Made by a program: the position numbers and the translations under genes
Shown: positions 1 through 64,000 of the stretch, piece after piece
How the letters are laid out: the number at the start of each line of letters is the position of its first letter
Numbering within the stretch: the first letter of the stretch is position 1
Notes under the pieces: generated by a model
Told to the model about the DNA's origin: nothing
What the model saw: the letters and a program-made list of their open reading frames with translations, nothing else
Database searches by the model: none
NCBI GenBank assembly: GCA_964467155.1
Contig: CAYXNZ010000001.1
Coordinates: forward strand, 4,070 to 68,069
Reading direction: 5' to 3'
Length of the DNA: 64,000 nucleotides
From: an uncultured Gammaproteobacteria bacterium
GTDB lineage: Bacteria > Patescibacteriota > Patescibacteriia > Patescibacteriales > GWC2-42-12

Positions 1-61
1 AATCGCTGGTGGAGTGATTATTGTTTTGATTGGGTTATTAATTAAATTAGGTAAAAAATAG
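1..61 (+). CDS. 3' end of an upstream CDS (hydrophobic C-terminus, product unknown), partial
   Basis: The frame beginning at nt 2 reads IAGGVIIVLIGLLIKLGKK, then TAG at 59-61. It is too short to assign. Confidence 0.3.
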   Translation, partial: IAGGVIIVLIGLLIKLGKK

Positions 62-157
62 GTGATTGACAAAAAATAATTTTCGGCTAGTATTAAAAAT
101 ATAAACTTGTCGTACTATTTTTTGTTTTTTCAAACTTTTATGAAGGAGGTGCGAGTA

Positions 158-511
158 ATGAAGAAGATGGAAATAAATATGGAGAATATTATTTTGGTCA
201 TCGCAGATTCCTTGGGCGTAGATAAAAAAAGAATTACGCCTGAAACAAAGCTGGTTGACCTGGACGTTGATATGAGAACTTTGGTAGATCTCGATCAACT
301 GATATTGGATTTTTCATTTGCTTTCGACGTGTCTATCCCAGACGATGTCTTGGAACAGTTCGTGATTGTTCAAGACGTGGTTAACGCTCTAATACTGGAG
401 ACAAAGGAAAAAGTGCTGAAGTCAGAGAAAAAAGTAACGCCTAAAGTAGCACGGGGCATTTCTAGAGACCCCCTGCTCAGAAGGGAAATGACCAGTTACT
501 ACCCCGGCTAA
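158..511 (+). CDS. acyl-carrier-protein-like protein lacking the phosphopantetheine-attachment serine
   Basis: ORF track 107..511, with the start moved to ATG 158, 7 nt after AAGGAGGT (143-150). The sequence aligns by eye to ACP helices (LGV..., DVSIPDD, VQDVVNALI). The DSL motif is replaced by DMR (DLDVDMRTLVDL). Confidence 0.55.
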   Translation: MKKMEINMENIILVIADSLGVDKKRITPETKLVDLDVDMRTLVDLDQLILDFSFAFDVSIPDDVLEQFVIVQDVVNALILETKEKVLKSEKKVTPKVARGISRDPLLRREMTSYYPG

Positions 512-533
512 CGTTTTCATTCCCTTGCAACAA

Positions 534-572
534 CCGCCCCCTAATTGTGCTAGACGGGGGCGGCTTTTTTTT
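534..572 (+). terminator. rho-independent terminator
   Basis: ccgccccc (534-541) pairs with gggggcgg (556-563), followed by a run of 9 T. Confidence 0.8.
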
Positions 573-584
573 ATATTCTAGTCG

Positions 585-593
585 TGGTATAAT
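585..593 (+). promoter_or_regulatory. extended -10 promoter element (TGgTATAAT) upstream of ftsK
   Basis: tggtataat lies at 585-593, 52 nt before ATG 645. No good -35 is present. Confidence 0.35.
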
Positions 594-644
594 TCACATA
601 TAACAAGTGGAAAATCCCAAAAAAATTTGGGTTAATTTATTATT

Positions 645-3131
645 ATGGCCAAAAGAAGACGCAGAAGAAAGTATAAAAAAGATTTATTGGATTATGTGGC
701 TCTACCCAACATAGACCTTGACCCTGATATTAAAAAGGGTATTTTTATTGTGTTTTTGTTAGCTTTTGGGGCAATCAGTTTATTGAGTTTGTTTGACTTG
801 TCTGGCAGTATGGGCGTGTATTTAGCTAGAGGAATGGTGTTTCTATTCGGTTGGGGTAAATGGTTATTTCCAATAATCTTATTGGCACTTGGATTTTTGC
901 TTTATAACGAAGATAAGTATTGGGTTGGTGGAGCTAATTATCTTGGCTTATTTTTATTTATTATTTCATCGACTGGTTTATTACATTTACTGGTTGAACC
1001 ACCGAGTTGGCAAGTAGCTATTAAAGGAGGTTTCGGCGGCGGTTATTTGGGTTTTATTATAGATAGCGGGTTGTTTAAAGTAATGGGTTTTTGGGCCAGT
1101 TTAATTATTTTGTTTTGTTTGTTTTTGATTTCTGTAATGTTGATGTTTAATTTAGCTTTGCGCAACTTAATCGGAGGAGAGAGTTGGTTAGCCAAAGTTT
1201 TATATCCAATTAATTTTATTATTGGTAAATTATTTGGTAGTCGCGATGAAGACGACGAAGAAGAGGAAGAAGAATTTGAAGAGGAGGAGGAAGAAATCAA
1301 AGAAGAAGAGGAGGAAGAAGTTGACGTAGGCAGTGGTTTTGTGAGCCATAAGTTACCTACCTTTTTTGAAAACGGTAATGGTGCGACAAAAGAAAAGGTT
1401 GAATCAACATGGAAGCCAAGTAATGTAAAGATTGATTTACCACTAGATTTGATTAATGGCAGTAAGGGCAAGGCAATGAGTGGAGATATAAAAGCTCATT
1501 CAGAAATAATTAGAAAAACATTAGAAAATTTTGGTATTGTGGTTGGCATGGGAGAAGTGAGTGTTGGACCAACAGTTACCCAATACACATTAAAACCAGC
1601 CGAGGGCGTAAAGGTGTCAAGGATTACCACCTTGAGTAATGACTTAGCTTTGGCTTTGGCAGCGCATCCGATTAGAATTGAAGCACCGATTCCAGGTAAA
1701 GCCTTGGTTGGTGTAGAAGTGCCGAATCAAACAAAAGCCATGGTTGGTCTAAAGGAAATTTTATCTGGCGAGCAATTTAAAAAACGAAAAAGTAGTTTAA
1801 TGGTAGCCTTGGGCAAAGATGTCTCGGGTAAGGTTTGGATGGACGATTTAGCACGGATGCCTCATCTCTTAGTAGCGGGTGCGACTGGTTCTGGTAAATC
1901 AGTTTGTTTAAATGGAATTATTATTAGTTTATTATATCAGAATAATCCTGATGATTTACGTTTTATTTTTGTTGACCCAAAGAGAGTTGAATTACCTGTC
2001 TACAATGGCATTCCTCATTTATTAACACCAGTGATTACAGATGTTAGCAAAACTATTAATGCTTTGAAATGGTGTTTAAATGAAATGGATAGAAGATTTG
2101 AATTATTAGCCAAAACTGGCAAGAGAAATATTGATAGTTATAATGCTAATGGCAGTAATGAAAAATTACCTTACATTATTTTTATCATTGATGAATTAGC
2201 TGATTTGATGGTCGTCGCAGCTAGAGATATTGAAACAGGTATAATACGTTTGGCACAGATGGCTCGAGCCGTTGGTATTCATTTGATTTTAGCCACGCAA
2301 AGACCGAGTGTTGATGTCATCACCGGTTTGATTAAGGCCAACATGCCGGCTCGTATCGCTTTCTCAGTTGCTTCTGGTGTAGATTCCAGAACAATTCTAG
2401 ATTCCTTAGGTGCGGAGAAACTTCTTGGTCGAGGCGACATGTTATTTACCACGGCTGAAATTTCTAAGCCAAAACGTTTGCAGGGAGCTTTTGTTAGTGA
2501 TAATGAAATAAAGAGAATAGTTAATTATATAAAAGAAAAAGGTGGTGAAGCGGACTATATTGAAGGAGTGACTGATCGACAAAAAGTTAAAGGTATGGGC
2601 GGGGTTGGAATTGATGGCGCAGGTTCAGATGACGATGAACTTTTGGGTGAAGCCAAAGAAATGATTATTAATACGGGTAAAGCAAGTGCTTCTTATTTAC
2701 AAAGAAGATTGAGTATCGGTTATGCTCGAGCAGCCAGATTACTGGATTTATTAGAAGAAGGAGGAGTGATTGGTCCATCTAATGGTGCTAAGCCAAGAGA
2801 GGTGTTGATTACCCCAGAACAGTATGATAATATGATTAACCAAGGCGTTAGCGGGGTTTCTTTACATAATTCAGAAGAGTCAGAAGCGCCTGATGAATTT
2901 TTATCTTCAGATGACGAAGAAGAAGATGAAGAAGAAGAAACGAATGATGACGAAGTATTAGATGAAGATGAAGTTTTAGAAGAGGACGAGGATGTGGCAG
3001 AAGAAGACGAAGAAGTTGATGAAGAAACAGACGACGATGAAGAGGAGAACGAGGAGGATGACGAAGAAGAAAAGGAAGAAGAAACCAAAAAAGCTGAAGA
3101 CGATGATGATGGAAAATATTTTTTAAGATAA
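645..3131 (+). CDS. ftsK: DNA translocase FtsK/SpoIIIE
   Basis: It has N-terminal TM helices, Walker A GATGSGKS, IFIIDELADLM, ATQRPSVDVITG and a gamma winged-helix (ASASYLQRRLSIGYARAARLLDLLEEGGVIG). Acidic low-complexity blocks lie in the linker and after the gamma domain. Confidence 0.95.
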   Translation: MAKRRRRRKYKKDLLDYVALPNIDLDPDIKKGIFIVFLLAFGAISLLSLFDLSGSMGVYLARGMVFLFGWGKWLFPIILLALGFLLYNEDKYWVGGANYLGLFLFIISSTGLLHLLVEPPSWQVAIKGGFGGGYLGFIIDSGLFKVMGFWASLIILFCLFLISVMLMFNLALRNLIGGESWLAKVLYPINFIIGKLFGSRDEDDEEEEEEFEEEEEEIKEEEEEEVDVGSGFVSHKLPTFFENGNGATKEKVESTWKPSNVKIDLPLDLINGSKGKAMSGDIKAHSEIIRKTLENFGIVVGMGEVSVGPTVTQYTLKPAEGVKVSRITTLSNDLALALAAHPIRIEAPIPGKALVGVEVPNQTKAMVGLKEILSGEQFKKRKSSLMVALGKDVSGKVWMDDLARMPHLLVAGATGSGKSVCLNGIIISLLYQNNPDDLRFIFVDPKRVELPVYNGIPHLLTPVITDVSKTINALKWCLNEMDRRFELLAKTGKRNIDSYNANGSNEKLPYIIFIIDELADLMVVAARDIETGIIRLAQMARAVGIHLILATQRPSVDVITGLIKANMPARIAFSVASGVDSRTILDSLGAEKLLGRGDMLFTTAEISKPKRLQGAFVSDNEIKRIVNYIKEKGGEADYIEGVTDRQKVKGMGGVGIDGAGSDDDELLGEAKEMIINTGKASASYLQRRLSIGYARAARLLDLLEEGGVIGPSNGAKPREVLITPEQYDNMINQGVSGVSLHNSEESEAPDEFLSSDDEEEDEEEETNDDEVLDEDEVLEEDEDVAEEDEEVDEETDDDEEENEEDDEEEKEEETKKAEDDDDGKYFLR

Positions 3132-3155
3132 ATAAAATAATTTAATATAAAATTT

Positions 3156-3800
3156 ATGATTATTACTTGGTTGGGGCATTCATGTTTTAAAATTCAAGAT
3201 AAATCTGGTTCTGATGGAGTAATTGTGGTGACTGATCCATTTGATAAAGCAGTTGGTTTAAAAGTGCCTAATTTTGAAGCAGATATTATTACAGTTAGTC
3301 ATGATCATCATGATCATAATAATGTAAAAGCTTTACGAGGCAATCCTTTTATCGTTAAAGATGCTGGTGAATATGAAACAAAAGAAGTTTTTGTGGAAGG
3401 AATTGAAGCTTATCATGATGACAAACAAGGCAAAGAAAGAGGCAAGAATATAATTTACCGGATAGATATTGATAATATTTCTATTGCTCACTTGGGAGAC
3501 TTAGGACATGTTTTAGATAATAAACAGTTAGAAGGTTTGGCTGGAACGGATATTCTTTTGATTCCAGTTGGAGGAAAATATACCCTTAACGCAAGTAAAG
3601 CTGTGGAAGTGGTTAATCAAATTGAACCGCGAATTGTTATTCCGATGCATTATAAAACACCAGGTTCTAAAATAGATATTGATACGGCAGATAAATTTAT
3701 TAAAGAACTGGGTATAAAACCAACCGAAGAAGAAAAGCTAAAAATAAGTAAGAAAGATTTGCCGCAAGAAGATGTGGAGTTAGTGATTTTAAAATCATAA
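3156..3800 (+). CDS. MBL-fold metal-dependent hydrolase (UPF0173-like)
   Basis: Motifs MIITWLGHSCF and SHDHHDHNN match the beta-lactamase-fold histidine pattern, at about 214 aa. Confidence 0.8.
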   Translation: MIITWLGHSCFKIQDKSGSDGVIVVTDPFDKAVGLKVPNFEADIITVSHDHHDHNNVKALRGNPFIVKDAGEYETKEVFVEGIEAYHDDKQGKERGKNIIYRIDIDNISIAHLGDLGHVLDNKQLEGLAGTDILLIPVGGKYTLNASKAVEVVNQIEPRIVIPMHYKTPGSKIDIDTADKFIKELGIKPTEEEKLKISKKDLPQEDVELVILKS

Positions 3801-3819
3801 ATAAACCTAAAATTAGCAT

Positions 3820-3848
3820 AAAATCAGGAGATTTATCTCCTGATTTTA
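3820..3848 (+). terminator. rho-independent terminator
   Basis: aaaatcaggaga / ttta / tctcctgatttt forms a perfect 12-bp stem ending in T residues. Confidence 0.7.
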
Positions 3849-3949
3849 TAGTTTAATAGCACTTTACTTTTTTATGTTTTTTTGCTAATATATATGTAGT
3901 ATTTAGGCACTCATTAGGGGTGATTTTTATTGTTAAAATTGATGAATTT

Positions 3950-4390
3950 ATGGCAAAAAAGGAGGCAGTAAAAACTAAAAATGTAAAAGCCAATCGTCGT
4001 CAACCGATTAAAAAGAAAGAAACAATAGAAGAAATAACCAAACATGAAAAAGACAAGATATTTGCTATGTGGGCGGGCGTTATTTTTTTCATGGTTTTAA
4101 TTTTTATATTTTGGCTTTTCACATTTAGATCTACTATAGAAACTAACTCATCAGTTAACCAGAGCGAACAATTCAATTGGCAAGAAGTAAAACAAGAATT
4201 TAGTCAGACCATGCAAGACGTCAGAGGTAATTTGAATGAGATAAAAGAATTGCGTGAAGAATTTGTAGCAGAGACCAAAGAAACGCAATTATCAGATGAA
4301 CAAATAGAGGAATTAAAGAAAAATATATTAGACAAAAATATTGAGGAAGAAAATATTGCTACTTCTAGTGAAATAATTATACATAATTAA
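3950..4390 (+). CDS. hypothetical membrane-anchored coiled-coil protein
   Basis: ORF track 3920..4390 (GTG), with ATG 3950 (MAKKEAV) preferred. It has a basic N-terminus, one TM (WAGVIFFMVLIFIFWLFTF) and a charged helical C-terminus. Confidence 0.5.
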   Translation: MAKKEAVKTKNVKANRRQPIKKKETIEEITKHEKDKIFAMWAGVIFFMVLIFIFWLFTFRSTIETNSSVNQSEQFNWQEVKQEFSQTMQDVRGNLNEIKELREEFVAETKETQLSDEQIEELKKNILDKNIEEENIATSSEIIIHN

Positions 4391-4412
4391 TCAATCGAAA
4401 TATTTATAACAT

Positions 4413-7139
4413 ATGCCAAAGAAGAAAGAAAAACAACCAAAACCAAAACCAAAAAAGAAAATTGTAAAACAGCCAGCCAAGAAAAAAGTAGTAAAACCAG
4501 TGGCTAAAAAAACAGTATCAACAAAACCAGTTACTAAAAGTACCAAGAAAGAAAAACCAGAGATAATAAAAGAGAAAACAGAAACAAAGAAAAAGGCTAT
4601 TGAAATAGACAAAAAATTAGTTGCTGAAGAAATAACTGAAGAAGCAAAAGAAGGTACAGTTAGTCGAATCGTAAATGGCCGAGAAAAAACTGAATATGGA
4701 TTAGTTCAATCCCAACCAATCGTTGAAGAAATGAGACGGTCTTATTTGGATTATGCTATGAGTGTTATTGTGGCTCGTGCTTTGCCTGATGTTCGAGATG
4801 GACTTAAACCAGTTCATCGTAGAATACTTTATGCTATGTGGAGTGTTGGTTTGAGAGCCAATGCTAAGTTTCGTAAGTCAGCTACAGTTGTTGGTGAAGT
4901 TTTAGGTAAATATCATCCACATGGCGATTCAGCTGTTTATGAATCAATGGTTAGAATGGCACAGGATTTTTCCATGAGACATCCTTTAGTTAGGGGTCAA
5001 GGTAACTTCGGTTCAATGGATGGTGATAGAGCAGCGGCTATGCGTTATACCGAAGCCAAACTAGCACCGATTGCTGAAGAGATGTTGTTTGATATAGAAA
5101 AAAATACAGTTGATTTTTCTCCAAACTTTGATGGATCTCACCAAGAGCCAAGAGTTTTACCAGCAAAATTACCTAATCTGCTTTTGAACGGAGTAATGGG
5201 TATTGCAGTCGGTATGGCAACTAATATTCCGCCTCATAATTTGAGAGAATTAGTTGGGGCAGTTATTTATTTATTAGAAAAACCTGAAGCAACAGTTGAG
5301 GAATTAATCCAATTTGTCAAAGGACCTGATTTTCCAACTGGAGGAATTATTTATAGTCAGAATGACATTAGACAGGCTTATTCAACTGGTCGAGGTGGAG
5401 TTGTTATTCGTGGACAAGCGGAGATAGTAGAAGCAAAAGCAGGTGGTTTTCAAATTATTATTTCCGAGATTCCTTATCAAGTCAATAAGGCGAATTTAGT
5501 TGAAAAGATAGCTGACTTGGTCAAGAATAAAAAATTAGAAGGCATAAGAGATTTGCGTGACGAATCAGATAAGGATGGTGTACGAGTAGTTATTGATCTC
5601 AAAAGAGATGCTTTTCCAAAAAAGATATTAAATAGTTTATACAAACAGACTCAGTTGCAGGAAACTTTTCATTTCAATATGTTGGCCTTGATTGATGGTA
5701 TTCAGCCAAAGGTTTTGAATTTGAAAATGATTTTGGAAGAATATATTAAACATCGAGAAGAAGTCGTGAAACGTCGTACTCAGTTTGATTTAGATAAAGC
5801 GAAAAGCAGAGCGCATATTTTAGAAGGTTTAATGATTGCTTTAAATAATATTGATGCGGTTATAAAAACTATTAAAGCTTCCAAAGATCGTGAAATTGCT
5901 AAAGTAAATTTAATAAAAAAGTTTAAATTAACTGAGAGACAGGCAATCGCTATTTTAGAAATGAAGCTAGCCACTTTGGCCAACTTAGAAAGACTAAAAA
6001 TAGAGAACGAATTAAAAGATAAAAAAGTTTTAATTAAAGAATTAGAAGCAATATTGAAATCAACTAAGGAGATGAGAGCTATTATTAGAACAGAAATAGA
6101 AGCTTTAGTTGAAAAATTTGGCGAGGATAGACGAACCAAAGTAATTGCTCATGGAGTCAAAGATTTTTCGGTTGAAGATTTAGTACCAAACGAAGAAACA
6201 GTTGTAGCTATGACTCGTGATGGTTATATTAAACGAGTACCAACAGATACTTTCAAAGTTCAAGGACGAGGTGGTAAAGGCGTGATCGGTCTAACGACCA
6301 AAGAAGAAGATATGGTTATGTTCTTGTTTACAACAATGACTCATAATGACATTTTATTCTTTACTACTAGCGGACGAGTTTTCCAATTAAAAGCTTATGA
6401 AATACCGCAGACAACGAGAACTGCTAAGGGAACACCAATCGTAAACTTTTTACAGTTATCTGGTGGAGAGAGTATTTCAACCATTTTGCCACTAGATAAG
6501 ATTTCAAAGAGTAAATACCTTTTCTTTGCAACTGAAAAAGGATTAGTTAAGAAAGTAAAGATTGAAGCTTTTGACAATGTCCGACGTTCAGGTTTAATTG
6601 CTATCAAAATAAAAGATAATGATAGATTGATTTGGACAAAACCAACTGATGGCAATGATCATATTGAATTAGTGACAGCTGAAGGTCAGGCAATTCGTTT
6701 CAAGGAAGCCAATGTTAGAGATATGGGTCGTGGTGCAGCTGGTGTCAAAGGAATTCGTTTGAAAAAGAAAGAGGACGCAGTTGTTGGCATGGGAGTTATC
6801 AAAAACGATAAGGAAAAAATGAAAAAATATCAGGTCTTAGTTATTACTGATAATGGTTTTGGCAAAAGAACACCATTAAATTTATACAAAGTTCAAGGAC
6901 GAGGTGGTTCAGGAGTAAAGACATCCAAGGTTACAACTAAAACTGGCCGATTGACTCAAGCCTATGTTGTCAATACGGAAACAATGAAAGATCAGGATTT
7001 AATAATAATCTCTGAAAAAGGCCAAGTTATTAGATTGCCTTTCAAAGCAGTTAATCAACTTGGGCGTGATACTCAAGGGGTTAGACTGATGAGATTTAAA
7101 GATAAAGACGATAAGGTAGCTTGTGTTACTTGGGTATAA
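4413..7139 (+). CDS. gyrA: DNA gyrase subunit A with a lysine-rich N-terminal extension
   Basis: Contains [39 protein letters not shown] and the catalytic AAMRYTE. C-terminal beta-pinwheel repeats (QGRGGKG twice) are present. Confidence 0.95.
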
Positions 7140-7168
7140 AAACGATAATTAATAATTAATTTTTTATT

Positions 7169-7345
7169 ATGGCTATAAAAATCGATCAAGAATCATGTAT
7201 TGGTTGTGGAGCTTGTACTGCTATTTGTCCGAGTGTATTTAGAATGAATGATGATGGCAAAGCAGAAGTTATTAAAGAAGACGATGTTGAATGTGCCAAG
7301 AATGGAGCGGAAAGTTGTCCAGTTCAAGCAATTAAAGTTGACTAA
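7169..7345 (+). CDS. small 4Fe-4S ferredoxin (58 aa), absent from the ORF track
   Basis: Manual translation gives MAIKIDQESCIGCGACTAICPSVFRMNDDGKAEVIKEDDVECAKNGAESCPVQAIKVD*. It shows the CxxCxxC...CP single-cluster pattern. Confidence 0.8.
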   Translation: MAIKIDQESCIGCGACTAICPSVFRMNDDGKAEVIKEDDVECAKNGAESCPVQAIKVD

Positions 7346-7366
7346 AACTATAGAGTTTATATAAAA

Positions 7367-7397
7367 GACAATTCCAATTTTTTGGGATTGTTTTTTG
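7367..7397 (+). terminator. rho-independent terminator after the ferredoxin gene
   Basis: acaattcca (7368-7376) pairs with tgggattgt (7383-7391) with one mismatch, then T6. Confidence 0.6.
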
Positions 7398-7426
7398 TAT
7401 TTGTAGAATGATAGTATAATGAAATT

Positions 7427-8770
7427 ATGAATTTAGATAATGTAAAAAAATTAACAATCCCTGTTTTACCTGGATGTTATGAGTTTTTTAATAAGCAAGG
7501 CAAGATTATTTATATCGGTAAGGCGGCTAATTTAAAAGCACGTGTTTTTTCTTATTGGCAAAAGAGCACTAATCATACATTAGCTAAGGAAGAAATGGTA
7601 AAGAAAGTATTTGAAATTAAATGGATAGAAACTGACAGTGAAGTAGAGGCCCTACTTTTAGAGGCAAACTTAATTAAAAAAAATAAGCCTTATTACAATA
7701 TTTTATTGCGTGATGATAAACGTTTTGTTTATATAAAAATTTCTACTGAAGAAAAATATCCTCGAATTTTTATGACTAGAGAAATAGAAAAAACTGGTCG
7801 ATATTTTGGTCCATTTACTAGTGTCGAATCAGTTCGAGAGACTTTGAAAATTATTAGAAAAATGTGGACGTATCGTTCTTGCCGTAATTTATCAAAAAAA
7901 GTTTGCTTGTATTATCGGATTGGTAAATGTCCGGGAATGTGCGAGGAAAAAATTAGTCAGACAGAGTATAAGAAAATTATTAAAGAAATAATTGATTTTT
8001 TATCTGGTAAAAAAAAGGCGATTGTGAAAAATTATGAAAAAAAGATAAAACAAGCTAATAACGAAGATGTTAATAGATTAAAATATCAATTAAATAATCT
8101 TAAAAAAGTTTTAGCAACTTCAAGCATAATCGGTGTTGGTGAAAAATATGAAAACGACGTGATTGAGTTATCGAAGGTTTTGGGTTTTGATAAAGATTTA
8201 GCCAGAATTGAAGGCTATGATATCTCAAATATTTTTGGCCGTGAAGCAGTTGGTTCAATGGTTGTTTTTAATAATGGTGAGCCAGACAAAAATGAATATA
8301 GAAAATTCAAAATAAAAATCGGCGAAGGATTAGCTAACGATACTGGAATGTTAAAGGAAATTTTAGAAAGAAGAATAAAACATAGTGTCATTCTGGAAGA
8401 AGCGAGGAACGAGCGACTGATAGAATCTCAAAACAATAAAAACAAAAGAGATACTATCGCTTCGCTCCAGCATGACAAAAAGTGGCCGTTGCCGGATCTG
8501 ATTGTCGTTGATGGAGCTCGGGCACAACTCAATGCGATTTTGTCAGTTTTAAAAAAAAGTAAGCTAAATATTTCAACCATTGCCATTTCAAAAGGTTTGG
8601 GTTTGCGTAGTGCTTTGGCGCCAGACAAGATATTTTTTCCAGGCGAGAAAAAACCATTGGAACTTCCCTTGGCTTCACCAGCTTTGCATTTGATTAAACG
8701 AGTCCGTGATGAAGCTCATCGCTTCGCTATTAATTATCATCGGAAATTAAGAAGTAAAAGATATAAATAA
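7427..8770 (+). CDS. uvrC: excinuclease ABC subunit C, short form without the C-terminal (HhH)2 domain
   Basis: It has a GIY-YIG N-terminus (PGCYEFFNKQGKIIYIGKA), a UVR-like helix, and an endonuclease domain (EGYDISN, PDLIVVDGARAQL, RDEAHRFAINYHR). The protein ends right after that motif. TATAAT at 7415-7420 lies 7 nt before the ATG, so the mRNA may be leaderless. Confidence 0.85.
   Translation: MNLDNVKKLTIPVLPGCYEFFNKQGKIIYIGKAANLKARVFSYWQKSTNHTLAKEEMVKKVFEIKWIETDSEVEALLLEANLIKKNKPYYNILLRDDKRFVYIKISTEEKYPRIFMTREIEKTGRYFGPFTSVESVRETLKIIRKMWTYRSCRNLSKKVCLYYRIGKCPGMCEEKISQTEYKKIIKEIIDFLSGKKKAIVKNYEKKIKQANNEDVNRLKYQLNNLKKVLATSSIIGVGEKYENDVIELSKVLGFDKDLARIEGYDISNIFGREAVGSMVVFNNGEPDKNEYRKFKIKIGEGLANDTGMLKEILERRIKHSVILEEARNERLIESQNNKNKRDTIASLQHDKKWPLPDLIVVDGARAQLNAILSVLKKSKLNISTIAISKGLGLRSALAPDKIFFPGEKKPLELPLASPALHLIKRVRDEAHRFAINYHRKLRSKRYK
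8386..8477 (+). repeat. family-1 palindromic element (tgtcat...atgaca) inserted in frame in uvrC
   Basis: It has the same termini as the intergenic copies. The left arm is near-identical to the leuS copy. It is translated as SVILEEARNERLIESQNNKNKRDTIASLQHD. Confidence 0.7.
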
Positions 8771-8785
8771 TTTTTTATTCTCTTT

Positions 8786-8876
8786 TGTCATGCCGGACTA
8801 TGATCCGGCATCCAGGAGTGAGTAGTAGGAATATAAATTTTTTCATAGATTCCGGCTCGGAGGCCGGAATGACATT
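8786..8876. repeat. family-1 palindromic element, two-hairpin form
   Basis: tgtcatgccggactatgatccggcatccagg ... agattccggctcggaggccggaatgacat. The terminal inverted repeat is tgtcat/atgaca and each arm is itself a GC-rich hairpin. Confidence 0.8.
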
Positions 8877-8880
8877 AACA

Positions 8881-8909
8881 GAAAACACTGGTTTTACACC
8901 AGTGTTTTC
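8881..8909. terminator. bidirectional terminator between convergent uvrC and proS
   Basis: gaaaacactgg (8881-8891) pairs perfectly with ccagtgttttc (8899-8909). Confidence 0.65.
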
Positions 8910-8924
8910 TGTTATATAGGTATT

Positions 8925-10151
8925 TTATTTTAACAATGAGTTTAATTCAGTTGTTTTGATTATTTCAGCTTTCTTTTCACTTCTCTTTTTTATTTCAATA
9001 CCGCCAGCTTTCAGTGATTTGTCGCTTATGACTACTCGATAGGGTAGACCAATCAAATCAGCATCAGCAAATTTTTCTCCAGCGCTGGCCTCACAATCAT
9101 CATAGAGAACTTCAACGCCATCTTTCATTAAATTATTATAAATTTTTTCTGCTTCTTCATTTTGTTTAATGCTGATCAAATGGACTTTAAATGGCGCGAT
9201 TTCTTCTGGCCAAATAATACCAGCTTCATCGTGGTAGGTTTCAACGATAGTGCCCATCGCGCGACCAAGTCCAATGCCATAACAACCCATAACCAGTTCT
9301 TGCTTTTTGCCATTTTCATCTAAGACCGACAAATCAAACGGTTTGGAATATTTATTCATTAATTTAAAAATATTACCAACCTCAATCGCTTTTTCTTCGC
9401 GGAATTTTTTTCCACCACACTCTGGGCATTCATTTATTTCGTCTTTGATTTCTTTGTTGATAGCTGATTGGCATTTCTCACAAATATAAATTGTGTCTTC
9501 GCCGACTGGATTAACAGTTTGGAATTCATGTGAGTATTTACAAAAGGAGCCACCAGAGGCAAAAGTGTAATAAGTTTTTTCTTTCAAACCCATGCGTTCA
9601 AATATTTTGAAATAAGCTTCTTTAGCTTTTTGATAATAGTCGTCTAAATCTTCTTTGGTTAAGTGAAAAGAGTAAAGGTCTTTCATTAGGAATTCGCGTC
9701 CGCGTAAAATACCAGACTTTGATCTTAACTCCATGCGGAATTTATTTTGAAATTGATAAACATAAGTCGGTATATCCTTATAAGAGTTGATAAACTTTTT
9801 TGCCAAAGGCACAATGATTTCTTCGTGCGTCGGACCCAGAGCATATTCTTTGTTGCCAGAGTCTTTGACTTTGTATAAATCATCCATAGCGTCCCAACGT
9901 CCGGTTTTTTCCCAATTCTCTTTTGGTTGTAGAGTTGGCATGACGATTTCCTGTCCATCAATTTTATTTATTTCTTCGCGGATGACATTTTCTATTTTTT
10001 TGATAGTTAGGAGTCCCAATGGTAGGAGAGTATAGACTCCCGCCATCAGTTTATCAATAAAGCCAGCACGAATTAAAAGACGGGCATTTATACTAGTCTC
10101 GTCTTTTGGATTTTCTTTGGTTGTTTTCGTGAAAAGTTGTGATTGTTTCAT
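8925..10151 (-). CDS. proS: proline--tRNA ligase (short form, no INS editing domain, CxxC...CxxC insertion)
   Basis: It has class II motifs, a ProRS-like N-terminus (SQLFTKTTKENPKDETSINARLLIRAGFI), LRGREFLMKD, and an anticodon-binding C-terminus. A zinc-ribbon-like CEKCQS...CPECGG is present. Confidence 0.85.
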   Translation of the reverse strand: MKQSQLFTKTTKENPKDETSINARLLIRAGFIDKLMAGVYTLLPLGLLTIKKIENVIREEINKIDGQEIVMPTLQPKENWEKTGRWDAMDDLYKVKDSGNKEYALGPTHEEIIVPLAKKFINSYKDIPTYVYQFQNKFRMELRSKSGILRGREFLMKDLYSFHLTKEDLDDYYQKAKEAYFKIFERMGLKEKTYYTFASGGSFCKYSHEFQTVNPVGEDTIYICEKCQSAINKEIKDEINECPECGGKKFREEKAIEVGNIFKLMNKYSKPFDLSVLDENGKKQELVMGCYGIGLGRAMGTIVETYHDEAGIIWPEEIAPFKVHLISIKQNEEAEKIYNNLMKDGVEVLYDDCEASAGEKFADADLIGLPYRVVISDKSLKAGGIEIKKRSEKKAEIIKTTELNSLLK

Positions 10152-10275
10152 ATGTCTTAATTATATTTTAGAACGGCGAGTGTGTCAAAGAGGAAAAGTA
10201 AATAACAGTATAACATTAAAAATTATAAGCTGCCGCTTAGGCCTACTTTTTGTAACCAAAAAGTAGCAAAAAGTT

Positions 10276-10361
10276 TTGGGGTGCTTTATTCCCCGCCAGT
10301 CGGCGGGGTAAACGCTACTAAGCTCAGGCCTGTCCCGCAGTATTGCGGGAACGCACCCCAA
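10276..10361. repeat. cluster of GC-rich nested hairpins (REP-like)
   Basis: An outer stem ttggggtgc/gcaccccaa encloses hairpins ccccgcc-agt-ggcgggg and tcccgca-gtat-tgcggga. Another hairpin (ctactttttg/caaaaagtag) lies just upstream. Confidence 0.6.
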
Positions 10362-10448
10362 ACCCCATGAATATTTTTATACCAAAATTACTATAAAATT
10401 AAAATAAAAGAATTAAGTAAATTTTTATTAAAATAGTTTTTTTTATTT

Positions 10449-10472
10449 CTCTCCCTTCATTGAAGGGGGAGA
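10449..10472. repeat. CCCT/AGGG-type hairpin (family 4)
   Basis: tctcccttcattgaagggggaga is the same stem type as the hairpins at 15443-15515 and 15816-15900. Confidence 0.5.
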
Positions 10473-10688
10473 TAAAGAGGGGGTTGTTTCTGGTTGACAA
10501 ATAACTGGAAATATGTAAAAATAAAAGTGTAATTCAGAATGACACTTTTTAAGCCATTTTTACGCTAATATTCGTATAGGGGGTTTAAAAATTGTTATTC
10601 TTTGATAAAAAAGGATAACAAATTGTTCTTATAAAATCATTCCATAAGGGATGAAAAATATAAAAAAAAGGAGAGGGAGGGCAAAATC

Positions 10689-10823
10689 ATGATGCCTACA
10701 TATTTTAGTCTCAGAGATCTGAGAAGAGGACTGCCGAAATATTTCGTCAGTACAATTGTTGACCTTGGGAAACTTGTCGTTGTTGGAGTTTTATTCCTGC
10801 CGGCGATTTTTATCTTCAGATGA
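10689..10823 (+). CDS. small hydrophobic-tailed peptide (44 aa), absent from the ORF track
   Basis: MMPTYFSLRDLRRGLPKYFVSTIVDLGKLVVVGVLFLPAIFIFR*. It is preceded by AGGAGAGGGAGG (10669-10680) and sits directly upstream of the methyltransferase gene. Confidence 0.4.
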   Translation: MMPTYFSLRDLRRGLPKYFVSTIVDLGKLVVVGVLFLPAIFIFR

Positions 10824-10876
10824 AAGGTTAAAATCCTTTCGTAAACGAAAAAACAGAAAGAAAGGAGGTATCGGTT

Positions 10877-11836
10877 ATGTCGTCATTAAGAAAAGAAGTT
10901 CGATTGGATAAAAACGATAGAATTGTTTTGCGCATGGCGAGTCTAACATATGCCGATATCAAAAATCGGCAATGGTCCTTGGATACGCCAGCAGCAATAG
11001 AGCTGTTTTCTTCAATAGATAGAGATATTGTGAAGAAAATAAAATCCAGTTTTCTTTCTCGCAAGATAAGTGAGATAGATAAAAAAATTATTCTTGACTA
11101 TTTAACATCGAATTCTGATATCGCAAGAATAATTTACGAGGAACCCAGTTCAGCTGAGGCTTTCGAGTTTCTTTACAAGGAAGAGACCATTAATACTCCT
11201 ATAGATAAGTATTTTATAGAGAGTTTAGCTGGGCAGCACGTCACAAAGAGACTTGTTGCTTTAGAAAAAAATTTGCTTAAATATATAAGCAAATATTTTA
11301 ATGGGCGACGTGTGTTGGTGGATAATGTCTGTTCTGGTCCTGGACGCGACATGATTCGGATGCTACAAAATCATCCGGAGATTGCGTCAAAAGTGCACGT
11401 TAGAAATATTGATACAAATCAACGTGCTTTGGACATAGGGCAAAAGGCAGTTGAAGAGCTGGGTCTTTTTGACTCTTTTGAGTTTATTCATGGAGATTTT
11501 ACTAGAGTTAAACCCAGATCAGCTGACATCATTATCTTGGCCGGGGTTTTATGTACCATTCCTATGTTCCCGAGCATTAAATTGTTAAGAATTTTGCTCA
11601 GGTATTGTGGTGAGAAGGGCATTATTATCTACAGTACCAACCAGACGGTAATGGTAGAAAAAGATCCGTTAACAGATCTTTTTATGAGACTTAGCGGTTG
11701 GCGTATGGACTACAAAACCAATCAAGAGTCTCGAGAAGTTGGTGAGTTGGCTGGATGGGAATTTGTTGATCAGTTTTTTGACGATGGATTGCATTTTCAA
11801 TGCATGACTGTATGTCAAAAAAAATTGAATTTTTAG
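10877..11836 (+). CDS. class I SAM-dependent methyltransferase with a ~130-aa N-terminal extension
   Basis: Motif I-like VLVDNVCSGPGRD, an acidic loop (RNIDTN) and IILAGVL are present. A strong SD AAGGAGGT lies at 10862-10869. Confidence 0.6.
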   Translation: MSSLRKEVRLDKNDRIVLRMASLTYADIKNRQWSLDTPAAIELFSSIDRDIVKKIKSSFLSRKISEIDKKIILDYLTSNSDIARIIYEEPSSAEAFEFLYKEETINTPIDKYFIESLAGQHVTKRLVALEKNLLKYISKYFNGRRVLVDNVCSGPGRDMIRMLQNHPEIASKVHVRNIDTNQRALDIGQKAVEELGLFDSFEFIHGDFTRVKPRSADIIILAGVLCTIPMFPSIKLLRILLRYCGEKGIIIYSTNQTVMVEKDPLTDLFMRLSGWRMDYKTNQESREVGELAGWEFVDQFFDDGLHFQCMTVCQKKLNF

Positions 11837-11892
11837 GGGGTAGATAGTATAATAACAATGTAAGTTATTATATCGTTTACTCCCTATTTTTT

Positions 11893-14064
11893 ATGTCTTT
11901 AAATTTTTACATCGTTTCACATTTTGCGATCGGAACAATTGCTTTTTTCCTTGGTTTTTTAATATTAAAAAATAATTGGAAAAATATTATCAATTTAACA
12001 TATTTTTTGTTAAGTACCAGTATCGCGATTTGGGCAATTTCATACGGCATATGGCTACTATCCAGTAGTCAAGAGATTGCTTTGTTCTGGGCAAGGACTC
12101 TAAATTTTGGTTCTTCATTAATCCCTGTTTTTTATTTACATTGGATAATAAGTGTTTTAAAGAAAGATAATCGTAAAATTTTAACTTTTTATTATTTTTT
12201 TACTTTAGTTTTTTTAATTTTTGGGTATAGCAAAGTATTTATTTCTGGCACACAGCAAATATTGCAATTTTCGTTTTTTCCACAGGCAAATTGGTTGTAT
12301 GTTGTATGGCTAATTTTTGGTTGGGGTTTTGTTATCATTTATACTCAAATTTTATTATTAAAAGAAATATCAAAATCTAATGGAAACTATAGACTTCAAA
12401 TTATCTATATTTACATAGGTTCATTGATTGGTTTTGTAGGTGGGTCAACAAATCATTTATTGATGCTTGGCATCAATTGGTTTCCGCCCATAGGTAGTCC
12501 TCTTGTAGTGGCTTATCCTATAATTTTTGCTTATGCCATAATTAAACATCGTCTCATGGATATTAAATTAGTGATGAGACGGTCATCGGTTTTTTTAATG
12601 AGTTTGTCAATTGTTTTATTGATTGCGATTGGAGTTAAATATTTAGTGGCGATTTATTTTATTGAAGTGTCAGTGTTGCTTGATTTTTTGATTTTAATTG
12701 TCGCGGTTTATTATTTTCCAATACTCAGAAAATATTTTTACAAAGTAGCTAATAAATATTTATTTTCTTCAATGTATGATAGTCGCGAAGTGATTGCCGA
12801 GTTGTCAGAAAAATTGCGTTTTACGCTTGAGATTTCATCAATTTACAAATATATTTCTGAAACACTAGAGCATGCTTTTCATTCTACAGCTATTGGTGTT
12901 TTAATTTTTAATGAAAAAAAAGGTGAGTATGTTGTGAAACATAATCATGGTTTTGCTCTCAATGGTAATAAGTTTTTTGCTGGTGATAAAAAATTGTATA
13001 AGATGTTTATTGAAAAAAATAAATCAATTGTAACTGAAGAAATACGGCAAAGTAATTTACCTCTCGGCATTAGTGGCAATAAGACGATTAAGTTGTTAGA
13101 AAAAATGAAAGTAGATATTTTAACACCATTAAATATTAAAGACAGGACAATTGGTCTGATTGCTTTGGGTTCAAAAGAATCTCGTGATATGTATAATGAT
13201 GAGGATTTACAGGTTTTGGAAGTGATCGGGGCGCAGGCGGCGATTGCCATTGAAAATGCTATTTTGTATGAAGAACAAAAGAATTTTAATATTAAATTAG
13301 AAAAGGAAGTTGAAAAAGCAACCCATGATTTGAAGAAAGCTAATAAACAGTTAATTAAACTTGATGAAGCCAAGTCAGAGTTTATTTCTATTGCTTCACA
13401 TCAGCTTCGTACGCCGTTGACGGTGGTTAAGGGATATATTTCTATGATTCTGGAAAAGAATTTTGGCGAGGTAACGTCAAAGATGGGAGACCCACTGGAA
13501 AAAATATATGAATCAAATGACAGATTAATTAAATTAGTAGAGAATTTACTCAATGTTTCCCGCATTGAATCTGGTAGAATGCAATTTGAAGCACAGGATA
13601 TGCATTTAGAAGATTTGGTAGCTAGTGTGGCTGAAGAATTAACATCCACTGCGAAGAAGAAAAAAATTAAATTAATTTTGAAAAATTCTAAAAAGGTTTT
13701 GCCAAAAGTAAAGATTGATGAGGAAAAGATTAGACAGGTAGTAATGAATCTGATTGATAATGCCATTAAATATACCAAGGAAGGTAGTGTGACAGTTGAA
13801 GTTAAAAAGAGAGATGATAATATTAGATTTTGCGTGGCAGATTCTGGCATGGGAATTGATCCAAAAGATCAGATTAATTTATTTAAAAAATTTTATCGGG
13901 GCGAAGGTACAGTTCTGATACACACTGAAGGTACAGGTTTAGGATTATATGTTGCTCGCAATATGCTCACCATGCACAAAGGTAAGATTTGGGCAGAAAG
14001 TAAAGGGGTTGGTAAAGGCAGTAAGTTTTGTTTTGAGTTACCGATTGAGACAATTAAGAATTAG
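11893..14064 (+). CDS. sensor histidine kinase (7TM N-terminal domain, GAF, HisKA, HATPase_c), no adjacent response regulator
   Basis: It has multiple N-terminal TM helices, a GAF-like segment (IGLIALGSKE), an H-box SHQLRTPLT, an N-box NLIDNAIKYT, and G-boxes DSGMGI / GTGLGL. Confidence 0.9.
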   Translation: MSLNFYIVSHFAIGTIAFFLGFLILKNNWKNIINLTYFLLSTSIAIWAISYGIWLLSSSQEIALFWARTLNFGSSLIPVFYLHWIISVLKKDNRKILTFYYFFTLVFLIFGYSKVFISGTQQILQFSFFPQANWLYVVWLIFGWGFVIIYTQILLLKEISKSNGNYRLQIIYIYIGSLIGFVGGSTNHLLMLGINWFPPIGSPLVVAYPIIFAYAIIKHRLMDIKLVMRRSSVFLMSLSIVLLIAIGVKYLVAIYFIEVSVLLDFLILIVAVYYFPILRKYFYKVANKYLFSSMYDSREVIAELSEKLRFTLEISSIYKYISETLEHAFHSTAIGVLIFNEKKGEYVVKHNHGFALNGNKFFAGDKKLYKMFIEKNKSIVTEEIRQSNLPLGISGNKTIKLLEKMKVDILTPLNIKDRTIGLIALGSKESRDMYNDEDLQVLEVIGAQAAIAIENAILYEEQKNFNIKLEKEVEKATHDLKKANKQLIKLDEAKSEFISIASHQLRTPLTVVKGYISMILEKNFGEVTSKMGDPLEKIYESNDRLIKLVENLLNVSRIESGRMQFEAQDMHLEDLVASVAEELTSTAKKKKIKLILKNSKKVLPKVKIDEEKIRQVVMNLIDNAIKYTKEGSVTVEVKKRDDNIRFCVADSGMGIDPKDQINLFKKFYRGEGTVLIHTEGTGLGLYVARNMLTMHKGKIWAESKGVGKGSKFCFELPIETIKN

Positions 14065-14070
14065 AAATTA

Positions 14071-14104
14071 ACCCGCCTGCCAAGCAAGTTCGCGAGCGGG
14101 CAGG
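14071..14104. repeat. family-2 palindromic element just past the kinase stop codon
   Basis: acccgcctgccaagcaagttcgcgagcgggcagg is about 90% identical to 47589-47621 inside rsmA. It is flanked by a 13-nt direct repeat aattaagaattag (14052-14064 and 14106-14118). Confidence 0.75.
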
Positions 14105-14146
14105 AAATTAAGAATTAGGCGAGGATTATTCTCGTTTTTTTTATCC

Positions 14147-14300
14147 CCCCCCCTCCCTAACCCTCCCCCGCAATAAATTGCAGGAGAGGGAACTATATAT
14201 TTTTTTGAAATTATTTGATATCTATCTATTTTATATTATGCGTATTCCCTCTCCCGTGAGGAACGAGCGGGGGGGGGGTTAGGGAGGGGGGATCCAGAAA
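14147..14300. repeat. long GC-rich inverted-repeat element with an AT-rich core
   Basis: cccccccctccctaaccctcccccgc ... gcggggggggggttagggagggggg form arms of about 25 nt. Inner arms are aggagagggaa / ttccctctccc. The element ends in ggatccagaaaggaatgaca, resembling family-1 ends. Confidence 0.7.
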
Positions 14301-14381
14301 GGAATGACAGAAAATTATTCTATTTACTTTTTTTAAGATTTTTGCTAATCTAATGTAGATAAGAATTAAATATTTAAAACT

Positions 14382-15383
14382 ATGAAAAAAGCTATATTAT
14401 TGTCTTTGTCGGCAATCGTTGTGGTCGGGGTTGTTGGTTTTGGTTTAAGTAAAAGCATTGGCACAAAAGATATTATTGGTATAGACGAGGCAAGGGCCAA
14501 GACAGAAAAGTTTATTAATGAAAATTTACTGTCAAACGGAATGACAGTTGAAATTAAAGAAGTAAAAGATGAAGGTGATCTTTACAGTATTGCCTTAGTT
14601 GTTAGTGGTCAAGAATACACTTCGTATATAACAAAAGATGGTAAAAAGTTTTTTCAATCAGCTATTGATATCGAAGAAATTGAAAAAGCTAAACAAGCAG
14701 AAACAGGTAGTCAGTCACAGAATACACCAACAGTGGCTAGTAAAAGCGACAAACCAACAGTTGAATTATTTGTTATGAGTCATTGTCCTTACGGCACACA
14801 GATTGAAAAAGGTATTTTGCCAGTTGTGGAATTATTGCAAGACAAAATTAATTTTGAATTGAAATTTTGCGATTACGCTATGCATGGACAGACAGAATTA
14901 AATGAACAGTTAAATCAATATTGCATTCAGAAACAAAGTTCAGATAAATTACTCGCTTATTTGAATTGCTTTTTAGCCGATAGCGATGGACAAGACTGTT
15001 TAGTAAAAGCTGGTATTGATCAATCTGTTTTGAATAGTTGTGTTAGTCAAACTGATAGTCAATACAAGGTGACAGAGAGTTTTAAGGATAAGGACACCTG
15101 GAGAAAGAAAAAAAATGAAAAGGGGGAATGGGAACCCGCCTATCCGGTTTTTAATGTTTACCAAGCGGATAATGAAAAATATGGCATTCAAGGTTCACCT
15201 GGTTTAGTAATTAATGGTGTTTCAGTTTCAGCTAATCGTGATTCAGCCAGTTTATTGTCAGTAATTTGTTCAGCCTTTAATGAAGTTCCAGAAGTTTGTG
15301 GCGCTCAATTGTCAACTACTTCACCATCACCAGGGTTTGGTTTTGAAGGCAGTGGTAGTGATACAGCAGCTACTTGTAATTAA
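14382..15383 (+). CDS. secreted/membrane-anchored thioredoxin-fold protein with CPYG motif, cysteine-rich
   Basis: It has an N-terminal TM/signal segment. ELFVMSHCPYGTQ resembles a thioredoxin-fold active site with the second Cys replaced by Gly. Several further Cys are present. Confidence 0.5.
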   Translation: MKKAILLSLSAIVVVGVVGFGLSKSIGTKDIIGIDEARAKTEKFINENLLSNGMTVEIKEVKDEGDLYSIALVVSGQEYTSYITKDGKKFFQSAIDIEEIEKAKQAETGSQSQNTPTVASKSDKPTVELFVMSHCPYGTQIEKGILPVVELLQDKINFELKFCDYAMHGQTELNEQLNQYCIQKQSSDKLLAYLNCFLADSDGQDCLVKAGIDQSVLNSCVSQTDSQYKVTESFKDKDTWRKKKNEKGEWEPAYPVFNVYQADNEKYGIQGSPGLVINGVSVSANRDSASLLSVICSAFNEVPEVCGAQLSTTSPSPGFGFEGSGSDTAATCN

Positions 15384-15403
15384 ATTATATTTTTTTGAGA
15401 TAA

Positions 15404-15438
15404 AAAGAATTACAGAGTTAACTCTGTAATTCTTTTTG
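15404..15438 (+). terminator. rho-independent terminator
   Basis: aagaattacagagttaactctgtaattctt is a perfect palindrome followed by T residues. Confidence 0.8.
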
Positions 15439-15442
15439 TTTT

Positions 15443-15515
15443 AACCTCCCTCCCCCTCCTTTAGAAGGAGGGCACTATTTTTTGTCCCCCTTGCCAAGGG
15501 GGAGTGAGGGGGTTA
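15443..15515. repeat. family-4 CCCT/AGGG hairpin pair
   Basis: ccctcc-tttagaa-ggaggg and cccc-ttgccaa-gggg are enclosed by aacctccctccc / gggagtgagggggtt. Confidence 0.6.
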
Positions 15516-15571
15516 GTTTTACCTTTCTTACCTCACCAATTCGGCGGACGATTTTTGGTTTTAATCTATTC

Positions 15572-15734
15572 TGTCATCTCGAGAAGACTCATCCTTATAA
15601 AGGATGAGTTGACGAGAGATCTCTGAAATTAGTAAAAACGTAAATTATTGTAAATTGATTTTAAATAAACAAGTTGATTTAATGAGATCTTTCCTCGCCC
15701 GTCCTTTGTTAAGTCCGGGGTCGTCAAGATGACA
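15572..15734. repeat. family-1 long-form element (163 nt) with tgtcat/atgaca termini
   Basis: tgtcatctcgagaagact[hairpin]gacgagagatctct ... atctttcctcg[hairpin]tcgtcaagatgaca. Its end modules are shared with 18750-18927. Confidence 0.75.
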
Positions 15735-15815
15735 AATAAGGAATGTTAATATGGTTGCCGAGGGTTCTGGTTTTTGCTAAAATTAAATAATAAAGAATAA
15801 TGGTAGATGATAATT

Positions 15816-15900
15816 TCCCCTCTTTAATAAGGAGGGGATGAAGGGGAGGTAAACAACACGTAAAACCCCACCTCAATCCTCCCCTTAGTAAGGGGAGGAA
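15816..15900. repeat. family-4 CCCT/AGGG hairpin pair
   Basis: ttcccctc-tttaataa-ggagggga and tcctcccc-ttagtaa-ggggagga. Confidence 0.6.
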
Positions 15901-15939
15901 TAAATATTTTTATTATTTAGTTTAAATAATATTTGATTT

Positions 15940-16650
15940 ATGGCATTAATCTTTGATATTGAAACAATTGGTTATAAATTTGACGAAATGGACGAGACAA
16001 CTAAATCTAGTTTGACTCGTTGGATTAAGCGTGAAGCTGGAGATAATCAAAACAAATACAATGTTTTATTTGAAGACTTGAAAGAAGGATTAGGCTTTTC
16101 ACCTTTAACTGGTGAAATTGTAGCGATTGGTGTTTATGATACGGAAAAAGGTAAAGGTGTTGTCTATTATCAGTCTCCTGATATTACTAGCCAAGAATCT
16201 CGGCAGGAGAATTTTATCTTTAAACCAGTAACCGAAGCAGAGATGTTACAGAAATTTTGGCAAGGCGTTAGAAATTACCAAGAGTTCGTTAGTTTTAATG
16301 GGCGGTCATTTGACGCGCCTTTTTTAATGCTTCGTTCAGCTGTTCACAAGATTAAACCAACAGTTAATTTGATGGCTAGACGATATTTATCTTCATACCA
16401 ACAAGATATTCGACATATTGATTTGATGGATCAGTTGACATTTTATGGAGCAGTTAGGCGTCGAGGTAATCTACATTTGTATTGTCAAACTTTTGGTATT
16501 CAATCGCCGAAGGACAGAGGTATCACTGGCGATGATGTCCAACGACTATTTGAAGAAAAAAAATATCAGGAAATCGCTGAATATAATAGTTGGGATTTGA
16601 TTGCCACTTTTGAACTTTATCAAAAATGGTTAAAGTATGTTAAAATGTAG
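15940..16650 (+). CDS. RNase H-like 3'-5' exonuclease (PolB-exonuclease-related)
   Basis: The N-terminal FDIETIG (Exo I-like), FNGRSFDAPFL (Exo II-like) and a C-terminal YNSWD motif are present. Confidence 0.6.
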   Translation: MALIFDIETIGYKFDEMDETTKSSLTRWIKREAGDNQNKYNVLFEDLKEGLGFSPLTGEIVAIGVYDTEKGKGVVYYQSPDITSQESRQENFIFKPVTEAEMLQKFWQGVRNYQEFVSFNGRSFDAPFLMLRSAVHKIKPTVNLMARRYLSSYQQDIRHIDLMDQLTFYGAVRRRGNLHLYCQTFGIQSPKDRGITGDDVQRLFEEKKYQEIAEYNSWDLIATFELYQKWLKYVKM

Positions 16651-16656
16651 AAAGAT

Positions 16657-17205
16657 ATGGAAACAAAAAGAAAAAATTGTTATCGTTTTAAAATAACACT
16701 TATTGTTCTCAGTTTTATTTTGGGCGAGTTTTTAATTTGGTTTATTTTTGTCCGACCAGAAAGTTTCATTTGGTTGAATCAAAAAATTAGTCAAGGCACC
16801 TCGCCTTATGCGATTAGCAAGATTGATGATGGGAGAACAATCATTAGTCATGTAGTTAAAGGTTTTGAATATATTTTGCCGATTGGTTTTGAAACTCAAG
16901 AAGAACCAGTTTTAGTTTTAAATTACAAAGAAAATGGCAAAAATATCTGTCAAGTAATTAGTCGAGCGATTGATAATAAAAACGGTATTGAAAAATTAAA
17001 GCAAGAAAAAGAATCGTATCGCGAAATAGGTATTAACGGAACTGAAGCCATGGAAAGATTGCCAACAGCAGAAGATAGTTCTTATCACCTGGCAATCGGT
17101 GGTGATGGCTATTATATTGAATATAGTTTAACGGCTGAAGAAGAGAATCAAGCCAGATGCCGATATTTTCTTCAACAAATTGTAAAAAGCTTCAGAAAGC
17201 ACTAA
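16657..17205 (+). CDS. hypothetical membrane-anchored protein
   Basis: It has one N-terminal TM (ITLIVLSFILGEFLIWFIFV) and no recognisable motif. Confidence 0.45.
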   Translation: METKRKNCYRFKITLIVLSFILGEFLIWFIFVRPESFIWLNQKISQGTSPYAISKIDDGRTIISHVVKGFEYILPIGFETQEEPVLVLNYKENGKNICQVISRAIDNKNGIEKLKQEKESYREIGINGTEAMERLPTAEDSSYHLAIGGDGYYIEYSLTAEEENQARCRYFLQQIVKSFRKH

Positions 17206-17209
17206 GGAC

Positions 17210-17237
17210 TTGCATTTTTTCTTAAATTCTGTATAAT
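17210..17237 (+). promoter_or_regulatory. sigma70-type promoter TTGCAT-16-TATAAT for rpsA
   Basis: ttgcat lies at 17210-17215 and tataat at 17232-17237. This predicts a leader of about 120 nt containing hairpins. Confidence 0.5.
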
Positions 17238-17363
17238 ATAGAGACAATTTAATACACCTATAATAAATCTTTTGGTCCGCTAACAAGCGGTAGGTGGCCA
17301 AAAGGCTCCGTATATGGGGTTAGACAGTCTTTTTTTATTTTTTAAAATAGACTGAACAAAAAA

Positions 17364-18644
17364 ATGACTAAAACTAAAGAAATTGAGCAAAAAGATTTTG
17401 AGAAGCTTCTTGATGAAGAAAATATAAAAATACCTCAAATTAGCGATATAGTTAAAGGTATTGTTTTATCGTCTTCTAAAGCTGAAGTAAGACTTGATAT
17501 TGATGGCATAAGAACTGGCGTAGTGAGAGGCAGAGAGCTTTATTTTGAAGCAGAAGAATATGCTGATTTAAAACCAGGCGATGAAGTTGAAGCAACAGTA
17601 ATTGAGGAAGAAAATGAAAATGGTGAATTAGAATTATCATTCAAGCATGCTGGACAGCAAAAAGCTTGGAGTAATTTAATTGACGCTTTTGAAAATAAAA
17701 AGATAATCAAGGTAAAAATAAATGATGCAAACAAAGGTGGTTTATTAGCATCTTATGCTCAGATTCAAGGCTTTTTACCAGTATCACAATTAGCACCAGA
17801 AAATTATCCGAGAGTTAATGGTGGTGACAAGGGAAAGATATTAGATAAATTAAAATCTTTTGTTGGCACTGAGTTTGAAGTAAAAATTATGAATTTGGAC
17901 GAGAAAGATGAAAAGTTAATTGTCAGTGAAAAGGATGCTTGGCAAGAGAAACAAAAAGATGTTATTTCTAAATATAAAGTTGGTACAGTTATTGAAGGTG
18001 AAATTACAGCATTGACTGATTTTGGTGTTTTTATCAGTTTTGGTGAAAATTTAGAAGGCTTAATTCATATTAGTGAGTTGGCTTGGCAGAGAATTGATAA
18101 TCCGTCTAATTTGTTTAATGTCGGCGATAATGTTAAAGCTGAAATAATTTCTATTGAAGGTTCAAAAATATTCTTGTCAATTAAGAAATTATTAACTGAT
18201 CCATGGGCTAATGTTGGAAAGAAGTATAAAATTGGACAAGCAGTACAAGGTAAGATTTTAAAGGTTAATCCTTTTGGTTTGTTTGTTGAATTAGATGATG
18301 ATATACATGGTTTAGCACATATTAGTCAACTTAATTTGGCACCAGGACAAAAAATCCATGAACTTTTCAAGGCAAATGAGGAAAAAGAATTTACAGTAGT
18401 TTCAATTGAACCGAAAGAGCATCGATTAGGTTTATCTTTTGGGGATAAGGCAGAAGATAAGAAAGCCCCGAAAGAAACTAAAGAAGCTAAAGAAAAGACA
18501 GAAGATAAAAAGAAAGATTCAAAAGAAATTGAAAAACCAAAAAAAGCTGTTAAAAAAACAGAGAAAAAAGAAGAAATAAAGAAAGAAGAGAAGACCGAGA
18601 AGGATGAGCAAAAAAAAGATAGTAAAACAAAAGAAGAAAAATAA
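17364..18644 (+). CDS. rpsA: 30S ribosomal protein S1 (four S1 domains) with a K/E-rich C-terminal tail
   Basis: Repeated S1 OB-fold signatures are present (G.V..V..fGvFv....eGLiHiSEl). The tail runs from about 18440. Confidence 0.85.
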   Translation: MTKTKEIEQKDFEKLLDEENIKIPQISDIVKGIVLSSSKAEVRLDIDGIRTGVVRGRELYFEAEEYADLKPGDEVEATVIEEENENGELELSFKHAGQQKAWSNLIDAFENKKIIKVKINDANKGGLLASYAQIQGFLPVSQLAPENYPRVNGGDKGKILDKLKSFVGTEFEVKIMNLDEKDEKLIVSEKDAWQEKQKDVISKYKVGTVIEGEITALTDFGVFISFGENLEGLIHISELAWQRIDNPSNLFNVGDNVKAEIISIEGSKIFLSIKKLLTDPWANVGKKYKIGQAVQGKILKVNPFGLFVELDDDIHGLAHISQLNLAPGQKIHELFKANEEKEFTVVSIEPKEHRLGLSFGDKAEDKKAPKETKEAKEKTEDKKKDSKEIEKPKKAVKKTEKKEEIKKEEKTEKDEQKKDSKTKEEK

Positions 18645-18667
18645 AGAAATAATATTAGTTATAGAAA

Positions 18668-18692
18668 AGACCCGTTTAAGGCGGGTCTTTTT
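18668..18692 (+). terminator. rho-independent terminator
   Basis: agacccg (18668-18674) pairs with cgggtct (18682-18688), followed by a T-run. Confidence 0.7.
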
Positions 18693-18749
18693 GGTTGATA
18701 TACGGAATGAGTGTGGATTTATAGCGAAATTTGTAGAGACAACACTATT

Positions 18750-18927
18750 TGTCATCTCGAGAAGACTAATTTGTTAGTCGACGAGAGATCTCTAGAATTG
18801 AGTTAAAAGTTAATTGTTATAAAATGGTTTTAAATATTTGTGATTTCTTTTAGTATTTCTTTATTGATAATTTAATTATATTTCCCGAAATCTTTCCTCT
18901 CTCTATCTGACTATCGTCAAGATGACA
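18750..18927. repeat. family-1 long-form element (178 nt)
   Basis: tgtcatctcgagaagact...gacgagagatctct ... atctttcctc...tcgtcaagatgaca. It is a homologue of 15572-15734 with a different AT-rich core. Confidence 0.75.
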
Positions 18928-19083
18928 AAGATAATTAGTTCGGCCCCTAAACCCCATGGATATTTTTATACAATATTACAATTAAAAAAGAAATAAAATA
19001 ATATATAAGAGAACAGAGGTTGTTATTTGATAAAAATAAGTATTTAATATATAATTTTATAGTAATTATTAGCCTATAAATAA

Positions 19084-20910
19084 ATGAAAAATCTAGTGAA
19101 AAATTTTTTGATTTTCTTTTTCGTATTTTTAGTGGTGGCGGCTTTATTTAGTTCGTTTACCCCATTCAATAATAACGTTGAAAAAGCTGGTCTGGAAACT
19201 TTAATTTTTCAGATAAACAATGATGAAGTGGAAAAAATAGAAGTTAGTGGTAGTGAAATGTCTGTGTTTTTAAAAGATGGTCGAGAAGAAATTGTTAAAA
19301 AAGAGGTTGGTGAAACTTTTTCTGGTTTGGTAAAGAATTTTAATGTAAATACTGAAAAAGTAGCAGCTGTTAAATTAGAAATTAAAGAAGGTGAAGGTCT
19401 TGATTATTGGCTAGCTACTTTGTTGCCTTTCCTTTTACCATTTTTGCTTATCGGTGTTTTTCTTTATTTTATGATGCGATCTGTCCAAGGAGCGAATTCT
19501 AAAGCAATGATGTTTGGACAATCTCAGGCCAAAGAATTTACTAAAGATAAAAAAGATAAGATAACTTTCAAAGATGTAGCCGGTGTTAAAGAAGCCAAAG
19601 AGGAATTAAAAGAGGTGGTTGAATTTTTAAGATTACCAAAGAAATTCGCTGAACTAGGTGCACGTATTCCACGAGGTGTGTTATTACTTGGTAGTCCTGG
19701 AACAGGTAAAACATTGTTAGCTCGGGCAGTTGCTGGAGAAGCAGACGTGCCTTTCTATAGTATTTCTGGTTCAGAGTTTGTTGAAATGTTCGTTGGTGTC
19801 GGTGCTTCTAGGGTAAGAGATTTATTTAAACGAGCCAAAAAAAATTCACCTTGTATTATTTTTATAGATGAAATTGATGCAGTCGGTCGTCGAAGGGGAT
19901 CTGGTTTGGGTGGTTCACATGATGAACGAGAACAAACATTAAATCAAATATTAGTCGAGATGGATGGTTTTGATCAAACGACTAATGTGATTGTAATGGC
20001 CGCGACTAATCGTCCTGATGTTTTGGACCCAGCTTTACTTCGTCCTGGTCGATTTGATCGTCGAGTTATGATTGATGAGCCTGATATTGCTGACCGAGAA
20101 GCAATTTTAAAAGTTCATGCCAAGAAAAAACCTTTAGGTAAAGAAGTAAGCTTACGTCAAATTGCTGAACGAACTCCTGGTTTTAACGGAGCTGATCTAG
20201 CCAATCTATTGAATGAGGCAGCTATTTTAGCAGCCAGAAGAAATAAAAAAATTATTGAAATGGATGAATTACGTGAGTCAATTGAAAAAGTTATGCTTGG
20301 TCCAGAAAGAAGATCTCGTGTTTTATCAGAGAAAGAGAAGAATATCACGGCTTATCATGAAGCTGGACATGCGATTGTGGCTCATTTTTTACCGAATACT
20401 GATCCAGTACATAAAATATCTATTATCGCTCGAGGACAAGCTGGTGGATACACTATTAAATTACCAATTGCCGATAAGCATATGCATACCAAGCAGGAAT
20501 TTCTCGAAGAATTGGCGGTATTATTAGCCGGTTATTTGGCGGAAAAGGAAATTTTTGGTGAGGTAACAACTGGTGCTACATCAGATTTACGCCGGGCAAC
20601 TTCGCTGGCTAGAAAATTGATTACTGACTATGGCATGAGTGAAACTCTAGGTTTACGAACTTTTGGAGAAAAAGAAGATATGATATTTTTGGGCAGAGAA
20701 ATTCATGAGCAAAGAGATTATAGTGAAAAAATCGCTGAAGAAATTGATAAAGAAATAGCCAATTATCTTGATCGGGCAGCACACCAAGCGCAAGGAGTTA
20801 TTCGGCAGAAGCGTGAAGAAATGGAAAAAGTTGTTAAAACTTTGCTTAAAAAAGAAACTTTAGAAAAAGATGCGTTTGAAAAAATAGTTGGTCCTAAAAA
20901 AGAACTATAA
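19084..20910 (+). CDS. ftsH: ATP-dependent zinc metalloprotease FtsH
   Basis: It has two TM helices, Walker A GSPGTGKT, Walker B IIFIDEID, the SRH region, and the HEAGH zinc motif. Confidence 0.95.
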
Positions 20911-20925
20911 AAATATATTAATTTG

Positions 20926-20934
20926 TGGTATAAT
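20926..20934 (+). promoter_or_regulatory. extended -10 element TGgTATAAT
   Basis: tggtataat lies at 20926-20934, 54 nt upstream of ATG 20988. Confidence 0.35.
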
Positions 20935-20987
20935 TTAAGCATAATAAAATAAACCGCGTTTAATATCGCGAGCAGGGGGAAAAATAT

Positions 20988-21968
20988 ATGTTTTTATATC
21001 GTAATATTTTAAAACAAGCTTGGATGATTTCCTGGCGCAATAAATATTTATGGTTTTTTGGTATTTTTGCTGCTTTGCTAGGTAACGGCGCTGGTTTGGA
21101 AATTGTAACTAGAGGTTTTAGTGACGGAACAGGTGGTAATTTTTGGATTGGTTGGGAGAGATTTTCATCAACTGGAATTTTTAGCTGGCAAGCACTACAC
21201 AACATAAGAATGTTAATGGTTGAGGACTCTTTTGCTATGATATTAGTCCTCTTGGTATTGTTAACAGTGTTGATTCTTCTAGGTTTTTTATTATGGTTAT
21301 CAATTGCTTCTCAAATAGCCTTGGTTAATAATTCAGCTGCCTTTATCAATAAAAAAAGTGCTAGTTTTCAAGATGGAGTGTCAGCTGGAGCAAAATATTT
21401 TTGGCCAGTTTTGGGTGTAAATATTTTAGTTAAAGTTTCTATATTTTTAATTTTTATTTTAATAAGTTTGCCTGTGATTTTTACTGCTGGAAAAGTGAAT
21501 TTACTAACAGCTAACTTTATTTATGTTATAGCTTTTATTCTTTTTATTCCTTTGGCAATTGGTTTATCTTTTATGGCTAAATATGCGATTGCATATTTAA
21601 TAATTAAAAAAGATGATTTTTGGGAATCACTGAAAAATGGTTGGAAATTGTTTCTTGATAATTGGTTAGTTAGTTTTGAAATGGCTTTCTTACTATTTTT
21701 TATAAGCTTAGTTATTAGTTTAGTTGTTGTATTGACCATTCTTACATTGACGATACCGTTTTTATTTCTAGGTTTTATTTTTTATTATTTATTTGCTTTG
21801 GTTGGTTTTTGGATAATGATTTTAATCGCTGGAATAAGTTTCTTAGCAATTATAATTTTAGCTGGATCAATTTTAGCTGTTTTTCAAATTGCTTCATGGA
21901 CAGATTTATTTCTTCAATTTGAGAAAGGTGGAGCAATTAGTAAAATAATAAGATTAGTTGAAAGATAA
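20988..21968 (+). CDS. hypothetical polytopic membrane protein
   Basis: It has at least six predicted TM helices and an SD-like AGGGGGA upstream. No family was recognised. Confidence 0.5.
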   Translation: MFLYRNILKQAWMISWRNKYLWFFGIFAALLGNGAGLEIVTRGFSDGTGGNFWIGWERFSSTGIFSWQALHNIRMLMVEDSFAMILVLLVLLTVLILLGFLLWLSIASQIALVNNSAAFINKKSASFQDGVSAGAKYFWPVLGVNILVKVSIFLIFILISLPVIFTAGKVNLLTANFIYVIAFILFIPLAIGLSFMAKYAIAYLIIKKDDFWESLKNGWKLFLDNWLVSFEMAFLLFFISLVISLVVVLTILTLTIPFLFLGFIFYYLFALVGFWIMILIAGISFLAIIILAGSILAVFQIASWTDLFLQFEKGGAISKIIRLVER

Positions 21969-22002
21969 TAAAAAAATATTAAAATTTGATTAGTATAATA
22001 AA

Positions 22003-22031
22003 AGAGAGTCTGAATATTCAGACTCTTTTTG
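22003..22031 (+). terminator. rho-independent terminator
   Basis: agagtctgaat/attcagactct is a perfect palindrome followed by T5. Confidence 0.75.
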
Positions 22032-22078
22032 GTTTGCCAAATTGATTGAAAAATAGTAAAGTAGAATAGTAATTATTT

Positions 22079-22657
22079 ATGAATATGATTTCATTTTTAC
22101 GTGGAAAAATTATAAATAAAGGTGATGGTTACATCATTTTGGAAGTTGCCAATGTGGGTTACCAGGTTTTTATTACACCAATAATGTTTGCCGAAATTGA
22201 TATTGGACAGGAAGTCGAAATGTACACCCATCAATACGTCAGAGAGGATACTTTGGATTTATTTGGTTTCGGTTCAATGGATGAATTAGAATTATTTAAA
22301 CTGTTAATTTCAATCTCTGGTATTGGTCCACGATCAGCCATTGGAGTATTGTCAATCGCAAAAACAGAAGATATTAAACAATCAATTGCTTCTGGCGACG
22401 CATCACTTTTAACTAAAGTATCTGGCATTGGTCGGAAGACTGCTGAACGAGTCGTTTTGGAATTGAAAGAAAAAATTGGTGCAATAAATTTAGGTTCTGG
22501 CAAGAAAGGATTTAGTACAATAGCAAACAGTGATGAAATAGATGCATTGATTGCTCTAGGTTATTCTGCCAGTCAGGCACGACAAGCTTTGAGTGAAATT
22601 GATCCAAAGATAAAAGACAGTGGAGATAAAATAAGAGCTGCTTTAAAAAAATTGTAA
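22079..22657 (+). CDS. ruvA: Holliday junction branch migration complex subunit RuvA
   Basis: It shows an OB-fold N-terminus (ISFLRGKI...GYQVF), two HhH motifs (ISGIGPRSA, VSGIGRKTAERV), and domain III. The start could be 22085. Confidence 0.9.
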   Translation: MNMISFLRGKIINKGDGYIILEVANVGYQVFITPIMFAEIDIGQEVEMYTHQYVREDTLDLFGFGSMDELELFKLLISISGIGPRSAIGVLSIAKTEDIKQSIASGDASLLTKVSGIGRKTAERVVLELKEKIGAINLGSGKKGFSTIANSDEIDALIALGYSASQARQALSEIDPKIKDSGDKIRAALKKL

Positions 22658-22720
22658 ATTACTCGTCTTGTCCGCCCAGACTCGACGAGGCGGAAAAATT
22701 TTTATAAATAGTAAATAGCA

Positions 22721-23698
22721 ATGGATATAGTAAATATAGAAAATAAAGACGAATTAAATAATTTTATTGCCAGTCAATCTGATGGTCAATTTTTGCAATC
22801 ATGGCAATGGGGTAAATTTCAGGAAAAAGTTGCTGGTAAAATATTTCGCTTAGCTGTTTTTGATGGTGATGAAATTCTAGCAATCGCTACTTTAATAAAA
22901 AAAACTTTGCCAATGGGTAAAAGTTATTTTTTTTGTCCACGAGGACCAATCATAAAACATACGGACAATGACGTAGAGACAATAAAATTTTTATTTGTAG
23001 AAATAAATAAAATAGCTAAAAGTGAAGGGGCAATTTTTATGCGTTTCGAACCGCTTCAAGAATTACCATCACTTGATAGTTCATTATTTATAAAAAGAAC
23101 CATAGATGTTGAACCAAAAAAAAGTTTAATTTTAGATTTAACTCAGACTGAGGACGAATTATTAAAACAAATGCATCCAAAGACTAGATATAATATTCGT
23201 TTAGCTACAAAGAAGGGAGTAAAAATTATCAAAGGTGATGTTAAAGATTTTGATGATTTATGGCAACTTTTATGTGAAACGAACAATAGAGATAATTTTC
23301 GTTTGCATGGAAAAAAATACTACCAGGAGATGTTGCAGCTGGATGATAATTTTTTGAAATTAGTTTTTGCTGAATATCGTGGCAAGAAAATTGCCGCTAA
23401 TATTATTACTAACTTTGGCGATACTGCTACTTATGTCCATGGCGCTTCAGCCAATGAAAGTCGAAATTTAATGGCACCTCATCTATTACAATGGCATAAT
23501 ATTACAACTGCTAAAGAACTAGGTTTTAAAAAATATGATTTTTTTGGCATTGATGAAAAAAAATGGCCAGGTGTGACTAGATTTAAAAAAGGTTTTTCTG
23601 GGCAGGAAATAGAATATCCTGGTACATTTGATTTAGTTATCGATACTAATTGGCATAATATTTACAAAATGATTAGAAAAGTGAGAAGAACGTTCTAA
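22721..23698 (+). CDS. FemAB-family peptidoglycan bridge-forming aminoacyltransferase
   Basis: FLQSWQWGKFQ, TRYNIRLA and a GASANESRNLMAPHLLQW pattern are typical of FemX/MurM-like transferases. Confidence 0.7.
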   Translation: MDIVNIENKDELNNFIASQSDGQFLQSWQWGKFQEKVAGKIFRLAVFDGDEILAIATLIKKTLPMGKSYFFCPRGPIIKHTDNDVETIKFLFVEINKIAKSEGAIFMRFEPLQELPSLDSSLFIKRTIDVEPKKSLILDLTQTEDELLKQMHPKTRYNIRLATKKGVKIIKGDVKDFDDLWQLLCETNNRDNFRLHGKKYYQEMLQLDDNFLKLVFAEYRGKKIAANIITNFGDTATYVHGASANESRNLMAPHLLQWHNITTAKELGFKKYDFFGIDEKKWPGVTRFKKGFSGQEIEYPGTFDLVIDTNWHNIYKMIRKVRRTF

Positions 23699-23728
23699 TA
23701 GCAATGTTTGAAATTTTAAATTAAAAAC

Positions 23729-25126
23729 ATGATAGATAGATTATTACATTTAATAAAAAAAATAATTCCTAAAAAAATATTTAAAAAGTTGCAACCAAGT
23801 TATCATTTTTTATTAGCTTGGTTAGCAGCTATTTTTTTTGGTCGACCCAGTGAAGACATGATTGTTATTGGTATTACAGGAACTACTGGAAAAACAACTA
23901 GTGCTTATATTATTGCTAAAATGTTAGAAGCTAGTGGTTGTAAAGTCGGTTATACTTCTACGGCCATGTTTAATGATGGGGAAAAAGAATGGGTTAATGA
24001 TAAAAAGATGACAATGCCTGGTAGGTTTTTTGCTCAAAAAATATTACGTAGCATGTTACGTAATGGTTGTCGATATGCAATCGTTGAGACTACTTCAGAG
24101 GGGATTGAACAATGGCGTCATCGATTTATCAATTATGACATCTTGATTTTTACGGGCCTTTATCCAGAGCATATTGATTCTCATGGTAGCTTTGATAATT
24201 ATCGAGCAGCTAAAATTAAATTATTTAAACATTTGAAAAATTGTCAAAGTAAATGTTTTAATCAAGATAATAAAATAGTTAAAGTTGAGGATAGTTTTAA
24301 AAAACTTGGGTTGAATCGAATTAAAAAAACGATTATTGCGAATTTAGATGATAATGAAGCAAATACCTTTTTGGATTGTTGGGCAGAGAAGAAATATGGT
24401 TATTATCAGCAAGCAGATAGTTTAAATAAAAATTTAAAAAATATAGAAACAATTAAATACGAACAAGTAACTGCAAATGAAAAAGGAATCAGTTTTCTTG
24501 TTAATAATAAAAAAATAAGTTTAGATTTATTAGGACAGTTTAATGCGACTAATGCTATGACGGCTGTTTGTTTGGGTTTGTCTCAAGACTTATCTTTAGA
24601 CAAAATTTTTAAAGGTTTGTCTAGCATACATGGTGTACCTGGACGATTGGAAAAAATTGATGAGGGACAAAAATTTACGGTGATTGTAGATTATGCTTTT
24701 GAGCCAAGAGCATTAGAGAAAATGTATGAAACTCTGAATAGTATTAAATATAAAAAAATAATTCATGTCTTGGGTTCGGCTGGCGGTGGTCGCGATATTT
24801 CTCGTCGACCAAAGCTAGGCAAGATTGCTGGTGAACAAGCCGATATAGTTATTGTGACAAACGAAGATCCATATGATGATAATCCACAAATAATTATTGA
24901 TCAAGTGGCCGTGGGTGCAGAAAAATCTGGAAAAATTTTAGAAAAAGATTTATTTAAAATATTAGATCGACGAGAAGCTATTGCTAAAGCTTTATTTTTA
25001 GCTGATGACATGTCTCTGGTGATTATTACCGGTAAGGGTAATGAACAGGCGATATGTCTAGTTAATGGCAAAAAAATGCCTTGGGACGATCGAACTGTCG
25101 TTAGAGAAGAAATAAAGAAAAAGTAA
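23729..25126 (+). CDS. murE: Mur ligase family protein, MurE-like
   Basis: It has the ATP-binding GITGTTGKTT, the Mur ligase middle domain, and a C-terminal domain (VLGSAGGGRD, NEDPYDD). Confidence 0.7.
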   Translation: MIDRLLHLIKKIIPKKIFKKLQPSYHFLLAWLAAIFFGRPSEDMIVIGITGTTGKTTSAYIIAKMLEASGCKVGYTSTAMFNDGEKEWVNDKKMTMPGRFFAQKILRSMLRNGCRYAIVETTSEGIEQWRHRFINYDILIFTGLYPEHIDSHGSFDNYRAAKIKLFKHLKNCQSKCFNQDNKIVKVEDSFKKLGLNRIKKTIIANLDDNEANTFLDCWAEKKYGYYQQADSLNKNLKNIETIKYEQVTANEKGISFLVNNKKISLDLLGQFNATNAMTAVCLGLSQDLSLDKIFKGLSSIHGVPGRLEKIDEGQKFTVIVDYAFEPRALEKMYETLNSIKYKKIIHVLGSAGGGRDISRRPKLGKIAGEQADIVIVTNEDPYDDNPQIIIDQVAVGAEKSGKILEKDLFKILDRREAIAKALFLADDMSLVIITGKGNEQAICLVNGKKMPWDDRTVVREEIKKK

Positions 25127-25278
25127 AATTAATTTATTGAAATATAAATTAATATTTTATACATTGTGGATAAATAGATTTGTCTAATTTTTTTTAAGAT
25201 AAAAATAGTTTTTATTTGGCTAACTTTAGTCTAAAAATTATTTATTGGTAAAATACTTAAAATAAAGAGTAAAAAACC

Positions 25279-25308
25279 TTGACAAGTTATAGTAATTATT
25301 GTTAATAT
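25279..25308 (+). promoter_or_regulatory. candidate strong promoter TTGACA-18-TGtTAATAT about 340 nt upstream of rpoB
   Basis: ttgaca lies at 25279-25284, tg at 25300-25301 and taatat at 25303-25308. Confidence 0.4.
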
Positions 25309-25647
25309 TGAAAAAGACTTCGAGAAGAAAATGGTAAAAATCATTAAAGTTAATATACAAACTAAGTAGTTCATAAGAACGGCCCCGTCTATGGTCGGGT
25401 AAAAATTTGCATAAATACAATTTAAGTGCATAAAAAGCCGTTTTTTGTTTTTTTAAATGATTTTTATAGAATTTTTTTAAAACAAAAACAAAAATTATCT
25501 CCCCATGCACGCTTATTCATCAAGCTTCAAATAAGTGGCAAAAATCTCAATTAATTAAAAAAGATTTCAGTAACTCAATTTAATAAAAATGAATTGGGAT
25601 TTTTTGTATTAGATAAATTTAACTCATTTTAATATACGATAAATTTT

Positions 25648-28600
25648 ATGCTAAATACTTCCGCCGATCGTAAATTTTTTATAGATTCAAGTAAGTCTAT
25701 ACCGTTACCGGATTTAATTGAAATACAAAAGGATTCTTATAAATGGTTTTTAGAAGAAGGCTTGTCTGATTTATTTGAAGAGGTAAATCCTATTACCGAT
25801 TTTATTGGCCGAGACTTAGAGCTCAGTTTCGTTGATTATTCTTTTGACGAACCTAAATTTAGTGAAGCGGAAAGCAAAGCTAAAAATATTACTTTTGAAG
25901 CTTCATTACGTGTTAATGCTAAGCTATCAAATAAGAAAACTACTTTCAGTACTACTCAGGAAGTTTTTCTGGGAGATTTTCCATTAATGACTGAAAACGG
26001 TACTTTTATCGTTAACGGTATTGAAAGAGTGGTTGTCTCTCAGTTAATCAGAAGTGCTGGAGTTATTTTTACTTCAGAATTTATAAAAGGTAAAAAGTAT
26101 TACGGTGCCAAGATTATTCCTAATCGAGGTGCTTGGCTTGAGATTGAAACAGATATGAATAATGTTATCTGGGTCAGGATTGATCGAAAAAGAAAAGTAG
26201 CGATTACTTCATTATTGCGTGTTTTTGGTTATTCTAGTGATGAAGAAATAAAAGCATTATTTTCTGGTGGCGATGAAGCGATTAATAACGAAAATGGAGA
26301 TATTCAAACTTCCAAAGAGATTGATTATATTGAAGCAACTATTGCTAAAGATGTAGCAAAGAATGAAGCTGAGGGATTGAAGGAAGTTTACAAAAGAATT
26401 CGTCCCGGTGATTTAGCTACTACTGATAATGCCCGACAATTGATTCATGCAATGTTTTTCAGATTTGATCGTTATGACTTTGATCGAGTTGGTCGCTATA
26501 AACTTAATAAAAGATTTGGTTTTGATATACCTAATACAAAAGAAAATAGAGTTTTACGTCGAGAAGATTTAATTACCATTATTAAAGAAGTAATTAAAAA
26601 GAACATAACACAAGAAGTAGATGATGATATCGATCACTTAGGCAATCGTCGTGTTAGAGCTATTGGTGAATTAATTCAGAATAAATTTAGAGTTGGTTTA
26701 GCACGTATGGAAAGAATTATCAGAGACAGGATGAGTATTATGGAAGTTGATACTTTAACACCAAACAAACTTGTGAATGCCCGACCAGTTATTAGTGTTG
26801 TTAAAGAATTTTTTATGTCTTCACAATTATCTCAGTTTATGGATCAAACTAATCCATTGGCTGAACTTGAACATAAACGAAGATTATCAGCTATGGGACC
26901 TGGTGGTTTAACTAGAGAACGAGCTGGTTTTGAAGTTCGTGACGTACATTCAACTCACTATAGTCGTATCTGTCCAATTGCTACACCTGAAGGTCCGAAT
27001 ATTGGTTTAGTCGGTCACTTGGCTAGTTATGCCCGATTAAATAGCTATGGTTTTATCGAAGCACCTTATCGTCGAGTTTTACATGATATTGAAAATAAGC
27101 CTGAAATTGCTGAGGGTAAAATTTTGCGAGAGGATATTTATGAAATAAAAACTGACGGAGAACAAGGTAAAAAAATTGCTTTAGCTGGAACAATGATTGA
27201 TAAGAAATTAGCTAAAGAAATAAAAGAAAGGAGAGGAAACTCAACTATTCCAATTAAACCTGTTGTGACTGACGAAATATTATATTTAGATGCTTTTGAA
27301 GAAGAAAAATATATATCAACCGCTTCCACTACGCCAACCGATGATAATGGTTATTTTTTGGTAGATAAAACTGAAGTCAGAAAATACGGGGAGCCTTCCA
27401 TGGAAGAAGTATCCGACATTGATTTAATTGGTGTGTCAGCTAATCAAATTGTTTCTGTTGCTACATCTTTGATTCCTTTTTTAGAACATGATGATGGTAT
27501 TAGAGCTTTGATGGGAACAAACATGCAACGTCAAGCTGTACCATTGATTACTGCTGAATCACCAGTTGTTGGTACTGGTATTGAAGCTCGAGCCGCTCAA
27601 GACTCAGGCCATGTGATTATAGCCAAAGAGGACGGAGAAGTTTCTAAAATGGATGGTTTAAATATTAGTATAAAAAACAAAGAGGGTAAAGTAAAAGAAT
27701 ATACTTTGAGTAAATATCTACGATCCAACGCTTCAACTTGCATTAATCAAAGACCAATTGTTAACAAGGGAGACAAAATAAAGAAAGGTCAGGTTTTAAC
27801 GGATAGTTCAGCAGTTGACAAAGGAGAGTTAGCTTTGGGACGTAATGTACTCGTCGCCTTTATGTCTTGGGAAGGTTATAACTATGAAGATGCGATTATT
27901 ATTTCAGAACGTTTAGTTAAAGAAGATATTTATTCATCTATACATATTGAAAATTATACACTTGATGTTCGAGATACAAAATTAGGCTCAGAAGTTATCA
28001 CTAACGATATACCAAATATTAGTGAAGAAAAATTAAAAGACTTAGATGAAAGAGGTATTGTCAGAATCGGTGCTCAAGTGTCAAGTGGTGACATACTTGT
28101 TGGTAAAATAACACCAAAAGGTGAGACAGAATTATCAGCTGAAGAAAAATTATTAAGAGCAATTTTTGGTGATAAGGCTAAAGACGTTAGAGACTCTTCT
28201 TTGTATCTGGAGCATGGTGAGCATGGCAAGGTTGTTGATATAAAGATTTTTTCTCGAGAAGATGGAGATAAATTATCAGCCGGAGTGATTCAATCAATTC
28301 AAATAACGGTAGCTAATCTGAGAAAAATTCAAGTTGGCGATAAAATGGCTGGTCGTCATGGTAATAAAGGTGTTACTTCAAGAATTGTACCAGCAGAAGA
28401 TATGCCATACATGGAAGATGGTACTCCAATTGATATAATTTTGTCACCGTTAGGCGTTGTTTCAAGAATGAATTTGGGACAGCTTCTAGAAACTCATTTG
28501 GGTTGGGCGGCAAAAACTTTAGGCTATAAAGTAGCCACCCCACCATTAGATGGAATTACACAGGAGCAAATTGTTGGTGAATTGAAGAAAGCTGGTTTGC

Positions 28601-29103
28601 CAGAAGATGGTAAAGCACAATTGTATAGCGGAAGAACTGGTGAACCTTTTGATAATCGAGTGGTGGTTGGTATAAAGTATATGTTGAAATTAAATCATAT
28701 GGTTGAAGATAAAGTTCACCAACGTTCAATTGGTCCTTATTCTTTAATTACTCAGCAACCTTTAGGCGGTAAAGCTCAGTTTGGTGGACAAAGATTTGGT
28801 GAGATGGAAGTTTGGGCATTAGAAGCTTATGGTGCAGCCCATTGTCTTCAAGAGATTTTAACTATTAAATCAGATGACGTTCCAGGTCGAAGTAAAGCCT
28901 ATGAGGCGATTATCAAAGGTGAGCCGATTAGAAAAATGAATGTACCAGAATCTTTTAACGTGTTGTTAAGAGAGTTAAAAGGTTTGGGTTTGAATATCGA
29001 ATTAATGAGAGATAATCAAGTGGTTGATTTTGAAAGTTCTACTGAAGAAGACAAAAAAACAGAAGCTAATGAAGAATCTTCGAATGAAAAACGAATAAAT
29101 TAA
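25648..29103 (+). CDS. rpoB: DNA-directed RNA polymerase subunit beta
   Basis: Conserved blocks are present throughout (GTFIVNGIERVVVSQL, NMQRQAVP, GRHGNKGV, GGQRFGEMEVWALEAYGAA). Confidence 0.98.
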   Translation: MLNTSADRKFFIDSSKSIPLPDLIEIQKDSYKWFLEEGLSDLFEEVNPITDFIGRDLELSFVDYSFDEPKFSEAESKAKNITFEASLRVNAKLSNKKTTFSTTQEVFLGDFPLMTENGTFIVNGIERVVVSQLIRSAGVIFTSEFIKGKKYYGAKIIPNRGAWLEIETDMNNVIWVRIDRKRKVAITSLLRVFGYSSDEEIKALFSGGDEAINNENGDIQTSKEIDYIEATIAKDVAKNEAEGLKEVYKRIRPGDLATTDNARQLIHAMFFRFDRYDFDRVGRYKLNKRFGFDIPNTKENRVLRREDLITIIKEVIKKNITQEVDDDIDHLGNRRVRAIGELIQNKFRVGLARMERIIRDRMSIMEVDTLTPNKLVNARPVISVVKEFFMSSQLSQFMDQTNPLAELEHKRRLSAMGPGGLTRERAGFEVRDVHSTHYSRICPIATPEGPNIGLVGHLASYARLNSYGFIEAPYRRVLHDIENKPEIAEGKILREDIYEIKTDGEQGKKIALAGTMIDKKLAKEIKERRGNSTIPIKPVVTDEILYLDAFEEEKYISTASTTPTDDNGYFLVDKTEVRKYGEPSMEEVSDIDLIGVSANQIVSVATSLIPFLEHDDGIRALMGTNMQRQAVPLITAESPVVGTGIEARAAQDSGHVIIAKEDGEVSKMDGLNISIKNKEGKVKEYTLSKYLRSNASTCINQRPIVNKGDKIKKGQVLTDSSAVDKGELALGRNVLVAFMSWEGYNYEDAIIISERLVKEDIYSSIHIENYTLDVRDTKLGSEVITNDIPNISEEKLKDLDERGIVRIGAQVSSGDILVGKITPKGETELSAEEKLLRAIFGDKAKDVRDSSLYLEHGEHGKVVDIKIFSREDGDKLSAGVIQSIQITVANLRKIQVGDKMAGRHGNKGVTSRIVPAEDMPYMEDGTPIDIILSPLGVVSRMNLGQLLETHLGWAAKTLGYKVATPPLDGITQEQIVGELKKAGLPEDGKAQLYSGRTGEPFDNRVVVGIKYMLKLNHMVEDKVHQRSIGPYSLITQQPLGGKAQFGGQRFGEMEVWALEAYGAAHCLQEILTIKSDDVPGRSKAYEAIIKGEPIRKMNVPESFNVLLRELKGLGLNIELMRDNQVVDFESSTEEDKKTEANEESSNEKRIN

Positions 29104-29134
29104 TTAAAATTATAAATATAAAATTACTAATATT

Positions 29135-32100
29135 ATGCTTAATCCCATAAAAACGACAGATTTTGACGCGATAAAATTAAAATTAGCTTCACCAGAAGAA
29201 ATTTTATCGTGGTCGCATGGAGAAATTACTCGTCCGGAGACAATTAACTATCGTACTCAAAAACCGGAAAAAGAAGGTCTTTTCTGTGAGAAAATATTCG
29301 GTCCGTCAAAAGATTGGGAATGTTATTGTGGTAAATATAAAAAGATACGTTATAAAGGTATTATTTGTGATAAATGTGGTGTAGAGGTAACTCGTAGCGC
29401 TGTTAGACGTGAAAGAATGGGCCATATCAAATTAGAAGCACCAACAACACATATTTGGTTTTTGCGAGGAACTTCTTCTAAAATTGGTTTAATTTTAGAT
29501 ATGACAATGCAAGCGTTGGAAAAAGTTGTTTATTTCGCTAGTTTTATTATTAGTGAAGTTAATGAAGATTTACGACAGGCAACTTTGGATCAAGTAAAAC
29601 AAGAATTTAAATTAAAGAAAAAATCAATTGAATCAGAATTTACCAAACAAACATCTGAAATAAAAAACAAAAAAGGTAAGTTTAAAAATGAAGGAAAAGA
29701 TGAGGCAGAAATTGGAGAAATTATTACTCAAGAGATAGATTCTTTAGAGACTGTAAAAAATGAGAAAATACAAAAATTAGAGCAAGCTCTTGATCAAGCA
29801 CAAAAAGAACTGAAAGAATTAAAACCAATGGCTGTTATATCAGAGACTGCTTACCAAAACTTGAGTTTAAAGTATGGACATATCTTTACTGCTGGCATCG
29901 GTGCAGAAGCTATTAGAAAATTGTTGGAAGATATTGATATGGATAAAACTATTAGTGCATTAGAAAAAGAATTAACTGTATGCATAGATTCTAAAAAAGA
30001 AAAATTAGTTAGACGATTAAAATTATTAAAAAATCTTAGAGCGACTGAGATTAATCCAGCATGGATGGTTATGACAGTTATTCCAGTTATACCACCTGAT
30101 TTAAGACCAATGGTTCCGTTGGATGGTGGTAGATTTGCTACTTCAGATTTAAATGACTTATATCGAAGAATAATTAATCGTAATAATCGTTTAAGACAGT
30201 TAATTGAACTGAATGCACCAGAGGTAATTTGTCGAAATGAAAAAAGAATGCTTCAAGAAGCGGTTGATGCTTTGATTGATAATTCAATTAGACATGGTAA
30301 AACAGTTGTCGCATCAACTGGACAAAAACGTATGTTGAAGTCTTTGGCCGATTCACTGAAAGGTAAGCAAGGTAGATTTAGACAAAATCTTTTAGGTAAA
30401 AGAATTGATTATTCTGGTAGAAGTGTAATTGTAGTTAATCCAAGTTTAAAACTTGGTGAATGTGGATTACCAAAAAGAATGGCCTTAGAATTATTCAAAC
30501 CATTTATTATTAGTAAATTGATTAAACAAGAAATTGTTCATAATGTTCGTAGTGCTTCAAGATATATTGAATCAGGCAAAGAGGAGGTCTGGGATATATT
30601 GGAAGAAATTGTAAAAAAATCTTATGTTATGCTTAATCGAGCGCCAACTTTGCATCGTTTAGGTATTCAAGCTTTTCGACCAATTTTAATTGAAGGACTG
30701 GCCTTGCAAATTCATCCTTTGGTTTGTACTGCTTTTAATGCTGACTTTGACGGTGACCAAATGGCAGTTCATTTACCATTAACTGAAGAGGCAGTAGCTG
30801 AAGCAAGGGATATAATGCTAGCGACCCATAATTTATTAAAGCCAGCTACTGGAGATCCAGTCGTCGCGCCAAACCAAGATATTGTTTGGGGAGCTTATTA
30901 TATGACTGGTCTTCAATCAGAAAAAGATGAAAATAAATTAAAATGTTTTTCTTCTGAAACAGAAGCAAAATTAGCTTATTCATTAAAAAAGATAGGTTTA
31001 CGACAGTTGGTAAAAGTAAAAATTGGTAAGGAAATAATGGACACAACTGTTGGTCGGGTAATTTTCAATGAAGTTTTGCCAGATAAATTAAGATATGTAA
31101 ACGAAGTAGCCGGCAAAAATAAAGTAAAAGACATAGTGAAAAAATGTTTACGTTTATACGGAGAAGATACAACTGTAAAATTATTGGACGACATAAAAAC
31201 AAATAGTTTTAAATATATTACTCAGAGTGGGTTGTCTTGGGGGATCGGCGATTTGGTTGATTTTAAAGAAAAGGATGAATTAATTGAAAAAGCAAATAAA
31301 GAAGCAGAAAAAATTGAAGAACAATACGAAGAAGGTTTATTAACCAAGAGTGAACGTTTCGGAAAGATTATTGAGCTTTGGACAAATACAAAAGAAAAGG
31401 TAACTGAAATTTGTCGCAAAGAATTACCTCGAGATGGATCTATTTTTTCCATGATTGATTCAGGTGCTAGAGGAAGTTGGGCACAATTAACCCAAGTTCT
31501 AGGTATGAAAGGATTGGTTACTTCTCCAAGCGGTGAAATTATTGAATTACCGATCAAATGTAATTTTAAAAAAGGTTTTAGTGTTTTGGAATATTTTATT
31601 GCTACTCATGGTGTAAGAAAAGGTTTATCTGATACGGCTTTGAGAACTTCTAACGCTGGTTATTTAACTAGACGTTTAGTAGACGTTGCTCAAGACGTAA
31701 TTGTAGTAAAAGAAGACTGTGGAGATAAAGAAGGTTTAGTAATAAATAAAATAGAGAGCGAAGAAATGAGTTCAAGTGTTATTAAGAGAATCACCGGAAG
31801 ATATTTAGTAGATGATTTAAAAAATGTTAAAGGAAAAGTTTTAGTTAAGGTTGGTGAACTTGTTACTGAAGAAATAGTTGAAAAGATAAGCAAAGAAGAC
31901 ATTGAAGAAGCAAAAACAAGATCAGTTTTAAGTTGTAAATTAGAAAGAGGTATTTGTGCTAAATGCTATGGTTATGATTTAGCTTATAATAAAGCAGTTA
32001 AACTGGGTGTTTCAGCTGGTACTATAGCGGCTCAATCAATTGGTGAGCCTGGTACTCAATTAACCATGAGAACCTTTCATACTGGCGGTGTAGCTGGACA

Positions 32101-33064
32101 AGACGATATTACTCAGGGTTTGCCAAGAGTTGAAGAAATTTTTGAAGCGCGTATTCCAAAAAAACGAGCTTTTATTGCCGACGTTGCTGGTAAAATACAA
32201 ATTGAAACAGCTGAAAGAACTATCGAAGGTGAATTTGGTGACATGGTAGTCATTAGCACGCAAACAAAAATATTAAAGATTTATTATACAGGTGAAGAGA
32301 CAGATAAATATGCCTTTAATGAAATAATGAAAGAAGCTGGCTTAAAAAAGAGTGATAAAGTTGATATGAAAGTTATAGTTAAGAACGAAGAAGAAATAAG
32401 TAAAGGGTCAGCACTTCTCAGTTTGGGTGATAAAATTATTAAAGCTAAACGAGGCGGAAAAGTTAAAGTAGACGATAAATCCATCAAGATTACAACTGAA
32501 GCTGAAAAGGTAAAAGAATTCATCGTGCCAAAGAGTTTTAATATTTGGGTAAAGGATGGAGACATGGTTGAAGTAGGTGATCAGCTCACAGAAGGCAGTC
32601 TAGATCTTCAGCAATTATATAAATTGCGTGGTCGTTTAGCAACTCAGAAATACATAATTAAGGAAATTCAATACGTTTATTCATCTCAAGGACAGCCTCT
32701 GAATGATAAGCATATTGAAATAATTGCAAAACAGATATTTTCTAGAATTCACATATTAGATGAAGGCGATACAGGTTTATTATCAGGTGAAATAATTGAG
32801 AAAGCTGTTTTTGAGAAGACTAACAGAGAAGCAAAAAAAGCAGGCAAAAAACCAGCCAAAGGCGAGTTATTATTGTTAGGTATAACTAAATCTTCTTTAA
32901 CAACTGACAGCTTTTTGTCTTCAGCTTCATTTCAAGAAACAGCTAGAGTATTAATTGAAGCAGCAGTGACTGGTAAAGTTGATCATTTGATTGGCTTGAA
33001 AGAAAATGTGATAATTGGACGGCCGATTCCAGCTGGAACTGGTTTTAAGATTAGTAAAGAATAG
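29135..33064 (+). CDS. rpoC: DNA-directed RNA polymerase subunit beta'
   Basis: It has the zinc-binding CxC...CxxC, the catalytic NADFDGDQMAVH, the trigger loop and bridge helix. A coiled-coil lineage insertion lies near aa 140-300. Confidence 0.98.
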   Translation: MLNPIKTTDFDAIKLKLASPEEILSWSHGEITRPETINYRTQKPEKEGLFCEKIFGPSKDWECYCGKYKKIRYKGIICDKCGVEVTRSAVRRERMGHIKLEAPTTHIWFLRGTSSKIGLILDMTMQALEKVVYFASFIISEVNEDLRQATLDQVKQEFKLKKKSIESEFTKQTSEIKNKKGKFKNEGKDEAEIGEIITQEIDSLETVKNEKIQKLEQALDQAQKELKELKPMAVISETAYQNLSLKYGHIFTAGIGAEAIRKLLEDIDMDKTISALEKELTVCIDSKKEKLVRRLKLLKNLRATEINPAWMVMTVIPVIPPDLRPMVPLDGGRFATSDLNDLYRRIINRNNRLRQLIELNAPEVICRNEKRMLQEAVDALIDNSIRHGKTVVASTGQKRMLKSLADSLKGKQGRFRQNLLGKRIDYSGRSVIVVNPSLKLGECGLPKRMALELFKPFIISKLIKQEIVHNVRSASRYIESGKEEVWDILEEIVKKSYVMLNRAPTLHRLGIQAFRPILIEGLALQIHPLVCTAFNADFDGDQMAVHLPLTEEAVAEARDIMLATHNLLKPATGDPVVAPNQDIVWGAYYMTGLQSEKDENKLKCFSSETEAKLAYSLKKIGLRQLVKVKIGKEIMDTTVGRVIFNEVLPDKLRYVNEVAGKNKVKDIVKKCLRLYGEDTTVKLLDDIKTNSFKYITQSGLSWGIGDLVDFKEKDELIEKANKEAEKIEEQYEEGLLTKSERFGKIIELWTNTKEKVTEICRKELPRDGSIFSMIDSGARGSWAQLTQVLGMKGLVTSPSGEIIELPIKCNFKKGFSVLEYFIATHGVRKGLSDTALRTSNAGYLTRRLVDVAQDVIVVKEDCGDKEGLVINKIESEEMSSSVIKRITGRYLVDDLKNVKGKVLVKVGELVTEEIVEKISKEDIEEAKTRSVLSCKLERGICAKCYGYDLAYNKAVKLGVSAGTIAAQSIGEPGTQLTMRTFHTGGVAGQDDITQGLPRVEEIFEARIPKKRAFIADVAGKIQIETAERTIEGEFGDMVVISTQTKILKIYYTGEETDKYAFNEIMKEAGLKKSDKVDMKVIVKNEEEISKGSALLSLGDKIIKAKRGGKVKVDDKSIKITTEAEKVKEFIVPKSFNIWVKDGDMVEVGDQLTEGSLDLQQLYKLRGRLATQKYIIKEIQYVYSSQGQPLNDKHIEIIAKQIFSRIHILDEGDTGLLSGEIIEKAVFEKTNREAKKAGKKPAKGELLLLGITKSSLTTDSFLSSASFQETARVLIEAAVTGKVDHLIGLKENVIIGRPIPAGTGFKISKE

Positions 33065-33104
33065 AATAATTATAATTTGTTCTTTTATATATAGAACAAA
33101 AAAG

Positions 33105-33136
33105 GCGTCTCAGCTTAAACTGTGGCGTCTTTTTTG
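33105..33136 (+). terminator. probable rho-independent terminator after rpoC
   Basis: gcgtctcag pairs with ctgtggcgt (one mismatch, one GU), followed by T6. Confidence 0.4.
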
Positions 33137-33145
33137 GTTACTTTT

Positions 33146-33175
33146 TGTCATACCGGACCACGATCCGGTATCCAG
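33146..33175. repeat. family-1 half element (left arm only)
   Basis: tgtcataccggaccacgatccggtatccag closely matches the left arm at 8786-8816. No right arm is present. Confidence 0.7.
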
Positions 33176-33202
33176 AAAATATTTTGATATTTTTAGTAAT
33201 AA

Positions 33203-34120
33203 TTATTTTAGATTGTATTTTACTATATTATTTTCTGCCAATTCCTGAATGTATTCTATTTGTTTTTTCCCTCGTTCGGTTTTAAAAAGATGATTAAAAC
33301 GACCTTGTAATTTTAAGTATTCCTCAACTCTTGGTTGATTTTTTGGTGTTTTAATACTTTTAGACAGATTGCCATTTATATATTCAACAGCGGGGTAGTG
33401 ACCTGTTTGAGCAGCTAATTTGGCGACCTTAATTGTTTGATTTGGTTCAATCTTCCAGCCGGGAATACAAGGTACTAATATTTGCAAGTAAGACGGGCCA
33501 GGTGTGTTGATAGCTTTTTTTACCTTTTCAGTAATATCTGCCAGATAACCAGTTGTAGTTTGAGCAACATAGTTTAATCCATGTGCTAGAGCAATCGCTA
33601 GCATATCTTTTTTCCTCAAATGTGAGCCAATTGCATCAATAGTTTTCCCTTTGCCTGATGGTGTGGTGGTGGTGTGAGCACCCCACGGAGTGGCAGTACT
33701 AGCTTGCATGCCAGTATTCATATAAGCTTCATTATCATAACAAACATATAAAATATTTTCACCGCGTTCCCACATACCGCTGATTAAACCAAAGCCGATA
33801 TCAAAAGTTCCACCATCACCTCCTTGAACAACAACCTTTACTTGTTTTTCTTTTTTTTGTTGTTTTAAAGCAGCTGAAATACCAGAAGCAACAGCTGAGG
33901 CATTTTCAAACAGAGAATGAATCCAAGGCATTCCCCAGGCTGATTGTGGATATGGCGTTGAGACAACCTCAAGACAGCCAGTGGCGTTAGATATAATAAC
34001 ATTTGGTCCAAGCGCTTCGGCAACTGTTCGAGCAGCAATGGCTTGTCCGCAACCAGCACAAGCTCGATGTCCAGGCGAAAAGAGAGGTCGTTTAATTGAT
34101 TTTGTTTTGTTTTTTGGCAT
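33203..34120 (-). CDS. porB: 2-oxoacid:ferredoxin oxidoreductase, beta (TPP-binding) subunit
   Basis: PGHRACAGCG, GDGGTFDIGF and a TPP-binding pattern are present. The substrate is not determinable from sequence. Confidence 0.85.
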   Translation of the reverse strand: MPKNKTKSIKRPLFSPGHRACAGCGQAIAARTVAEALGPNVIISNATGCLEVVSTPYPQSAWGMPWIHSLFENASAVASGISAALKQQKKEKQVKVVVQGGDGGTFDIGFGLISGMWERGENILYVCYDNEAYMNTGMQASTATPWGAHTTTTPSGKGKTIDAIGSHLRKKDMLAIALAHGLNYVAQTTTGYLADITEKVKKAINTPGPSYLQILVPCIPGWKIEPNQTIKVAKLAAQTGHYPAVEYINGNLSKSIKTPKNQPRVEEYLKLQGRFNHLFKTERGKKQIEYIQELAENNIVKYNLK

Positions 34121-34141
34121 GCTATTTATAATTATTATTTT

Positions 34142-34354
34142 TTAATTTAATACCGGAATAGTTTTTTTTATATCTTCAATATTTTTTATTTTATTAAATT
34201 GACCTTTGAATTTAGAAGCATTTAATATTTCAATTAAAACTGGTTTTTTATTTTTTGATAAATGAATAATAAAATTACCAAGCTCAATTGCATGATCAAT
34301 TGAATCTTCTGTTATCTCCCAACTCAAAATGTCCGCTTCAATGTCGTAATCCAT
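34142..34354 (-). CDS. DUF2283-like small protein (putative antitoxin-like)
   Basis: MDYDIEADILSWEI...VLIEILNASKF matches the DUF2283 pattern from memory. Confidence 0.5.
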   Translation of the reverse strand: MDYDIEADILSWEITEDSIDHAIELGNFIIHLSKNKKPVLIEILNASKFKGQFNKIKNIEDIKKTIPVLN

Positions 34355-34385
34355 GATATTTGTATTATGTATTTAGTATAATGTA

Positions 34386-34760
34386 TTAAGTATTATTTCT
34401 TAAATATTTAATCAATCCGTTAATTAACTTATGAACGACAACTGTTAATTCTGCTATTTTATCAAATTTATTTTGATCAACATACCCAATATCTAAGGAA
34501 ATTAATAATTGATTTTGTAATTCAGTTAATGAGCCTTGAGCAATATAATAAAATTGCATTTTTTCTTTCGGTGATTGTCTGCTAAAACCTTCAGCGATAT
34601 TTGAAGTTATCGAAACTGCAGCTCTTCTGATTTGGTTAGTTAAGCCGAACAATTCTTCTTTAGGAAAATCTTTAGTTATTCTGTAGATTTCTATGACTAA
34701 TTTATGCCCCTCTTTCCATGCGTTAAGATCAGTAAAAGATTTAATTTTATTATTATCCAT
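34386..34760 (-). CDS. four-helix-bundle protein (23S rRNA intervening-sequence protein family, TIGR02436-like)
   Basis: FTDLNAWKEGHKLVIEIYRITKDFPKEE...QIRRAAVSITSNIAEGFSR...AQGSLTELQNQL. Confidence 0.85.
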   Translation of the reverse strand: MDNNKIKSFTDLNAWKEGHKLVIEIYRITKDFPKEELFGLTNQIRRAAVSITSNIAEGFSRQSPKEKMQFYYIAQGSLTELQNQLLISLDIGYVDQNKFDKIAELTVVVHKLINGLIKYLRNNT

Positions 34761-34780
34761 AATACTTTATACAAAATACA

Positions 34781-35002
34781 TTATACATTTTTGATTGGGT
34801 AAAAAGTAATTATTTTTACAGTGTCCGATTCTTTAGTGTAAATGACACCAATATTTTCTTTGTGTGATATTTGATAAATTGATTTTTTGCTAGTCTGGTC
34901 AGGCACGTTAACAGCATCTTCTATTTGCTCACGGGTGAAATAAACCTTATGTTTGTTTAATGTAGTGAATTTATTTTCAGCGTATTTGGTGAAATAAAGC
35001 AT
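34781..35002 (-). CDS. DUF4258-like small protein (putative toxin-like)
   Basis: It is about 73 aa with a YAENKF...VKIITFYP pattern. The assignment is tentative. Confidence 0.4.
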   Translation of the reverse strand: MLYFTKYAENKFTTLNKHKVYFTREQIEDAVNVPDQTSKKSIYQISHKENIGVIYTKESDTVKIITFYPIKNV

Positions 35003-35020
35003 AAACTCATAATTTAAAAA

Positions 35021-35776
35021 TTATTTATTGGGGCATCCTTCAATTTCACTACACGCTCTTGCATCAAAAACTACATATGGAGACCATGCTTTGCAGTCTG
35101 CTTCTGTGTCTTTTTGAACACATTGACTTATCTTGTCGACCTTATATTTTTTGCAGCAACCCTTAACTTCTATGGCACATTTTTTTGCTGTTGAATCCCA
35201 AAGAGTGCCTTCTCCTCCCCAACCATCCTTAGCTAGTCGATCACATTCAGACCTAGTTACATAACTTTTTCCATTATTTTCATCTATTTTACAACACCCG
35301 ACAACTGTTTTGTTAACTACTGTTGTTTCTATTGGTTTAAACTCAACCAGATTGGGGTTAACTGTATAGAGAATCATGTAAGAGCAGAGAGCCAAAACTA
35401 GACCAGACAATGAAGCAGCTATCCAAGATTTAGCGCTACTGATTCGCTCGTTATTACCGCCAGCCGTAATCCACAGTACTCCGCCAAACATTAAAACAAC
35501 AGCTGCTAATATGCCAACAATGCCTATGGCATATTTATAAATTGCAACGATGTATTTGCTTAATAATGTGCTCTGTAATTTGTCTCCAACTTTTTTACTG
35601 ACATCGTAAGTACCGGTTGTTTTAAAATCATCACCAATTCCAACTTGTGGTTTAAATTGTATTGGGGCCGCCTGAACAGTTTGAGGAGAGCTGATAATAC
35701 AAATTAATCCAACTAATTGAAAAGCAAAAATAAGTAGGAAGGATACAGCTATAATTTTTGGCAACTTGTTGTGCAT
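35021..35776 (-). CDS. VirB2/TrbC-like T4SS pilin family protein fused to a C-terminal cysteine-rich domain
   Basis: It has a signal peptide ending VQA and two TM helices around the loop (AIGIVGILAAVVLMFGGVLWITAGGNNERISSAKSWIAASLSGLVLALCSYMILYTVNP), typical of the CPR pilin family. Ten Cys then follow in about the last 90 aa, with two GCCK motifs. Confidence 0.65.
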   Translation of the reverse strand: MHNKLPKIIAVSFLLIFAFQLVGLICIISSPQTVQAAPIQFKPQVGIGDDFKTTGTYDVSKKVGDKLQSTLLSKYIVAIYKYAIGIVGILAAVVLMFGGVLWITAGGNNERISSAKSWIAASLSGLVLALCSYMILYTVNPNLVEFKPIETTVVNKTVVGCCKIDENNGKSYVTRSECDRLAKDGWGGEGTLWDSTAKKCAIEVKGCCKKYKVDKISQCVQKDTEADCKAWSPYVVFDARACSEIEGCPNK

Positions 35777-35802
35777 AGGTTTTTTAAATTTCTAAATTAT
35801 AA

Positions 35803-35810
35803 ATTATAAT
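35803..35810 (-). promoter_or_regulatory. candidate -10 box (ATTATAAT) for the pilin gene
   Basis: attataat lies about 27 nt upstream of ATG 35776 on the minus strand. This implies a promoter internal to the oxidoreductase operon. Confidence 0.3.
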
Positions 35811-35894
35811 ATCTAATAAATTTTTACTTTGATTTTTTATTTCGTGAATTTTTAATTAATTAACAGTACTTACGTATATTGAAGATTTACAAAT

Positions 35895-37037
35895 TTATCC
35901 AATAAATTCTAATTTATCTTTATTTTTTTTAACATCAGTGATAATATTTTCAATCATTTTTTTTGTGATATCACGACCACCGAGACCGACAATGTAATTT
36001 TTTATTTTTACTTTAATTTTTCCTTGAGCAGTTGCCATGATATCTATGCCCAATGGTCCAGAGCTACCCAGAGAGATAGCTTTGTCTAATACAGCGATAT
36101 ATTTTGCTTTATTAATGACGGATAAAATGGCTTCTTCTGGGAATGGACGATAACATTTTATTTTTAATACACCAACATTTTTTTCTGATTTAATTGTATC
36201 TTTAATTGTACCAACTACCGAACCCATGGCAACAATAATTGTTTTTGGATTTTTCGGACCAGAATATTCTATTAAACCATTGTTATGATTTGAATTCTTG
36301 GTTTTAAATATTTTTTGAAAGTTATTGTATTCCTTATTGATTGTTTTTTGACTATCCGTTAATTTGTCGTGCAAATCTTGGCGAATATCCATGTAATGCG
36401 TTGGTGTAGCCAAATAACCCATAGTAATTGGGTTCTTTGGGTCTAAATATTCATTAGTTTTTGGTTTATAATTAGGTAAATATTTTTTTATTTGTTTTTC
36501 TGTCGGTATATAAACTGGTTCATACGAATGAGTTAAAATAAAACCATCAACATTAACCATGACTGGTAATTTCAGTTGCTCGGCAAGTTTGTAGGCCATA
36601 ATATGTTGGTCAACAGCTTCTTGATGATTTTCTGAAAATAGCATAATCCAGCCAGCGTCTCGGACAGTCATGGCGTCTTGATGATCATTCCAGATACTAA
36701 TTGGAGCTGATATGGCTCGATTAGCACAAGTTAAAACAATTGGCAAACGCATGCCAGCGATATTAAAAATTACCTCAGCCATCAGAAGTAAACCTTGTGA
36801 ACTAGTGGCAGAATAAGTACGAACTCCAGTTGCACTAGCACCAGCGACAATGGAAGCAGCAGCAAATTCTGATTCAGCGCGAACATATTCATAGTTGGCT
36901 TCACCGTCAGCTTTAAATTTTGCCAAGTCTTCTACGATATGAGTTTGCGGAGTGATTGGATAAGCGGATATTACATTTGGTTTTATGTTTTTTATTGTTA
37001 GAGCAATTGCTCTTGAACCTTCTAAAATTTGTTTCAT
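35895..37037 (-). CDS. porA: 2-oxoacid:ferredoxin oxidoreductase, alpha subunit
   Basis: The N-terminus EGSRAIALTIKNIKPNVISAYPITPQT and a transketolase-like pyrimidine-binding domain are present. Confidence 0.85.
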   Translation of the reverse strand: MKQILEGSRAIALTIKNIKPNVISAYPITPQTHIVEDLAKFKADGEANYEYVRAESEFAAASIVAGASATGVRTYSATSSQGLLLMAEVIFNIAGMRLPIVLTCANRAISAPISIWNDHQDAMTVRDAGWIMLFSENHQEAVDQHIMAYKLAEQLKLPVMVNVDGFILTHSYEPVYIPTEKQIKKYLPNYKPKTNEYLDPKNPITMGYLATPTHYMDIRQDLHDKLTDSQKTINKEYNNFQKIFKTKNSNHNNGLIEYSGPKNPKTIIVAMGSVVGTIKDTIKSEKNVGVLKIKCYRPFPEEAILSVINKAKYIAVLDKAISLGSSGPLGIDIMATAQGKIKVKIKNYIVGLGGRDITKKMIENIITDVKKNKDKLEFIG

Positions 37038-37046
37038 ATAATGTTA

Positions 37047-37115
37047 TGTCATTCCCGCGAAAGCGGGAATCTATTTTTTAAATTATTCTGGATTCCCGCT
37101 TTCGCGGGAATGACA
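37047..37115. repeat. family-1 element between porD and porA
   Basis: tgtcattcccgcgaaagcgggaatc ... ggattcccgctttcgcgggaatgaca forms a near-perfect 25-nt inverted repeat. Confidence 0.85.
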
Positions 37116-37149
37116 AGTTTTTTATTTTGATTTTATATTTGCATTATTC

Positions 37150-37440
37150 CTACTTTTTTTCTAATTTCATAATAATAGCTTTGACTGGACATTCCTCCGC
37201 ACATAAACCACAACCCTTGCAATAATTAAGATCAACTTTGGGTTTTAGTTTTCCATTAGTTAATTCCATTTTTATAGCACCCTCTGGACAGAGTCGAGAA
37301 CAGGTCCCACAACCAATGCATTTATCAAAATCAAATTCAGGTCGATTAGTCCGCCAACCACCAGTTTTGTTTTTTTGAGCAGAAGCTGGATAAACTTTTA
37401 AATTTATTTTATTTTTCATAAACTTTATAAGCTTGTTCAA
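37150..37440 (-). CDS. porD: 2-oxoacid:ferredoxin oxidoreductase, delta subunit (2x[4Fe-4S] ferredoxin)
   Basis: CIGCGTCSRLCP and CKGCGLCAEECP motifs are present. Confidence 0.85.
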   Translation of the reverse strand: MNKLIKFMKNKINLKVYPASAQKNKTGGWRTNRPEFDFDKCIGCGTCSRLCPEGAIKMELTNGKLKPKVDLNYCKGCGLCAEECPVKAIIMKLEKK

Positions 37441-37960
37441 TCGCTTTAATATTTTTATTAATAATGATATTACCTTTGTCTTTAAATTTTTCCTTGATAG
37501 CTAATTTTAAAGACGCTAAGCTAACTAGATTTGTAATCTTGGCAAAAGCACCTAGTATGGTGGTATTAACAATATTTTTACCGATAATATCTAGAGCAAT
37601 AGTAGTAGCATCAATAGCGAAAATATTTTCTTTGGGTAGTTTAATTTTTAATTGATTAGTTTTTTTTGCTGTGTTGATTATCACTTTAGTTTTTTCTGAA
37701 CAACCAGTTGACACATCAATAGCATCAAGCAGAGAAGCATCTTGAATAACCAAAATATCTGGTTCATAAATATGTTCACGAGTATTGATTGGTTGATTAT
37801 CAATTCTAACAAAAGATTCGACTGGTGCGCCAGTTCTTTCGACACCAAAAGATGGAAAAGCTTGTGATTGCTGACCGTCCTTGAAGGCAGCGATAGCGAT
37901 TAATTCAGCGGCAGTAACTACGCCTTGTCCGCCTCGCCCATGGATTCGTATTTGGATCAT
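37409..37960 (-). CDS. porG: 2-oxoacid:ferredoxin oxidoreductase, gamma subunit
   Basis: The N-terminus MIQIRIHGRGGQGVVTAAELIA is typical of the gamma subunit. The ORF-track start at 37975 uses an ATG supplied by the tgtcat terminus of the adjacent repeat, so 37960 is preferred. The gene overlaps porD by 32 nt. Confidence 0.8.
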   Translation of the reverse strand: MIQIRIHGRGGQGVVTAAELIAIAAFKDGQQSQAFPSFGVERTGAPVESFVRIDNQPINTREHIYEPDILVIQDASLLDAIDVSTGCSEKTKVIINTAKKTNQLKIKLPKENIFAIDATTIALDIIGKNIVNTTILGAFAKITNLVSLASLKLAIKEKFKDKGNIIINKNIKAIEQAYKVYEK

Positions 37961-37969
37961 AATTTTATT

Positions 37970-38069
37970 TGTCATCCTCGACTTGATCGGGGATCCAGAA
38001 AGTTGTAATATCGGTAAATGGTAAATCTCTAGATTCCCTCCGCCAGTTGGTGGATTCGCGGGAATGACA
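37970..38069. repeat. family-1 element upstream of porG
   Basis: tgtcatcctcgacttgatcggggatccag ... agattccctccgccagttggtggattcgcgggaatgaca. Confidence 0.75.
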
Positions 38070-38077
38070 AGGAATTA

Positions 38078-38743
38078 TTAATTTATTAGACCTTCTATAA
38101 TTTGTATAAAAGTATCGTGGGGGATATCACCCTCAACTTTATAACCATTTATAAACCAAATTGGGGTACCCGTCAAACCTAGGCTTTCTCCAGCAGAAAA
38201 ATCTTTTTGAATTTGTGTTAAATATTTTTTTTGTGTTAAACAAGAACTAAATTTATCAACATCAGCTCCAATTTGATTGGCAAGTTCAATTAAATCTGCA
38301 GTTTCTGTTACTCCTTGATTTTGAAAAAGCTTATCGTGCATTAGCCGAAATAATCCTTGTTCACCAGCGCAACGGGCAGTCATAGCTAAGTCAAGAGATT
38401 GTTCAAAAAGAGGATAATCTTTAAAAATTATTTTTACTTTATCTTTATAGTTTACGCTTATTTCTCTAATATTTGAATAGGAATTTTTACAATACGGACA
38501 GGCAAAATCAACAAATTCGACAATGGTAACTTCAGGGTTAGCAGAGCCAAGCCAATAATTGTTATCAGTATTTATGGCAACAGTATTACCAGTTAAATTT
38601 ACATTAGAAGCGTCAATTTTTGCCTTTTCTTGTTTGACTAAATTTATGAAATAAAAAGATAAAGCGACTAAAAGGGTTAGAAATAAAGCCAAAATTAAAA
38701 CGATAATTATGCCCCACCATTTTTTGTACCACGACTTTGACAT
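38078..38743 (-). CDS. membrane-anchored DsbA-family thiol:disulfide oxidoreductase
   Basis: It has an N-terminal TM helix and a thioredoxin-fold active site FVDFACPYCKN (CPYC). Confidence 0.8.
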   Translation of the reverse strand: MSKSWYKKWWGIIIVLILALFLTLLVALSFYFINLVKQEKAKIDASNVNLTGNTVAINTDNNYWLGSANPEVTIVEFVDFACPYCKNSYSNIREISVNYKDKVKIIFKDYPLFEQSLDLAMTARCAGEQGLFRLMHDKLFQNQGVTETADLIELANQIGADVDKFSSCLTQKKYLTQIQKDFSAGESLGLTGTPIWFINGYKVEGDIPHDTFIQIIEGLIN

Positions 38744-38813
38744 GCTTTCCTGAAAAATTAAATTAATTATGATATAATTGATAATATTATAACATTTTTA
38801 AACATCAGCCACA

Positions 38814-38966
38814 ATGAAGAAACAAATGACTAAACAAATTGAGGGTTTAGAGAAAAAAATTGTAGCCAAAGGTGCTCGTCGAGAGAAAAAGAATAAACCG
38901 ATAATGAAAGTTAGCGGTGCAAGTGTTAAGAATCTGGGAAAAATGATAGAGAAAAAAGGTAAATAA
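38814..38966 (+). CDS. small basic protein (50 aa), absent from the ORF track
   Basis: MKKQMTKQIEGLEKKIVAKGARREKKNKPIMKVSGASVKNLGKMIEKKGK*. The stop lies 1 nt before the xth ATG. No family was recognised. Confidence 0.35.
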   Translation: MKKQMTKQIEGLEKKIVAKGARREKKNKPIMKVSGASVKNLGKMIEKKGK

Positions 38967-38967
38967 T

Positions 38968-39741
38968 ATGAAAATTTTATCTTGGAATATTAATGGTATT
39001 AGAGCAGTAATTCGTAAAGGGTTTTTGTATTTTTTAAAAAAAGAAAAACCAGATGTATTATTGTTGCAAGAAATAAAAATTAGTGACAAAGATATTTTGA
39101 AAGAAAAATTTGATTTTTTAAATTATACTGAATATTGGAACTCAGCTGAAAGACCTGGCTACAGTGGAACAGCTATTTTGATAAAAAATAATCTCAACGT
39201 TAAGCCAATTAATGTAAGTAATGGAATTAGGCAAAAAATATTTGATAGTGAAGGCAGAATTCAAACATTGGAATTTAAAAAATATTTTTTGATTAATACG
39301 TATTTTCCTCATGCCAATCATGAATTAACTCGCTTAGGTTTTAAAATAAAATTTAATCAGGCAATCACTAAATATTTAAATAAATTACAAAAGATAAAAC
39401 CAGTTATTATTGGTGGAGATTTTAATGTAGCTCATCAAGATATTGATCTCGCCCGACCAAAAGACAATGTTGGTAACCCTGGTTTTACAGACGAAGAGAG
39501 AAAATGGATGAGTGGTTTTTTGAAGAATAATTTTATTGATACTTATCGATATATTAATAAAGATAAAATACAATATTCGTGGTGGAGTTATCGTTTTGAT
39601 GTTAGAGCGCGAAATATTGGTTGGCGGATTGATTACTTGTGCGTTTCAAATAAAATTGTAAAAAATGTAAAAAAAGCTTTTATTTTAGATAAAATATTAG
39701 GCTCTGATCATTGTCCAGTTGGCATAGAAATTAAACAATAA
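38968..39741 (+). CDS. xth: exodeoxyribonuclease III
   Basis: MKILSWNINGIRA, LQEIK, GDFNVAH and SDHCPV are present. Confidence 0.92.
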   Translation: MKILSWNINGIRAVIRKGFLYFLKKEKPDVLLLQEIKISDKDILKEKFDFLNYTEYWNSAERPGYSGTAILIKNNLNVKPINVSNGIRQKIFDSEGRIQTLEFKKYFLINTYFPHANHELTRLGFKIKFNQAITKYLNKLQKIKPVIIGGDFNVAHQDIDLARPKDNVGNPGFTDEERKWMSGFLKNNFIDTYRYINKDKIQYSWWSYRFDVRARNIGWRIDYLCVSNKIVKNVKKAFILDKILGSDHCPVGIEIKQ

Positions 39742-39803
39742 CTTGATTTTTTATTTTATTTTAGCTAAAATTACTAATATATTTAAAATATATTTAAAAA
39801 TTT

Positions 39804-40814
39804 ATGGCATATTTTATTGTTGTCGCCTTAGTCTTATTATCAGCGCTTTTTTCCGGGTTAACTCTTGGTTTTTTTAGTTTAAATAAAGATGACTTGCAAA
39901 GAAAGGTAAAGCTGAAAGATGCTCAGGCGATTAAAGTTTATCAAGTGCGTAAAAATGGCAATTTACTTTTATGCACGCTCTTGATTGGTAACGTGGCTGT
40001 TAATTCAACTTTATCAATATTCTTAGGTTCTATTGCTTCTGGATTTATGGCTGGTTTAATAGCTACTAGTTTAATCGTTGTGTTTGGCGAAATAATCCCA
40101 CAGGCAGCTTTTTCTCGCTATGCTTTAGTCTTGGGTTCAAAGATAGCTTGGTTAGTTAGATTATTTATTTTTATACTATATCCAATTTGTAAACCACTTG
40201 CTTGGCTTCTTGATAAGGCCTTGGGTGATGAAATGCCAACCGTTTATTCAAAACATGAATTAATGAAAATAATTGAAGATCACGAACATCTAAAAGAAAG
40301 TGAAGTTGACAAAGAAGAAGAGAGGATAGTTAAAGGCGCACTTTCTTTTTCAGACAAGACTGTTCAAGATATTTTGACTCCAAGAACAACAGTTTTTTCA
40401 TTATCAAGTGAGGAAAAATTAAATGATAAAACTATTATGAAGATTTGTAGAACTGGTCATTCAAGAATTCCTGTTTATGAAAAAAAATTAGATAATACTA
40501 TTGGCATATTGTATGTTAAGGATTTACCAGCCGTTAATTGTAAAAATAAAACAGCTGGCGAGATAGCTAGAAAAGATATCATTTTTACGGATTATAATAA
40601 ACCATTAGATGAATTACTAGACGCTTTCAAAAAAAGTCGACATCATTTATTTTTAGTATTAGATGAATACGGTGGTGTTTCTGGTATAGTGACGATTGAA
40701 GATGTACTAGAAGAGATAATAGGGGCAGAGATTTTGGACGAGTATGATAAAGACGAAGACATGCAAGAGGTTGCTAGAAAAAAATTAAATAATAGAAAGA
40801 TAAAGAGAGCTTAA
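39804..40814 (+). CDS. CNNM/DUF21 plus CBS-pair membrane protein (CorB/hemolysin-like ion transporter)
   Basis: It has a DUF21 TM region followed by two CBS motifs (HSRIPVY, GIVTIEDVLEEIIG). No CorC_HlyC C-terminal domain is present. Confidence 0.75.
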   Translation: MAYFIVVALVLLSALFSGLTLGFFSLNKDDLQRKVKLKDAQAIKVYQVRKNGNLLLCTLLIGNVAVNSTLSIFLGSIASGFMAGLIATSLIVVFGEIIPQAAFSRYALVLGSKIAWLVRLFIFILYPICKPLAWLLDKALGDEMPTVYSKHELMKIIEDHEHLKESEVDKEEERIVKGALSFSDKTVQDILTPRTTVFSLSSEEKLNDKTIMKICRTGHSRIPVYEKKLDNTIGILYVKDLPAVNCKNKTAGEIARKDIIFTDYNKPLDELLDAFKKSRHHLFLVLDEYGGVSGIVTIEDVLEEIIGAEILDEYDKDEDMQEVARKKLNNRKIKRA

Positions 40815-40822
40815 ACAATATA

Positions 40823-43444
40823 ATGGAAAAATATAATCACAAAAAAATAGAAGAAAAATGGCAGGAGAAATGGGATAAAGATAAATCATATCAGACGAGT
40901 GAAGATAAAAAGAAGCCAAAATATTATATTTTAGACATGTTTCCATATCCTTCAGGAGTAGGTCTACATGTCGGTCATCCAAAAGGTTATATTGCGACCG
41001 ATATTTTTTCTCGAATGAAAATGATGCAAGGATACAACGTTCTTCATCCAATGGGTTGGGATGCTTTTGGTTTACCAGCAGAGAATTATGCTTTAGAAAA
41101 TAAAACACATCCTCGAGAAACAACTAATAAAAACGTGGCAACATTCAAAGCCCAATTGGAAAAGCTAGGTTTTACTTATGATTGGGAAAGAGAAATCAAT
41201 ACAACTGATCCAGAATATTACAAATGGACACAATGGATATTTTTGCAAATGTTTAAAAAAGGATTGGCTTATGAATCCTATGAACCTATAAACTGGTGTC
41301 CGTCATGTAAAACTGGTTTGGCTAACGAAGATTTAGAGGGTGGTCGTTGCGAACGTTGTGGAACAGAGATAGAAAGAAAGCCAATGAGACAATGGGTTTT
41401 GAGGATTACGGATTATGCTGATAGATTACTTAATGATTTAGAGAAATTGCCAGACTGGGAGGAGTCTATAAAAGAAATGCAAAAGAATTGGATTGGGAGA
41501 TCAGAAGGAGCAAGTGTGAAATTTTCTGTCATTCTGGAACAAGCGAATCAAAATGAGCGAAGTGATAGAATCTCGAGATCCTATCGCTCCGATTCATCGG
41601 AGCTCCGGGATGACAATTATAATTTAGAAGTGTTTACTACTCGACCAGATACTTTGTTCGGTTGTACTTACATGGTGGTGGCGCCAGAGCATGAGTTAAT
41701 TAAAAATCATGAGTCAAGCATAAAGAATTATAAAGAAGTTGAAAAATATATTAAGCAAGCTGGAAATAAATCTGATTTAGAGCGGACCGATTTAGCTAAA
41801 AATAAGACTGGCGTGAAAATTGAAGGATTAACAGCCATCAATCCAGTTAATAATCAAGAAATACCAATTTTTGTGGCAGATTATGTCTTAGCTGGTTATG
41901 GCACGGGAGCCATTATGGCTGTGCCAGCTCATGATGAAAGAGATTGGGAGTTTGCTAAAAAATATAAGTTACCCATAATTTGCGTAATATATCCCGAAAA
42001 AATAGAAAATTTTTCAAATTATTTTATTGAGGATGAAAAAACTGGTAAAAGTCAGTTAAGAGGAAGTACAGTTGTTTCTTATGATCCAAAAAATGAAACA
42101 ATAAAAGAAGGTATTAAAAGATTTCTAGAAGAAGTAAAAGAAGGTAAACATTGTCATATTGGTAATGGCAAATTGATAAATTCGGGGTTTTTAAACGGAC
42201 TCGGGATTAAAGAAGCAATTACAAAAATGAATGAATGGCTAGAAAAGAAAAAGGTTGGTAAGAAAGCAATTAATTATCGTTTGCAAGATTGGGTGTTTTC
42301 TCGTCAAAGGTATTGGGGAGAACCAATTCCGATTATTCACTGTGAAAAATGCGGAGCAGTTGGTGTGCCAGAGAAAGATTTGCCAGTAAAACTTCCTGAA
42401 GTAAAAAATTATGAACCAACTGGTACAGGTGAATCACCGTTAGCAAATATTTCTGAATGGGTAAATACAACTTGCCCAAAATGTGGTGGTCCAGCTAAAC
42501 GAGAAACTAACACTATGCCTCAATGGGCTGGTTCAAGCTGGTATTATTTACGTTATATTGATCCAAAAAATAAGAAAGCTTTAGTTGATAAGCAAAAAGA
42601 AAAATATTGGTCGCCGGTTGATTTCTATGTTGGTGGTGCTGAACACGCAACGCGACATTTAATTTACGCTCGTTTTTGGCACAAGTTTTTATTTGATATT
42701 GGGGCAGTTAGTCACGAAGAACCATTTAAACGTTTGCAACATGTCGGTTTAATCAATGCTGAAGATGGCCGAAAAATGAGTAAACGTTGGGGGAACGTAA
42801 TAAACCCTGACGATATAGTAGAAGATTTTGGAGCTGATTCTATGAGGGTTTATGAAATGTTTATGGGACCGTTTAGTCAGCCGTGTGCTTGGAGCACTAA
42901 TGGTTTGATTGGCGCTAGAAAATTTTTGGATAAAGTTTGGGAATCGCAATCAAAAATTAGTAAAGAAAATGATGAACAAAAAGAATTAAATAATTTATTG
43001 CATAAAACCATAAAAAAAGTTGGAGAAGATATTGAAGAATTTAAATTTAATACTGCTATAAGTGCGATGATGATTTTGGTAAACAAAATAAATGAACAAA
43101 AGAATATATCCCTAGAAACTTCTGAAAGTTTAATTAAAATCTTATGTCCATTTGCCCCACACTTATCTGAAGAACTTTGGGAAAATCTAGGTCATAAAGA
43201 AAGTATATTTAAAGAGAGTTGGCCGGAATATGATAAAGATTTAATAAAAGACGAGATGATTGAATTAGTATTGCAAATTAATGGCAAAGTACGAGACAAG
43301 ATTGAAGTTAGTGCTGATATTACCGAAGAGAAAGCAAAAAAAATAGCTCAAGAAAGCGAAGTAATTAAAAAATGGATAGAGGACAAAGAAATAATTAAAG
43401 CTATATTTGTCAAAGGTAAATTAGTGAACATTGTTATTAAATAA
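40823..43444 (+). CDS. leuS: leucine--tRNA ligase
   Basis: It has the HIGH-type motif (HVGHPKGY), a zinc-binding CPSC...CERC, the CP1 motif TTRPDTLFG, and KMSKR. Confidence 0.97.
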   Translation: MEKYNHKKIEEKWQEKWDKDKSYQTSEDKKKPKYYILDMFPYPSGVGLHVGHPKGYIATDIFSRMKMMQGYNVLHPMGWDAFGLPAENYALENKTHPRETTNKNVATFKAQLEKLGFTYDWEREINTTDPEYYKWTQWIFLQMFKKGLAYESYEPINWCPSCKTGLANEDLEGGRCERCGTEIERKPMRQWVLRITDYADRLLNDLEKLPDWEESIKEMQKNWIGRSEGASVKFSVILEQANQNERSDRISRSYRSDSSELRDDNYNLEVFTTRPDTLFGCTYMVVAPEHELIKNHESSIKNYKEVEKYIKQAGNKSDLERTDLAKNKTGVKIEGLTAINPVNNQEIPIFVADYVLAGYGTGAIMAVPAHDERDWEFAKKYKLPIICVIYPEKIENFSNYFIEDEKTGKSQLRGSTVVSYDPKNETIKEGIKRFLEEVKEGKHCHIGNGKLINSGFLNGLGIKEAITKMNEWLEKKKVGKKAINYRLQDWVFSRQRYWGEPIPIIHCEKCGAVGVPEKDLPVKLPEVKNYEPTGTGESPLANISEWVNTTCPKCGGPAKRETNTMPQWAGSSWYYLRYIDPKNKKALVDKQKEKYWSPVDFYVGGAEHATRHLIYARFWHKFLFDIGAVSHEEPFKRLQHVGLINAEDGRKMSKRWGNVINPDDIVEDFGADSMRVYEMFMGPFSQPCAWSTNGLIGARKFLDKVWESQSKISKENDEQKELNNLLHKTIKKVGEDIEEFKFNTAISAMMILVNKINEQKNISLETSESLIKILCPFAPHLSEELWENLGHKESIFKESWPEYDKDLIKDEMIELVLQINGKVRDKIEVSADITEEKAKKIAQESEVIKKWIEDKEIIKAIFVKGKLVNIVIK
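41527..41615 (+). repeat. family-1 element inserted in frame in leuS
   Basis: tgtcattctggaacaagcgaatcaaaatgagcgaagtgatagaatctc...ggagctccgggatgaca is translated as SVILEQANQNERSDRISRSYRSDSSELRDD, just before the conserved VFTTRPDT. Confidence 0.75.
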
Positions 43445-43518
43445 TTTAATTTTATAAAATATTAATTATTTTGCAGTTCGACAAAAGTAAGCCGTAAACT
43501 GTTTTTTAATGTAAAATT

Positions 43519-44697
43519 ATGGTGAAATTTACCAAATTTAGCTTCAAAAAATTAAAGTATCTCAATAATGATTTAACTCCTGGCTTCGTAGCTCTTTTTT
43601 CTGGTAGAATGATTCAATTTGCTGCTAATGGTATGCTAGGATTATTTTTACCAGTTTTTTTATTACAAAAAACTGGACGAGTAGATTATGTTTTTTTATA
43701 TTATTTAATCGGAAGTTTATTTTATATTTTAGCACTGCCTTTTTTGTCTAGTTTTATTATAAATAAAATAGGTATTAGTCGCTCTTTAAGAATTAGTGTT
43801 ATTTTTGATGTTCTTTTTTATCTTTGTATGATTTTTATTGATAAAAACGTTTGGTTGTTTTTAGGACTTTCAGTTTTTATTTTAACTTTGAGTCGTTTAA
43901 CTTTTTGGACACCTTTCCATACTGACTTTGCTAAATTTACCAACAAGATTGATCGAGGTAAGGAGATAAGTTTAATGTGGGCGACTAAAGCATTTTTAAG
44001 TATTTTAATGCCAATTGCTGCTGGATTTTTAATTACCATCTATGGTTTTAATATAGTATTTGTAATTGTTTTAATATTATTAGCCTCAGTAGTGATTCCA
44101 TTTTTGGCTTTGCCCAACGCTCAGGAAACTTTTTCTTGGACAGCTTGGCAAACAATTAAAAATTTATTTAAAAAAGATAACAGAAAATTGGTAGTTGCTA
44201 ACATAGCTAATGGTGCGGAAAATGTTGTCGGGCTTATTATTTGGCCGATTTTTATTTGGCAGATTTTAAAAGGAAATTTTTTAGAGATGGGTGCGATTTC
44301 TTCTGGTATTATTTTGATAACCATTTTACTGCAGCTAATAGCTGGGAAATATGTTGATTTATTAGACAAACGTTCTATGTTGCGGTGGGGAACGGGATTT
44401 TATGCTATTGGTTGGTTAGCAAAAACTTTTATTTTAACTGCTTCACAAATTTTTATATTAGGTGCTTATCACAGTATAACCCAGATATTTAAAGATACGC
44501 CGTTTGATTCGTTGAATTATGAAATTGTTGCCGACAAAGGTCATTATGTTGATGAATTTACAGTCTTAAGAGAAGTGTCGGTTCATATTGGTAAAATTAT
44601 TATGTTAGCTTTAGCGGTTTATTTGTCATTAAATTTTGGATTAAATATAACATTTATTTTAGCGGCTTTAGCTTCTTTGTTTATTAATGTTTTGTAG
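43519..44697 (+). CDS. MFS-type transporter
   Basis: About 12 TM helices in two halves separated by a short basic loop. The substrate is unknown. Confidence 0.6.
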   Translation: MVKFTKFSFKKLKYLNNDLTPGFVALFSGRMIQFAANGMLGLFLPVFLLQKTGRVDYVFLYYLIGSLFYILALPFLSSFIINKIGISRSLRISVIFDVLFYLCMIFIDKNVWLFLGLSVFILTLSRLTFWTPFHTDFAKFTNKIDRGKEISLMWATKAFLSILMPIAAGFLITIYGFNIVFVIVLILLASVVIPFLALPNAQETFSWTAWQTIKNLFKKDNRKLVVANIANGAENVVGLIIWPIFIWQILKGNFLEMGAISSGIILITILLQLIAGKYVDLLDKRSMLRWGTGFYAIGWLAKTFILTASQIFILGAYHSITQIFKDTPFDSLNYEIVADKGHYVDEFTVLREVSVHIGKIIMLALAVYLSLNFGLNITFILAALASLFINVL

Positions 44698-44703
44698 AGT
44701 TTA

Positions 44704-44742
44704 TAAAAAACGTCTTCCTAATTTGGGAAGACGTTTTTTTTA
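44704..44742. terminator. bidirectional terminator between convergent genes
   Basis: acgtcttcc (44710-44718) pairs with ggaagacgt (44726-44734), flanked by an A-run and a T-run. Confidence 0.75.
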
Positions 44743-44761
44743 TTTTTAAATTATAATATTA

Positions 44762-45742
44762 TTACAGATTGGTTAATAGCCACGAATTATCGTCTTGTTT
44801 TTCTACATAAAAATATATCGATACTTCATAACCTCCGAGAGAAAAATATACTTCGTTAGAGTATGTTTTTTTGTTTTCAGTTGATTCAGTCAATGTGGCG
44901 CCAGACAAAATATTACCTAAAGTTAGCCTACCTTCTGCATCTAAAAATTCCATTGTATATTCTACCGCTTTTTGCATACTGGGCGTGAAATAACTAAGTG
45001 TCTTTTCAGTATTACCAGTTCGAATAGCTGAAGCAGCTGATGACATAATAGAACTGGAAGTAATCTGGGTTTGGCAAGTGGAACAAGTATTTGGAATTTG
45101 TACTGATTCAGATTGAACCTCGGTTTGTAGGTAACCAATAACAAGTTGATAAAGATTAGAATTGGTAATGCCTAAACCAAGATTTTGCATAACAGAAAAA
45201 GCATCTGCCGGACGACCTAAATAATATCTTTTGTTATCAATTGGGTTGATATACCAAGCTTCGCCATTTGATTCAACTTGCAAAAATATTTTTCCTGAGT
45301 TTTCTAAAGAAAAATTATTATCTATTGGTAAGACTCCATTAGACAAGGGAGAGTAATTATTCTCAATTTCAATTTTGTCATTATAGCCATCATTATCAGT
45401 ATCAATATTGTTTGGATTCGTGCCAATAGCTTCCTCGAATCGGTTAGTCAAACCATCGTTGTCGTTGTCTAAATCATCATAATCAATCAGACCAATCGAT
45501 ATTTTATTTAAATCGTTATTGGTTATGCCAATACCAAGATTTTTCATTAAAGCAAAAGCATCTGCTGGACGACCCATAGAGTATCGTTGATAATTGGACG
45601 GATTAACATACCAAGCTTCGCCATTTGACTCAATTTGTAATAATATTTTACCAGAAAGCGTTTCAGCTAAAGTTTCTGCCGCTTGCATGTTCGGTGCAAT
45701 AAACAGAAATAACAGGATGATAATTGTAATATATTTTTTCAT
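44762..45742 (-). CDS. secreted protein with a duplicated ~60-aa module and thrombospondin-type-3-like Ca-binding repeats
   Basis: It has a signal peptide. GKI(L/F)LQ(I/V)ESNGEAWY(V/I)NP...GRPADAF...LG(I/L)GITN occurs twice, and DNDNDGLTN / DTDNDGYND repeats are present. Confidence 0.6.
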   Translation of the reverse strand: MKKYITIIILLFLFIAPNMQAAETLAETLSGKILLQIESNGEAWYVNPSNYQRYSMGRPADAFALMKNLGIGITNNDLNKISIGLIDYDDLDNDNDGLTNRFEEAIGTNPNNIDTDNDGYNDKIEIENNYSPLSNGVLPIDNNFSLENSGKIFLQVESNGEAWYINPIDNKRYYLGRPADAFSVMQNLGLGITNSNLYQLVIGYLQTEVQSESVQIPNTCSTCQTQITSSSIMSSAASAIRTGNTEKTLSYFTPSMQKAVEYTMEFLDAEGRLTLGNILSGATLTESTENKKTYSNEVYFSLGGYEVSIYFYVEKQDDNSWLLTNL

Positions 45743-45745
45743 GAA

Positions 45746-46420
45746 TTATTCTAATAAAAATTTTTTAAATTCGTTTTTTTGTTGTTTTGAATCGTTTATA
45801 ATTATATTTGTTAATTTTTCGTATTCTTTTGTGTTTTTAAATTGATCGAGAACAATATTTTTATTACAGAGATTACCTTTTCTTAAATTTAAATAATCCA
45901 TATAACTAGACCACGGCCAACTTGTAGCTTTAGTAATATTGTGAATTTCCGAATTGCCGTTAATGTAGCAAGAGACTTTTTGTAATTGACCGTCTGATTT
46001 TATTTCAACAGCTTTAAATGTTCCCTGAAACAATGAGCCTGATCGATTATGTTTGTTGTTAAAATATCTTGTGTAGCCATAGCCTAATTTGTGCATAAAT
46101 TTTGTTATTCCCTCGTTGATAGATTGCTGGACTAATAAATGGAAATGATTTGGTAAGAGCGAATAGCAAATTATTTTTACCAAAGGAATCTTTTTAGAAG
46201 CTAAGCTACTACAAAAAGAATGTTTTTGTAGTAGCTTAGCTTCTTTATCTTTTAATTGTTTTAAGCGATAAATGCTTTCGATTGGATTAATATTATTAAA
46301 TTCACGCAAGCTAATTAAAAATCTTAAATAATCATTTTTATCAAGAAAAATGTTACGTTTATCTACGCCTCGGTTAAAAATATGATAATAGTTATCTGTT
46401 TGAAATTTAATTTTTCTCAT
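45746..46420 (-). CDS. IS200/IS605-family Y1 (HUH) transposase, RAYT-like
   Basis: The start is moved to MRKIKFQ (46420). It has the HUH motif LLPNHFHLLV, a C-terminal Tyr context (SCYINGNSEIH), and WPWSSY. An in-frame hairpin repeat lies at 46196-46244. Confidence 0.75.
   Translation of the reverse strand: MRKIKFQTDNYYHIFNRGVDKRNIFLDKNDYLRFLISLREFNNINPIESIYRLKQLKDKEAKLLQKHSFCSSLASKKIPLVKIICYSLLPNHFHLLVQQSINEGITKFMHKLGYGYTRYFNNKHNRSGSLFQGTFKAVEIKSDGQLQKVSCYINGNSEIHNITKATSWPWSSYMDYLNLRKGNLCNKNIVLDQFKNTKEYEKLTNIIINDSKQQKNEFKKFLLE
46196..46244. repeat. family-3 hairpin (22-bp perfect stem) inside the RAYT-like gene
   Basis: agaagctaagctactacaaaaa / gaatg / tttttgtagtagcttagcttct. It has the same arms as 49149-49193. 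Confidence 0.9.
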
Positions 46421-46443
46421 CGCAAGACGTTTGGTTGAATTTT

Positions 46444-46452
46444 TGCTATAAT
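46444..46452 (+). promoter_or_regulatory. extended -10 element TGcTATAAT
   Basis: tgctataat lies 26 nt upstream of ATG 46478. Confidence 0.35.
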
Positions 46453-46477
46453 CTAAGTATAACATTAAATAAAAAAT

Positions 46478-46942
46478 ATGTTTACAAAAAGAACAATTAC
46501 TTGGGCAATCGTGATAATTATAATTTTAGGTTTGACAGTTTGGCTAGTGCCAAACATAATAAAATACAGAAGTGCAGTCCAGGCAAGCTCAGGTTTTCCA
46601 TATCAGATTGGATTAACTAAAGTGGTGATAATTCCTTGTTTTACTATTGGAACGCCACCAGTATGTGTTGGTGGCACTTTGTGTACCGTAAAGGATGCTG
46701 CGACTTGTACATTGTATTCAGATGTTTCAGGAATGCCAGCTGGCGGTATGGGCGAGAAAGGACTTTTTTTAAATACCGCTATAACTAAAACTGGTTTAAT
46801 ATCTGGTGGGCAATTGATTGCTGGAGGTACATCTCCAGTTTTAATGGATAATGGAGTTTTAGCTTCGGTTGGTGGAGTTTCTTATGCTGTGTCCAATAAA
46901 GTAAATCAAACGATTGATTTTGTGGTTGCCTTATTTGAATAA
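46478..46942 (+). CDS. hypothetical membrane-anchored secreted protein
   Basis: It has an N-terminal TM helix and a Gly/Cys-containing extracellular part. No family was recognised. Confidence 0.45.
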   Translation: MFTKRTITWAIVIIIILGLTVWLVPNIIKYRSAVQASSGFPYQIGLTKVVIIPCFTIGTPPVCVGGTLCTVKDAATCTLYSDVSGMPAGGMGEKGLFLNTAITKTGLISGGQLIAGGTSPVLMDNGVLASVGGVSYAVSNKVNQTIDFVVALFE

Positions 46943-46946
46943 AATT

Positions 46947-47846
46947 ATGGATATATATCAACAAACATTAGAACTGTGTAAACAGTATAATATTAAACCT
47001 GCTCGTTCCAAAGGGCAGAATTTTTTAATTAAAGAAGAAGTTTACAATAATATTATTGAAGCAGCTGATTTGAAAAAAGATAATATTGTTTTGGAGATTG
47101 GACCTGGCTTGGGTTTTTTAACAACCAAATTAGCTGATAAAGCAAAACAGGTAATAACAATAGAACTAGATGATAAATTAGCAAAGTATTTAAAGTTTAG
47201 TTTGGAGATACAAAAAATAAAGAATGTTGAAATTATAAACGAGAATATTTTAGATATTGAAATTGAAAAGTTGAAAGTTAAAAATTTTGAATATAAGATT
47301 GTTGCTAATTTGCCATATAATATCACTTCTATTTTTTTGCGCAAATTTTTATCTTTAAAAAATAAACCAAACACAATGGTTTTGATGTTGCAAAAAGAAG
47401 TAGCAGAGAGAATTTTAGCCAAACCAGGCAAAATGAGTTTACTGGCTGTGTCAGTTCAATATTATGCTGAGCCAGAAATAATTGACTATGTCCCAGCTAA
47501 TGCTTTTTGGCCAGAGCCTCAAGTAGATAGCGCAATAGTTAAGTTGAAAGTCAAAAGTCCCTCCAATTCGGCGGGCAGGCAAAAGTCACCCGCCTGCCAA
47601 GCAAGCTTGCGAACGGGCAGGAAAGTTAAACAGGTTGGTGTGGATAAGGAAAGAGATTTTTTTAGATTAATAAAGTTTGGTTTTAGCTCAAAACGAAAGA
47701 TGTTGAAGAATAATTTATCTGTTGGGTACAAAATAACCCAAGAATTAGCAGAAAATAAACTAAAACAAGTAGGTTTTGACCCAAAAATTAGAGCACAAGA
47801 ATTGTCAGTTGAAGGTTGGGTTAAATTGTTTGGAGAATTTAATTGA
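46947..47846 (+). CDS. rsmA: 16S rRNA (adenine1518/1519-N6)-dimethyltransferase RsmA/KsgA
   Basis: The start is moved to MDIYQQT (46947). SKGQNFL, the motif I sequence LEIGPGLGFLT, NLPYNITS and PQVDSAIV are present. It contains a 25-codon repeat-derived insertion. Confidence 0.9.
   Translation: MDIYQQTLELCKQYNIKPARSKGQNFLIKEEVYNNIIEAADLKKDNIVLEIGPGLGFLTTKLADKAKQVITIELDDKLAKYLKFSLEIQKIKNVEIINENILDIEIEKLKVKNFEYKIVANLPYNITSIFLRKFLSLKNKPNTMVLMLQKEVAERILAKPGKMSLLAVSVQYYAEPEIIDYVPANAFWPEPQVDSAIVKLKVKSPSNSAGRQKSPACQASLRTGRKVKQVGVDKERDFFRLIKFGFSSKRKMLKNNLSVGYKITQELAENKLKQVGFDPKIRAQELSVEGWVKLFGEFN
47547..47630 (+). repeat. family-2 element inserted in frame in rsmA
   Basis: acccgcctgccaagcaagcttgcgaacgggcagg (47589-47621) matches 14071-14104. 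It is bounded by aaagtcaaa / aaagttaaa exactly 75 nt apart, and encodes SPSNSAGRQKSPACQASLRTGRKVK. Confidence 0.75.
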
Positions 47847-47884
47847 AATATGTTATAATAAAATAGTTAACATAGAAAATTTTA

Positions 47885-48574
47885 ATGGAAGAAGATTATA
47901 AAAATGAAGGCGAAGAGTATCGTGAAGAATATGAAAGTGATCAGGAAATTCCGCAAGCTCAACCACTAGACCGCAATCGCAAAATTGCTGCTGGTGCTTT
48001 GGGTGTGTTTGCATTTGTAATCATTATTATGTGGGCAGTTCAGTTGAAAAATAGTATAAATAGTCCATTGAGTTATAAAAGTAGTAGTAATAATCAAGCA
48101 GAAACATGTACTGGACCGAATTGTGGTGGAATTAGCGACGAAGCTTTAAAGGTAAAAGATACCGATGGTGACGGGTTAAACGATTATGATGAATTAAATA
48201 TTTATAATACATCGCCATATCTGGAAGATAGTGATAGCGATGGTTTTAGTGATAAAGAAGAGATAGATAATGGAAATGATCCGAATTGTCCGACTGGACG
48301 GGATTGTTATTCTGAGCCATTAGCTACAGCTGAAACAGAAGTAAACACACAAGATAGTACATTAAATAGTTTATTAGACCAATATGGTTCTGAAGAACCA
48401 ACAACCGAATTAAACAATACTGAAAGTTTAAATATAGAAGCATTGCTTGGGAGTAGTTTAGATGCAAGTGCATTGCGTGAAATGCTTATACAAGCAGGTA
48501 TGGATGCAAATATGTTAAATCAGATTAGTGATGAAGAATTATTGGCGAGTTATGAAGAGATATTAGGCAGTTAG
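47885..48574 (+). CDS. membrane-anchored protein with thrombospondin-type-3-like Ca-binding repeats
   Basis: It has one TM helix (AAGALGVFAFVIIIMWAV), followed by DTDGDGLNDYDE and DSDSDGFSDKEE repeats. Confidence 0.55.
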   Translation: MEEDYKNEGEEYREEYESDQEIPQAQPLDRNRKIAAGALGVFAFVIIIMWAVQLKNSINSPLSYKSSSNNQAETCTGPNCGGISDEALKVKDTDGDGLNDYDELNIYNTSPYLEDSDSDGFSDKEEIDNGNDPNCPTGRDCYSEPLATAETEVNTQDSTLNSLLDQYGSEEPTTELNNTESLNIEALLGSSLDASALREMLIQAGMDANMLNQISDEELLASYEEILGS

Positions 48575-48601
48575 ATTTTTGAATTTTTTATACTTAAAGA
48601 C

Positions 48602-49126
48602 ATGAATAAAAAAATCAATAATATAGTTTCTGTCGAAACAATTGAAAGTAAAATTTTACATATTCGTGGACAGAAAGTTATTACAGATAGAGATTTAGCT
48701 AATTTTTATGGGGTTGAAACAAAAGTATTAAACCAGGCGGTTAAAAGAAATATGGATAGATTTCCTGCAGATTTTATGTTTCAATTGAATAAGATTGAAA
48801 CTGATGTACTGGTCACAAATTGTGACCGGTTTAGAACATTAAAACATTCTTCAAGTTTGCCCTATGCTTTTACCGAACAGGGTGTAGCGATGTTATCAAG
48901 CGTTTTGAAAAGCAAAAGAGCAATTGGTGTGAACATTGCTATTATGAGAATATTTGTAAATATTAGAAAATTTATATCTTCTTATGATGGGTTAGCTAGA
49001 AAAATAGCAGAATTAGAGAGTAAATACGACATAAAGATAAGTGAAATTATGAATATAATTGATTATTTAGTTAAAGATAAAGAGATAGAAAAAGATAAAA
49101 AAGAGATTGGCTTTAAAACAAGTTAG
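48602..49126 (+). CDS. ORF6N (KilA-N-related) DNA-binding domain protein
   Basis: IRGQKVITDRDLANFYGVETKVLNQAVKRNMDRFPADFMFQL ... PYAFTEQGVAMLSSVLKS matches the ORF6N pattern. Confidence 0.8.
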   Translation: MNKKINNIVSVETIESKILHIRGQKVITDRDLANFYGVETKVLNQAVKRNMDRFPADFMFQLNKIETDVLVTNCDRFRTLKHSSSLPYAFTEQGVAMLSSVLKSKRAIGVNIAIMRIFVNIRKFISSYDGLARKIAELESKYDIKISEIMNIIDYLVKDKEIEKDKKEIGFKTS

Positions 49127-49148
49127 ATTTTTGAAAATTATAAAATAA

Positions 49149-49193
49149 AGAAGCTAAGCTACTACAAAAACTTTTTGTAGTAGCTTAGCTTCT
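49149..49193. repeat. family-3 hairpin, intergenic copy
   Basis: agaagctaagctactacaaaaa / c / tttttgtagtagcttagcttct, with arms identical to 46196-46244. Confidence 0.9.
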
Positions 49194-49271
49194 AGTATTA
49201 ATTAGGAGAGGGGAAGCGAACGAAGTGAGCGGGGTGAGGTAATATAGATTGAACATTTAATTTTAAAAATG

Positions 49272-49308
49272 AAAAACCCTCGCAACTTTAATGAATAAAG
49301 TGCGAGGG
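49272..49308 (-). terminator. rho-independent terminator for the minus-strand lipoprotein gene
   Basis: ccctcgca (49277-49284) pairs with tgcgaggg (49301-49308). The A5 on the plus strand is a T-run on the minus strand. Confidence 0.65.
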
Positions 49309-49369
49309 CTAGAGATTGTCGAGCGTTTCCATTTGTAAATCCTTTCGAGTTTGAGAATGAGCGTGAGTG

Positions 49370-49879
49370 TTAACGAGGAGCAAAAGAAGAAGTCGGTTCC
49401 TCAAGTAGTTCAACTGAAAAGGATGTTCTTTCCTTCTTCGGCGGAGCAGGAAATTCTGTAATGGTTGACATAGCGGGGTCAAGATCAACATTTTTAATTT
49501 CCAAAAATTCATTACGGACAAACTTTTTCTTTTTTTTACTGTCCATGTCCATGTATTTTTGGATTTTCCGCATATCTTTGTAGTATATTCTGTACGTGGG
49601 ATTACCTTTAAGATAGGCTACTAATACCCAAGAAGGGTTTTTAAGATATGTCGCACGACTCATCTGAACTTCATATTCGCCGATTTGCAGTTTTTCAATT
49701 TGTCCAATGGTTTCTGAATTTGTTTTTTTTGTTTCATTTTTTGATTCCATTATACTCGCGAGACCGCTTCCTGCTAAACCAGTAGCCACTTGAAGTGCCC
49801 CGCCACAACCGATGACAAAAAAAAATGATGTGACCACCAATGTTATTGTAAACAAAGTAGACCCTCTTATTTTTTTCAT
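49370..49879 (-). CDS. putative lipoprotein
   Basis: It has a signal peptide with the lipobox FVIGC and a strong SD AGGAGGA 8 nt upstream. It is divergent from the giant gene. Confidence 0.6.
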   Translation of the reverse strand: MKKIRGSTLFTITLVVTSFFFVIGCGGALQVATGLAGSGLASIMESKNETKKTNSETIGQIEKLQIGEYEVQMSRATYLKNPSWVLVAYLKGNPTYRIYYKDMRKIQKYMDMDSKKKKKFVRNEFLEIKNVDLDPAMSTITEFPAPPKKERTSFSVELLEEPTSSFAPR

Positions 49880-49935
49880 CTCTATATCCTCCTGTTTTAT
49901 AGTAGTTTAAATTTAATGTTCAATGTATTAGTTTA

Positions 49936-49941
49936 TATAAT
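49936..49941 (+). promoter_or_regulatory. candidate -10 box TATAAT 11 nt before the giant-gene ATG (short or no leader, no SD)
   Basis: tataat lies at 49936-49941 and the ATG at 49953. Confidence 0.3.
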
Positions 49942-49952
49942 ATAGCATATTT

Positions 49953-52900
49953 ATGAAAATTAGTCAAATAAGAACAAAATTAATTATTTTTTTAATATTA
50001 TCAATATCTATAATATTGTTTTTTTCTCCATTTATAGGAGTAAAAGCAGCAGATAGTTTTGCGCCATTTCAAATTGAAAAAGGGAGTTTGTCTGGAAATG
50101 ATTTAACAGCTGGCTATAAAATAGAAACTAGAGCTGACGGAACTGAATGGGTTGTTAAACAAGGAGCAATAGAAAGAACAATGAATCAAGTAAAAACCTG
50201 GGCCATTGATGAGGCATGGAAAGAATTAAAAAAATCAAGTGCAGTTGCATTCAAGCAGTCTTTAAAAAAATATCTTAATACTTTGGCTTATGATATGGCT
50301 ACTTATATAGCCACTGGTGACAAAGGACAAGCACCAATGTTTGAAGTTGATAGTTTTGGTGATTTTGTAAGAAATGCAGCGGATGATTATACAGGATATT
50401 TTATAGAAGAACTTGGTAAAAAAGGAATGTGGGGAACTAAATTTAATCTTTGTGAGCCTGATCCGAATGTTAAACTAACGATAAGTCTAGGTTTACAAAA
50501 AATTTCTCGTCCTGATAAGCCGGAATGTACTTTTACAGAAATGAAGAAAAATTGGGATGAAGCTCTGAGTGATCCAAATTTTTTGAATGATTTTCAGGAC
50601 ATGTTTAATCCATGGTCAAATGATTTAGGTATAGCTTTAACGTTACAAACAGGAATGGAAACAGGTGCTAGTCAAGCGGCTGAAGATGCAGCAAACGAAC
50701 GTTTGGAAGGAATGGGTATAAAGGCTAAAACTGACCCAGTAAGTGGAAAAATTAAAACACCTGTAACAATAGTTAGAGAATTTTTTTATAAACCAATAGA
50801 AGATTCATCTGCTTCGGAAAAAATTTTTACAGGTTCTATAGCAGCAGATGTAATTGATGTTTTTTTGAATACTTTGTTGGGCAAATTGGTTGATAAATGG
50901 TTAGACGAAGGTATCGTGACTGATTTTTTTTCAGACAGCAACTCTGCTGATTATACTTATTCTGGTTCTGGTGGAGGAATAGCTGCAGCAAAAGAAAGAT
51001 TTAAAAGTTTAATTGAACCACAGTTTGGTGTTCGGGGTGACTATGATATTTTAGCAGAATTAACGATGTGTTCTGACCCGACTAAAGCTGGACCAACTAA
51101 TTGTGTTATTACAGATAATTTTCGCCAGGCAATTGAAAACCGATTGACGGTTGGGCAGGCGCTAACACAAGGATATTTAAATACGAGTGGAATTTTTGGT
51201 TTTAATGCAGATGGTTTGGAGCCAAATTACAATGAAGGTTATCCGTATCGTTCTATGATAATTTTAAGAAAATTTAGGATATTACCGGTTGGTTGGGAAC
51301 TAGCAGCAGAATATATTAAAGATCATCCAGCAGAGATTGACGGAACAAAAAATTTAGGTGATTTAGTAGCTTGTTATTCAGCTAGCGATGATTATAACGG
51401 GTATTATGCTAATTGGTGTGATGGGCTGGTTGACCCGACATGGGTTTTGAAAGCGCCGTTGAACTATTGTAAGCGCGAAGGTGCTGGACCAGAAATAATT
51501 TCTGAGCAAATTATGGGTGAAGGGTACGACAGCGAATTGACGATATTGAGAGATGACACTTATTGTGCTGATGAGCAGTCCTGCATCCAGGAAAATAGTG
51601 ATGGTTCGTGTAATCTCTATGGCTACTGCACAGAAGAGAGGCGAACATGGAATTTTAATGCTGATTCGTGCGATCCAATTTATAATACTTGTCAGACTTT
51701 CCGTAGTTCAGACGGACAAACAATATCTTATTTAGAAAATACTTTGGATTATGGTATTTGCTCTATTGATAATGTCGGTTGCCAGGCTTATTGTCAGGAT
51801 TACGATAATACAACTGAAAATTACACTTGTACCGAGAGTACTGGTGATAAAATATATTTAGATAGTAATGCCGAAGAATGTTCGGCTGAAAATGAAGGCT
51901 GCCACGAGTTTATTAGAATGAAACCTGGATTGGGTGCAAACATTTTAACTAATTCTGGTTTTGAAGACGATATTGATGGGACGATTTGGCAAGGCGCAGG
52001 AACGCAGGTTTATGATAGTTACGAAGGCAGTCGAGGGTTGGAACTAGTTAGTAATTTATCAAAAACTATTACTTTTGGACCAAATGATTATAATGTAGCT
52101 GGTCAGTATTTTTCCCTATCTTTTTATGCTAAAGATTGTGGTTTGGGAGACAATTTTGAACTAGGTGAGCAAGAAACAGCAACTAGTTTAAATCAAGCTG
52201 AGGATTGGCAATATTATAATACAGCGTATGTTTATTCAACGGATTTTAATTCTAATCAAGTAAACTTTTCTATAAATTCTGATTCTTGCGTGATTGACGC
52301 AATTAAATTAGAACGCGGACAAGTCACTACGACTTATAGTGATTATCGTGGGCAGGGTTTAGTCTATCAAAAATTAGCACCTGATTATTTGTCATGTGAT
52401 GGCGTGGGTGATTCGTCAGCCTGTGATAATTTTGCTCGTACTTGTTTAGAAGATGAAGTTGGTTGTGAAATGTATACTTCAGTCAACGATGATATAAGCG
52501 TGGCAGCAAAAGTTGTAGCACAAGATTATTGTCCGAGTGAATGTGTTGGTTACGATACCTATATTCAAAGTGAGACGATTTTTGATTCTCTACGTGATTC
52601 ATATTTTATTCCAACTACAGCTCAAGTCTGTGGAGCAGAAGCCGTTGGCTGTGATGAATTTACGAATTTAGACGAAGTGGAGTCTGGTGGCGAAGCACGA
52701 GAATATTATTCTTATTTAAGACAATGTATTGGTGTAAATGATAGTCAATGTGCCGAATTTTACACATGGGAAGGTTCTGATGAATCTGGTTATCAATTAA
52801 AAGTTCTGGTGTTAAAAGAAAACCAGACAACCGGCGAGCCAGCATTAACAGAAGATGATTCTACACAATGTAATGAAGCAATTTATAATTTAGACGAAAC

Positions 52901-55900
52901 TGATCCAAGCTATAATACAGATTGTCGACAATTTTACAACAGAGACGGACAATTGTCTTATCATCTCTATACTCGAACAGTTAGCTGTAGTGATAATTGC
53001 CATCCTTATCGTCGAACTGAAATTAATGTCGATCCAGAAATTGTTTTGAGTGGCGAGTGTGTTGGTTCTGATAGACATTGGGATACGCCAACTGCTCAAT
53101 GTGTTGTTTGTAAAAATAGCGGAGAGTGGAGCGACCAACATCAATCTTGTATTTATATGGCTATACCAGGCGAAGGTATGACTTGCGCAGCTAACCAAGC
53201 AGGTTGCCGTGAATATAGTGGTAATACTGGCAATAACATGAGGTTTGTTTTGAACGATGATTTTGAGGGTAGTTTGCAGGACTGGACAGGTGTTAATGGC
53301 ACAACCATTAGTTTGTCCAATGAGTCACTTGTCGTTGGTGGAAATTCATTAGAAATAACAGGTAGCCCATTTACTATAAGTAAAACAGTCGGGCAGAATG
53401 TCTTTAAAGGTAACGCCTATGTTTTAACCTTTAGTGCAAAAGCGAGTAGTGCTTCAGCAATTACTTCAATCCAAATGTCTGACAGTGAAGCTTCAACTGA
53501 TTTTACAACAGTAAATTTGTCTAATGAATGGCAATATTATGAAGTTAATTTAACTAATCTTGACCATGACGTTTTGAGTGACGAAGCGATAGTTATGGAT
53601 GCCGATGGTAGTTTATATATTAATGATATTAGATTAACTGAGATTACTGATCGCTACTATTTAATCAAAAATTCATGGGTAACACCAGACAGTTGTAATC
53701 GTAATATTAAAGGTGAGCCATCTCCTTTATATATGTTAGGCTGTGAAGCTTATTATGACCGAGAAAATGATATACATAATTTACATAATTTTGATTATTT
53801 ATGTGGTAGTTCCGCGGTTGGTTGCGAATTAATGATTGATACGCATAATTATAGCGATTATCAATCAGAAGTATTTAATGAAAATGATGATAGTGAAATT
53901 ACTGTTTTGGCTGATAATTATTCATATATTGTTTATGACTCAAATAAACAATGCAATCAGGATGACAAAGGTTGCCAAAAATTAGGTGAGCCTTATCAAT
54001 ATGAAGATGATTTATTGTATAGTGATAAATATTTAAAAAACAATCCAGATAAATATAATGAAATATTATGTGAAGCAGAAGCAGTTGGTTGTCAGGAATG
54101 GACATCTACTGATGGTACAAATTACTTTAAAGATCCAGGTGATATGGTTTGTCAGTGGCGTCAAGCAGCTGATACGACTGAGCAAGGTTGGGGCTGGTAT
54201 AAGAAAAAAATTAAACGTTGTAATGGTAACGACGGAGATGTTTGTTTGGTTGATAATGATTGTTCAGACGGACAGACTTGCCAAATGGAAACTGAAGATA
54301 TTTCTTGTGCAACAACATATTGGAAAACTTTTGGTTATGGTGGACAAGAATCTCGTATCTATCAACCAGGCGGCGATTGGACCGGTTTATGTTCAGCTAG
54401 TCAAGCTGGTTGTACAGAATATATTGACCCAGTTTCACAATTTAGTTCAAATATTATTTTTAATAATAACTTGGCATCACCTCAAGACGTTGATTCTAAT
54501 GGAATCCCTGATGGTTGGATAAGTTTCGGAGGTGGTTTTAGTCAGGAAGTATCAGCTAATCCTTATACTTTATATCGTTTAAGTAGAAACAGTTTAGCTG
54601 GAAACATTAGTTTAACTTGTAATAATAATATTTATACCTTGGGTAGCAATAATATATTATCAAGCGGAGCAACGACAATTAGCTTGTCAGATGAGAATTA
54701 TAATTCTAGTAAATTAATTTATATATCCAATAATGAATCTTGTGTAATAAATGTGAGTAGTGCCTCAGGTCAAATTGGACTAGCAGAGGCAGTTATAGAT
54801 TATCAATTAAAAGAAGACATTGATAAACAAAGTTGTAATGGCATAATTGATTTTGAAGATGGTTGTGTTTTATTCAATGAACGAGACAGTAGTGGTTCGT
54901 CTTTATCTGGTTTAACTTGGGACGCTGATTTAACTATTTCTGATCAAAGTGGCGTAACTCCACTCGTAGGAGAAGAAAGCAACAGAGATGCTAATGTCAT
55001 AATAAAAGTAACGCCAGATAGAATTTGTGATAAATGGTTGGCTTGTCGTAGCTACATTAAAGATGAAAACGATAATAACGTATGTTTTGATATAGGTTTA
55101 TGTAATAGTGTTGATCCGAATGGTAACTGCAATAGTTTTTTAACAATCGAAAAAGAAAATCAAATTTATCCTGTTGTACTAGATAATTCTGATATTGCTA
55201 ATATGACTGGATATGCTAAAGTCGGTTATTCTAACGGATCAATGGTTAGTGATTATTATTCGTTTGGTGCAATGGAGCAAGAAGGAGAAATGACTAATGT
55301 TGCCAATAGCGGTTTTGAAATAGCTGGTTCAAATGGTTATCCAATTGGATGGATTTGGGAGGGCGGAACGTGGAATGCTAGCGTATTTAAAGTAATAAAT
55401 AATCCAATTGAAACACAGACTGAAGGACTTGGTTATGCACCTGAAGGACAAAACTTTTTAAAACTTGGCTCAAGCTATAATGCAATTAGTGAATTTGTGG
55501 ATGTAGTTGGTGGAACAGCAAATGATCCAATTGAATATATTGTTACCGCCTACATCAATACTCTTAATTTGAAATCAGGTTCAGCCAAAATAAAAATTGG
55601 TTTATATGATAGCGCTGGTAATCATCTAGCTGATGCTTCAATGAACCCAGAAATAACATTAGAGCCTGGTCATGATTGGATATTTAAATTAGGTAGATTT
55701 AATATATCGTCAACAAACGTTAGCCGAATTAAAATTATTCTTTATTCAGATATTGGGACTGAAGGTAATTATTATTTTGATGATATAAAAATAAAACCAG
55801 CCTTGAATTCAAGAGATAGTTGGTACACACCGCAAAGTTGCCGATTGTATCCGCAAACTGATTCTTTGTCGTGTGATTATTATGATAATTCTGGTAAACG

Positions 55901-57518
55901 ACAAAAAGGTTGGTCAGGTTATTGTCTTGAATATGACAGATATCCTGGTTCGGATGATGCTTGTCTTTTGTGGTGGCCAGTTGATAAAGTCAAAGGTGAA
56001 GGTGTAGAGGAAGGAGCAGGATATATTGGAAAAGTACCAGTGTATTATTGCACGGGATTTCAGAGTGGTATTTTAGTTGAGGCCAGAAAAGCTATATGGG
56101 CAAGTGGTTCTTGTAGTTGTCGAGGATATGGAGATGATGATGAATATAATTTAAGTGTTTGTGAAGGATATGGCTGTGAAGATAATATACCAAACGGTTA
56201 TCATGTAGTTGGCACAGGCCATGAGTCTGGCTGTGGGCATGATTGCCCTGGAGGAGGATTACAGAATGCTCGATTTCATCTATATCCAGATTCAGAAGAT
56301 TTTGTTGTTGCTAGTGATGGTTATGATTGGTATAAATATGATGGTGATTTGCAACTAATGGTTGGAAAAGAGACTTGGGATGAAGCTAATCCTGATTTAC
56401 GATTGTACAATCCTGATGATGGCAATTTATATGATCCTAGAATTGCTTGCACTAAAGTTGTTCAAACTGTTACAACAATTGGACAAAATAAATATTGGTC
56501 AGGTCGAGTTTATGAGGGTAGCGATTATGAAACACCATTATCATCCAGAGAATACAGCACAAGAAATTCTCCTTTTGGGTCTATGCAACCTCCTTCCCCC
56601 GTAAATAATCCCTATGAATGGGATGGAATACTTAATACTGAAGATGATAGTTCGGTTCAGCCTGTATATATTACCGTGGATTCAGATTTGGCTAATGCAG
56701 GGACTCCTTACGGTTGTTTAGGAAGTCAGTGTGATAAATTTGGAGTTTGTTCAATTTCAAGAGAGTTGTGTTACAGAGGAGGACTTGAAGCTTCGGGTGA
56801 TAATTTGCGTATGCCCGATGAGTCGTTATTGTGTAATCAAGAAGAAGATTGTGAATATTTTTCCATTAGAGCTAATGGGCAAAAAGAAGTAAAAGGTCTT
56901 TTCGCTCAAAGTTATGGTACATGGGAATGGGATAATAACCTTGGTCGATATAAGATAAGTAATGGTCAAGACTGGGGACCACCAGATAATTTATGCTATT
57001 CTGACGCCACGGGGCCTGATTGTTTACAAAGAACTGGATCATATTCTCGACCAGCTTTTCCTTGTGATTATTGCGCTATTTTACCGAGGATAGAAAATAT
57101 TAGAGTCAACAATAAAAAAAGAGTTATTGGTGAATTTGATGGATTTATAGAATTAACAAAAAGTCAATTCGTTAAGCTGACTTTTAATAGCATAGTTGAC
57201 AGTCAACAGTTGCCTGTGGTTATGTATGCGATTGATTGGGGAGATGGTGAGGAGACAGTAGTGACTGGGGTAGAGATGAGAGCTAGACCAGACGAAAGTA
57301 ATCCTCATTCACTTTATCATTTATATAGTTATTGGGATTTGAAAGCAAAAGATGCTAGCGGAGTGTCTGACATTGATTGTTCAGTTGAAGGTGAATGTCG
57401 GGTAAAACCAAAAATTAAAATTAAAGATAATTGGGGTTGGTGTAATGGTGGTACAGCAATGAATGACTGTGACCAGTGGGTGGATTTTAGTAGTTGGATT
57501 GTAGTGAAGGAAAAATAA
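49953..57518 (+). CDS. giant (2521 aa) secreted cysteine-rich surface protein with CBM-like beta-sandwich modules and a C-terminal PKD-like domain
   Basis: A single uninterrupted ORF with an N-terminal signal/TM segment. The motif C-x5-G-C-x-E-[FYWM] occurs nine times. NSGFE/DDFEG..W modules lie near 51930, 53240, 54450 and 55300. A WGDGEE PKD-like motif lies near 57240. Confidence 0.85.
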   Translation: MKISQIRTKLIIFLILSISIILFFSPFIGVKAADSFAPFQIEKGSLSGNDLTAGYKIETRADGTEWVVKQGAIERTMNQVKTWAIDEAWKELKKSSAVAFKQSLKKYLNTLAYDMATYIATGDKGQAPMFEVDSFGDFVRNAADDYTGYFIEELGKKGMWGTKFNLCEPDPNVKLTISLGLQKISRPDKPECTFTEMKKNWDEALSDPNFLNDFQDMFNPWSNDLGIALTLQTGMETGASQAAEDAANERLEGMGIKAKTDPVSGKIKTPVTIVREFFYKPIEDSSASEKIFTGSIAADVIDVFLNTLLGKLVDKWLDEGIVTDFFSDSNSADYTYSGSGGGIAAAKERFKSLIEPQFGVRGDYDILAELTMCSDPTKAGPTNCVITDNFRQAIENRLTVGQALTQGYLNTSGIFGFNADGLEPNYNEGYPYRSMIILRKFRILPVGWELAAEYIKDHPAEIDGTKNLGDLVACYSASDDYNGYYANWCDGLVDPTWVLKAPLNYCKREGAGPEIISEQIMGEGYDSELTILRDDTYCADEQSCIQENSDGSCNLYGYCTEERRTWNFNADSCDPIYNTCQTFRSSDGQTISYLENTLDYGICSIDNVGCQAYCQDYDNTTENYTCTESTGDKIYLDSNAEECSAENEGCHEFIRMKPGLGANILTNSGFEDDIDGTIWQGAGTQVYDSYEGSRGLELVSNLSKTITFGPNDYNVAGQYFSLSFYAKDCGLGDNFELGEQETATSLNQAEDWQYYNTAYVYSTDFNSNQVNFSINSDSCVIDAIKLERGQVTTTYSDYRGQGLVYQKLAPDYLSCDGVGDSSACDNFARTCLEDEVGCEMYTSVNDDISVAAKVVAQDYCPSECVGYDTYIQSETIFDSLRDSYFIPTTAQVCGAEAVGCDEFTNLDEVESGGEAREYYSYLRQCIGVNDSQCAEFYTWEGSDESGYQLKVLVLKENQTTGEPALTEDDSTQCNEAIYNLDETDPSYNTDCRQFYNRDGQLSYHLYTRTVSCSDNCHPYRRTEINVDPEIVLSGECVGSDRHWDTPTAQCVVCKNSGEWSDQHQSCIYMAIPGEGMTCAANQAGCREYSGNTGNNMRFVLNDDFEGSLQDWTGVNGTTISLSNESLVVGGNSLEITGSPFTISKTVGQNVFKGNAYVLTFSAKASSASAITSIQMSDSEASTDFTTVNLSNEWQYYEVNLTNLDHDVLSDEAIVMDADGSLYINDIRLTEITDRYYLIKNSWVTPDSCNRNIKGEPSPLYMLGCEAYYDRENDIHNLHNFDYLCGSSAVGCELMIDTHNYSDYQSEVFNENDDSEITVLADNYSYIVYDSNKQCNQDDKGCQKLGEPYQYEDDLLYSDKYLKNNPDKYNEILCEAEAVGCQEWTSTDGTNYFKDPGDMVCQWRQAADTTEQGWGWYKKKIKRCNGNDGDVCLVDNDCSDGQTCQMETEDISCATTYWKTFGYGGQESRIYQPGGDWTGLCSASQAGCTEYIDPVSQFSSNIIFNNNLASPQDVDSNGIPDGWISFGGGFSQEVSANPYTLYRLSRNSLAGNISLTCNNNIYTLGSNNILSSGATTISLSDENYNSSKLIYISNNESCVINVSSASGQIGLAEAVIDYQLKEDIDKQSCNGIIDFEDGCVLFNERDSSGSSLSGLTWDADLTISDQSGVTPLVGEESNRDANVIIKVTPDRICDKWLACRSYIKDENDNNVCFDIGLCNSVDPNGNCNSFLTIEKENQIYPVVLDNSDIANMTGYAKVGYSNGSMVSDYYSFGAMEQEGEMTNVANSGFEIAGSNGYPIGWIWEGGTWNASVFKVINNPIETQTEGLGYAPEGQNFLKLGSSYNAISEFVDVVGGTANDPIEYIVTAYINTLNLKSGSAKIKIGLYDSAGNHLADASMNPEITLEPGHDWIFKLGRFNISSTNVSRIKIILYSDIGTEGNYYFDDIKIKPALNSRDSWYTPQSCRLYPQTDSLSCDYYDNSGKRQKGWSGYCLEYDRYPGSDDACLLWWPVDKVKGEGVEEGAGYIGKVPVYYCTGFQSGILVEARKAIWASGSCSCRGYGDDDEYNLSVCEGYGCEDNIPNGYHVVGTGHESGCGHDCPGGGLQNARFHLYPDSEDFVVASDGYDWYKYDGDLQLMVGKETWDEANPDLRLYNPDDGNLYDPRIACTKVVQTVTTIGQNKYWSGRVYEGSDYETPLSSREYSTRNSPFGSMQPPSPVNNPYEWDGILNTEDDSSVQPVYITVDSDLANAGTPYGCLGSQCDKFGVCSISRELCYRGGLEASGDNLRMPDESLLCNQEEDCEYFSIRANGQKEVKGLFAQSYGTWEWDNNLGRYKISNGQDWGPPDNLCYSDATGPDCLQRTGSYSRPAFPCDYCAILPRIENIRVNNKKRVIGEFDGFIELTKSQFVKLTFNSIVDSQQLPVVMYAIDWGDGEETVVTGVEMRARPDESNPHSLYHLYSYWDLKAKDASGVSDIDCSVEGECRVKPKIKIKDNWGWCNGGTAMNDCDQWVDFSSWIVVKEK

Positions 57519-57521
57519 GGT

Positions 57522-57568
57522 GTCTGAACCACTGAAGCACACTGAAAAAACTGAATTACACTGATAAA
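57522..57568. repeat. left inverted repeat flanking the GxxExxY gene
   Basis: gtctgaaccac is followed by reiterated cac(a)tgaa units. It is the partner of 57964-58010. Confidence 0.65.
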
Positions 57569-57660
57569 TATTGAAAATTATGGATTATATTGATGATAAA
57601 TAGTATAAGTCGGATATTACGGCAAAAATAATTAAGGGCGCTTATCAGGTACATAATAAT

Positions 57661-57963
57661 TTGGGTATTGGTTTTCAGGAAATAATATATCAAAGAGCAT
57701 TAGCAATTGAGCTTGGTGAATTAGGATTGAATTTTGAAAGAGAAAAAGAAATGTTGATATTTTATAAGGAATTAGAAATTGGTCAGAGAAGAGTAGATTT
57801 TTTAGTAGAGGATGATATTATGGTTGAATTAAAAGCTTTGGTGCAATTGGATGATGTTCATATAGCTCAATTAATGAATTATATTGAAGCTTACAAAACA
57901 AAGGTTGGTTTGCTTATAAATTTTGGAGCCAAGAAATTGGAAGTAAAAAGATTTATTAAATAA
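57661..57963 (+). CDS. GxxExxY protein (PD-(D/E)XK-like, IVS-associated family); N-terminus interrupted by an in-frame TAG at 57601
   Basis: GFQEIIY, RVDFLVEDDIMVELKA and LLINFG are present. Family-typical residues (ITAKIIKGAYQVHNNLG) continue upstream of the TTG start, back to a TAG that follows ATG 57580. Confidence 0.75.
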   Translation: MGIGFQEIIYQRALAIELGELGLNFEREKEMLIFYKELEIGQRRVDFLVEDDIMVELKALVQLDDVHIAQLMNYIEAYKTKVGLLINFGAKKLEVKRFIK

Positions 57964-58010
57964 ATCATGTGTTTTCAGTGTATTCATGTGTGAATTCATG
58001 TGGTTCAGAC
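57964..58010. repeat. right inverted repeat flanking the GxxExxY gene
   Basis: The reverse complement reads gtctgaaccacatgaattcacacatgaatacactgaaaacacatgat. Confidence 0.65.
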
Positions 58011-58014
58011 GATT

Positions 58015-58596
58015 ATGGGAGATTTAGATAGTACATTATTGAGAAACAATAAGTTGGCTGGACCAGCGCAAGAGGCTTTGGCGCAAAGAAAATTAAGACA
58101 AGGGAGAAGCAATGGAGAAGATAGCGCTCTAGAAGACGAATCAAGTTCTTTAAGACAGAGAATTGCCGCTAAGAAAAAAGCTTTGAATTTGAAAGAAAAA
58201 GCTAAAGAAAAAGTTATGTCGCCGATGAGTCAGGCGACTAAGGGTGCTTTACGCTGGGCATGGTTTAGTCTAATTCCGAGCTTTGGTTTGTCACTGATAT
58301 ACATAAATATGCATGTGTTTCTCCGGTGGGTTTTTCCGAGTGCATTTTGTAAATTAGGAGAGGAGTGGATACCAAAGCAAGTTCAAGCAACTAGTGGAAG
58401 TGCTGGGAAAACGGGAGGCAAGGCGATTGGGATAGTTGAAGTGATGGGACTTTTAATATTAGATATTCTATTAATTTTTATAACAATAAGTGCTTTAGGA
58501 CTTTTGTCTTTAATAGTATCAGCCATAGCTAGTCCGCTAAAAGCAATTTGGGATTTAGGGTGGGGAGGCATACAAGCGTTAATTGATTTATTTTAA
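58015..58596 (+). CDS. hypothetical small membrane protein (2-3 TM)
   Basis: The start is moved to ATG 58015 (MGDLDS). It has a charged N-terminal half and hydrophobic segments WFSLIPSFGLSLIYI and VMGLLILDILLIFITISALGLLSLIV. Confidence 0.5.
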   Translation: MGDLDSTLLRNNKLAGPAQEALAQRKLRQGRSNGEDSALEDESSSLRQRIAAKKKALNLKEKAKEKVMSPMSQATKGALRWAWFSLIPSFGLSLIYINMHVFLRWVFPSAFCKLGEEWIPKQVQATSGSAGKTGGKAIGIVEVMGLLILDILLIFITISALGLLSLIVSAIASPLKAIWDLGWGGIQALIDLF

Positions 58597-58601
58597 TTTT
58601 A

Positions 58602-61055
58602 ATGTTAAAAAATATAAAAAATAAAATTGATATCAAGAAGCATGCCATTTTATTAATAGTTACTTCTTGTTTCGTTGTATCAGTTATTTTTTTTATACCT
58701 TCTATCGTAGAAGCGACAACATCAGATTTAATAAGCGGTACTGTGGGAGTGGCTGTGGCAACAGTAATCGGCTGGATAACGTCCATATTGTCTGCCATAA
58801 TCGGTTTAATACTAACTTTATTGATAAAAATTTTAGTTAATGTAGCTCAATTTAACAATATAATAAATGTGGAAGCGGTATCACAAGGATGGAAAATAGT
58901 TCGTGATTTGTGCAATATGTTTTTTATACTAATTTTATTAGTTATTGCCTTTGCGACTATTTTAAAATTGGAAAATTATAGTGTTAAAAAACTATTGCCG
59001 AAGTTATTAATAATGGCAGTATTGATTAATTTTTCAAGAACTATTTGTGGTTTGATAATAGATTTTGGACAAGTGATAATGCTTACTTTTGTTAATGGTT
59101 TTGGTGACCATGGCGTTAATAATTTTATAAATTTATTTAATATACAAAATTATCAAAGAATATCTAGTAGTTTAGGCGATAAAAAGGTGTCTAATTTTTC
59201 AGTTGCAGGTGCCTTTATTGCTGGTTTAATAGCCATGATAATAACTACAATTGTTGTTTTAATGATGTTAGCAATTCTTGTTATGAGAATAATAATGCTA
59301 TGGGTTTATACAATTTTATCTCCACTCGCTTTTTTGGCTTCTGCTTTTCCAGCTGGGGCAAAGTATGCCCAGCAATGGTGGGGTGAATTTACAAAACAAG
59401 TTATAGTTGGACCAGTGTTGGCATTTTTTATTTGGTTAGCATTGACAACTGCACAAAAATCGTCTACAGCATTAGGTACTTTTGGTGCAGGAGAAGGTTT
59501 GGATGGTCAGGCTTGTGCTGGCATAAATGCCTTTTTTTGCGAAGGTAATTTACAGACATATATAATAACAATAGGTTTATTGGTTGGTGGTCTTATGGTG
59601 GCTCAACAAATGGGTAGTATAACAGGAAATATTGCTGGAAAAGGGTTGAGTTGGGCAAAGGGAGTTGGAAGAGGTCTAGGAAAAGGTTCGTTGGTGGGAC
59701 TGGATTGGGTAAACAGAAAACAGGCGTCTGGTAAAAGAGGAGCAGGAATTGATCTTAATCCTTTTCGACAAGCTGAAAGGATTAAGGCATCTCTTGATAG
59801 AAGTAAAGCAAAAGATTTAGATGATGTTGAAGACAAAGGTAGTGCTCGATTAAAAAAAGGAGGGTGGACAGGGGCGGTTGGTGGATTTACCGCTGCCGGT
59901 TGGGGTGATCAGCATTTGAGAGGATTTTTAGGATACAAGGGATTAATGTCAGCCGTGAGAGGTAATGAAGATAATGTAGGGGAATGGAGAAAAGAAGAGA
60001 AAGAAAACAAATGGATGGCAGAAAATGCTGGAGATAGTTATACAAAAAATTTAAGAGGATTAATTCATAATAAAATTAATGCTAACGCGGCTGGCGATGA
60101 AGATGCTGTTCAAAAATATACTGACGAAATTCTAAAATTAAATAAAAATAAAAAAGAATTAACTAGCCATAACGCCGAGTATTTTACAAAAAAACAAACA
60201 AAAGCCGCAAATTTAGCTGCCAAATATGAAGTTAGAGATTACGAAGGAGGAAAAAGAAGACGTACTGCTGAAAACGAAGAAAGAAGCAAGATTACTTCAA
60301 AAAACGAAGATGAACTAATAGCTCAATTTGGAAATGCTATTTCTCATAACAATAAATCTTTGACTGGGGCATTAGCTAAGGCAATAACTGAAGTGGGTGG
60401 TGGTAACGCATTGTTAAAAAAATATGGTTACCAAGCTACGGCTGGCTTAACTGAAGATGAAGCGAAGGGTAAATCAGATAAAGAGATTATGGATAAAAGA
60501 GGTTTGAATGACTTTATGAGAGATATTTTTGAAAAAAAATTAGGATTAGATAAACAAAGCACATTGGCTTTGCAGAGTGATTTAGGCGGAATTGGTGAAG
60601 CAATAGGACATGATTATTTAATAAAAACGGTTGGTGTTGATGATCAAGGTAGATTTTACCAGAACAACGAAAAAGACAGAAATCGTGTAAAAACAGAAGA
60701 AAAGATTAAGAGAGAACCAGAAGGTGTAATAAGAAAAAATAATCGTTTAGAATATGGAGCCGAAGATATTCATACGGGTGATTTTAATTGGTCAGACTCT
60801 GGCTTAGCTACTTTTATTTCTAATATTGATATGGTTAATAAAGAAATAGATGGTAAAAGATTTAATCGTAGTGCTGCTCAGGCAATTACCCAAGATGATT
60901 CTATGGCTAAATTAATGCAAAAATTGCAACAGCTAAATATTAAGAAAATACAAACTAAAGAAGGGCACTCTATTTCTTTGAAGGAATTTACAGATAAACT
61001 TAATGCCTACGGAAAACAAGCTAGTACAGATCAATTAGACAAGCTGTTGGCTTAA
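58602..61055 (+). CDS. polytopic membrane protein, VirB6/TrbL-like, with a ~450-aa soluble C-terminal domain
   Basis: It has a signal-like N-terminus and about 6-7 TM helices with TrbL-like spacing (LCNMFFILILLVIAF, LLIMAVLINFSRTICGLIIDFGQVIMLTF). A charged C-terminal region follows. The assignment is by resemblance only. Confidence 0.45.
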   Translation: MLKNIKNKIDIKKHAILLIVTSCFVVSVIFFIPSIVEATTSDLISGTVGVAVATVIGWITSILSAIIGLILTLLIKILVNVAQFNNIINVEAVSQGWKIVRDLCNMFFILILLVIAFATILKLENYSVKKLLPKLLIMAVLINFSRTICGLIIDFGQVIMLTFVNGFGDHGVNNFINLFNIQNYQRISSSLGDKKVSNFSVAGAFIAGLIAMIITTIVVLMMLAILVMRIIMLWVYTILSPLAFLASAFPAGAKYAQQWWGEFTKQVIVGPVLAFFIWLALTTAQKSSTALGTFGAGEGLDGQACAGINAFFCEGNLQTYIITIGLLVGGLMVAQQMGSITGNIAGKGLSWAKGVGRGLGKGSLVGLDWVNRKQASGKRGAGIDLNPFRQAERIKASLDRSKAKDLDDVEDKGSARLKKGGWTGAVGGFTAAGWGDQHLRGFLGYKGLMSAVRGNEDNVGEWRKEEKENKWMAENAGDSYTKNLRGLIHNKINANAAGDEDAVQKYTDEILKLNKNKKELTSHNAEYFTKKQTKAANLAAKYEVRDYEGGKRRRTAENEERSKITSKNEDELIAQFGNAISHNNKSLTGALAKAITEVGGGNALLKKYGYQATAGLTEDEAKGKSDKEIMDKRGLNDFMRDIFEKKLGLDKQSTLALQSDLGGIGEAIGHDYLIKTVGVDDQGRFYQNNEKDRNRVKTEEKIKREPEGVIRKNNRLEYGAEDIHTGDFNWSDSGLATFISNIDMVNKEIDGKRFNRSAAQAITQDDSMAKLMQKLQQLNIKKIQTKEGHSISLKEFTDKLNAYGKQASTDQLDKLLA

Positions 61056-61068
61056 TAATTTAATAAAC

Positions 61069-61920
61069 ATGGATACAAAAAAAATATTAAAAGAAGTTGA
61101 AGAAGTCATAAAATTTGATGAGGTGAATACTGCTCATCAGTTTATTGTTGAATTGGAAAATTATTCTAAAACAAATGAATTCCAAAAACAGGATTTAAAA
61201 ATACAAGAGAGTATAAAAAAAATAATTACGCAATTAAAATGGGTGGCTTTACCTTATTGTTTTGAAAAAGATATCTTAGAGATGTTCAGTAGTCATTTTC
61301 AAATTGCTTTAGAAATGGAGTATTTTGATATTTGGGATAAAATTAAAAACACTTTAGTGGCAATTATTCTTCACGAAGATAGAGATAAATTTAAACAACA
61401 AATAAAAAAAATAATAGAAAGAAATAAAGCAAAAATATCCAAAGATAAATTAAATAATAGCATTGAACCAACAGTGGAAAATTGGATAAAAAAATATAGT
61501 GGTTATATTGGTCTAGGGGTAGCTGATAAATTAAAATTTAATCAATTTATTGTTAACGACATAGACATAAAAAAATTAGATGGAATTTATAAAAAAAATG
61601 TTATAGATTTCTTTAAATTTTATGAAAAATTAAAATTATCTTCTCTAACTGTTGTAGGAATAGAAGAATCAATTCCAGTTAACACCCCACAATTCAAAGG
61701 ATATATTAGAGATGGGAGATTGGAAAAAGAAACAAAATTAAGTCCAGAAATTCAAAAAATACTTGATGTTGTTAGTGCAGGAGAAGATGCAACAATTGAA
61801 ATAGCCGTAGATAAAGACGGTAATAAGAGCAGTTTGCAACAATTATTACAAAATTATCCCGAAGGAAGTCTGGAGAGACGGGCAATTGAAGAGGAAATGA
61901 AGAAAATTTCTAAATTATAA
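61069..61920 (+). CDS. hypothetical soluble protein
   Basis: 283 aa, helical and charged, with no recognised motif. Confidence 0.45.
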   Translation: MDTKKILKEVEEVIKFDEVNTAHQFIVELENYSKTNEFQKQDLKIQESIKKIITQLKWVALPYCFEKDILEMFSSHFQIALEMEYFDIWDKIKNTLVAIILHEDRDKFKQQIKKIIERNKAKISKDKLNNSIEPTVENWIKKYSGYIGLGVADKLKFNQFIVNDIDIKKLDGIYKKNVIDFFKFYEKLKLSSLTVVGIEESIPVNTPQFKGYIRDGRLEKETKLSPEIQKILDVVSAGEDATIEIAVDKDGNKSSLQQLLQNYPEGSLERRAIEEEMKKISKL

Positions 61921-61946
61921 TGTCTAATTACTAATTTAAAAAGTAA

Positions 61947-62312
61947 ATGAGCGTCAATGGTAAGAAGTATGATTTAGAAGAGCGAACTGCAATTTTTGGT
62001 GAAAATATAATAAATTTTACTAAAAAATTACCAAAAAATATTATTACTAGCTCAATAATTAGCCAATTAGTTAAGGCGAGTACTAGTGTCGGGGCAAATT
62101 ATTGTGAGGCTGATTGTGCTGAAACAAAAAAAGATTTTGAACATAAAATAGGAATTAGTAAAAAAGAATCAAGAGAATCAAAACATTGGTTAAGAATGAT
62201 AGCCATGGCAGTGCCAGAAATAAAAAATGAAGCTAGAATATTATGGAAAGAAGCCAATGAATTAAATTTAATATTTATAGCTATTGTTAATAATTCTAGA
62301 AAGAATAGTTAA
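61947..62312 (+). CDS. four-helix-bundle protein (23S rRNA IVS protein family)
   Basis: YDLEERTAIFGENIINFTKKLP...QLVKASTSVGANYCEA...ESRESKHWLRM. Confidence 0.8.
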   Translation: MSVNGKKYDLEERTAIFGENIINFTKKLPKNIITSSIISQLVKASTSVGANYCEADCAETKKDFEHKIGISKKESRESKHWLRMIAMAVPEIKNEARILWKEANELNLIFIAIVNNSRKNS

Positions 62313-62353
62313 GTTTTATTTTTTAGAAATTATAATTTAGAAATTATAAATTC

Positions 62354-63754
62354 ATGCTTGGTTATTTAGAAAAATACAATCAATTATCTCAGGAAATTCG
62401 GGATAAGGTTTCAACGCCGGCAATCATGTCGGCTATTGATGATTTGGAAAAAAAATATGGCGTTGATTTAGCACCGACGATAATGAAAGTAATGGTTAAG
62501 GATATCGATTTGAATAATGTTTTACAGATGCAAAAAGAATTAAGTATTGACGAAGTAACTGTTTTGGATTTAGTTGGCGAGTTAAAAGAGCAAATTTTTA
62601 GTGAGGTAGCTGACTATTTGGGGTTAATTAAAAAAGTTTCAGAAGTAGCACTAACTCAGAGTAGTCAAGCTAAAGAAAAGCCAAAAGTTATGTCAGACGA
62701 GATAAGGAAAAATGCTAATTTATTTTTTTCGTCAGAAGATGAACGTGAAATTATGGAATTGTCTAAAGTGGCAGGAAAAATTGATTTACAACCAGCCATT
62801 AAAATATCCGATCAACTCGATAATATAATTGCTAAATTACAGATTAATTTTGGTTCAGATGATTTGAGAAATAGATTTAGGCAAATTATGGAGACATATT
62901 TAAAAGGTATTAGAAGTAGCGTAGAAACCAAACAAGCATTGATTAAATCTTTTGAATCGGGTGGACTGGGTTTTGATGAAGAATCTGTTGATAAAATTGT
63001 GGCGATTGCTAATGATAATTCAAAAAATATAGGTGAAATAAAAATAAAAGTACCAGAGAAAATAAAAACATTAGACACGGAAGAAGAAAAAATTGCTAGC
63101 TTAAGGCAAAGTGGTATTAGAGATGTTGAATATGATTTAGCTAGTGAATTAAAGAAAAAAGAAAAAGAAACTCAAAAACAAAAGAATACAGAAATTGATG
63201 TTAGTCATGAATTAGCGCCACCACCACCAGCTAAAATAATAACTCCTCATAAAATTAAAATTACTGAGCCAAAAAATACAATGCCCGTTCCGTCAGAAAC
63301 AAAAAAGGCAGAAACACAAAAGACGCAAAAAACAATCATTAAACCAGATTTTTCAATTAAACCTAAAGCTAGAATAGTTCAGAGAAAAGAAGGGAAAATA
63401 AAAATGGAGGACGTGAAACAAATGCCAAAGGTTATGAGTCCGATTGATGAATTAAAATATATGGACTTAACTAATTTTCGTCGACTAGGCGAGACTCCAG
63501 AGGCTATTATAGAGGAAATTAAAGAAAGATTATTATTGCTTGAAAATGACAATTATGCAAAAAGATTAGAAGGAGTGAAAGCTTGGCGGAATAGTCCAGT
63601 TAATAAATTATATTTGAGTATTGGGCAAGCCAGCATTAGCGAGAATAAGGCGATTGATGATATAATAGAAGAACAGAAAAAGCAAAATAAAGAAATTTTA
63701 ACTAATCAAGAATTTAAAGCCATCATGGATCTAAACAGAAGCTTGCGTTTCTAG
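62354..63754 (+). CDS. hypothetical protein with a central K/P-rich linker
   Basis: 466 aa with no TM helix and no recognised motif. Confidence 0.45.
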   Translation: MLGYLEKYNQLSQEIRDKVSTPAIMSAIDDLEKKYGVDLAPTIMKVMVKDIDLNNVLQMQKELSIDEVTVLDLVGELKEQIFSEVADYLGLIKKVSEVALTQSSQAKEKPKVMSDEIRKNANLFFSSEDEREIMELSKVAGKIDLQPAIKISDQLDNIIAKLQINFGSDDLRNRFRQIMETYLKGIRSSVETKQALIKSFESGGLGFDEESVDKIVAIANDNSKNIGEIKIKVPEKIKTLDTEEEKIASLRQSGIRDVEYDLASELKKKEKETQKQKNTEIDVSHELAPPPPAKIITPHKIKITEPKNTMPVPSETKKAETQKTQKTIIKPDFSIKPKARIVQRKEGKIKMEDVKQMPKVMSPIDELKYMDLTNFRRLGETPEAIIEEIKERLLLLENDNYAKRLEGVKAWRNSPVNKLYLSIGQASISENKAIDDIIEEQKKQNKEILTNQEFKAIMDLNRSLRF

Positions 63755-63791
63755 TTAATTAGGGCTTGGTTAATTAGGGATTAGTCTAATT

Positions 63792-64000
63792 ATGTCCAAT
63801 AAAATAAAGGGGATTGAAAATTTTAAAATATATAAACTAGCTGAAAGATTAGAAATATTTATATACAAAGTTACTAAAAAATTTCCTATTGAAGAAAAAT
63901 ATAGAAGCATTGATCAGCTGAGGAGATCATCTGCTTCTGCGAGCGAAAATATTTCGGAAAGTTATCACAGATATCATTATAAAGATAAGATTAACAGGAT
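63792..64000 (+). CDS. four-helix-bundle protein (23S rRNA IVS protein family), 5' partial at window end
   Basis: Manual translation gives MSNKIKGIENFKIYKLAERLEIFIYKVTKKFPIEEKYRSIDQLRRSSASASENISESYHRYHYKDKINR... It is not in the ORF track because it runs off the window. Confidence 0.75.
   Translation, partial: MSNKIKGIENFKIYKLAERLEIFIYKVTKKFPIEEKYRSIDQLRRSSASASENISESYHRYHYKDKINR

What the first reader, a model, noticed from the sequence alone, without database searches (positions are those of the whole stretch)
47547..47630. A different palindromic element (family 2) adds exactly 25 codons to rsmA/ksgA
Seen: 47589-47621 (acccgcctgccaagcaagcttgcgaacgggcagg) is about 90% identical to the intergenic copy at 14071-14104. 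The stretch is far more GC-rich than the flanks. It is bracketed by aaagtcaaa (47547) and aaagttaaa (47622), exactly 75 nt apart, and encodes SPSNSAGRQKSPACQASLRTGRKVK. It lies after the conserved PQVDSAIVKL, in the linker before the C-terminal helical domain. Inference: this is an in-frame insertion with a target-site-duplication-like repeat, and a second independent element family shows the same coding-tolerant behaviour.
Basis: partly seen in the sequence, partly recalled or inferred. Interest (0 to 1): 0.65.

Follow-up and report, generated by a model that had tools for sequence, protein, structure and literature searches.

The report
Two tiny hairpin repeats inside rsmA
An essential ribosome-methylase gene of an AT-rich Patescibacteria (CPR) bacterium carries two GC-rich hairpin repeats (21 and 33 bases) in frame in a floppy inter-domain loop; this resembles known selfish palindromes in genes of Rickettsia and other bacteria, but the family is undescribed, leaves no target duplication and sits in 7-base tandem arrays.

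Summary

**Confirmed**
- The core (47588-47621) matches 14071-14104 at 31/34 positions.
- It is 65-70% GC in a gene that is 29% GC.
- It lies in the RsmA inter-domain linker.

**Corrected, using two orthologues with an empty site (L019, L022)**
- The gain is +57 nt (19 codons), not 75 nt (25 codons).
- It consists of two separate in-frame insertions: a 21-nt hairpin (47559-47579) and a 33-nt hairpin (47589-47621). Nine native bases lie between them.
- The "target-site duplication" (aaagtcaaa / aaagttaaa) is part of a native 7-nt tandem array. The array is already present in the empty sites.

**The family**
- The 33-nt element has the form CCCGCCTGCC-N15-CGGGCAGG and is open in all six reading frames.
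- It recurs in frame in the tRNA-dihydrouridine synthase (dus) genes of two other CPR contigs, and in phage-like contigs.
- One copy is nested inside a relative.
- In all three filled/empty comparisons the difference is exactly 33 nt.
- All five 33-nt copies outside the multi-copy phage-like contigs lie in 7-nt-period arrays (P ≤ 0.0013 each).

**Classification**
- It fails the defining tests for GTAG/CGTC REPs, for RPEs and for MITEs.
- The best guess is a REP-like element moved as single-stranded DNA. A Y1 transposase gene lies 1.1 kb away, but this link is unproven.

The parts
46947..47846 (+). rsmA/ksgA coding sequence (299 aa), which hosts the insertions
   Evidence: The ORF is. Pfam RrnaAD scores 1.2e-54. 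6452 homologues were found, the best named ones being Patescibacteria RsmA. The AF2 model has pLDDT 88.9.
47559..47579 (+). Element A: a 21-nt GC-rich hairpin insert, CCCTCCAATTCGGCGGGCAGG. It encodes PSNSAGR (residues 205-211).
   Evidence: It is absent from the empty-site orthologues L019 and L022. A 22-nt relative, CCCGCCAATTTAGGCGGGCAGG, occurs in the same genome outside the window (L024 9296-9317). It shares both termini with element B.
47580..47588 (+). Native spacer CAAAAGTCA. It is homologous to GGA AAG TCA of the orthologues and is one unit of the heptanucleotide array.
   Evidence: DNA alignment with L019 and L022.
47589..47621 (+). Element B: a 33-nt hairpin insert, CCCGCCTGCC-AAGCAAGCTTGCGAA-CGGGCAGG. 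It encodes PACQASLRTGR (residues 215-225).
   Evidence: In L019 the flanks AAAGTCA|AAAGTTAA are contiguous. It matches the copy at 14072-14104 at 30/33 positions. It is open in all six frames. It has a 6-bp stem.
14072..14104 (+). Intergenic copy of element B. It lies 7 nt after the stop codon of a histidine-kinase gene and ahead of a terminator-like hairpin.
   Evidence: It is identical in an independent JGI contig, L048.
14052..14118 (+). Heptanucleotide array (AATTARR, about 5 units) that the intergenic copy interrupts. It includes the exact 13-nt direct repeat AATTAAGAATTAG at 14052 and 14106.
   Evidence: D2, D6. With the element removed, lag-7 autocorrelation is 0.72 (P = 0.0002).
47541..47632 (+).
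   Evidence: With A and B removed, lag-7 autocorrelation is 0.90. The empty sites score 0.66 (L019) and 0.76 (L022), against a background of 0.28 ± 0.10.
47257..47283 (+). A second heptanucleotide array (TTGAAAG × 3.9) in rsmA. It lies at the other variable loop (after residue ~111), where other CPR orthologues carry hairpin inserts. It is empty here.
   Evidence: TRF. Insert hot spots in the RsmA alignment. L022 carries CCTGCC..GGCAGG and CCCCCTTGGCAAGGGGG hairpins at this loop.
45746..46465 (-). Y1/HUH (IS200-like, RAYT-like) transposase homologue. It is the candidate mobiliser, by inference only.
   Evidence: PF01797 Y1_Tnp. NCBIfam REP_Tyr_transpos scores 32 bits, below the cut-off of 80. 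HFH and YINGN motifs are visible in the sequence. It is syntenic and 68% identical in L019.

Best explanation
**Shown**
- rsmA of this Patescibacteria genome has acquired two members of one family of very short GC-rich hairpin repeats. Their termini are 5'-CCCGCC(TGCC) ... (G)CGGGCAGG-3' and the middle is variable.
- The two members are a 21-nt copy (A) and a 33-nt copy (B).
- Both sit in the disordered linker between the methyltransferase domain and the C-terminal helical domain.
- Each was inserted precisely, without target-site duplication, into a pre-existing 7-nt tandem array.
- The gene stays intact for three reasons. The insert lengths are multiples of three. The GC-rich units have no stop codon in any of the six frames. 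The site is a surface loop that already varies in length across CPR RsmA proteins.
- The same 33-nt unit occurs in several other places: after a gene stop in this genome, in frame at one linker codon of dus in two other CPR contigs, in phage-like contigs, and once nested inside the loop of a 36-nt relative.

**Inferred**
- The units are REP-like selfish or neutral DNA that moves as single-stranded hairpin DNA.
- They integrate where the target can expose single-stranded loops. Such targets are slipped heptanucleotide arrays, hairpin loops, and the anticodon and T loops of pseudo-tRNA copies.
- The most likely agent is an HUH/Y1 tyrosine transposase, such as the RAYT-like gene 1.1 kb upstream.
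- Selection then keeps only copies in tolerant linkers.

**My confidence by part**
- About 0.85 for the anatomy: two TSD-less in-frame insertions of one repeat family.
- About 0.35 for the Y1/single-stranded-DNA mechanism.
For: **Insertion status**
- Empty-site orthologues L019 (syntenic, 78.5% nt identity over rsmA) and L022 read ...AAAAGT GGA AAG TCA|AAA GTT AAT.... The window's flanks of B (AAAGTCA | AAAGTTAA) are contiguous there.
- Net gain is +57 nt = 21 + 33 + one codon.

**Family and spread**
- Window copy at 14072-14104.
- L010, in frame in dus as NPPAKQAGERAG, which is a different frame from rsmA.
- L030 dus, same codon and same termini, but the loops are only 5/15 alike.
- L032 in a phage-like contig, 32/33 identical to L030.
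- Multi-copy 33- and 36-nt relatives in other viral contigs.
- A second A-type copy in the same genome, L024.

**No target-site duplication**
- The dus filled and empty forms differ by exactly 11 codons. The empty site in L136 is a perfect (CAATTTC) × 4.4 array.
- Nested case: L037 equals the intact 36-nt element of L044/L033 plus exactly 33 nt.

**Array association**
- Joined flanks of all five 33-nt copies outside the multi-copy phage-like contigs have lag-7 autocorrelation of 0.66-0.90, against a background of 0.28 ± 0.10. P ≤ 0.0013 for each.
- In the window TRF lists ten period-7 arrays, each roughly 15-50 nt long.

**Tolerance by the protein**
- All six frames are open.
- In the AF2 model, residues 207-232 have pLDDT below 50, between strand 195-202 and helix 234-245. 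The rest of the model averages about 95.
- B. subtilis KsgA aligns to residues 6-203 and 229-294 only.
- 34 of 119 CPR RsmA orthologues have linkers at least 8 aa longer than the median. These are enriched in G/A/R/P.

**Fixation**
- The sequence is identical in independent ENA, Logan and JGI assemblies.

**Candidate enzyme**
- A Y1_Tnp gene lies at 45746-46465.

**Loop targets**
- Small GC-rich inserts sit in the anticodon-loop and T-loop positions of pseudo-tRNA-Arg repeats. The true tRNA lacks them.
Against: - No link between the Y1 gene and the repeats was shown. The gene is not flanked by copies, and its syntenic orthologue in L019 sits in a locus with no copy.
- The NCBIfam RAYT model is hit far below its cut-off.
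- The elements lack the GTAG/CGTC tag of REPs known to be cut by RAYTs (sequence; PMC3733652).
- The hairpin is weak and no more stable than shuffles.
- Only 2 B copies and 1 A copy lie in 64 kb, and the whole genome was not available, so copy number is unknown.
- The array association could come from selection rather than targeting. Linkers tolerate junk, and an interruption may stabilise a slippage-prone array.
- No presence/absence polymorphism was found within the population, so recent mobility in this genome is unproven.
- Shorter relatives (L014, L031, L024) are not in 7-nt arrays.
Confidence: 0.6

Rival explanations
1. The element is a MITE-like transposon moved by a DDE transposase, and it creates a target-site duplication (aaagtYaaa) on insertion.
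For: - Direct repeats flank every 33-nt copy: 6/7 in rsmA, exact 8- and 13-nt repeats at copy 1, 11 nt in L010 and 12 nt in L030.
- Exact shared words of at least 11 nt across a junction occur at only 0.07% of random sites.
Against: - The repeats are already present and adjacent in empty sites (L019, L022, L136).
- Filled and empty alleles differ by exactly 33 nt. No extra heptamer unit is present.
- A 33 + 7 nt event would break the reading frame.
- The nested copy has no duplication.
- There are no terminal inverted repeats beyond an internal 6-bp stem.
Confidence: 0.05
2. No dedicated transposase is involved. The hairpins are copied between loci by replication template switching, by slippage, or by short-patch recombination at tandem arrays and hairpins. 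Such DNA stalls replication forks and exposes single strands.
For: - All five 33-nt copies lie in 7-nt arrays, and the phage-like relatives lie in 9-nt arrays.
- The flanks next to the two window copies are themselves similar (AAAnTnA ... AAA), extending the match to 43 nt.
- L029 shows a breakpoint exactly at the end of element A.
Against: - The array units differ between loci (TCAAAAG, AATTAAG, TTTCGAA, TGAATAA), so there is little homology to prime switching.
- The insert boundaries are identical to the base in unrelated contexts, including a hairpin loop with no array. This looks enzyme-defined.
Confidence: 0.2
3. The association with linkers and arrays is produced by selection rather than targeting. 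Insertions land anywhere, and only those in disordered linkers survive. An interruption of a frameshift-prone heptanucleotide array may even be favoured because it stabilises the array. The hairpin may also pause translation between domains.
For: - The RsmA and Dus linkers are length-variable across CPR and carry many unrelated inserts.
- The insert is predicted to be disordered.
- The elements are fixed in all sampled populations.
Against: - The intergenic copy (14072) and the phage intergenic copy (L032) are under no coding constraint, yet they also sit in 7-nt arrays.
- This idea explains retention, not origin, so it complements the best explanation rather than replacing it.
Confidence: 0.12
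4. It is not an insertion. It is either an ancestral lineage-specific linker peptide or an assembly artefact.
For: The RsmA linker is variable in CPR.
Against: - The nearest orthologue (71% aa identity, syntenic) lacks it.
- The same DNA occurs in non-homologous places.
- The sequence is identical in at least four independent assemblies.
Confidence: 0.02

Closest known systems
REPs (repetitive extragenic palindromes), including intragenic REPs, and their RAYT transposases (Di Nocera et al. 2013, PMC3733652)
   Same: - Units are 20-40 nt, GC-rich imperfect hairpins with conserved stems and variable loops.
- They lie mostly just downstream of genes.
- Some copies sit inside genes and encode 10-30 extra residues, sometimes at the same site in orthologues.
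- A vertically inherited Y1 transposase homologue is present in the genome.
   Different: - There is no GTAG or CGTC tag.
- The Y1 gene is not flanked by copies, so there is no REPtron.
- The NCBIfam RAYT model is hit only at 32 of 80 bits.
- The host is a Patescibacteria genome with 33% GC.
- Copies sit in heptanucleotide arrays.
- Copy number is unknown.
Rickettsia palindromic elements (RPE; reviewed in PMC10969869)
   Same: - Palindromic repeats inserted in frame in unrelated housekeeping genes of a reduced AT-rich genome.
- The inserts are compatible with protein fold and function.
- tRNA- and rRNA-modification enzymes are among the hosts.
   Different: - RPEs are about 100-150 bp and encode a conserved peptide in one frame.
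- These units are 21-36 nt, are read in at least two frames, and have a variable middle.
- The taxon is different, and no sequence relation was tested.
GC clusters and repetitive hairpin elements of AT-rich mitochondrial genomes (yeast GC clusters, from my own knowledge; sponge RHE, PMC2800124)
   Same: Short GC-rich hairpins scattered in very AT-rich DNA. They occur in several families, are mostly intergenic, and occasionally lie within coding regions.
   Different: They occur in organelles rather than bacteria. Their mechanisms are equally unresolved. No heptanucleotide-array context has been reported, to my knowledge.
IS200/IS605-type single-strand transposition by HUH/Y1 transposases (from my own knowledge)
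   Same: - Integration leaves no target duplication.
- It depends on DNA hairpins.
- It needs single-stranded targets.
   Different: - Those elements are at least 600 bp, with distinct left and right hairpins and a fixed 4-5 nt target.
- Here there is a single 33-nt hairpin, and five sites reveal no clear target word (left flanks end in TCA, TAA, TAA, GAA, AGA).

Membership tests
REP / REP-RAYT (REPtron) system | A short (20-40 nt) GC-rich imperfect palindrome that is repeated in the genome | tested here: met
   - 33-nt and 21-22-nt units, about 70% GC, with a 6-bp stem.
- Two B copies and one A copy in the window, plus A-type copies in the flanking contig L024.
REP / REP-RAYT (REPtron) system | A GTAG or CGTC tetranucleotide tag at one end (PMC3733652) | tested here: not met
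   The ends are CCCGCC... and ...GGGCAGG. Neither tag is present in the element or in the adjoining bases of any copy.
REP / REP-RAYT (REPtron) system | A RAYT gene flanked by the repeats | tested here: not met
   - The Y1_Tnp ORF (45746-46465) abuts its neighbouring ORFs, with no GC island or copy beside it.
- The nearest copy is 1.1 kb away inside rsmA.
- The orthologous locus L019 has the gene but no copy.
REP / REP-RAYT (REPtron) system | High copy number (tens to hundreds per genome) | tested here: inconclusive
   - The genome is not among the GTDB representatives.
- Only about 64 kb plus about 17 kb of flanks could be read.
REP / REP-RAYT (REPtron) system | The transposase binds and cleaves the single-stranded repeat | not testable with these tools
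   This needs biochemistry.
Rickettsia palindromic elements (RPE) | In-frame insertion into unrelated protein-coding genes at sites compatible with the fold | tested here: met
   - rsmA.
- dus in L010 and L030.
- In each gene the insertion lies in the linker between two domains.
Rickettsia palindromic elements (RPE) | An element of about 100-150 bp encoding a conserved peptide | tested here: not met
   - The units are 21-36 nt.
- The same unit is read as PACQASLRTGR in rsmA and as PPAKQAGERAG in dus.
MITE (DDE-transposase-dependent) | A target-site duplication generated on insertion | tested here: not met
   Three filled/empty comparisons differ by exactly 33 nt (52/58/80; 70).
MITE (DDE-transposase-dependent) | Terminal inverted repeats | tested here: not met
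   The 5' end is CCCGCCTGCC and the reverse complement of the 3' end is CCTGCCCG. Only an offset 6-bp stem is present.
IS200/IS605-like single-strand (HUH/Y1) mobilisation | Integration without target duplication, dependent on a hairpin | tested here: met
   - No TSD.
- Stems are conserved while loops vary.
- One compensated stem variant, CCTACC/GGTAGG, is seen in L031.
IS200/IS605-like single-strand (HUH/Y1) mobilisation | A fixed 4-5 nt target immediately 5' of the element | tested here: inconclusive
   The left flanks are ..AAGTCA..AATTAA..TATTAA..TTCGAA and ..TGAAGA. All five end in A, but no common word emerges and the sample is only n = 5.
IS200/IS605-like single-strand (HUH/Y1) mobilisation | Strand bias relative to the replication direction | not testable with these tools
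   - This needs a complete genome.
- Both window copies are on the + strand.
- All five DNA-level coding copies are in the sense orientation.

The most novel reading that the evidence does not exclude
The family CCCGCCTGCC-N(15-18)-CGGGCAGG is a previously undescribed class of minimal mobile hairpin of 33-36 nt. It is shared by Patescibacteria and phage-like contigs. It integrates to the base, without duplication, specifically into DNA that can extrude single-stranded loops: heptanucleotide or nonanucleotide tandem arrays and the loops of other hairpins. Because it is 3n long and stop-free in six frames, it acts as a 'coding-neutral' insert that repeatedly lengthens inter-domain linkers of CPR housekeeping enzymes such as RsmA and Dus. 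The heptanucleotide arrays found inside these coding linkers would be its landing pads, or possibly a by-product of its activity.
Probability: 0.3. Interest if true: 0.7.

Novelty: new variant of a known kind. Interest (0 to 1): 0.5.

Why it matters
- CPR/Patescibacteria proteins often carry unexplained extra loops. This case traces one such loop, base by base, to the insertion of tiny repeated hairpins.
- The same inter-domain linkers in RsmA and Dus are hit again and again across the radiation.
- The work provides three things:
  - a concrete family motif that can be searched genome-wide;
  - clean filled/empty site pairs showing integration without duplication;
  - an unexpected and statistically strong link to 7-nt tandem arrays inside coding DNA.
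- If the link reflects targeting, it offers a testable handle on how REP-like elements choose sites and on what Y1 transposase homologues do in reduced genomes.
- If the link reflects selection, it shows that interruption of slippage-prone arrays can be tolerated or favoured in essential genes.
- For annotation, it warns that GC-rich, G/A/R/P-rich loops in CPR proteins may be repeat-derived.

Tried and rejected
**Scans and look-ups that did not extend the copy count**
- The genome-contig scan with CCCGCCTGCCAAGCAAGNNNGCG returned only two chance hits in GC-rich genomes. Even the window's own copies were absent, so this genome is not among the GTDB representatives and a genome-wide count was impossible.
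- The metagenome scan gave 14 hits. Only L010 is a full copy, L014 is a 25-nt relative, and the rest are chance hits in GC-rich DNA.
- Walking beyond the window ends added about 17 kb. It contained no further B copy and only A-type copies.
- Contigs from other samples were searched for presence/absence polymorphism. All were identical.
- One dus empty-site locus (P0182) returned no DNA.

**Ideas tested and dropped**
- A 7-nt or 13-nt TSD, rejected using the empty sites.
- The upstream GGCGGGCAGG as a 'partial copy' of B. It was reinterpreted as a separate 21-nt family member after a 22-nt relative was found in L024.
- A known RNA family: there was no Rfam hit at gathering score in the window, nor at E ≤ 1 around the site.
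- A stable hairpin: the fold is no better than shuffles.
- Linking the Y1 gene to other element-bearing contigs: tblastn found it only in orthologous loci.

**Not attempted**
- A peptide search for translated copies. The conserved peptides are only 5-6 residues long, which is below what the word index and E-values can resolve.

**Literature**
- Searches found no report of such elements in CPR.

Full report
**Context.** The window is 33% GC. Its proteins match Patescibacteria/CPR sequences. The ORF at 46947-47846 is RsmA/KsgA (Pfam RrnaAD, 1.2e-54).

**Checking the observation.**
- It matches 14071-14104 at 31/34 positions, with no such match in 100 shuffles. Ungapped similarity runs to 43 nt at 88%.
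- The segment 47559-47621 is 65% GC, and the rest of rsmA is 29%.
- B. subtilis KsgA (6ifs) aligns to residues 6-203 and 229-294 only.
- An AlphaFold model built on 53 sequences has pLDDT 88.9. Residues 207-232 fall below 50, between strand 195-202 and helix 234-245.
- The location in the inter-domain linker is therefore confirmed.

**What the empty sites show.** The closest orthologue is P0002 (71% aa identity). It lies in a syntenic locus, L019 (Y1_Tnp, a 154-aa ORF, rsmA, a TSP3 protein), and lacks the segment. So does L022. At the DNA level:
- L019 reads AAG TTA AAA GTT AGA AGC GGA AAG TCA AAA GTT AAT.
- The window reads AAG TTG AAA GTC AAA AGT [CCCTCCAATTCGGCGGGCAGG] CAA AAG TCA [CCCGCCTGCCAAGCAAGCTTGCGAACGGGCAGG] AAA GTT AAA.
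- The flanks of the 33-nt block (AAAGTCA | AAAGTTAA) are contiguous in L019.
- The net difference is 57 nt (19 codons): 21 + 33 + one further codon downstream. It is not 75 nt.
Lag-7 autocorrelation is 0.66 in L019 and 0.76 in L022. It is 0.90 in the window once both inserts are removed, against a background of 0.28 ± 0.10.
- There is therefore no target-site duplication.

**Two elements, one family.**
- The upstream 21-nt block is not a broken copy of the 33-mer. A 22-nt relative, CCCGCCAATTTAGGCGGGCAGG, lies in the same genome just outside the window (L024).
- That relative is inserted in the anticodon-loop position of degenerate tandem copies of the 3' part of tRNA-Arg(GCG). The true tRNA lacks it.
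- Short and long forms share the termini 5'-CCCGCC ... (G)CGGGCAGG-3'.

**Other copies of the 33-mer.**
- The metagenome scan found L010 (28% GC). Its 33-mer is in frame in a tRNA-dihydrouridine synthase gene...PWIFRQFSIIN-PPAKQAGERAG-FQLSIKE. This is a different reading frame from rsmA.
- An alignment of 120 Dus orthologues shows that most lack it. P0134 (L030) has a 33-mer at the same codon, with identical termini but a loop only 5/15 alike.
- The filled and empty dus forms differ by exactly 11 codons. The empty site in L136 is a perfect (CAATTTC) × 4.4 array within the coding sequence.
- A scan of viral contigs found L032, which is 32/33 identical to L030 and lies between two phage-like genes.
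- The same scan found phage-like contigs with many 33- and 36-nt relatives.
- In L037 the 33-mer sits inside the loop of the 36-mer. That 36-mer is intact in L044 and L033, and the difference is again exactly 33 nt.
- All copies are stop-free in all six frames.

**Target context.**
- The joined flanks of all five 33-nt copies found outside the multi-copy phage-like contigs (the two in the window, the two dus copies and L032) show strong 7-nt periodicity (0.66-0.90, P ≤ 0.0013 each).
- In the window TRF lists ten period-7 arrays, each roughly 15-50 nt long.
- Three of the four junctions tested share exact words of 11-13 nt across the junction. Only 0.07% of random junctions do so.
- The phage-like copies sit in 9-nt arrays (CACAGAG units).
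- Shorter relatives (L014, L031, L024) are not in 7-nt arrays. However, the L024 inserts and the nested copy are in hairpin loops.
- The common theme is DNA able to expose single-stranded loops. That reading is an inference.

**Generality.**
- CPR RsmA has two variable loops, one after residue ~111 and one at the linker.
- 34 of 119 orthologues have linkers at least 8 aa above the median, and these are enriched in G/A/R/P.
- L022 carries CCTGCC..GGCAGG and CCCCCTTGGCAAGGGGG hairpins in frame in the first loop.
- P0067 carries the same 24-aa element in both loops.
- In the window the first loop is itself a TTGAAAG × 3.9 array.

**Mechanism.**
- Shown: insertion is precise, leaves no TSD, and involves a repeated unit with conserved ends and a variable middle. 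Insert lengths are 3n in coding DNA. The site is disordered. The insert is fixed in at least four independent assemblies.
- Inferred: mobilisation as single-stranded hairpin DNA by an HUH/Y1 transposase.
- A candidate gene (PF01797, with HFH and YINGN motifs) lies at 45746-46465 and is syntenic in L019.
- The candidate is weak. It is not flanked by copies, it scores far below the RAYT cut-off, and the hairpin is weak.
- Rival explanations are template switching at arrays and selection-only accounts of the array association. The DDE/TSD model and the 'ancestral peptide' model are contradicted.

**Comparison with known systems.**
- Intragenic REPs are documented. They encode 20-30 residues, sometimes lie at the same site in orthologues, and often occur in nucleic-acid enzymes (PMC3733652). 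RPEs are also documented (PMC10969869).
- This family behaves like them but fails their defining tests:
  - It has no GTAG/CGTC tag and no REPtron.
  - It does not have the 100-150 bp size of RPEs.
  - It has neither the TIRs nor the TSD of MITEs.
- No paper on such elements in CPR was found, and no Rfam family matches.
- I rate it a new variant of a known kind, with moderate interest. The heptanucleotide-array context and the clean TSD-less filled/empty pairs are the new points.

Noticed in passing
window 47257-47283; L136 10016-10050; L030 ~4745-4830: Heptanucleotide (period-7) tandem arrays lie inside coding DNA at variable loops and linkers of rsmA and dus. This period is not a multiple of three, so gain or loss of one unit would shift the reading frame of these housekeeping genes.
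   Followed up: partly
window 14148-14169 and 14270-14291: A 22-nt C-rich/G-rich inverted repeat (CCCCCCTCCCTAACCCTCCCCC / GGGGGGGGGTTAGGGAGGGGGG, 95% complementary) has arms 100 nt apart. Nested within it is a 10-nt perfect inverted repeat (14183 / 14245).
   Followed up: no
window 10277-10368; L024 7840-7898 and 8293-8363; window 10356-10413 vs 18945-19002; 15607-15667 vs 18776-18836: A further repeated double-hairpin unit (CCCCGCCAG..GGCGGGGTAAAC..GTCCCGC..GCGGGA) and two 58-61-nt intergenic repeats at 76-77% identity. They have no Rfam match.
   Followed up: partly
L024 9042-9400 (same genome, about 7 kb beyond the right end of the window): tRNA-Arg(GCG) is followed by three degenerate tandem copies of its 3' part. 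Two of the three carry a 22-nt GC-rich insert in the anticodon-loop position, and all three carry a 19-nt GC-rich insert in the T-loop position.
   Followed up: partly
L029 (ENA ERZ27315742 contig), breakpoint corresponding to window 47580/47581: In this contig rsmA is joined to unrelated AT-rich DNA exactly after element A. The unrelated DNA begins with another hairpin (CTCCTTTGGAAGGAG). This could be a rearrangement at the repeat or an assembly chimera.
   Followed up: partly
P0067 (RsmA orthologue), both variable loops: The same 24-residue element (VIPAKAGILGDQ.MQDSCLRRND, a translated palindrome) is present twice in one protein, once in each hot spot. P0003, P0009, P0010, P0047 and P0118 carry another palindrome-derived peptide (HPVKSRQAGI..LPKAKLFHGV).
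   Followed up: no
L022 2380-2660: An intergenic cluster of GC-rich hairpins. Two copies of CCCCTCCTTGCTAAGGAGGGGTTAGG..GAGGTAAATTC differ by an 18-nt CCTGCCCGCGCAGGCAGG hairpin nested in one of them.
   Followed up: no
window 1-64000: ARAGORN finds no tRNA and no Rfam family reaches its gathering score anywhere in the 64 kb. Genes are almost all on the + strand outside 33-39 kb.
   Followed up: no
window 45134-45298 and 45491-45655: A 165-nt internal direct repeat (74% identity) lies inside the ORF 44762-45742 (-), just downstream of the Y1 transposase homologue. The ORF matches the TSP3-like protein of L019.
   Followed up: no

Follow-up and report, generated by a model that had tools for sequence, protein, structure and literature searches.

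The segment at positions 57522-58010 of the window (the whole stretch of DNA that was analysed, 64,000 nt) probably belongs to a family of mobile palindromes dispersed among the Patescibacteria, a group of ultra-small bacteria, and is one of the copies that carry an ORF. It is best read as a palindromic mobile element of a kind resembling either the intervening sequences (IVSs) of bacterial rRNA or MITEs, in which a PD-(D/E)XK nuclease gene is optional.

Architecture of the cassette and state of its reading frame

The features on which the analysis rests are listed below, with positions counted from the first nucleotide of the window.

49953..57518, + strand: upstream neighbour, giant gene of 2521 aa; its stop TAA lies 3 nt before the left arm
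57522-58010: whole cassette, 489 nt, palindromic, between two genes of one operon
57522..57568, + strand: left arm (F), with terminus GTCTGAACCAC followed by CACTGA-type units spaced 9-10 nt
57580..57963, + strand: full-length GxxExxY (PD-(D/E)XK) frame of 127 codons; pseudogene, codon 8 being TAG
57601..57603, + strand: in-frame nonsense TAG, fixed in nine independent assemblies; homologues have Tyr
57661..57963, + strand: residual ORF from TTG, 100 aa in gene-caller annotation; predicted helix 1 (residues 11-28) is missing
57964..58010, + strand: right arm (R), an inverted copy of the left arm ending in GTGGTTCAGAC; begins directly after the TAA of the ORF
58015..58596, + strand: downstream neighbour, membrane protein of 193 aa; its ATG lies 4 nt past the right arm
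58602-61055: TrbL/VirB6-like gene, next after the gene for the 193-aa membrane protein
61905..62345, + strand: four-helix-bundle (23S_rRNA_IVP) cassette, with the gene at 61947-62312 within a 30-nt inverted repeat, 16 bp of it perfect

The coordinates and spacing originally predicted for the arms, the giant-gene stop and the next ATG were all confirmed on the sequence, with the left arm starting at the fourth nucleotide past the stop of the giant ORF and ATG 58015 at the fifth nucleotide past the right arm. The 11-nt termini GTCTGAACCAC and GTGGTTCAGAC were identified as perfect complements in an inverted-repeat search, and the terminal 11-mer was matched three times in 64 kb when up to one mismatch was allowed, against 0.29 matches expected. 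In the MFE fold of 57515-58020 the arms paired with each other over their full length. The arms alone, joined by a short loop, folded with -45.2 kcal/mol compared with -18.6 +/- 3.2 kcal/mol for shuffled sequences (z -8.4), a value that none of 200 shuffles reached, and separate shuffling of each arm yielded a z of -10.1. A chance inverted repeat was ruled out by these shuffles and by the excess of terminal 11-mers, and the predicted complementarity of the arms therefore withstood the fold check. As in an IVS, the flanking inverted repeats can pair into an extended stem, and the ORF enclosed by it, which is optional, belongs to the IVS protein families. The right arm is homologous to the R arms of three related loci (L013, L014 and L075). 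No terminator-like sites were detected in the cassette region in a search for intrinsic terminators, promoter-like matches there were at chance level only, and no other copy of the cassette was found in the remaining 63.5 kb of the window. The four-helix-bundle cassette has the same architecture and lies in the same operon, and its arms fold with a z of -5.1. A diversity-generating retroelement, with the four-helix-bundle protein as Avd, was considered for this second cassette and rejected, as the window contains no template/variable repeat pair and the neighbours encode no reverse-transcriptase domain.

The GxxExxY-family ORF expected between the arms was confirmed with two family HMMs, which were matched over full length above their curated cut-offs and assign the frame to GxxExxY/PDDEXK_3: PF13366 (E 2.7e-38, 131 bits, cut-off 22, profile positions 2-117 of 117) and TIGR04256 (E 1.7e-39, 135 bits, cut-off 35). 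All catalytic motifs are present in the frame of the window (G31-F-Q-E34-I-I-Y37, D73, E83-L-K85 and Q97...Y101), and residues E34, D73, E83, K85, Q97 and Y101 are invariant among 64 homologues. The structure model was confident (pLDDT 92), with Cas4, lambda-exonuclease-like enzymes, Hjc and the catalytic domain of a PD-(D/E)XK homing endonuclease as the best fold matches; a sequence search for solved structures within the family yielded none. Judged from the conserved residues and the model, the nuclease, a putative PD-(D/E)XK enzyme, is plausibly active across the family. Membership of a defence system was rejected on the PADLOC result, which consisted of a weak Cas4-like similarity and no defence-system match.

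The original prediction had further described an ATG at 57580 that is in frame with the ORF and cut off by a TAG at 57601-57603, with TTG 57661 as the next canonical start, and had suggested that the resident gene is decaying; the first point was correct as described, and the second is supported by the fixed TAG, the ordinary use of TAG as a stop and a frameshifted second allele. The profile match begins 4-5 residues past the TAG. Close homologues are 127-128 aa long and have the N-terminus M-N-Y-V-D-D-K-Y-Y-K-S-D-I-T, so the TAG occupies the position of a conserved Tyr codon (TAY -> TAG). Nine contigs from different ENA, JGI and Logan samples were 100% identical over 57450-58080 and carried TAG in place of a sense codon throughout, which rules out a sequencing or assembly error at this position; with TAG at codon 8 in all nine assemblies, the frame is neither intact nor expressible as a whole. 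Samples that contain this organism include JGI 3300025586, 3300005932 and 3300025669 and ENA ERZ27315495. Because TAG is a normal stop in this genome, terminating 8 of the 43 genes in the window, the GxxExxY gene of the window is a pseudogene. A second cassette allele in the population of the window (L009) differs by nine substitutions and an indel, with a frameshift in the catalytic region, and the gene directly downstream of it is 100% identical. Elsewhere in the family, decay of the ORF was observed as a nonsense codon (L116), a nested insertion (L115) and a change of the catalytic Glu to Lys (L122). Such repeated decay is as expected for a selfish nuclease gene after fixation.

Related junctions and the dispersed hairpin family

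The cassette is syntenic in L012, L013, L014-L023 and L075, and a recent insertion private to this genome was thereby ruled out. Because at least five related lineages carry the cassette in the same slot, the insertion at this locus is old, and its presence here is explicable by vertical descent alone. The search for an empty site in relatives, proposed with the original prediction, was successful, the orthologous junction being empty at seven loci (L025, L028, L029, L036, L042, L043 and L044). Some orthologous junctions in other genomes hold other small genes instead of the cassette, and in L026 a hairpin without an ORF occupies the slot. Clusters of CACTGA were present at only two of 51 orthologous giant-gene loci, the same two that have GxxExxY, and the same termini and CACTGA units flank GxxExxY genes both at this slot in relatives and at unrelated loci. 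The repeats travel with the GxxExxY gene. All eight GxxExxY loci retrieved by protein search had flanking inverted repeats, and the association of arms and gene is therefore not a product of sampling. At related loci, hairpins frequently stand next to the gene as local structures, on one side or on both, instead of enclosing it; the order hairpin-gene-hairpin was found in L014 and L049.

A sister cassette is present in L076 and L077, with 99.4% identity over the stretch from TGTCTGAACC to GGTTCAGACAATG and unrelated flanks, the match ending precisely at the termini. The same termini recur in L079, where they lie between a pair of Laminin_G giant genes. For the P0004 ORF, all 384 of 384 nt agree across backgrounds with flanking sequences of 76-88% identity, in which the types of flank are combined as mosaics. 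As with homing genes, occupied and empty alleles exist at one site and the history of the insert is decoupled from that of its flanks. At the level of sequence comparison, these data show that the element at this locus has been inherited vertically and has also been exchanged between strains. The idea of a mobile IVS-like cassette within an operon, from which the analysis started, is thus partly supported, by the recurring unit of arms and gene, the empty junctions and the sister cassette in two contexts; the insertion is not recent, however, and the arms are not confined to GxxExxY genes.

The arm motif GTCTGAACCACTGA(N4)CACTGA (20 bases) was found at 101 metagenome loci. The family termini are GTCTGAACC...GGTTCAGAC, and each arm consists of 4-5 CACTGA-type units, inverted between the two arms. 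The majority of the 101 loci are solo hairpins of ~100 nt with an almost empty centre and no ORF, with at least 35 distinct ORF-less hairpins of 68-150 nt, and at ~15 loci (about 15%) a GxxExxY gene lies within or next to the element. GxxExxY is the sole ORF type found inside family members, a gene of 127 aa when present, which brings the element to about 480-510 nt, and the ORF lies inside the hairpin in the window, L116, L122, L164 and L171. Four elements of 474-510 nt with the order F-gene-R are built like the 489-nt cassette of the window, and L139, L158 and L165 have more than one copy each. Terminal inverted repeats, small size and many copies at unrelated loci, the marks of a MITE, were all observed.

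The elements sit singly within ordinary operons, in both orientations relative to the neighbour genes, and also between convergent and divergent genes; in L116, L164 and L171 the ORF is antisense to the neighbour gene. The upstream ORF ends within the element's own terminus in 11 of ~36 junctions (e.g. GTC-TGA), and the downstream start lies at most 11 nt from the other end in 13 of ~39 junctions, at 4 nt in six. No consistent target-site duplication was found at the flanks of the elements. The pattern present there, ATT[...]AAT, is a reverse complement and not a direct repeat, and may be an extension of the inverted repeat or reflect AT-rich spacers. A phage origin was rejected, as the motif is absent from 2.9 million viral contigs and the PHROGs search gave a single weak match to a family of unknown function; a locus-specific regulatory repeat was likewise ruled out by the presence of the motif at 101 loci in many contexts. 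No papers on these hairpins, or on GxxExxY cassettes outside rRNA, were found in open-access text, and the hairpin repeat family is apparently widespread in Patescibacteria and undescribed.

Proposed mechanism and rival explanations

An ancestor of several related lineages received the element, in the very narrow gap that separates the giant gene from its partner. In the mechanism proposed for the palindromic mobile element, the nuclease, when intact, may be the enzyme by which the element moves, an endonuclease of the homing type or one that recognises structure. Its substrate would be the CACTGA arrays or cruciform, or else sites still unoccupied, after which host recombination would copy the element. 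Strand transfer is no obvious activity of a nuclease of 127 aa, so that mobility of any kind must depend on repair or recombination by the host. The solo hairpins would be MITE-like non-autonomous derivatives. Because Tyr8 has become TAG, the nuclease gene here is dead, and this copy is therefore probably an immobile relic. Tolerance of the element at operon junctions could have two reasons, namely that its ends carry TGA in several frames and that the stem may bring the upstream stop beside the downstream start codon. The stem of ~45 bp would be expected in the polycistronic transcript too and might, speculatively, be cleaved there.

A wider claim is offered tentatively, as a possibility that is on balance doubtful: that GxxExxY proteins are the mobility nucleases of an unrecognised class of palindromic mobile elements, in which the arms would be arrays of putative nuclease-binding hexamers extruding as a hairpin or cruciform and the ~100-nt ORF-less hairpins would be non-autonomous, MITE-like offspring. 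ORF-bearing rRNA intervening sequences would then be the same kind of element landed in rRNA, and the four-helix-bundle and GIY-YIG cassettes of the same architecture, here and at related loci, would be parallel versions.

A different account takes the stem to be a host-useful, IVS-style RNA in the polycistronic mRNA, which is cleaved by RNase III and whose repeats are kept for that reason; cleavage would separate the message of the giant gene from the genes downstream, or determine how stable these are. The sense strand is predicted to form a long imperfect duplex of ~45 bp, the next start codon lies 4 nt past the end of the element, and genes of the GxxExxY and four-helix-bundle families occur in 23S rRNA IVSs that RNase III processes (background in PMC11270868). 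However, the antisense arms fold equally well (-43.4 vs -45.2 kcal/mol for sense), G·U wobbles in the stem show no strand bias (31 sense vs 36 antisense), mismatches are mostly transversions, and the variable orientation of the elements and the antisense ORFs described above are also contrary to this account. The complementarity score of an element's own arms was 19.2 vs 20.0 between arms of different elements, no element-specific arm covariation was found, and only a 13-bp terminal stem was recovered by RNAalifold. Given the RNAalifold result, the own-arm score and the G·U counts, the stem structure has no independent evolutionary support and compensatory evolution of the stem was rejected; since own arms are matched no better than those of other elements, the hairpin may be a side effect of one binding motif being arrayed in inverted orientation. 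A known structured RNA was also rejected, as neither the window region nor 20 hairpin loci gave an Rfam match, whether the gathering threshold or E up to 1 was applied. No rRNA is present in the window and the cassette lies between two protein-coding genes, so that it is not an insert in an rRNA helix. A role as processed RNA is considered rather unlikely for these repeats, and it does not exclude mobility.

Operator or iteron sites, through which the small protein (e.g. the product of a toxin or defence gene) would regulate its own expression at this one locus without being mobile, would fit hexamer units spaced about one helical turn apart on both sides of the gene and a protein family with a DNA-nuclease fold. 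However, most copies of the repeat are without any gene, near-identical cassettes occur in unrelated contexts and the Cas4-like similarity comes with no defence-system match, and such autoregulation is judged very unlikely. It is scarcely credible that the cassette is an integron-type gene cassette with attC sites as its hairpins: attC core sites have the form RYYYAAC...GTTRRRY, which the termini GTCTGAAC...GTTCAGAC resemble with one extra base, and the hairpin-gene-hairpin order of L014 and L049 looks like a cassette array, but in the window and in L116, L122, L164 and L171 it is the hairpin itself that contains the ORF, which is thus not placed between hairpins, attC sites are not known to have arms of 9-10-nt units, and neither an integrase gene nor an array was found in the loci read, where the elements sit singly. 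The gene itself might still be functional, through readthrough or recoding of the TAG or through activity of the 100-aa product from TTG 57661, as the rest of the frame is intact with all catalytic residues present and one public gene call (P0001) placed Gln at the TAG. That call is an alternative-code artefact of the gene caller on a 1-kb contig whose DNA reads TAG, and recoding was ruled out on this ground and by the frequency of TAG as a stop in the window; with the TTG product lacking predicted helix 1 and the sister allele frameshifted in its catalytic region, a functional gene is regarded as extremely unlikely.

Significance and comparison with known systems

To our knowledge, the GxxExxY and four-helix-bundle proteins of bacterial rRNA intervening sequences have been without a known function for decades, and we know of no account of how intervening sequences move. 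Here a multi-copy palindromic element, well defined, with conserved ends and located outside rRNA, carries the GxxExxY gene as optional cargo. Near-identical copies in different contexts, together with empty sites, open both questions to experiment, with a defined protein (intact P0004 or P0058), DNA or RNA substrates (the CACTGA arms) and empty targets at hand. For the annotation of Patescibacteria, it is relevant that the hairpins give upstream genes their stop codons, that they cause repeat-number variation and probably assembly breaks, and that they mark recombination mosaics around giant surface-protein genes.

In ORF-bearing 23S rRNA IVSs the ORF lies between long stem-forming inverted repeats, short ORF-less versions exist, and the sporadic distribution suggests horizontal transfer (PMC11270868). 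Those with a four-helix-bundle/S23p or GxxExxY ORF share with the present element the small-protein families, the position of the ORF between inverted repeats and the existence of ORF-less versions; however, the present element has protein-coding genes on either side instead of sitting in an rRNA helix, and its arms are arrays of a 6-nt unit with a 14-nt terminus conserved across the family. MITEs and small palindromic repeats (Correia/NEMIS, RUP, ERIC) are similarly ~100 nt long, multi-copy, intergenic, often within operons and foldable, with terminal inverted repeats, whereas the only internal ORF of the present family encodes a 127-aa PD-(D/E)XK nuclease and not a DDE transposase, and no target-site duplication is definable. 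The REPIN-RAYT system is likewise composed of a population of ORF-less hairpins and a single-gene 'master' copy flanked by the same repeats. RAYTs, however, are HUH/Y1 transposases of the IS200/IS605 type, a gene that the present family does not carry, its own being a PD-(D/E)XK nuclease gene inside the hairpin. Although the insert that carries the gene is not a self-splicing intron or an intein, and its insertion sites have no evident conserved target sequence, the element is also like homing endonuclease genes (PD-(D/E)XK types I-Ssp6803I and I-Bth0305I) in combining a small free-standing nuclease gene in a non-essential insert with empty and occupied alleles, identical inserts in diverged backgrounds and an ORF that is often degenerate.

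Cassette anatomy and arm complementarity

The cassette that carries the GxxExxY gene (57522-58010, 489 nt) was found in the positions and with the arms, termini and neighbours described in the original prediction, between a giant gene and the gene for a 193-aa membrane protein (58015-58596, forward strand).

49953-57518, forward strand: giant ORF of 2521 aa, ending in TAA
57522-57568: left arm, GTCTGAACCAC then CACTGA-type units, starting after a 3-base gap from the giant-ORF TAA
57964-58010: right arm, inverted copy of the left arm, ending in GTGGTTCAGAC

Four bases separate the end of the right arm from the next gene's ATG (58015). Complementarity of the 11-nt termini is perfect, and a search for the terminal 11-mer, as had been suggested, returned 3 occurrences in 64 kb at ≤1 mismatch against 0.29 expected. 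In the minimum free energy fold of 57515-58020 the arms were paired over their entire length, and the arms-only fold reached -45.2 kcal/mol against -18.6 ± 3.2 for shuffles (z -8.4; z -10.1 when each arm was shuffled separately). The arm complementarity is therefore far above chance, as anticipated.

This complementarity arises because both arms are inverted arrays of one consensus unit. Evidence specific to RNA was sought in strand folds, G·U bias, RNAalifold, arm pairing and Rfam, and none was found. The two strands folded equally well (antisense -43.4, sense -45.2 kcal/mol), and in 33 elements oriented by transcription or by their own ORF the arm mismatches comprised 31 sense-strand G·U, 36 antisense-strand G·U and 238 transversions. 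RNAalifold retained only a 13-bp terminal stem, and inner-arm complementarity gave no advantage to an element's own arms (19.2) over arms of different elements (20.0). The Rfam search of the window region and the hairpin loci gave no match, and the cassette region contained no terminator-like site. A selected RNA helix explains the arm pattern no better than protein-binding sites or a DNA palindrome would.

Two other repeats were recorded in the window, which has 33% GC. A 43-nt GC-rich direct repeat (14065-14107 and 47582-47624, 88% identical, ACCCGCCTGCCAAGCAAG.TCGCGA.CGGGCAGG) has its first copy right after a stop codon and a weak predicted fold (z about -1). The two copies of a 39-nt inverted repeat (46219-46257 and 49136-49174, 92% complementary) enclose four genes at a distance of 2.9 kb, and the right-hand one forms part of a local terminator-like hairpin (49157-49185, z -4.6). 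Upstream regions of most window genes are AT-rich and carry no recognisable Shine-Dalgarno sequence.

State and fold of the GxxExxY gene

The frame inside the cassette encodes a GxxExxY/PDDEXK_3 protein (PF13366, E 2.7e-38; TIGR04256, E 1.7e-39), the profile match starting just past an in-frame TAG at 57601. Since the nearest homologues (75-86% identity) are 127-128 aa long and begin MNYVDDKYYKSDITAKII, ATG 57580 was taken as the ancestral start, and the TAG occupies a conserved Tyr position (TAY to TAG). Nine contigs, drawn from separate samples in ENA, JGI and Logan, were 100% identical over 57450-58080, including the TAG, and none has the sense codon for which a check of the reads had been proposed; the 43 window genes end in TAA (34), TAG (8) or TGA (1). 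The TAG is real and is a stop. An apparently intact 127-aa database protein, P0001 (locus L011, 577-960), has Gln at this position; it was rejected as an alternative-genetic-code gene call on a 1-kb contig, because the contig DNA reads TAG. Translation from TTG 57661 would leave out the first predicted helix.

A second allele of the cassette, from a different sample (L009 1-356, equivalent to window 57666-58020), carried a 1-nt deletion in the T6 run within the catalytic VDFLV segment and 9 substitutions over 57669-57979 (about 310 nt), and its downstream gene (58015-58600) was identical to the window at every base. The suspicion that the resident gene may be decaying was borne out by the nine contigs, the use of TAG as an ordinary stop and this frameshift: in the window's population the gene is a decaying pseudogene, and the window copy is dead. 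Degenerate copies are common elsewhere, with a nonsense codon in L116, a nested insert splitting the gene in L115 and a catalytic Glu to Lys change in L122.

A confident AlphaFold model of the protein (pLDDT 92.3, pTM 0.84) displayed a minimal alpha-beta nuclease core. Its Foldseek matches, all weak and all of the PD-(D/E)XK fold, comprised Cas4 (4ic1), a lambda-exonuclease-like enzyme, tRNA-splicing endonucleases, the R2 endonuclease domain, the Holliday-junction resolvase Hjc and the catalytic domain of the homing endonuclease I-Bth0305I; PADLOC likewise reported weak Cas4 similarity. Because E34, D73, E83, K85, Q97 and Y101 are invariant across 64 homologues, intact copies are very probably active nucleases.

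A dispersed hairpin family at operon junctions

The arm motif GTCTGAACCACTGA(N4)CACTGA, with 20 specified bases and about one chance match expected, matched 101 metagenome loci and none of the viral contigs searched. The majority of matches were without a GxxExxY gene, which was present in about 15 loci. At least 35 distinct hairpins of 68-150 nt span GTCTGAACC to GGTTCAGAC, with arms composed of CACTGA, CACGTGA or CACATGA units, and four elements of 474-510 nt (L116, L122, L164, L171) are built like the window cassette, with the gene between an arm and its inverted copy. The window feature thus belongs to a family of dispersed palindromic repeats, whose optional central cargo is the GxxExxY gene. 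Several contigs (L139, L158, L165) hold more than one copy. The element centre seems to attract further insertions, since unrelated palindromes are nested in the hairpin loops of L111, L113 and L148; the L113 insert reads GGGACTGTCGCCGAATGC...GCATTCGGCGACAGTCCC.

Neighbouring genes were assigned by a simple ORF-based call. The element's own terminus contains or overlaps the stop of the upstream ORF at 11 of about 36 junctions (GTC-TGA in 7, CAC-TGA in 2, overlap with the first G in 2), and at 6 further ones, including the window (3 nt), that ORF ends 1-7 nt ahead of the element. On the other side, the downstream start is no more than 11 nt away in 13 of about 39 junctions; in six of these, the window and L075 among them, the distance is 4 nt. 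In L165 two ORF-less solo hairpins (1890-2050, 5207-5325) lie within a type-IV-secretion-like operon with PrgI-family and VirB4/TraG-like genes; at both, the upstream ORF stops in the element's own GTC-TGA and the downstream gene starts 4 nt after. As the units recur at 9-10 nt (read from the sequence), TGA occurs in all three frames of either strand. Flanking gene pairs were co-directional for 19 elements, convergent for 4 and divergent for 5. The flanks read ATT[...]AAT, prolonging the inverted repeat, and no direct target duplication was definable there.

The closest GxxExxY genes occupy the same slot (P0003/L012, P0005/L013, P0004/L014-L023, P0023/L075), in the common order giant gene (2.6-2.8 k aa), GxxExxY, ~200-aa membrane protein and TrbL/VirB6-like gene. 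The repeat of the window's arms recurs in their flanks, as GTCTAAACCACTGAAGCACACTGA in L012 and L013 and as compensated termini, GTCCGGACC...GGTCCGGAC, in L075; the P0004 group has 2-4 copies, varying between samples, of a 38-nt tandem unit (GTCTGAACCACTGATGATCACTGAAAGCACTGATAACT) followed by an inverted copy. Layout differs by lineage: arm, gene and inverted arm in the window, a further arm before the inverted one in L013, and the gene between two complete hairpins in the P0004 group and L049. Searching one genome per species with the giant protein's conserved C-terminal domain yielded 51 loci (L024-L074).

Content of the junction after the giant gene (51 loci)
Empty, 1-43 nt before the partner: L025, L028, L029, L036, L042, L043, L044
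GxxExxY gene: L040 and L049 only
Four-helix-bundle gene: L030, L034
ORF6N-like gene (read from translations, not HMM hits): L034, L035, L049
GIY-YIG gene (read from translations, not HMM hits): L037, L038
AAA ATPase (read from translations, not HMM hits): L031, L046
Nucleotidyltransferase/HEPN-like genes (read from translations, not HMM hits): L050, L051

The empty site for which a check had been proposed was thus present at seven of these loci. Clusters of CACTGA were confined to the two GxxExxY loci (0 of the 49 others), so these repeats travel with the gene; L026 has at the same junction an ORF-less hairpin of like design with CGCTGA units. In its content the junction resembles a hot spot for small genes of selfish appearance.

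Genes for the P0058 protein stand in three different contexts, L076 and L077 are 99.4% identical between TGTCTGAACC and GGTTCAGACAATG and unrelated outside those points, and the P0085 cassette has the same termini, yet is flanked by two Laminin_G-type giant genes. Contigs of the P0004 group share the ORF at 384/384 nt; they agree at 76-87% over the final 300 nt of the giant gene and at 88% in the downstream gene, and they combine upstream with downstream flank types as a mosaic. Between species, ORF identity was 81-86% (nucleotide) vs 63-73% for flanks; between the window and L075 divergence was about equal (ORF 74%, flanks 71-76%). Together with the slot shared by relatives, these comparisons indicate that the cassette is old at its slot and has also been exchanged horizontally. 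Family members are near-identical in unrelated contexts and diverged backgrounds, and orthologous junctions can be empty, which supports the mobility of the predicted IVS-like cassette; the insertion itself is old and its slot common to relatives. On balance we regard a mobile element as the probable reading. RNase III processing of the stem may also occur and is compatible with all of these findings.

Possible mechanism and relation to rRNA intervening sequences

We infer that the intact nuclease drives the spread of the element: it would cut unoccupied sites in a homing-like manner, or act on the palindrome in a structure-specific one, and host recombination would perform the copying step. 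Solo hairpins would be non-autonomous derivatives. Junction insertions could be tolerable through the in-frame TGAs and a stem bringing the stop codon beside the start codon. A stronger claim, put forward tentatively and less likely than not, makes GxxExxY the mobility enzyme for a new class of elements, which would also account for ORF-bearing rRNA IVSs. Both the gene family and its connection with rRNA IVSs are already known; in open-access text, no description was found of the hairpin family, its conserved termini or its operon-junction occurrence with optional GxxExxY cargo.

The same operon contains a second IVS-type cassette:

61947-62312: four-helix-bundle gene (23S_rRNA_IVP, TIGR02436) within a 30-nt inverted repeat (61905-62345), 16 bp perfect (AATTTCTAAATTATAA)

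Its left arm includes the upstream gene's stop codon, 8 nt separate its right arm from the next ATG, and its arms-only fold gave z -5.1. According to a published survey of rRNA insertions in Patescibacteria (PMC11270868), the proteins that these encode include 23S_rRNA_IVP (four-helix-bundle) and GIY-YIG families. Other small genes are likewise enclosed by inverted repeats that are significant (z -5.0 to -6.4) and unrelated in sequence: four-helix-bundle genes in L030 and L034, a GIY-YIG gene in L037 and, in L088, a GxxExxY gene of only 30% identity. GxxExxY is known, from its family description, in 23S rRNA IVSs.
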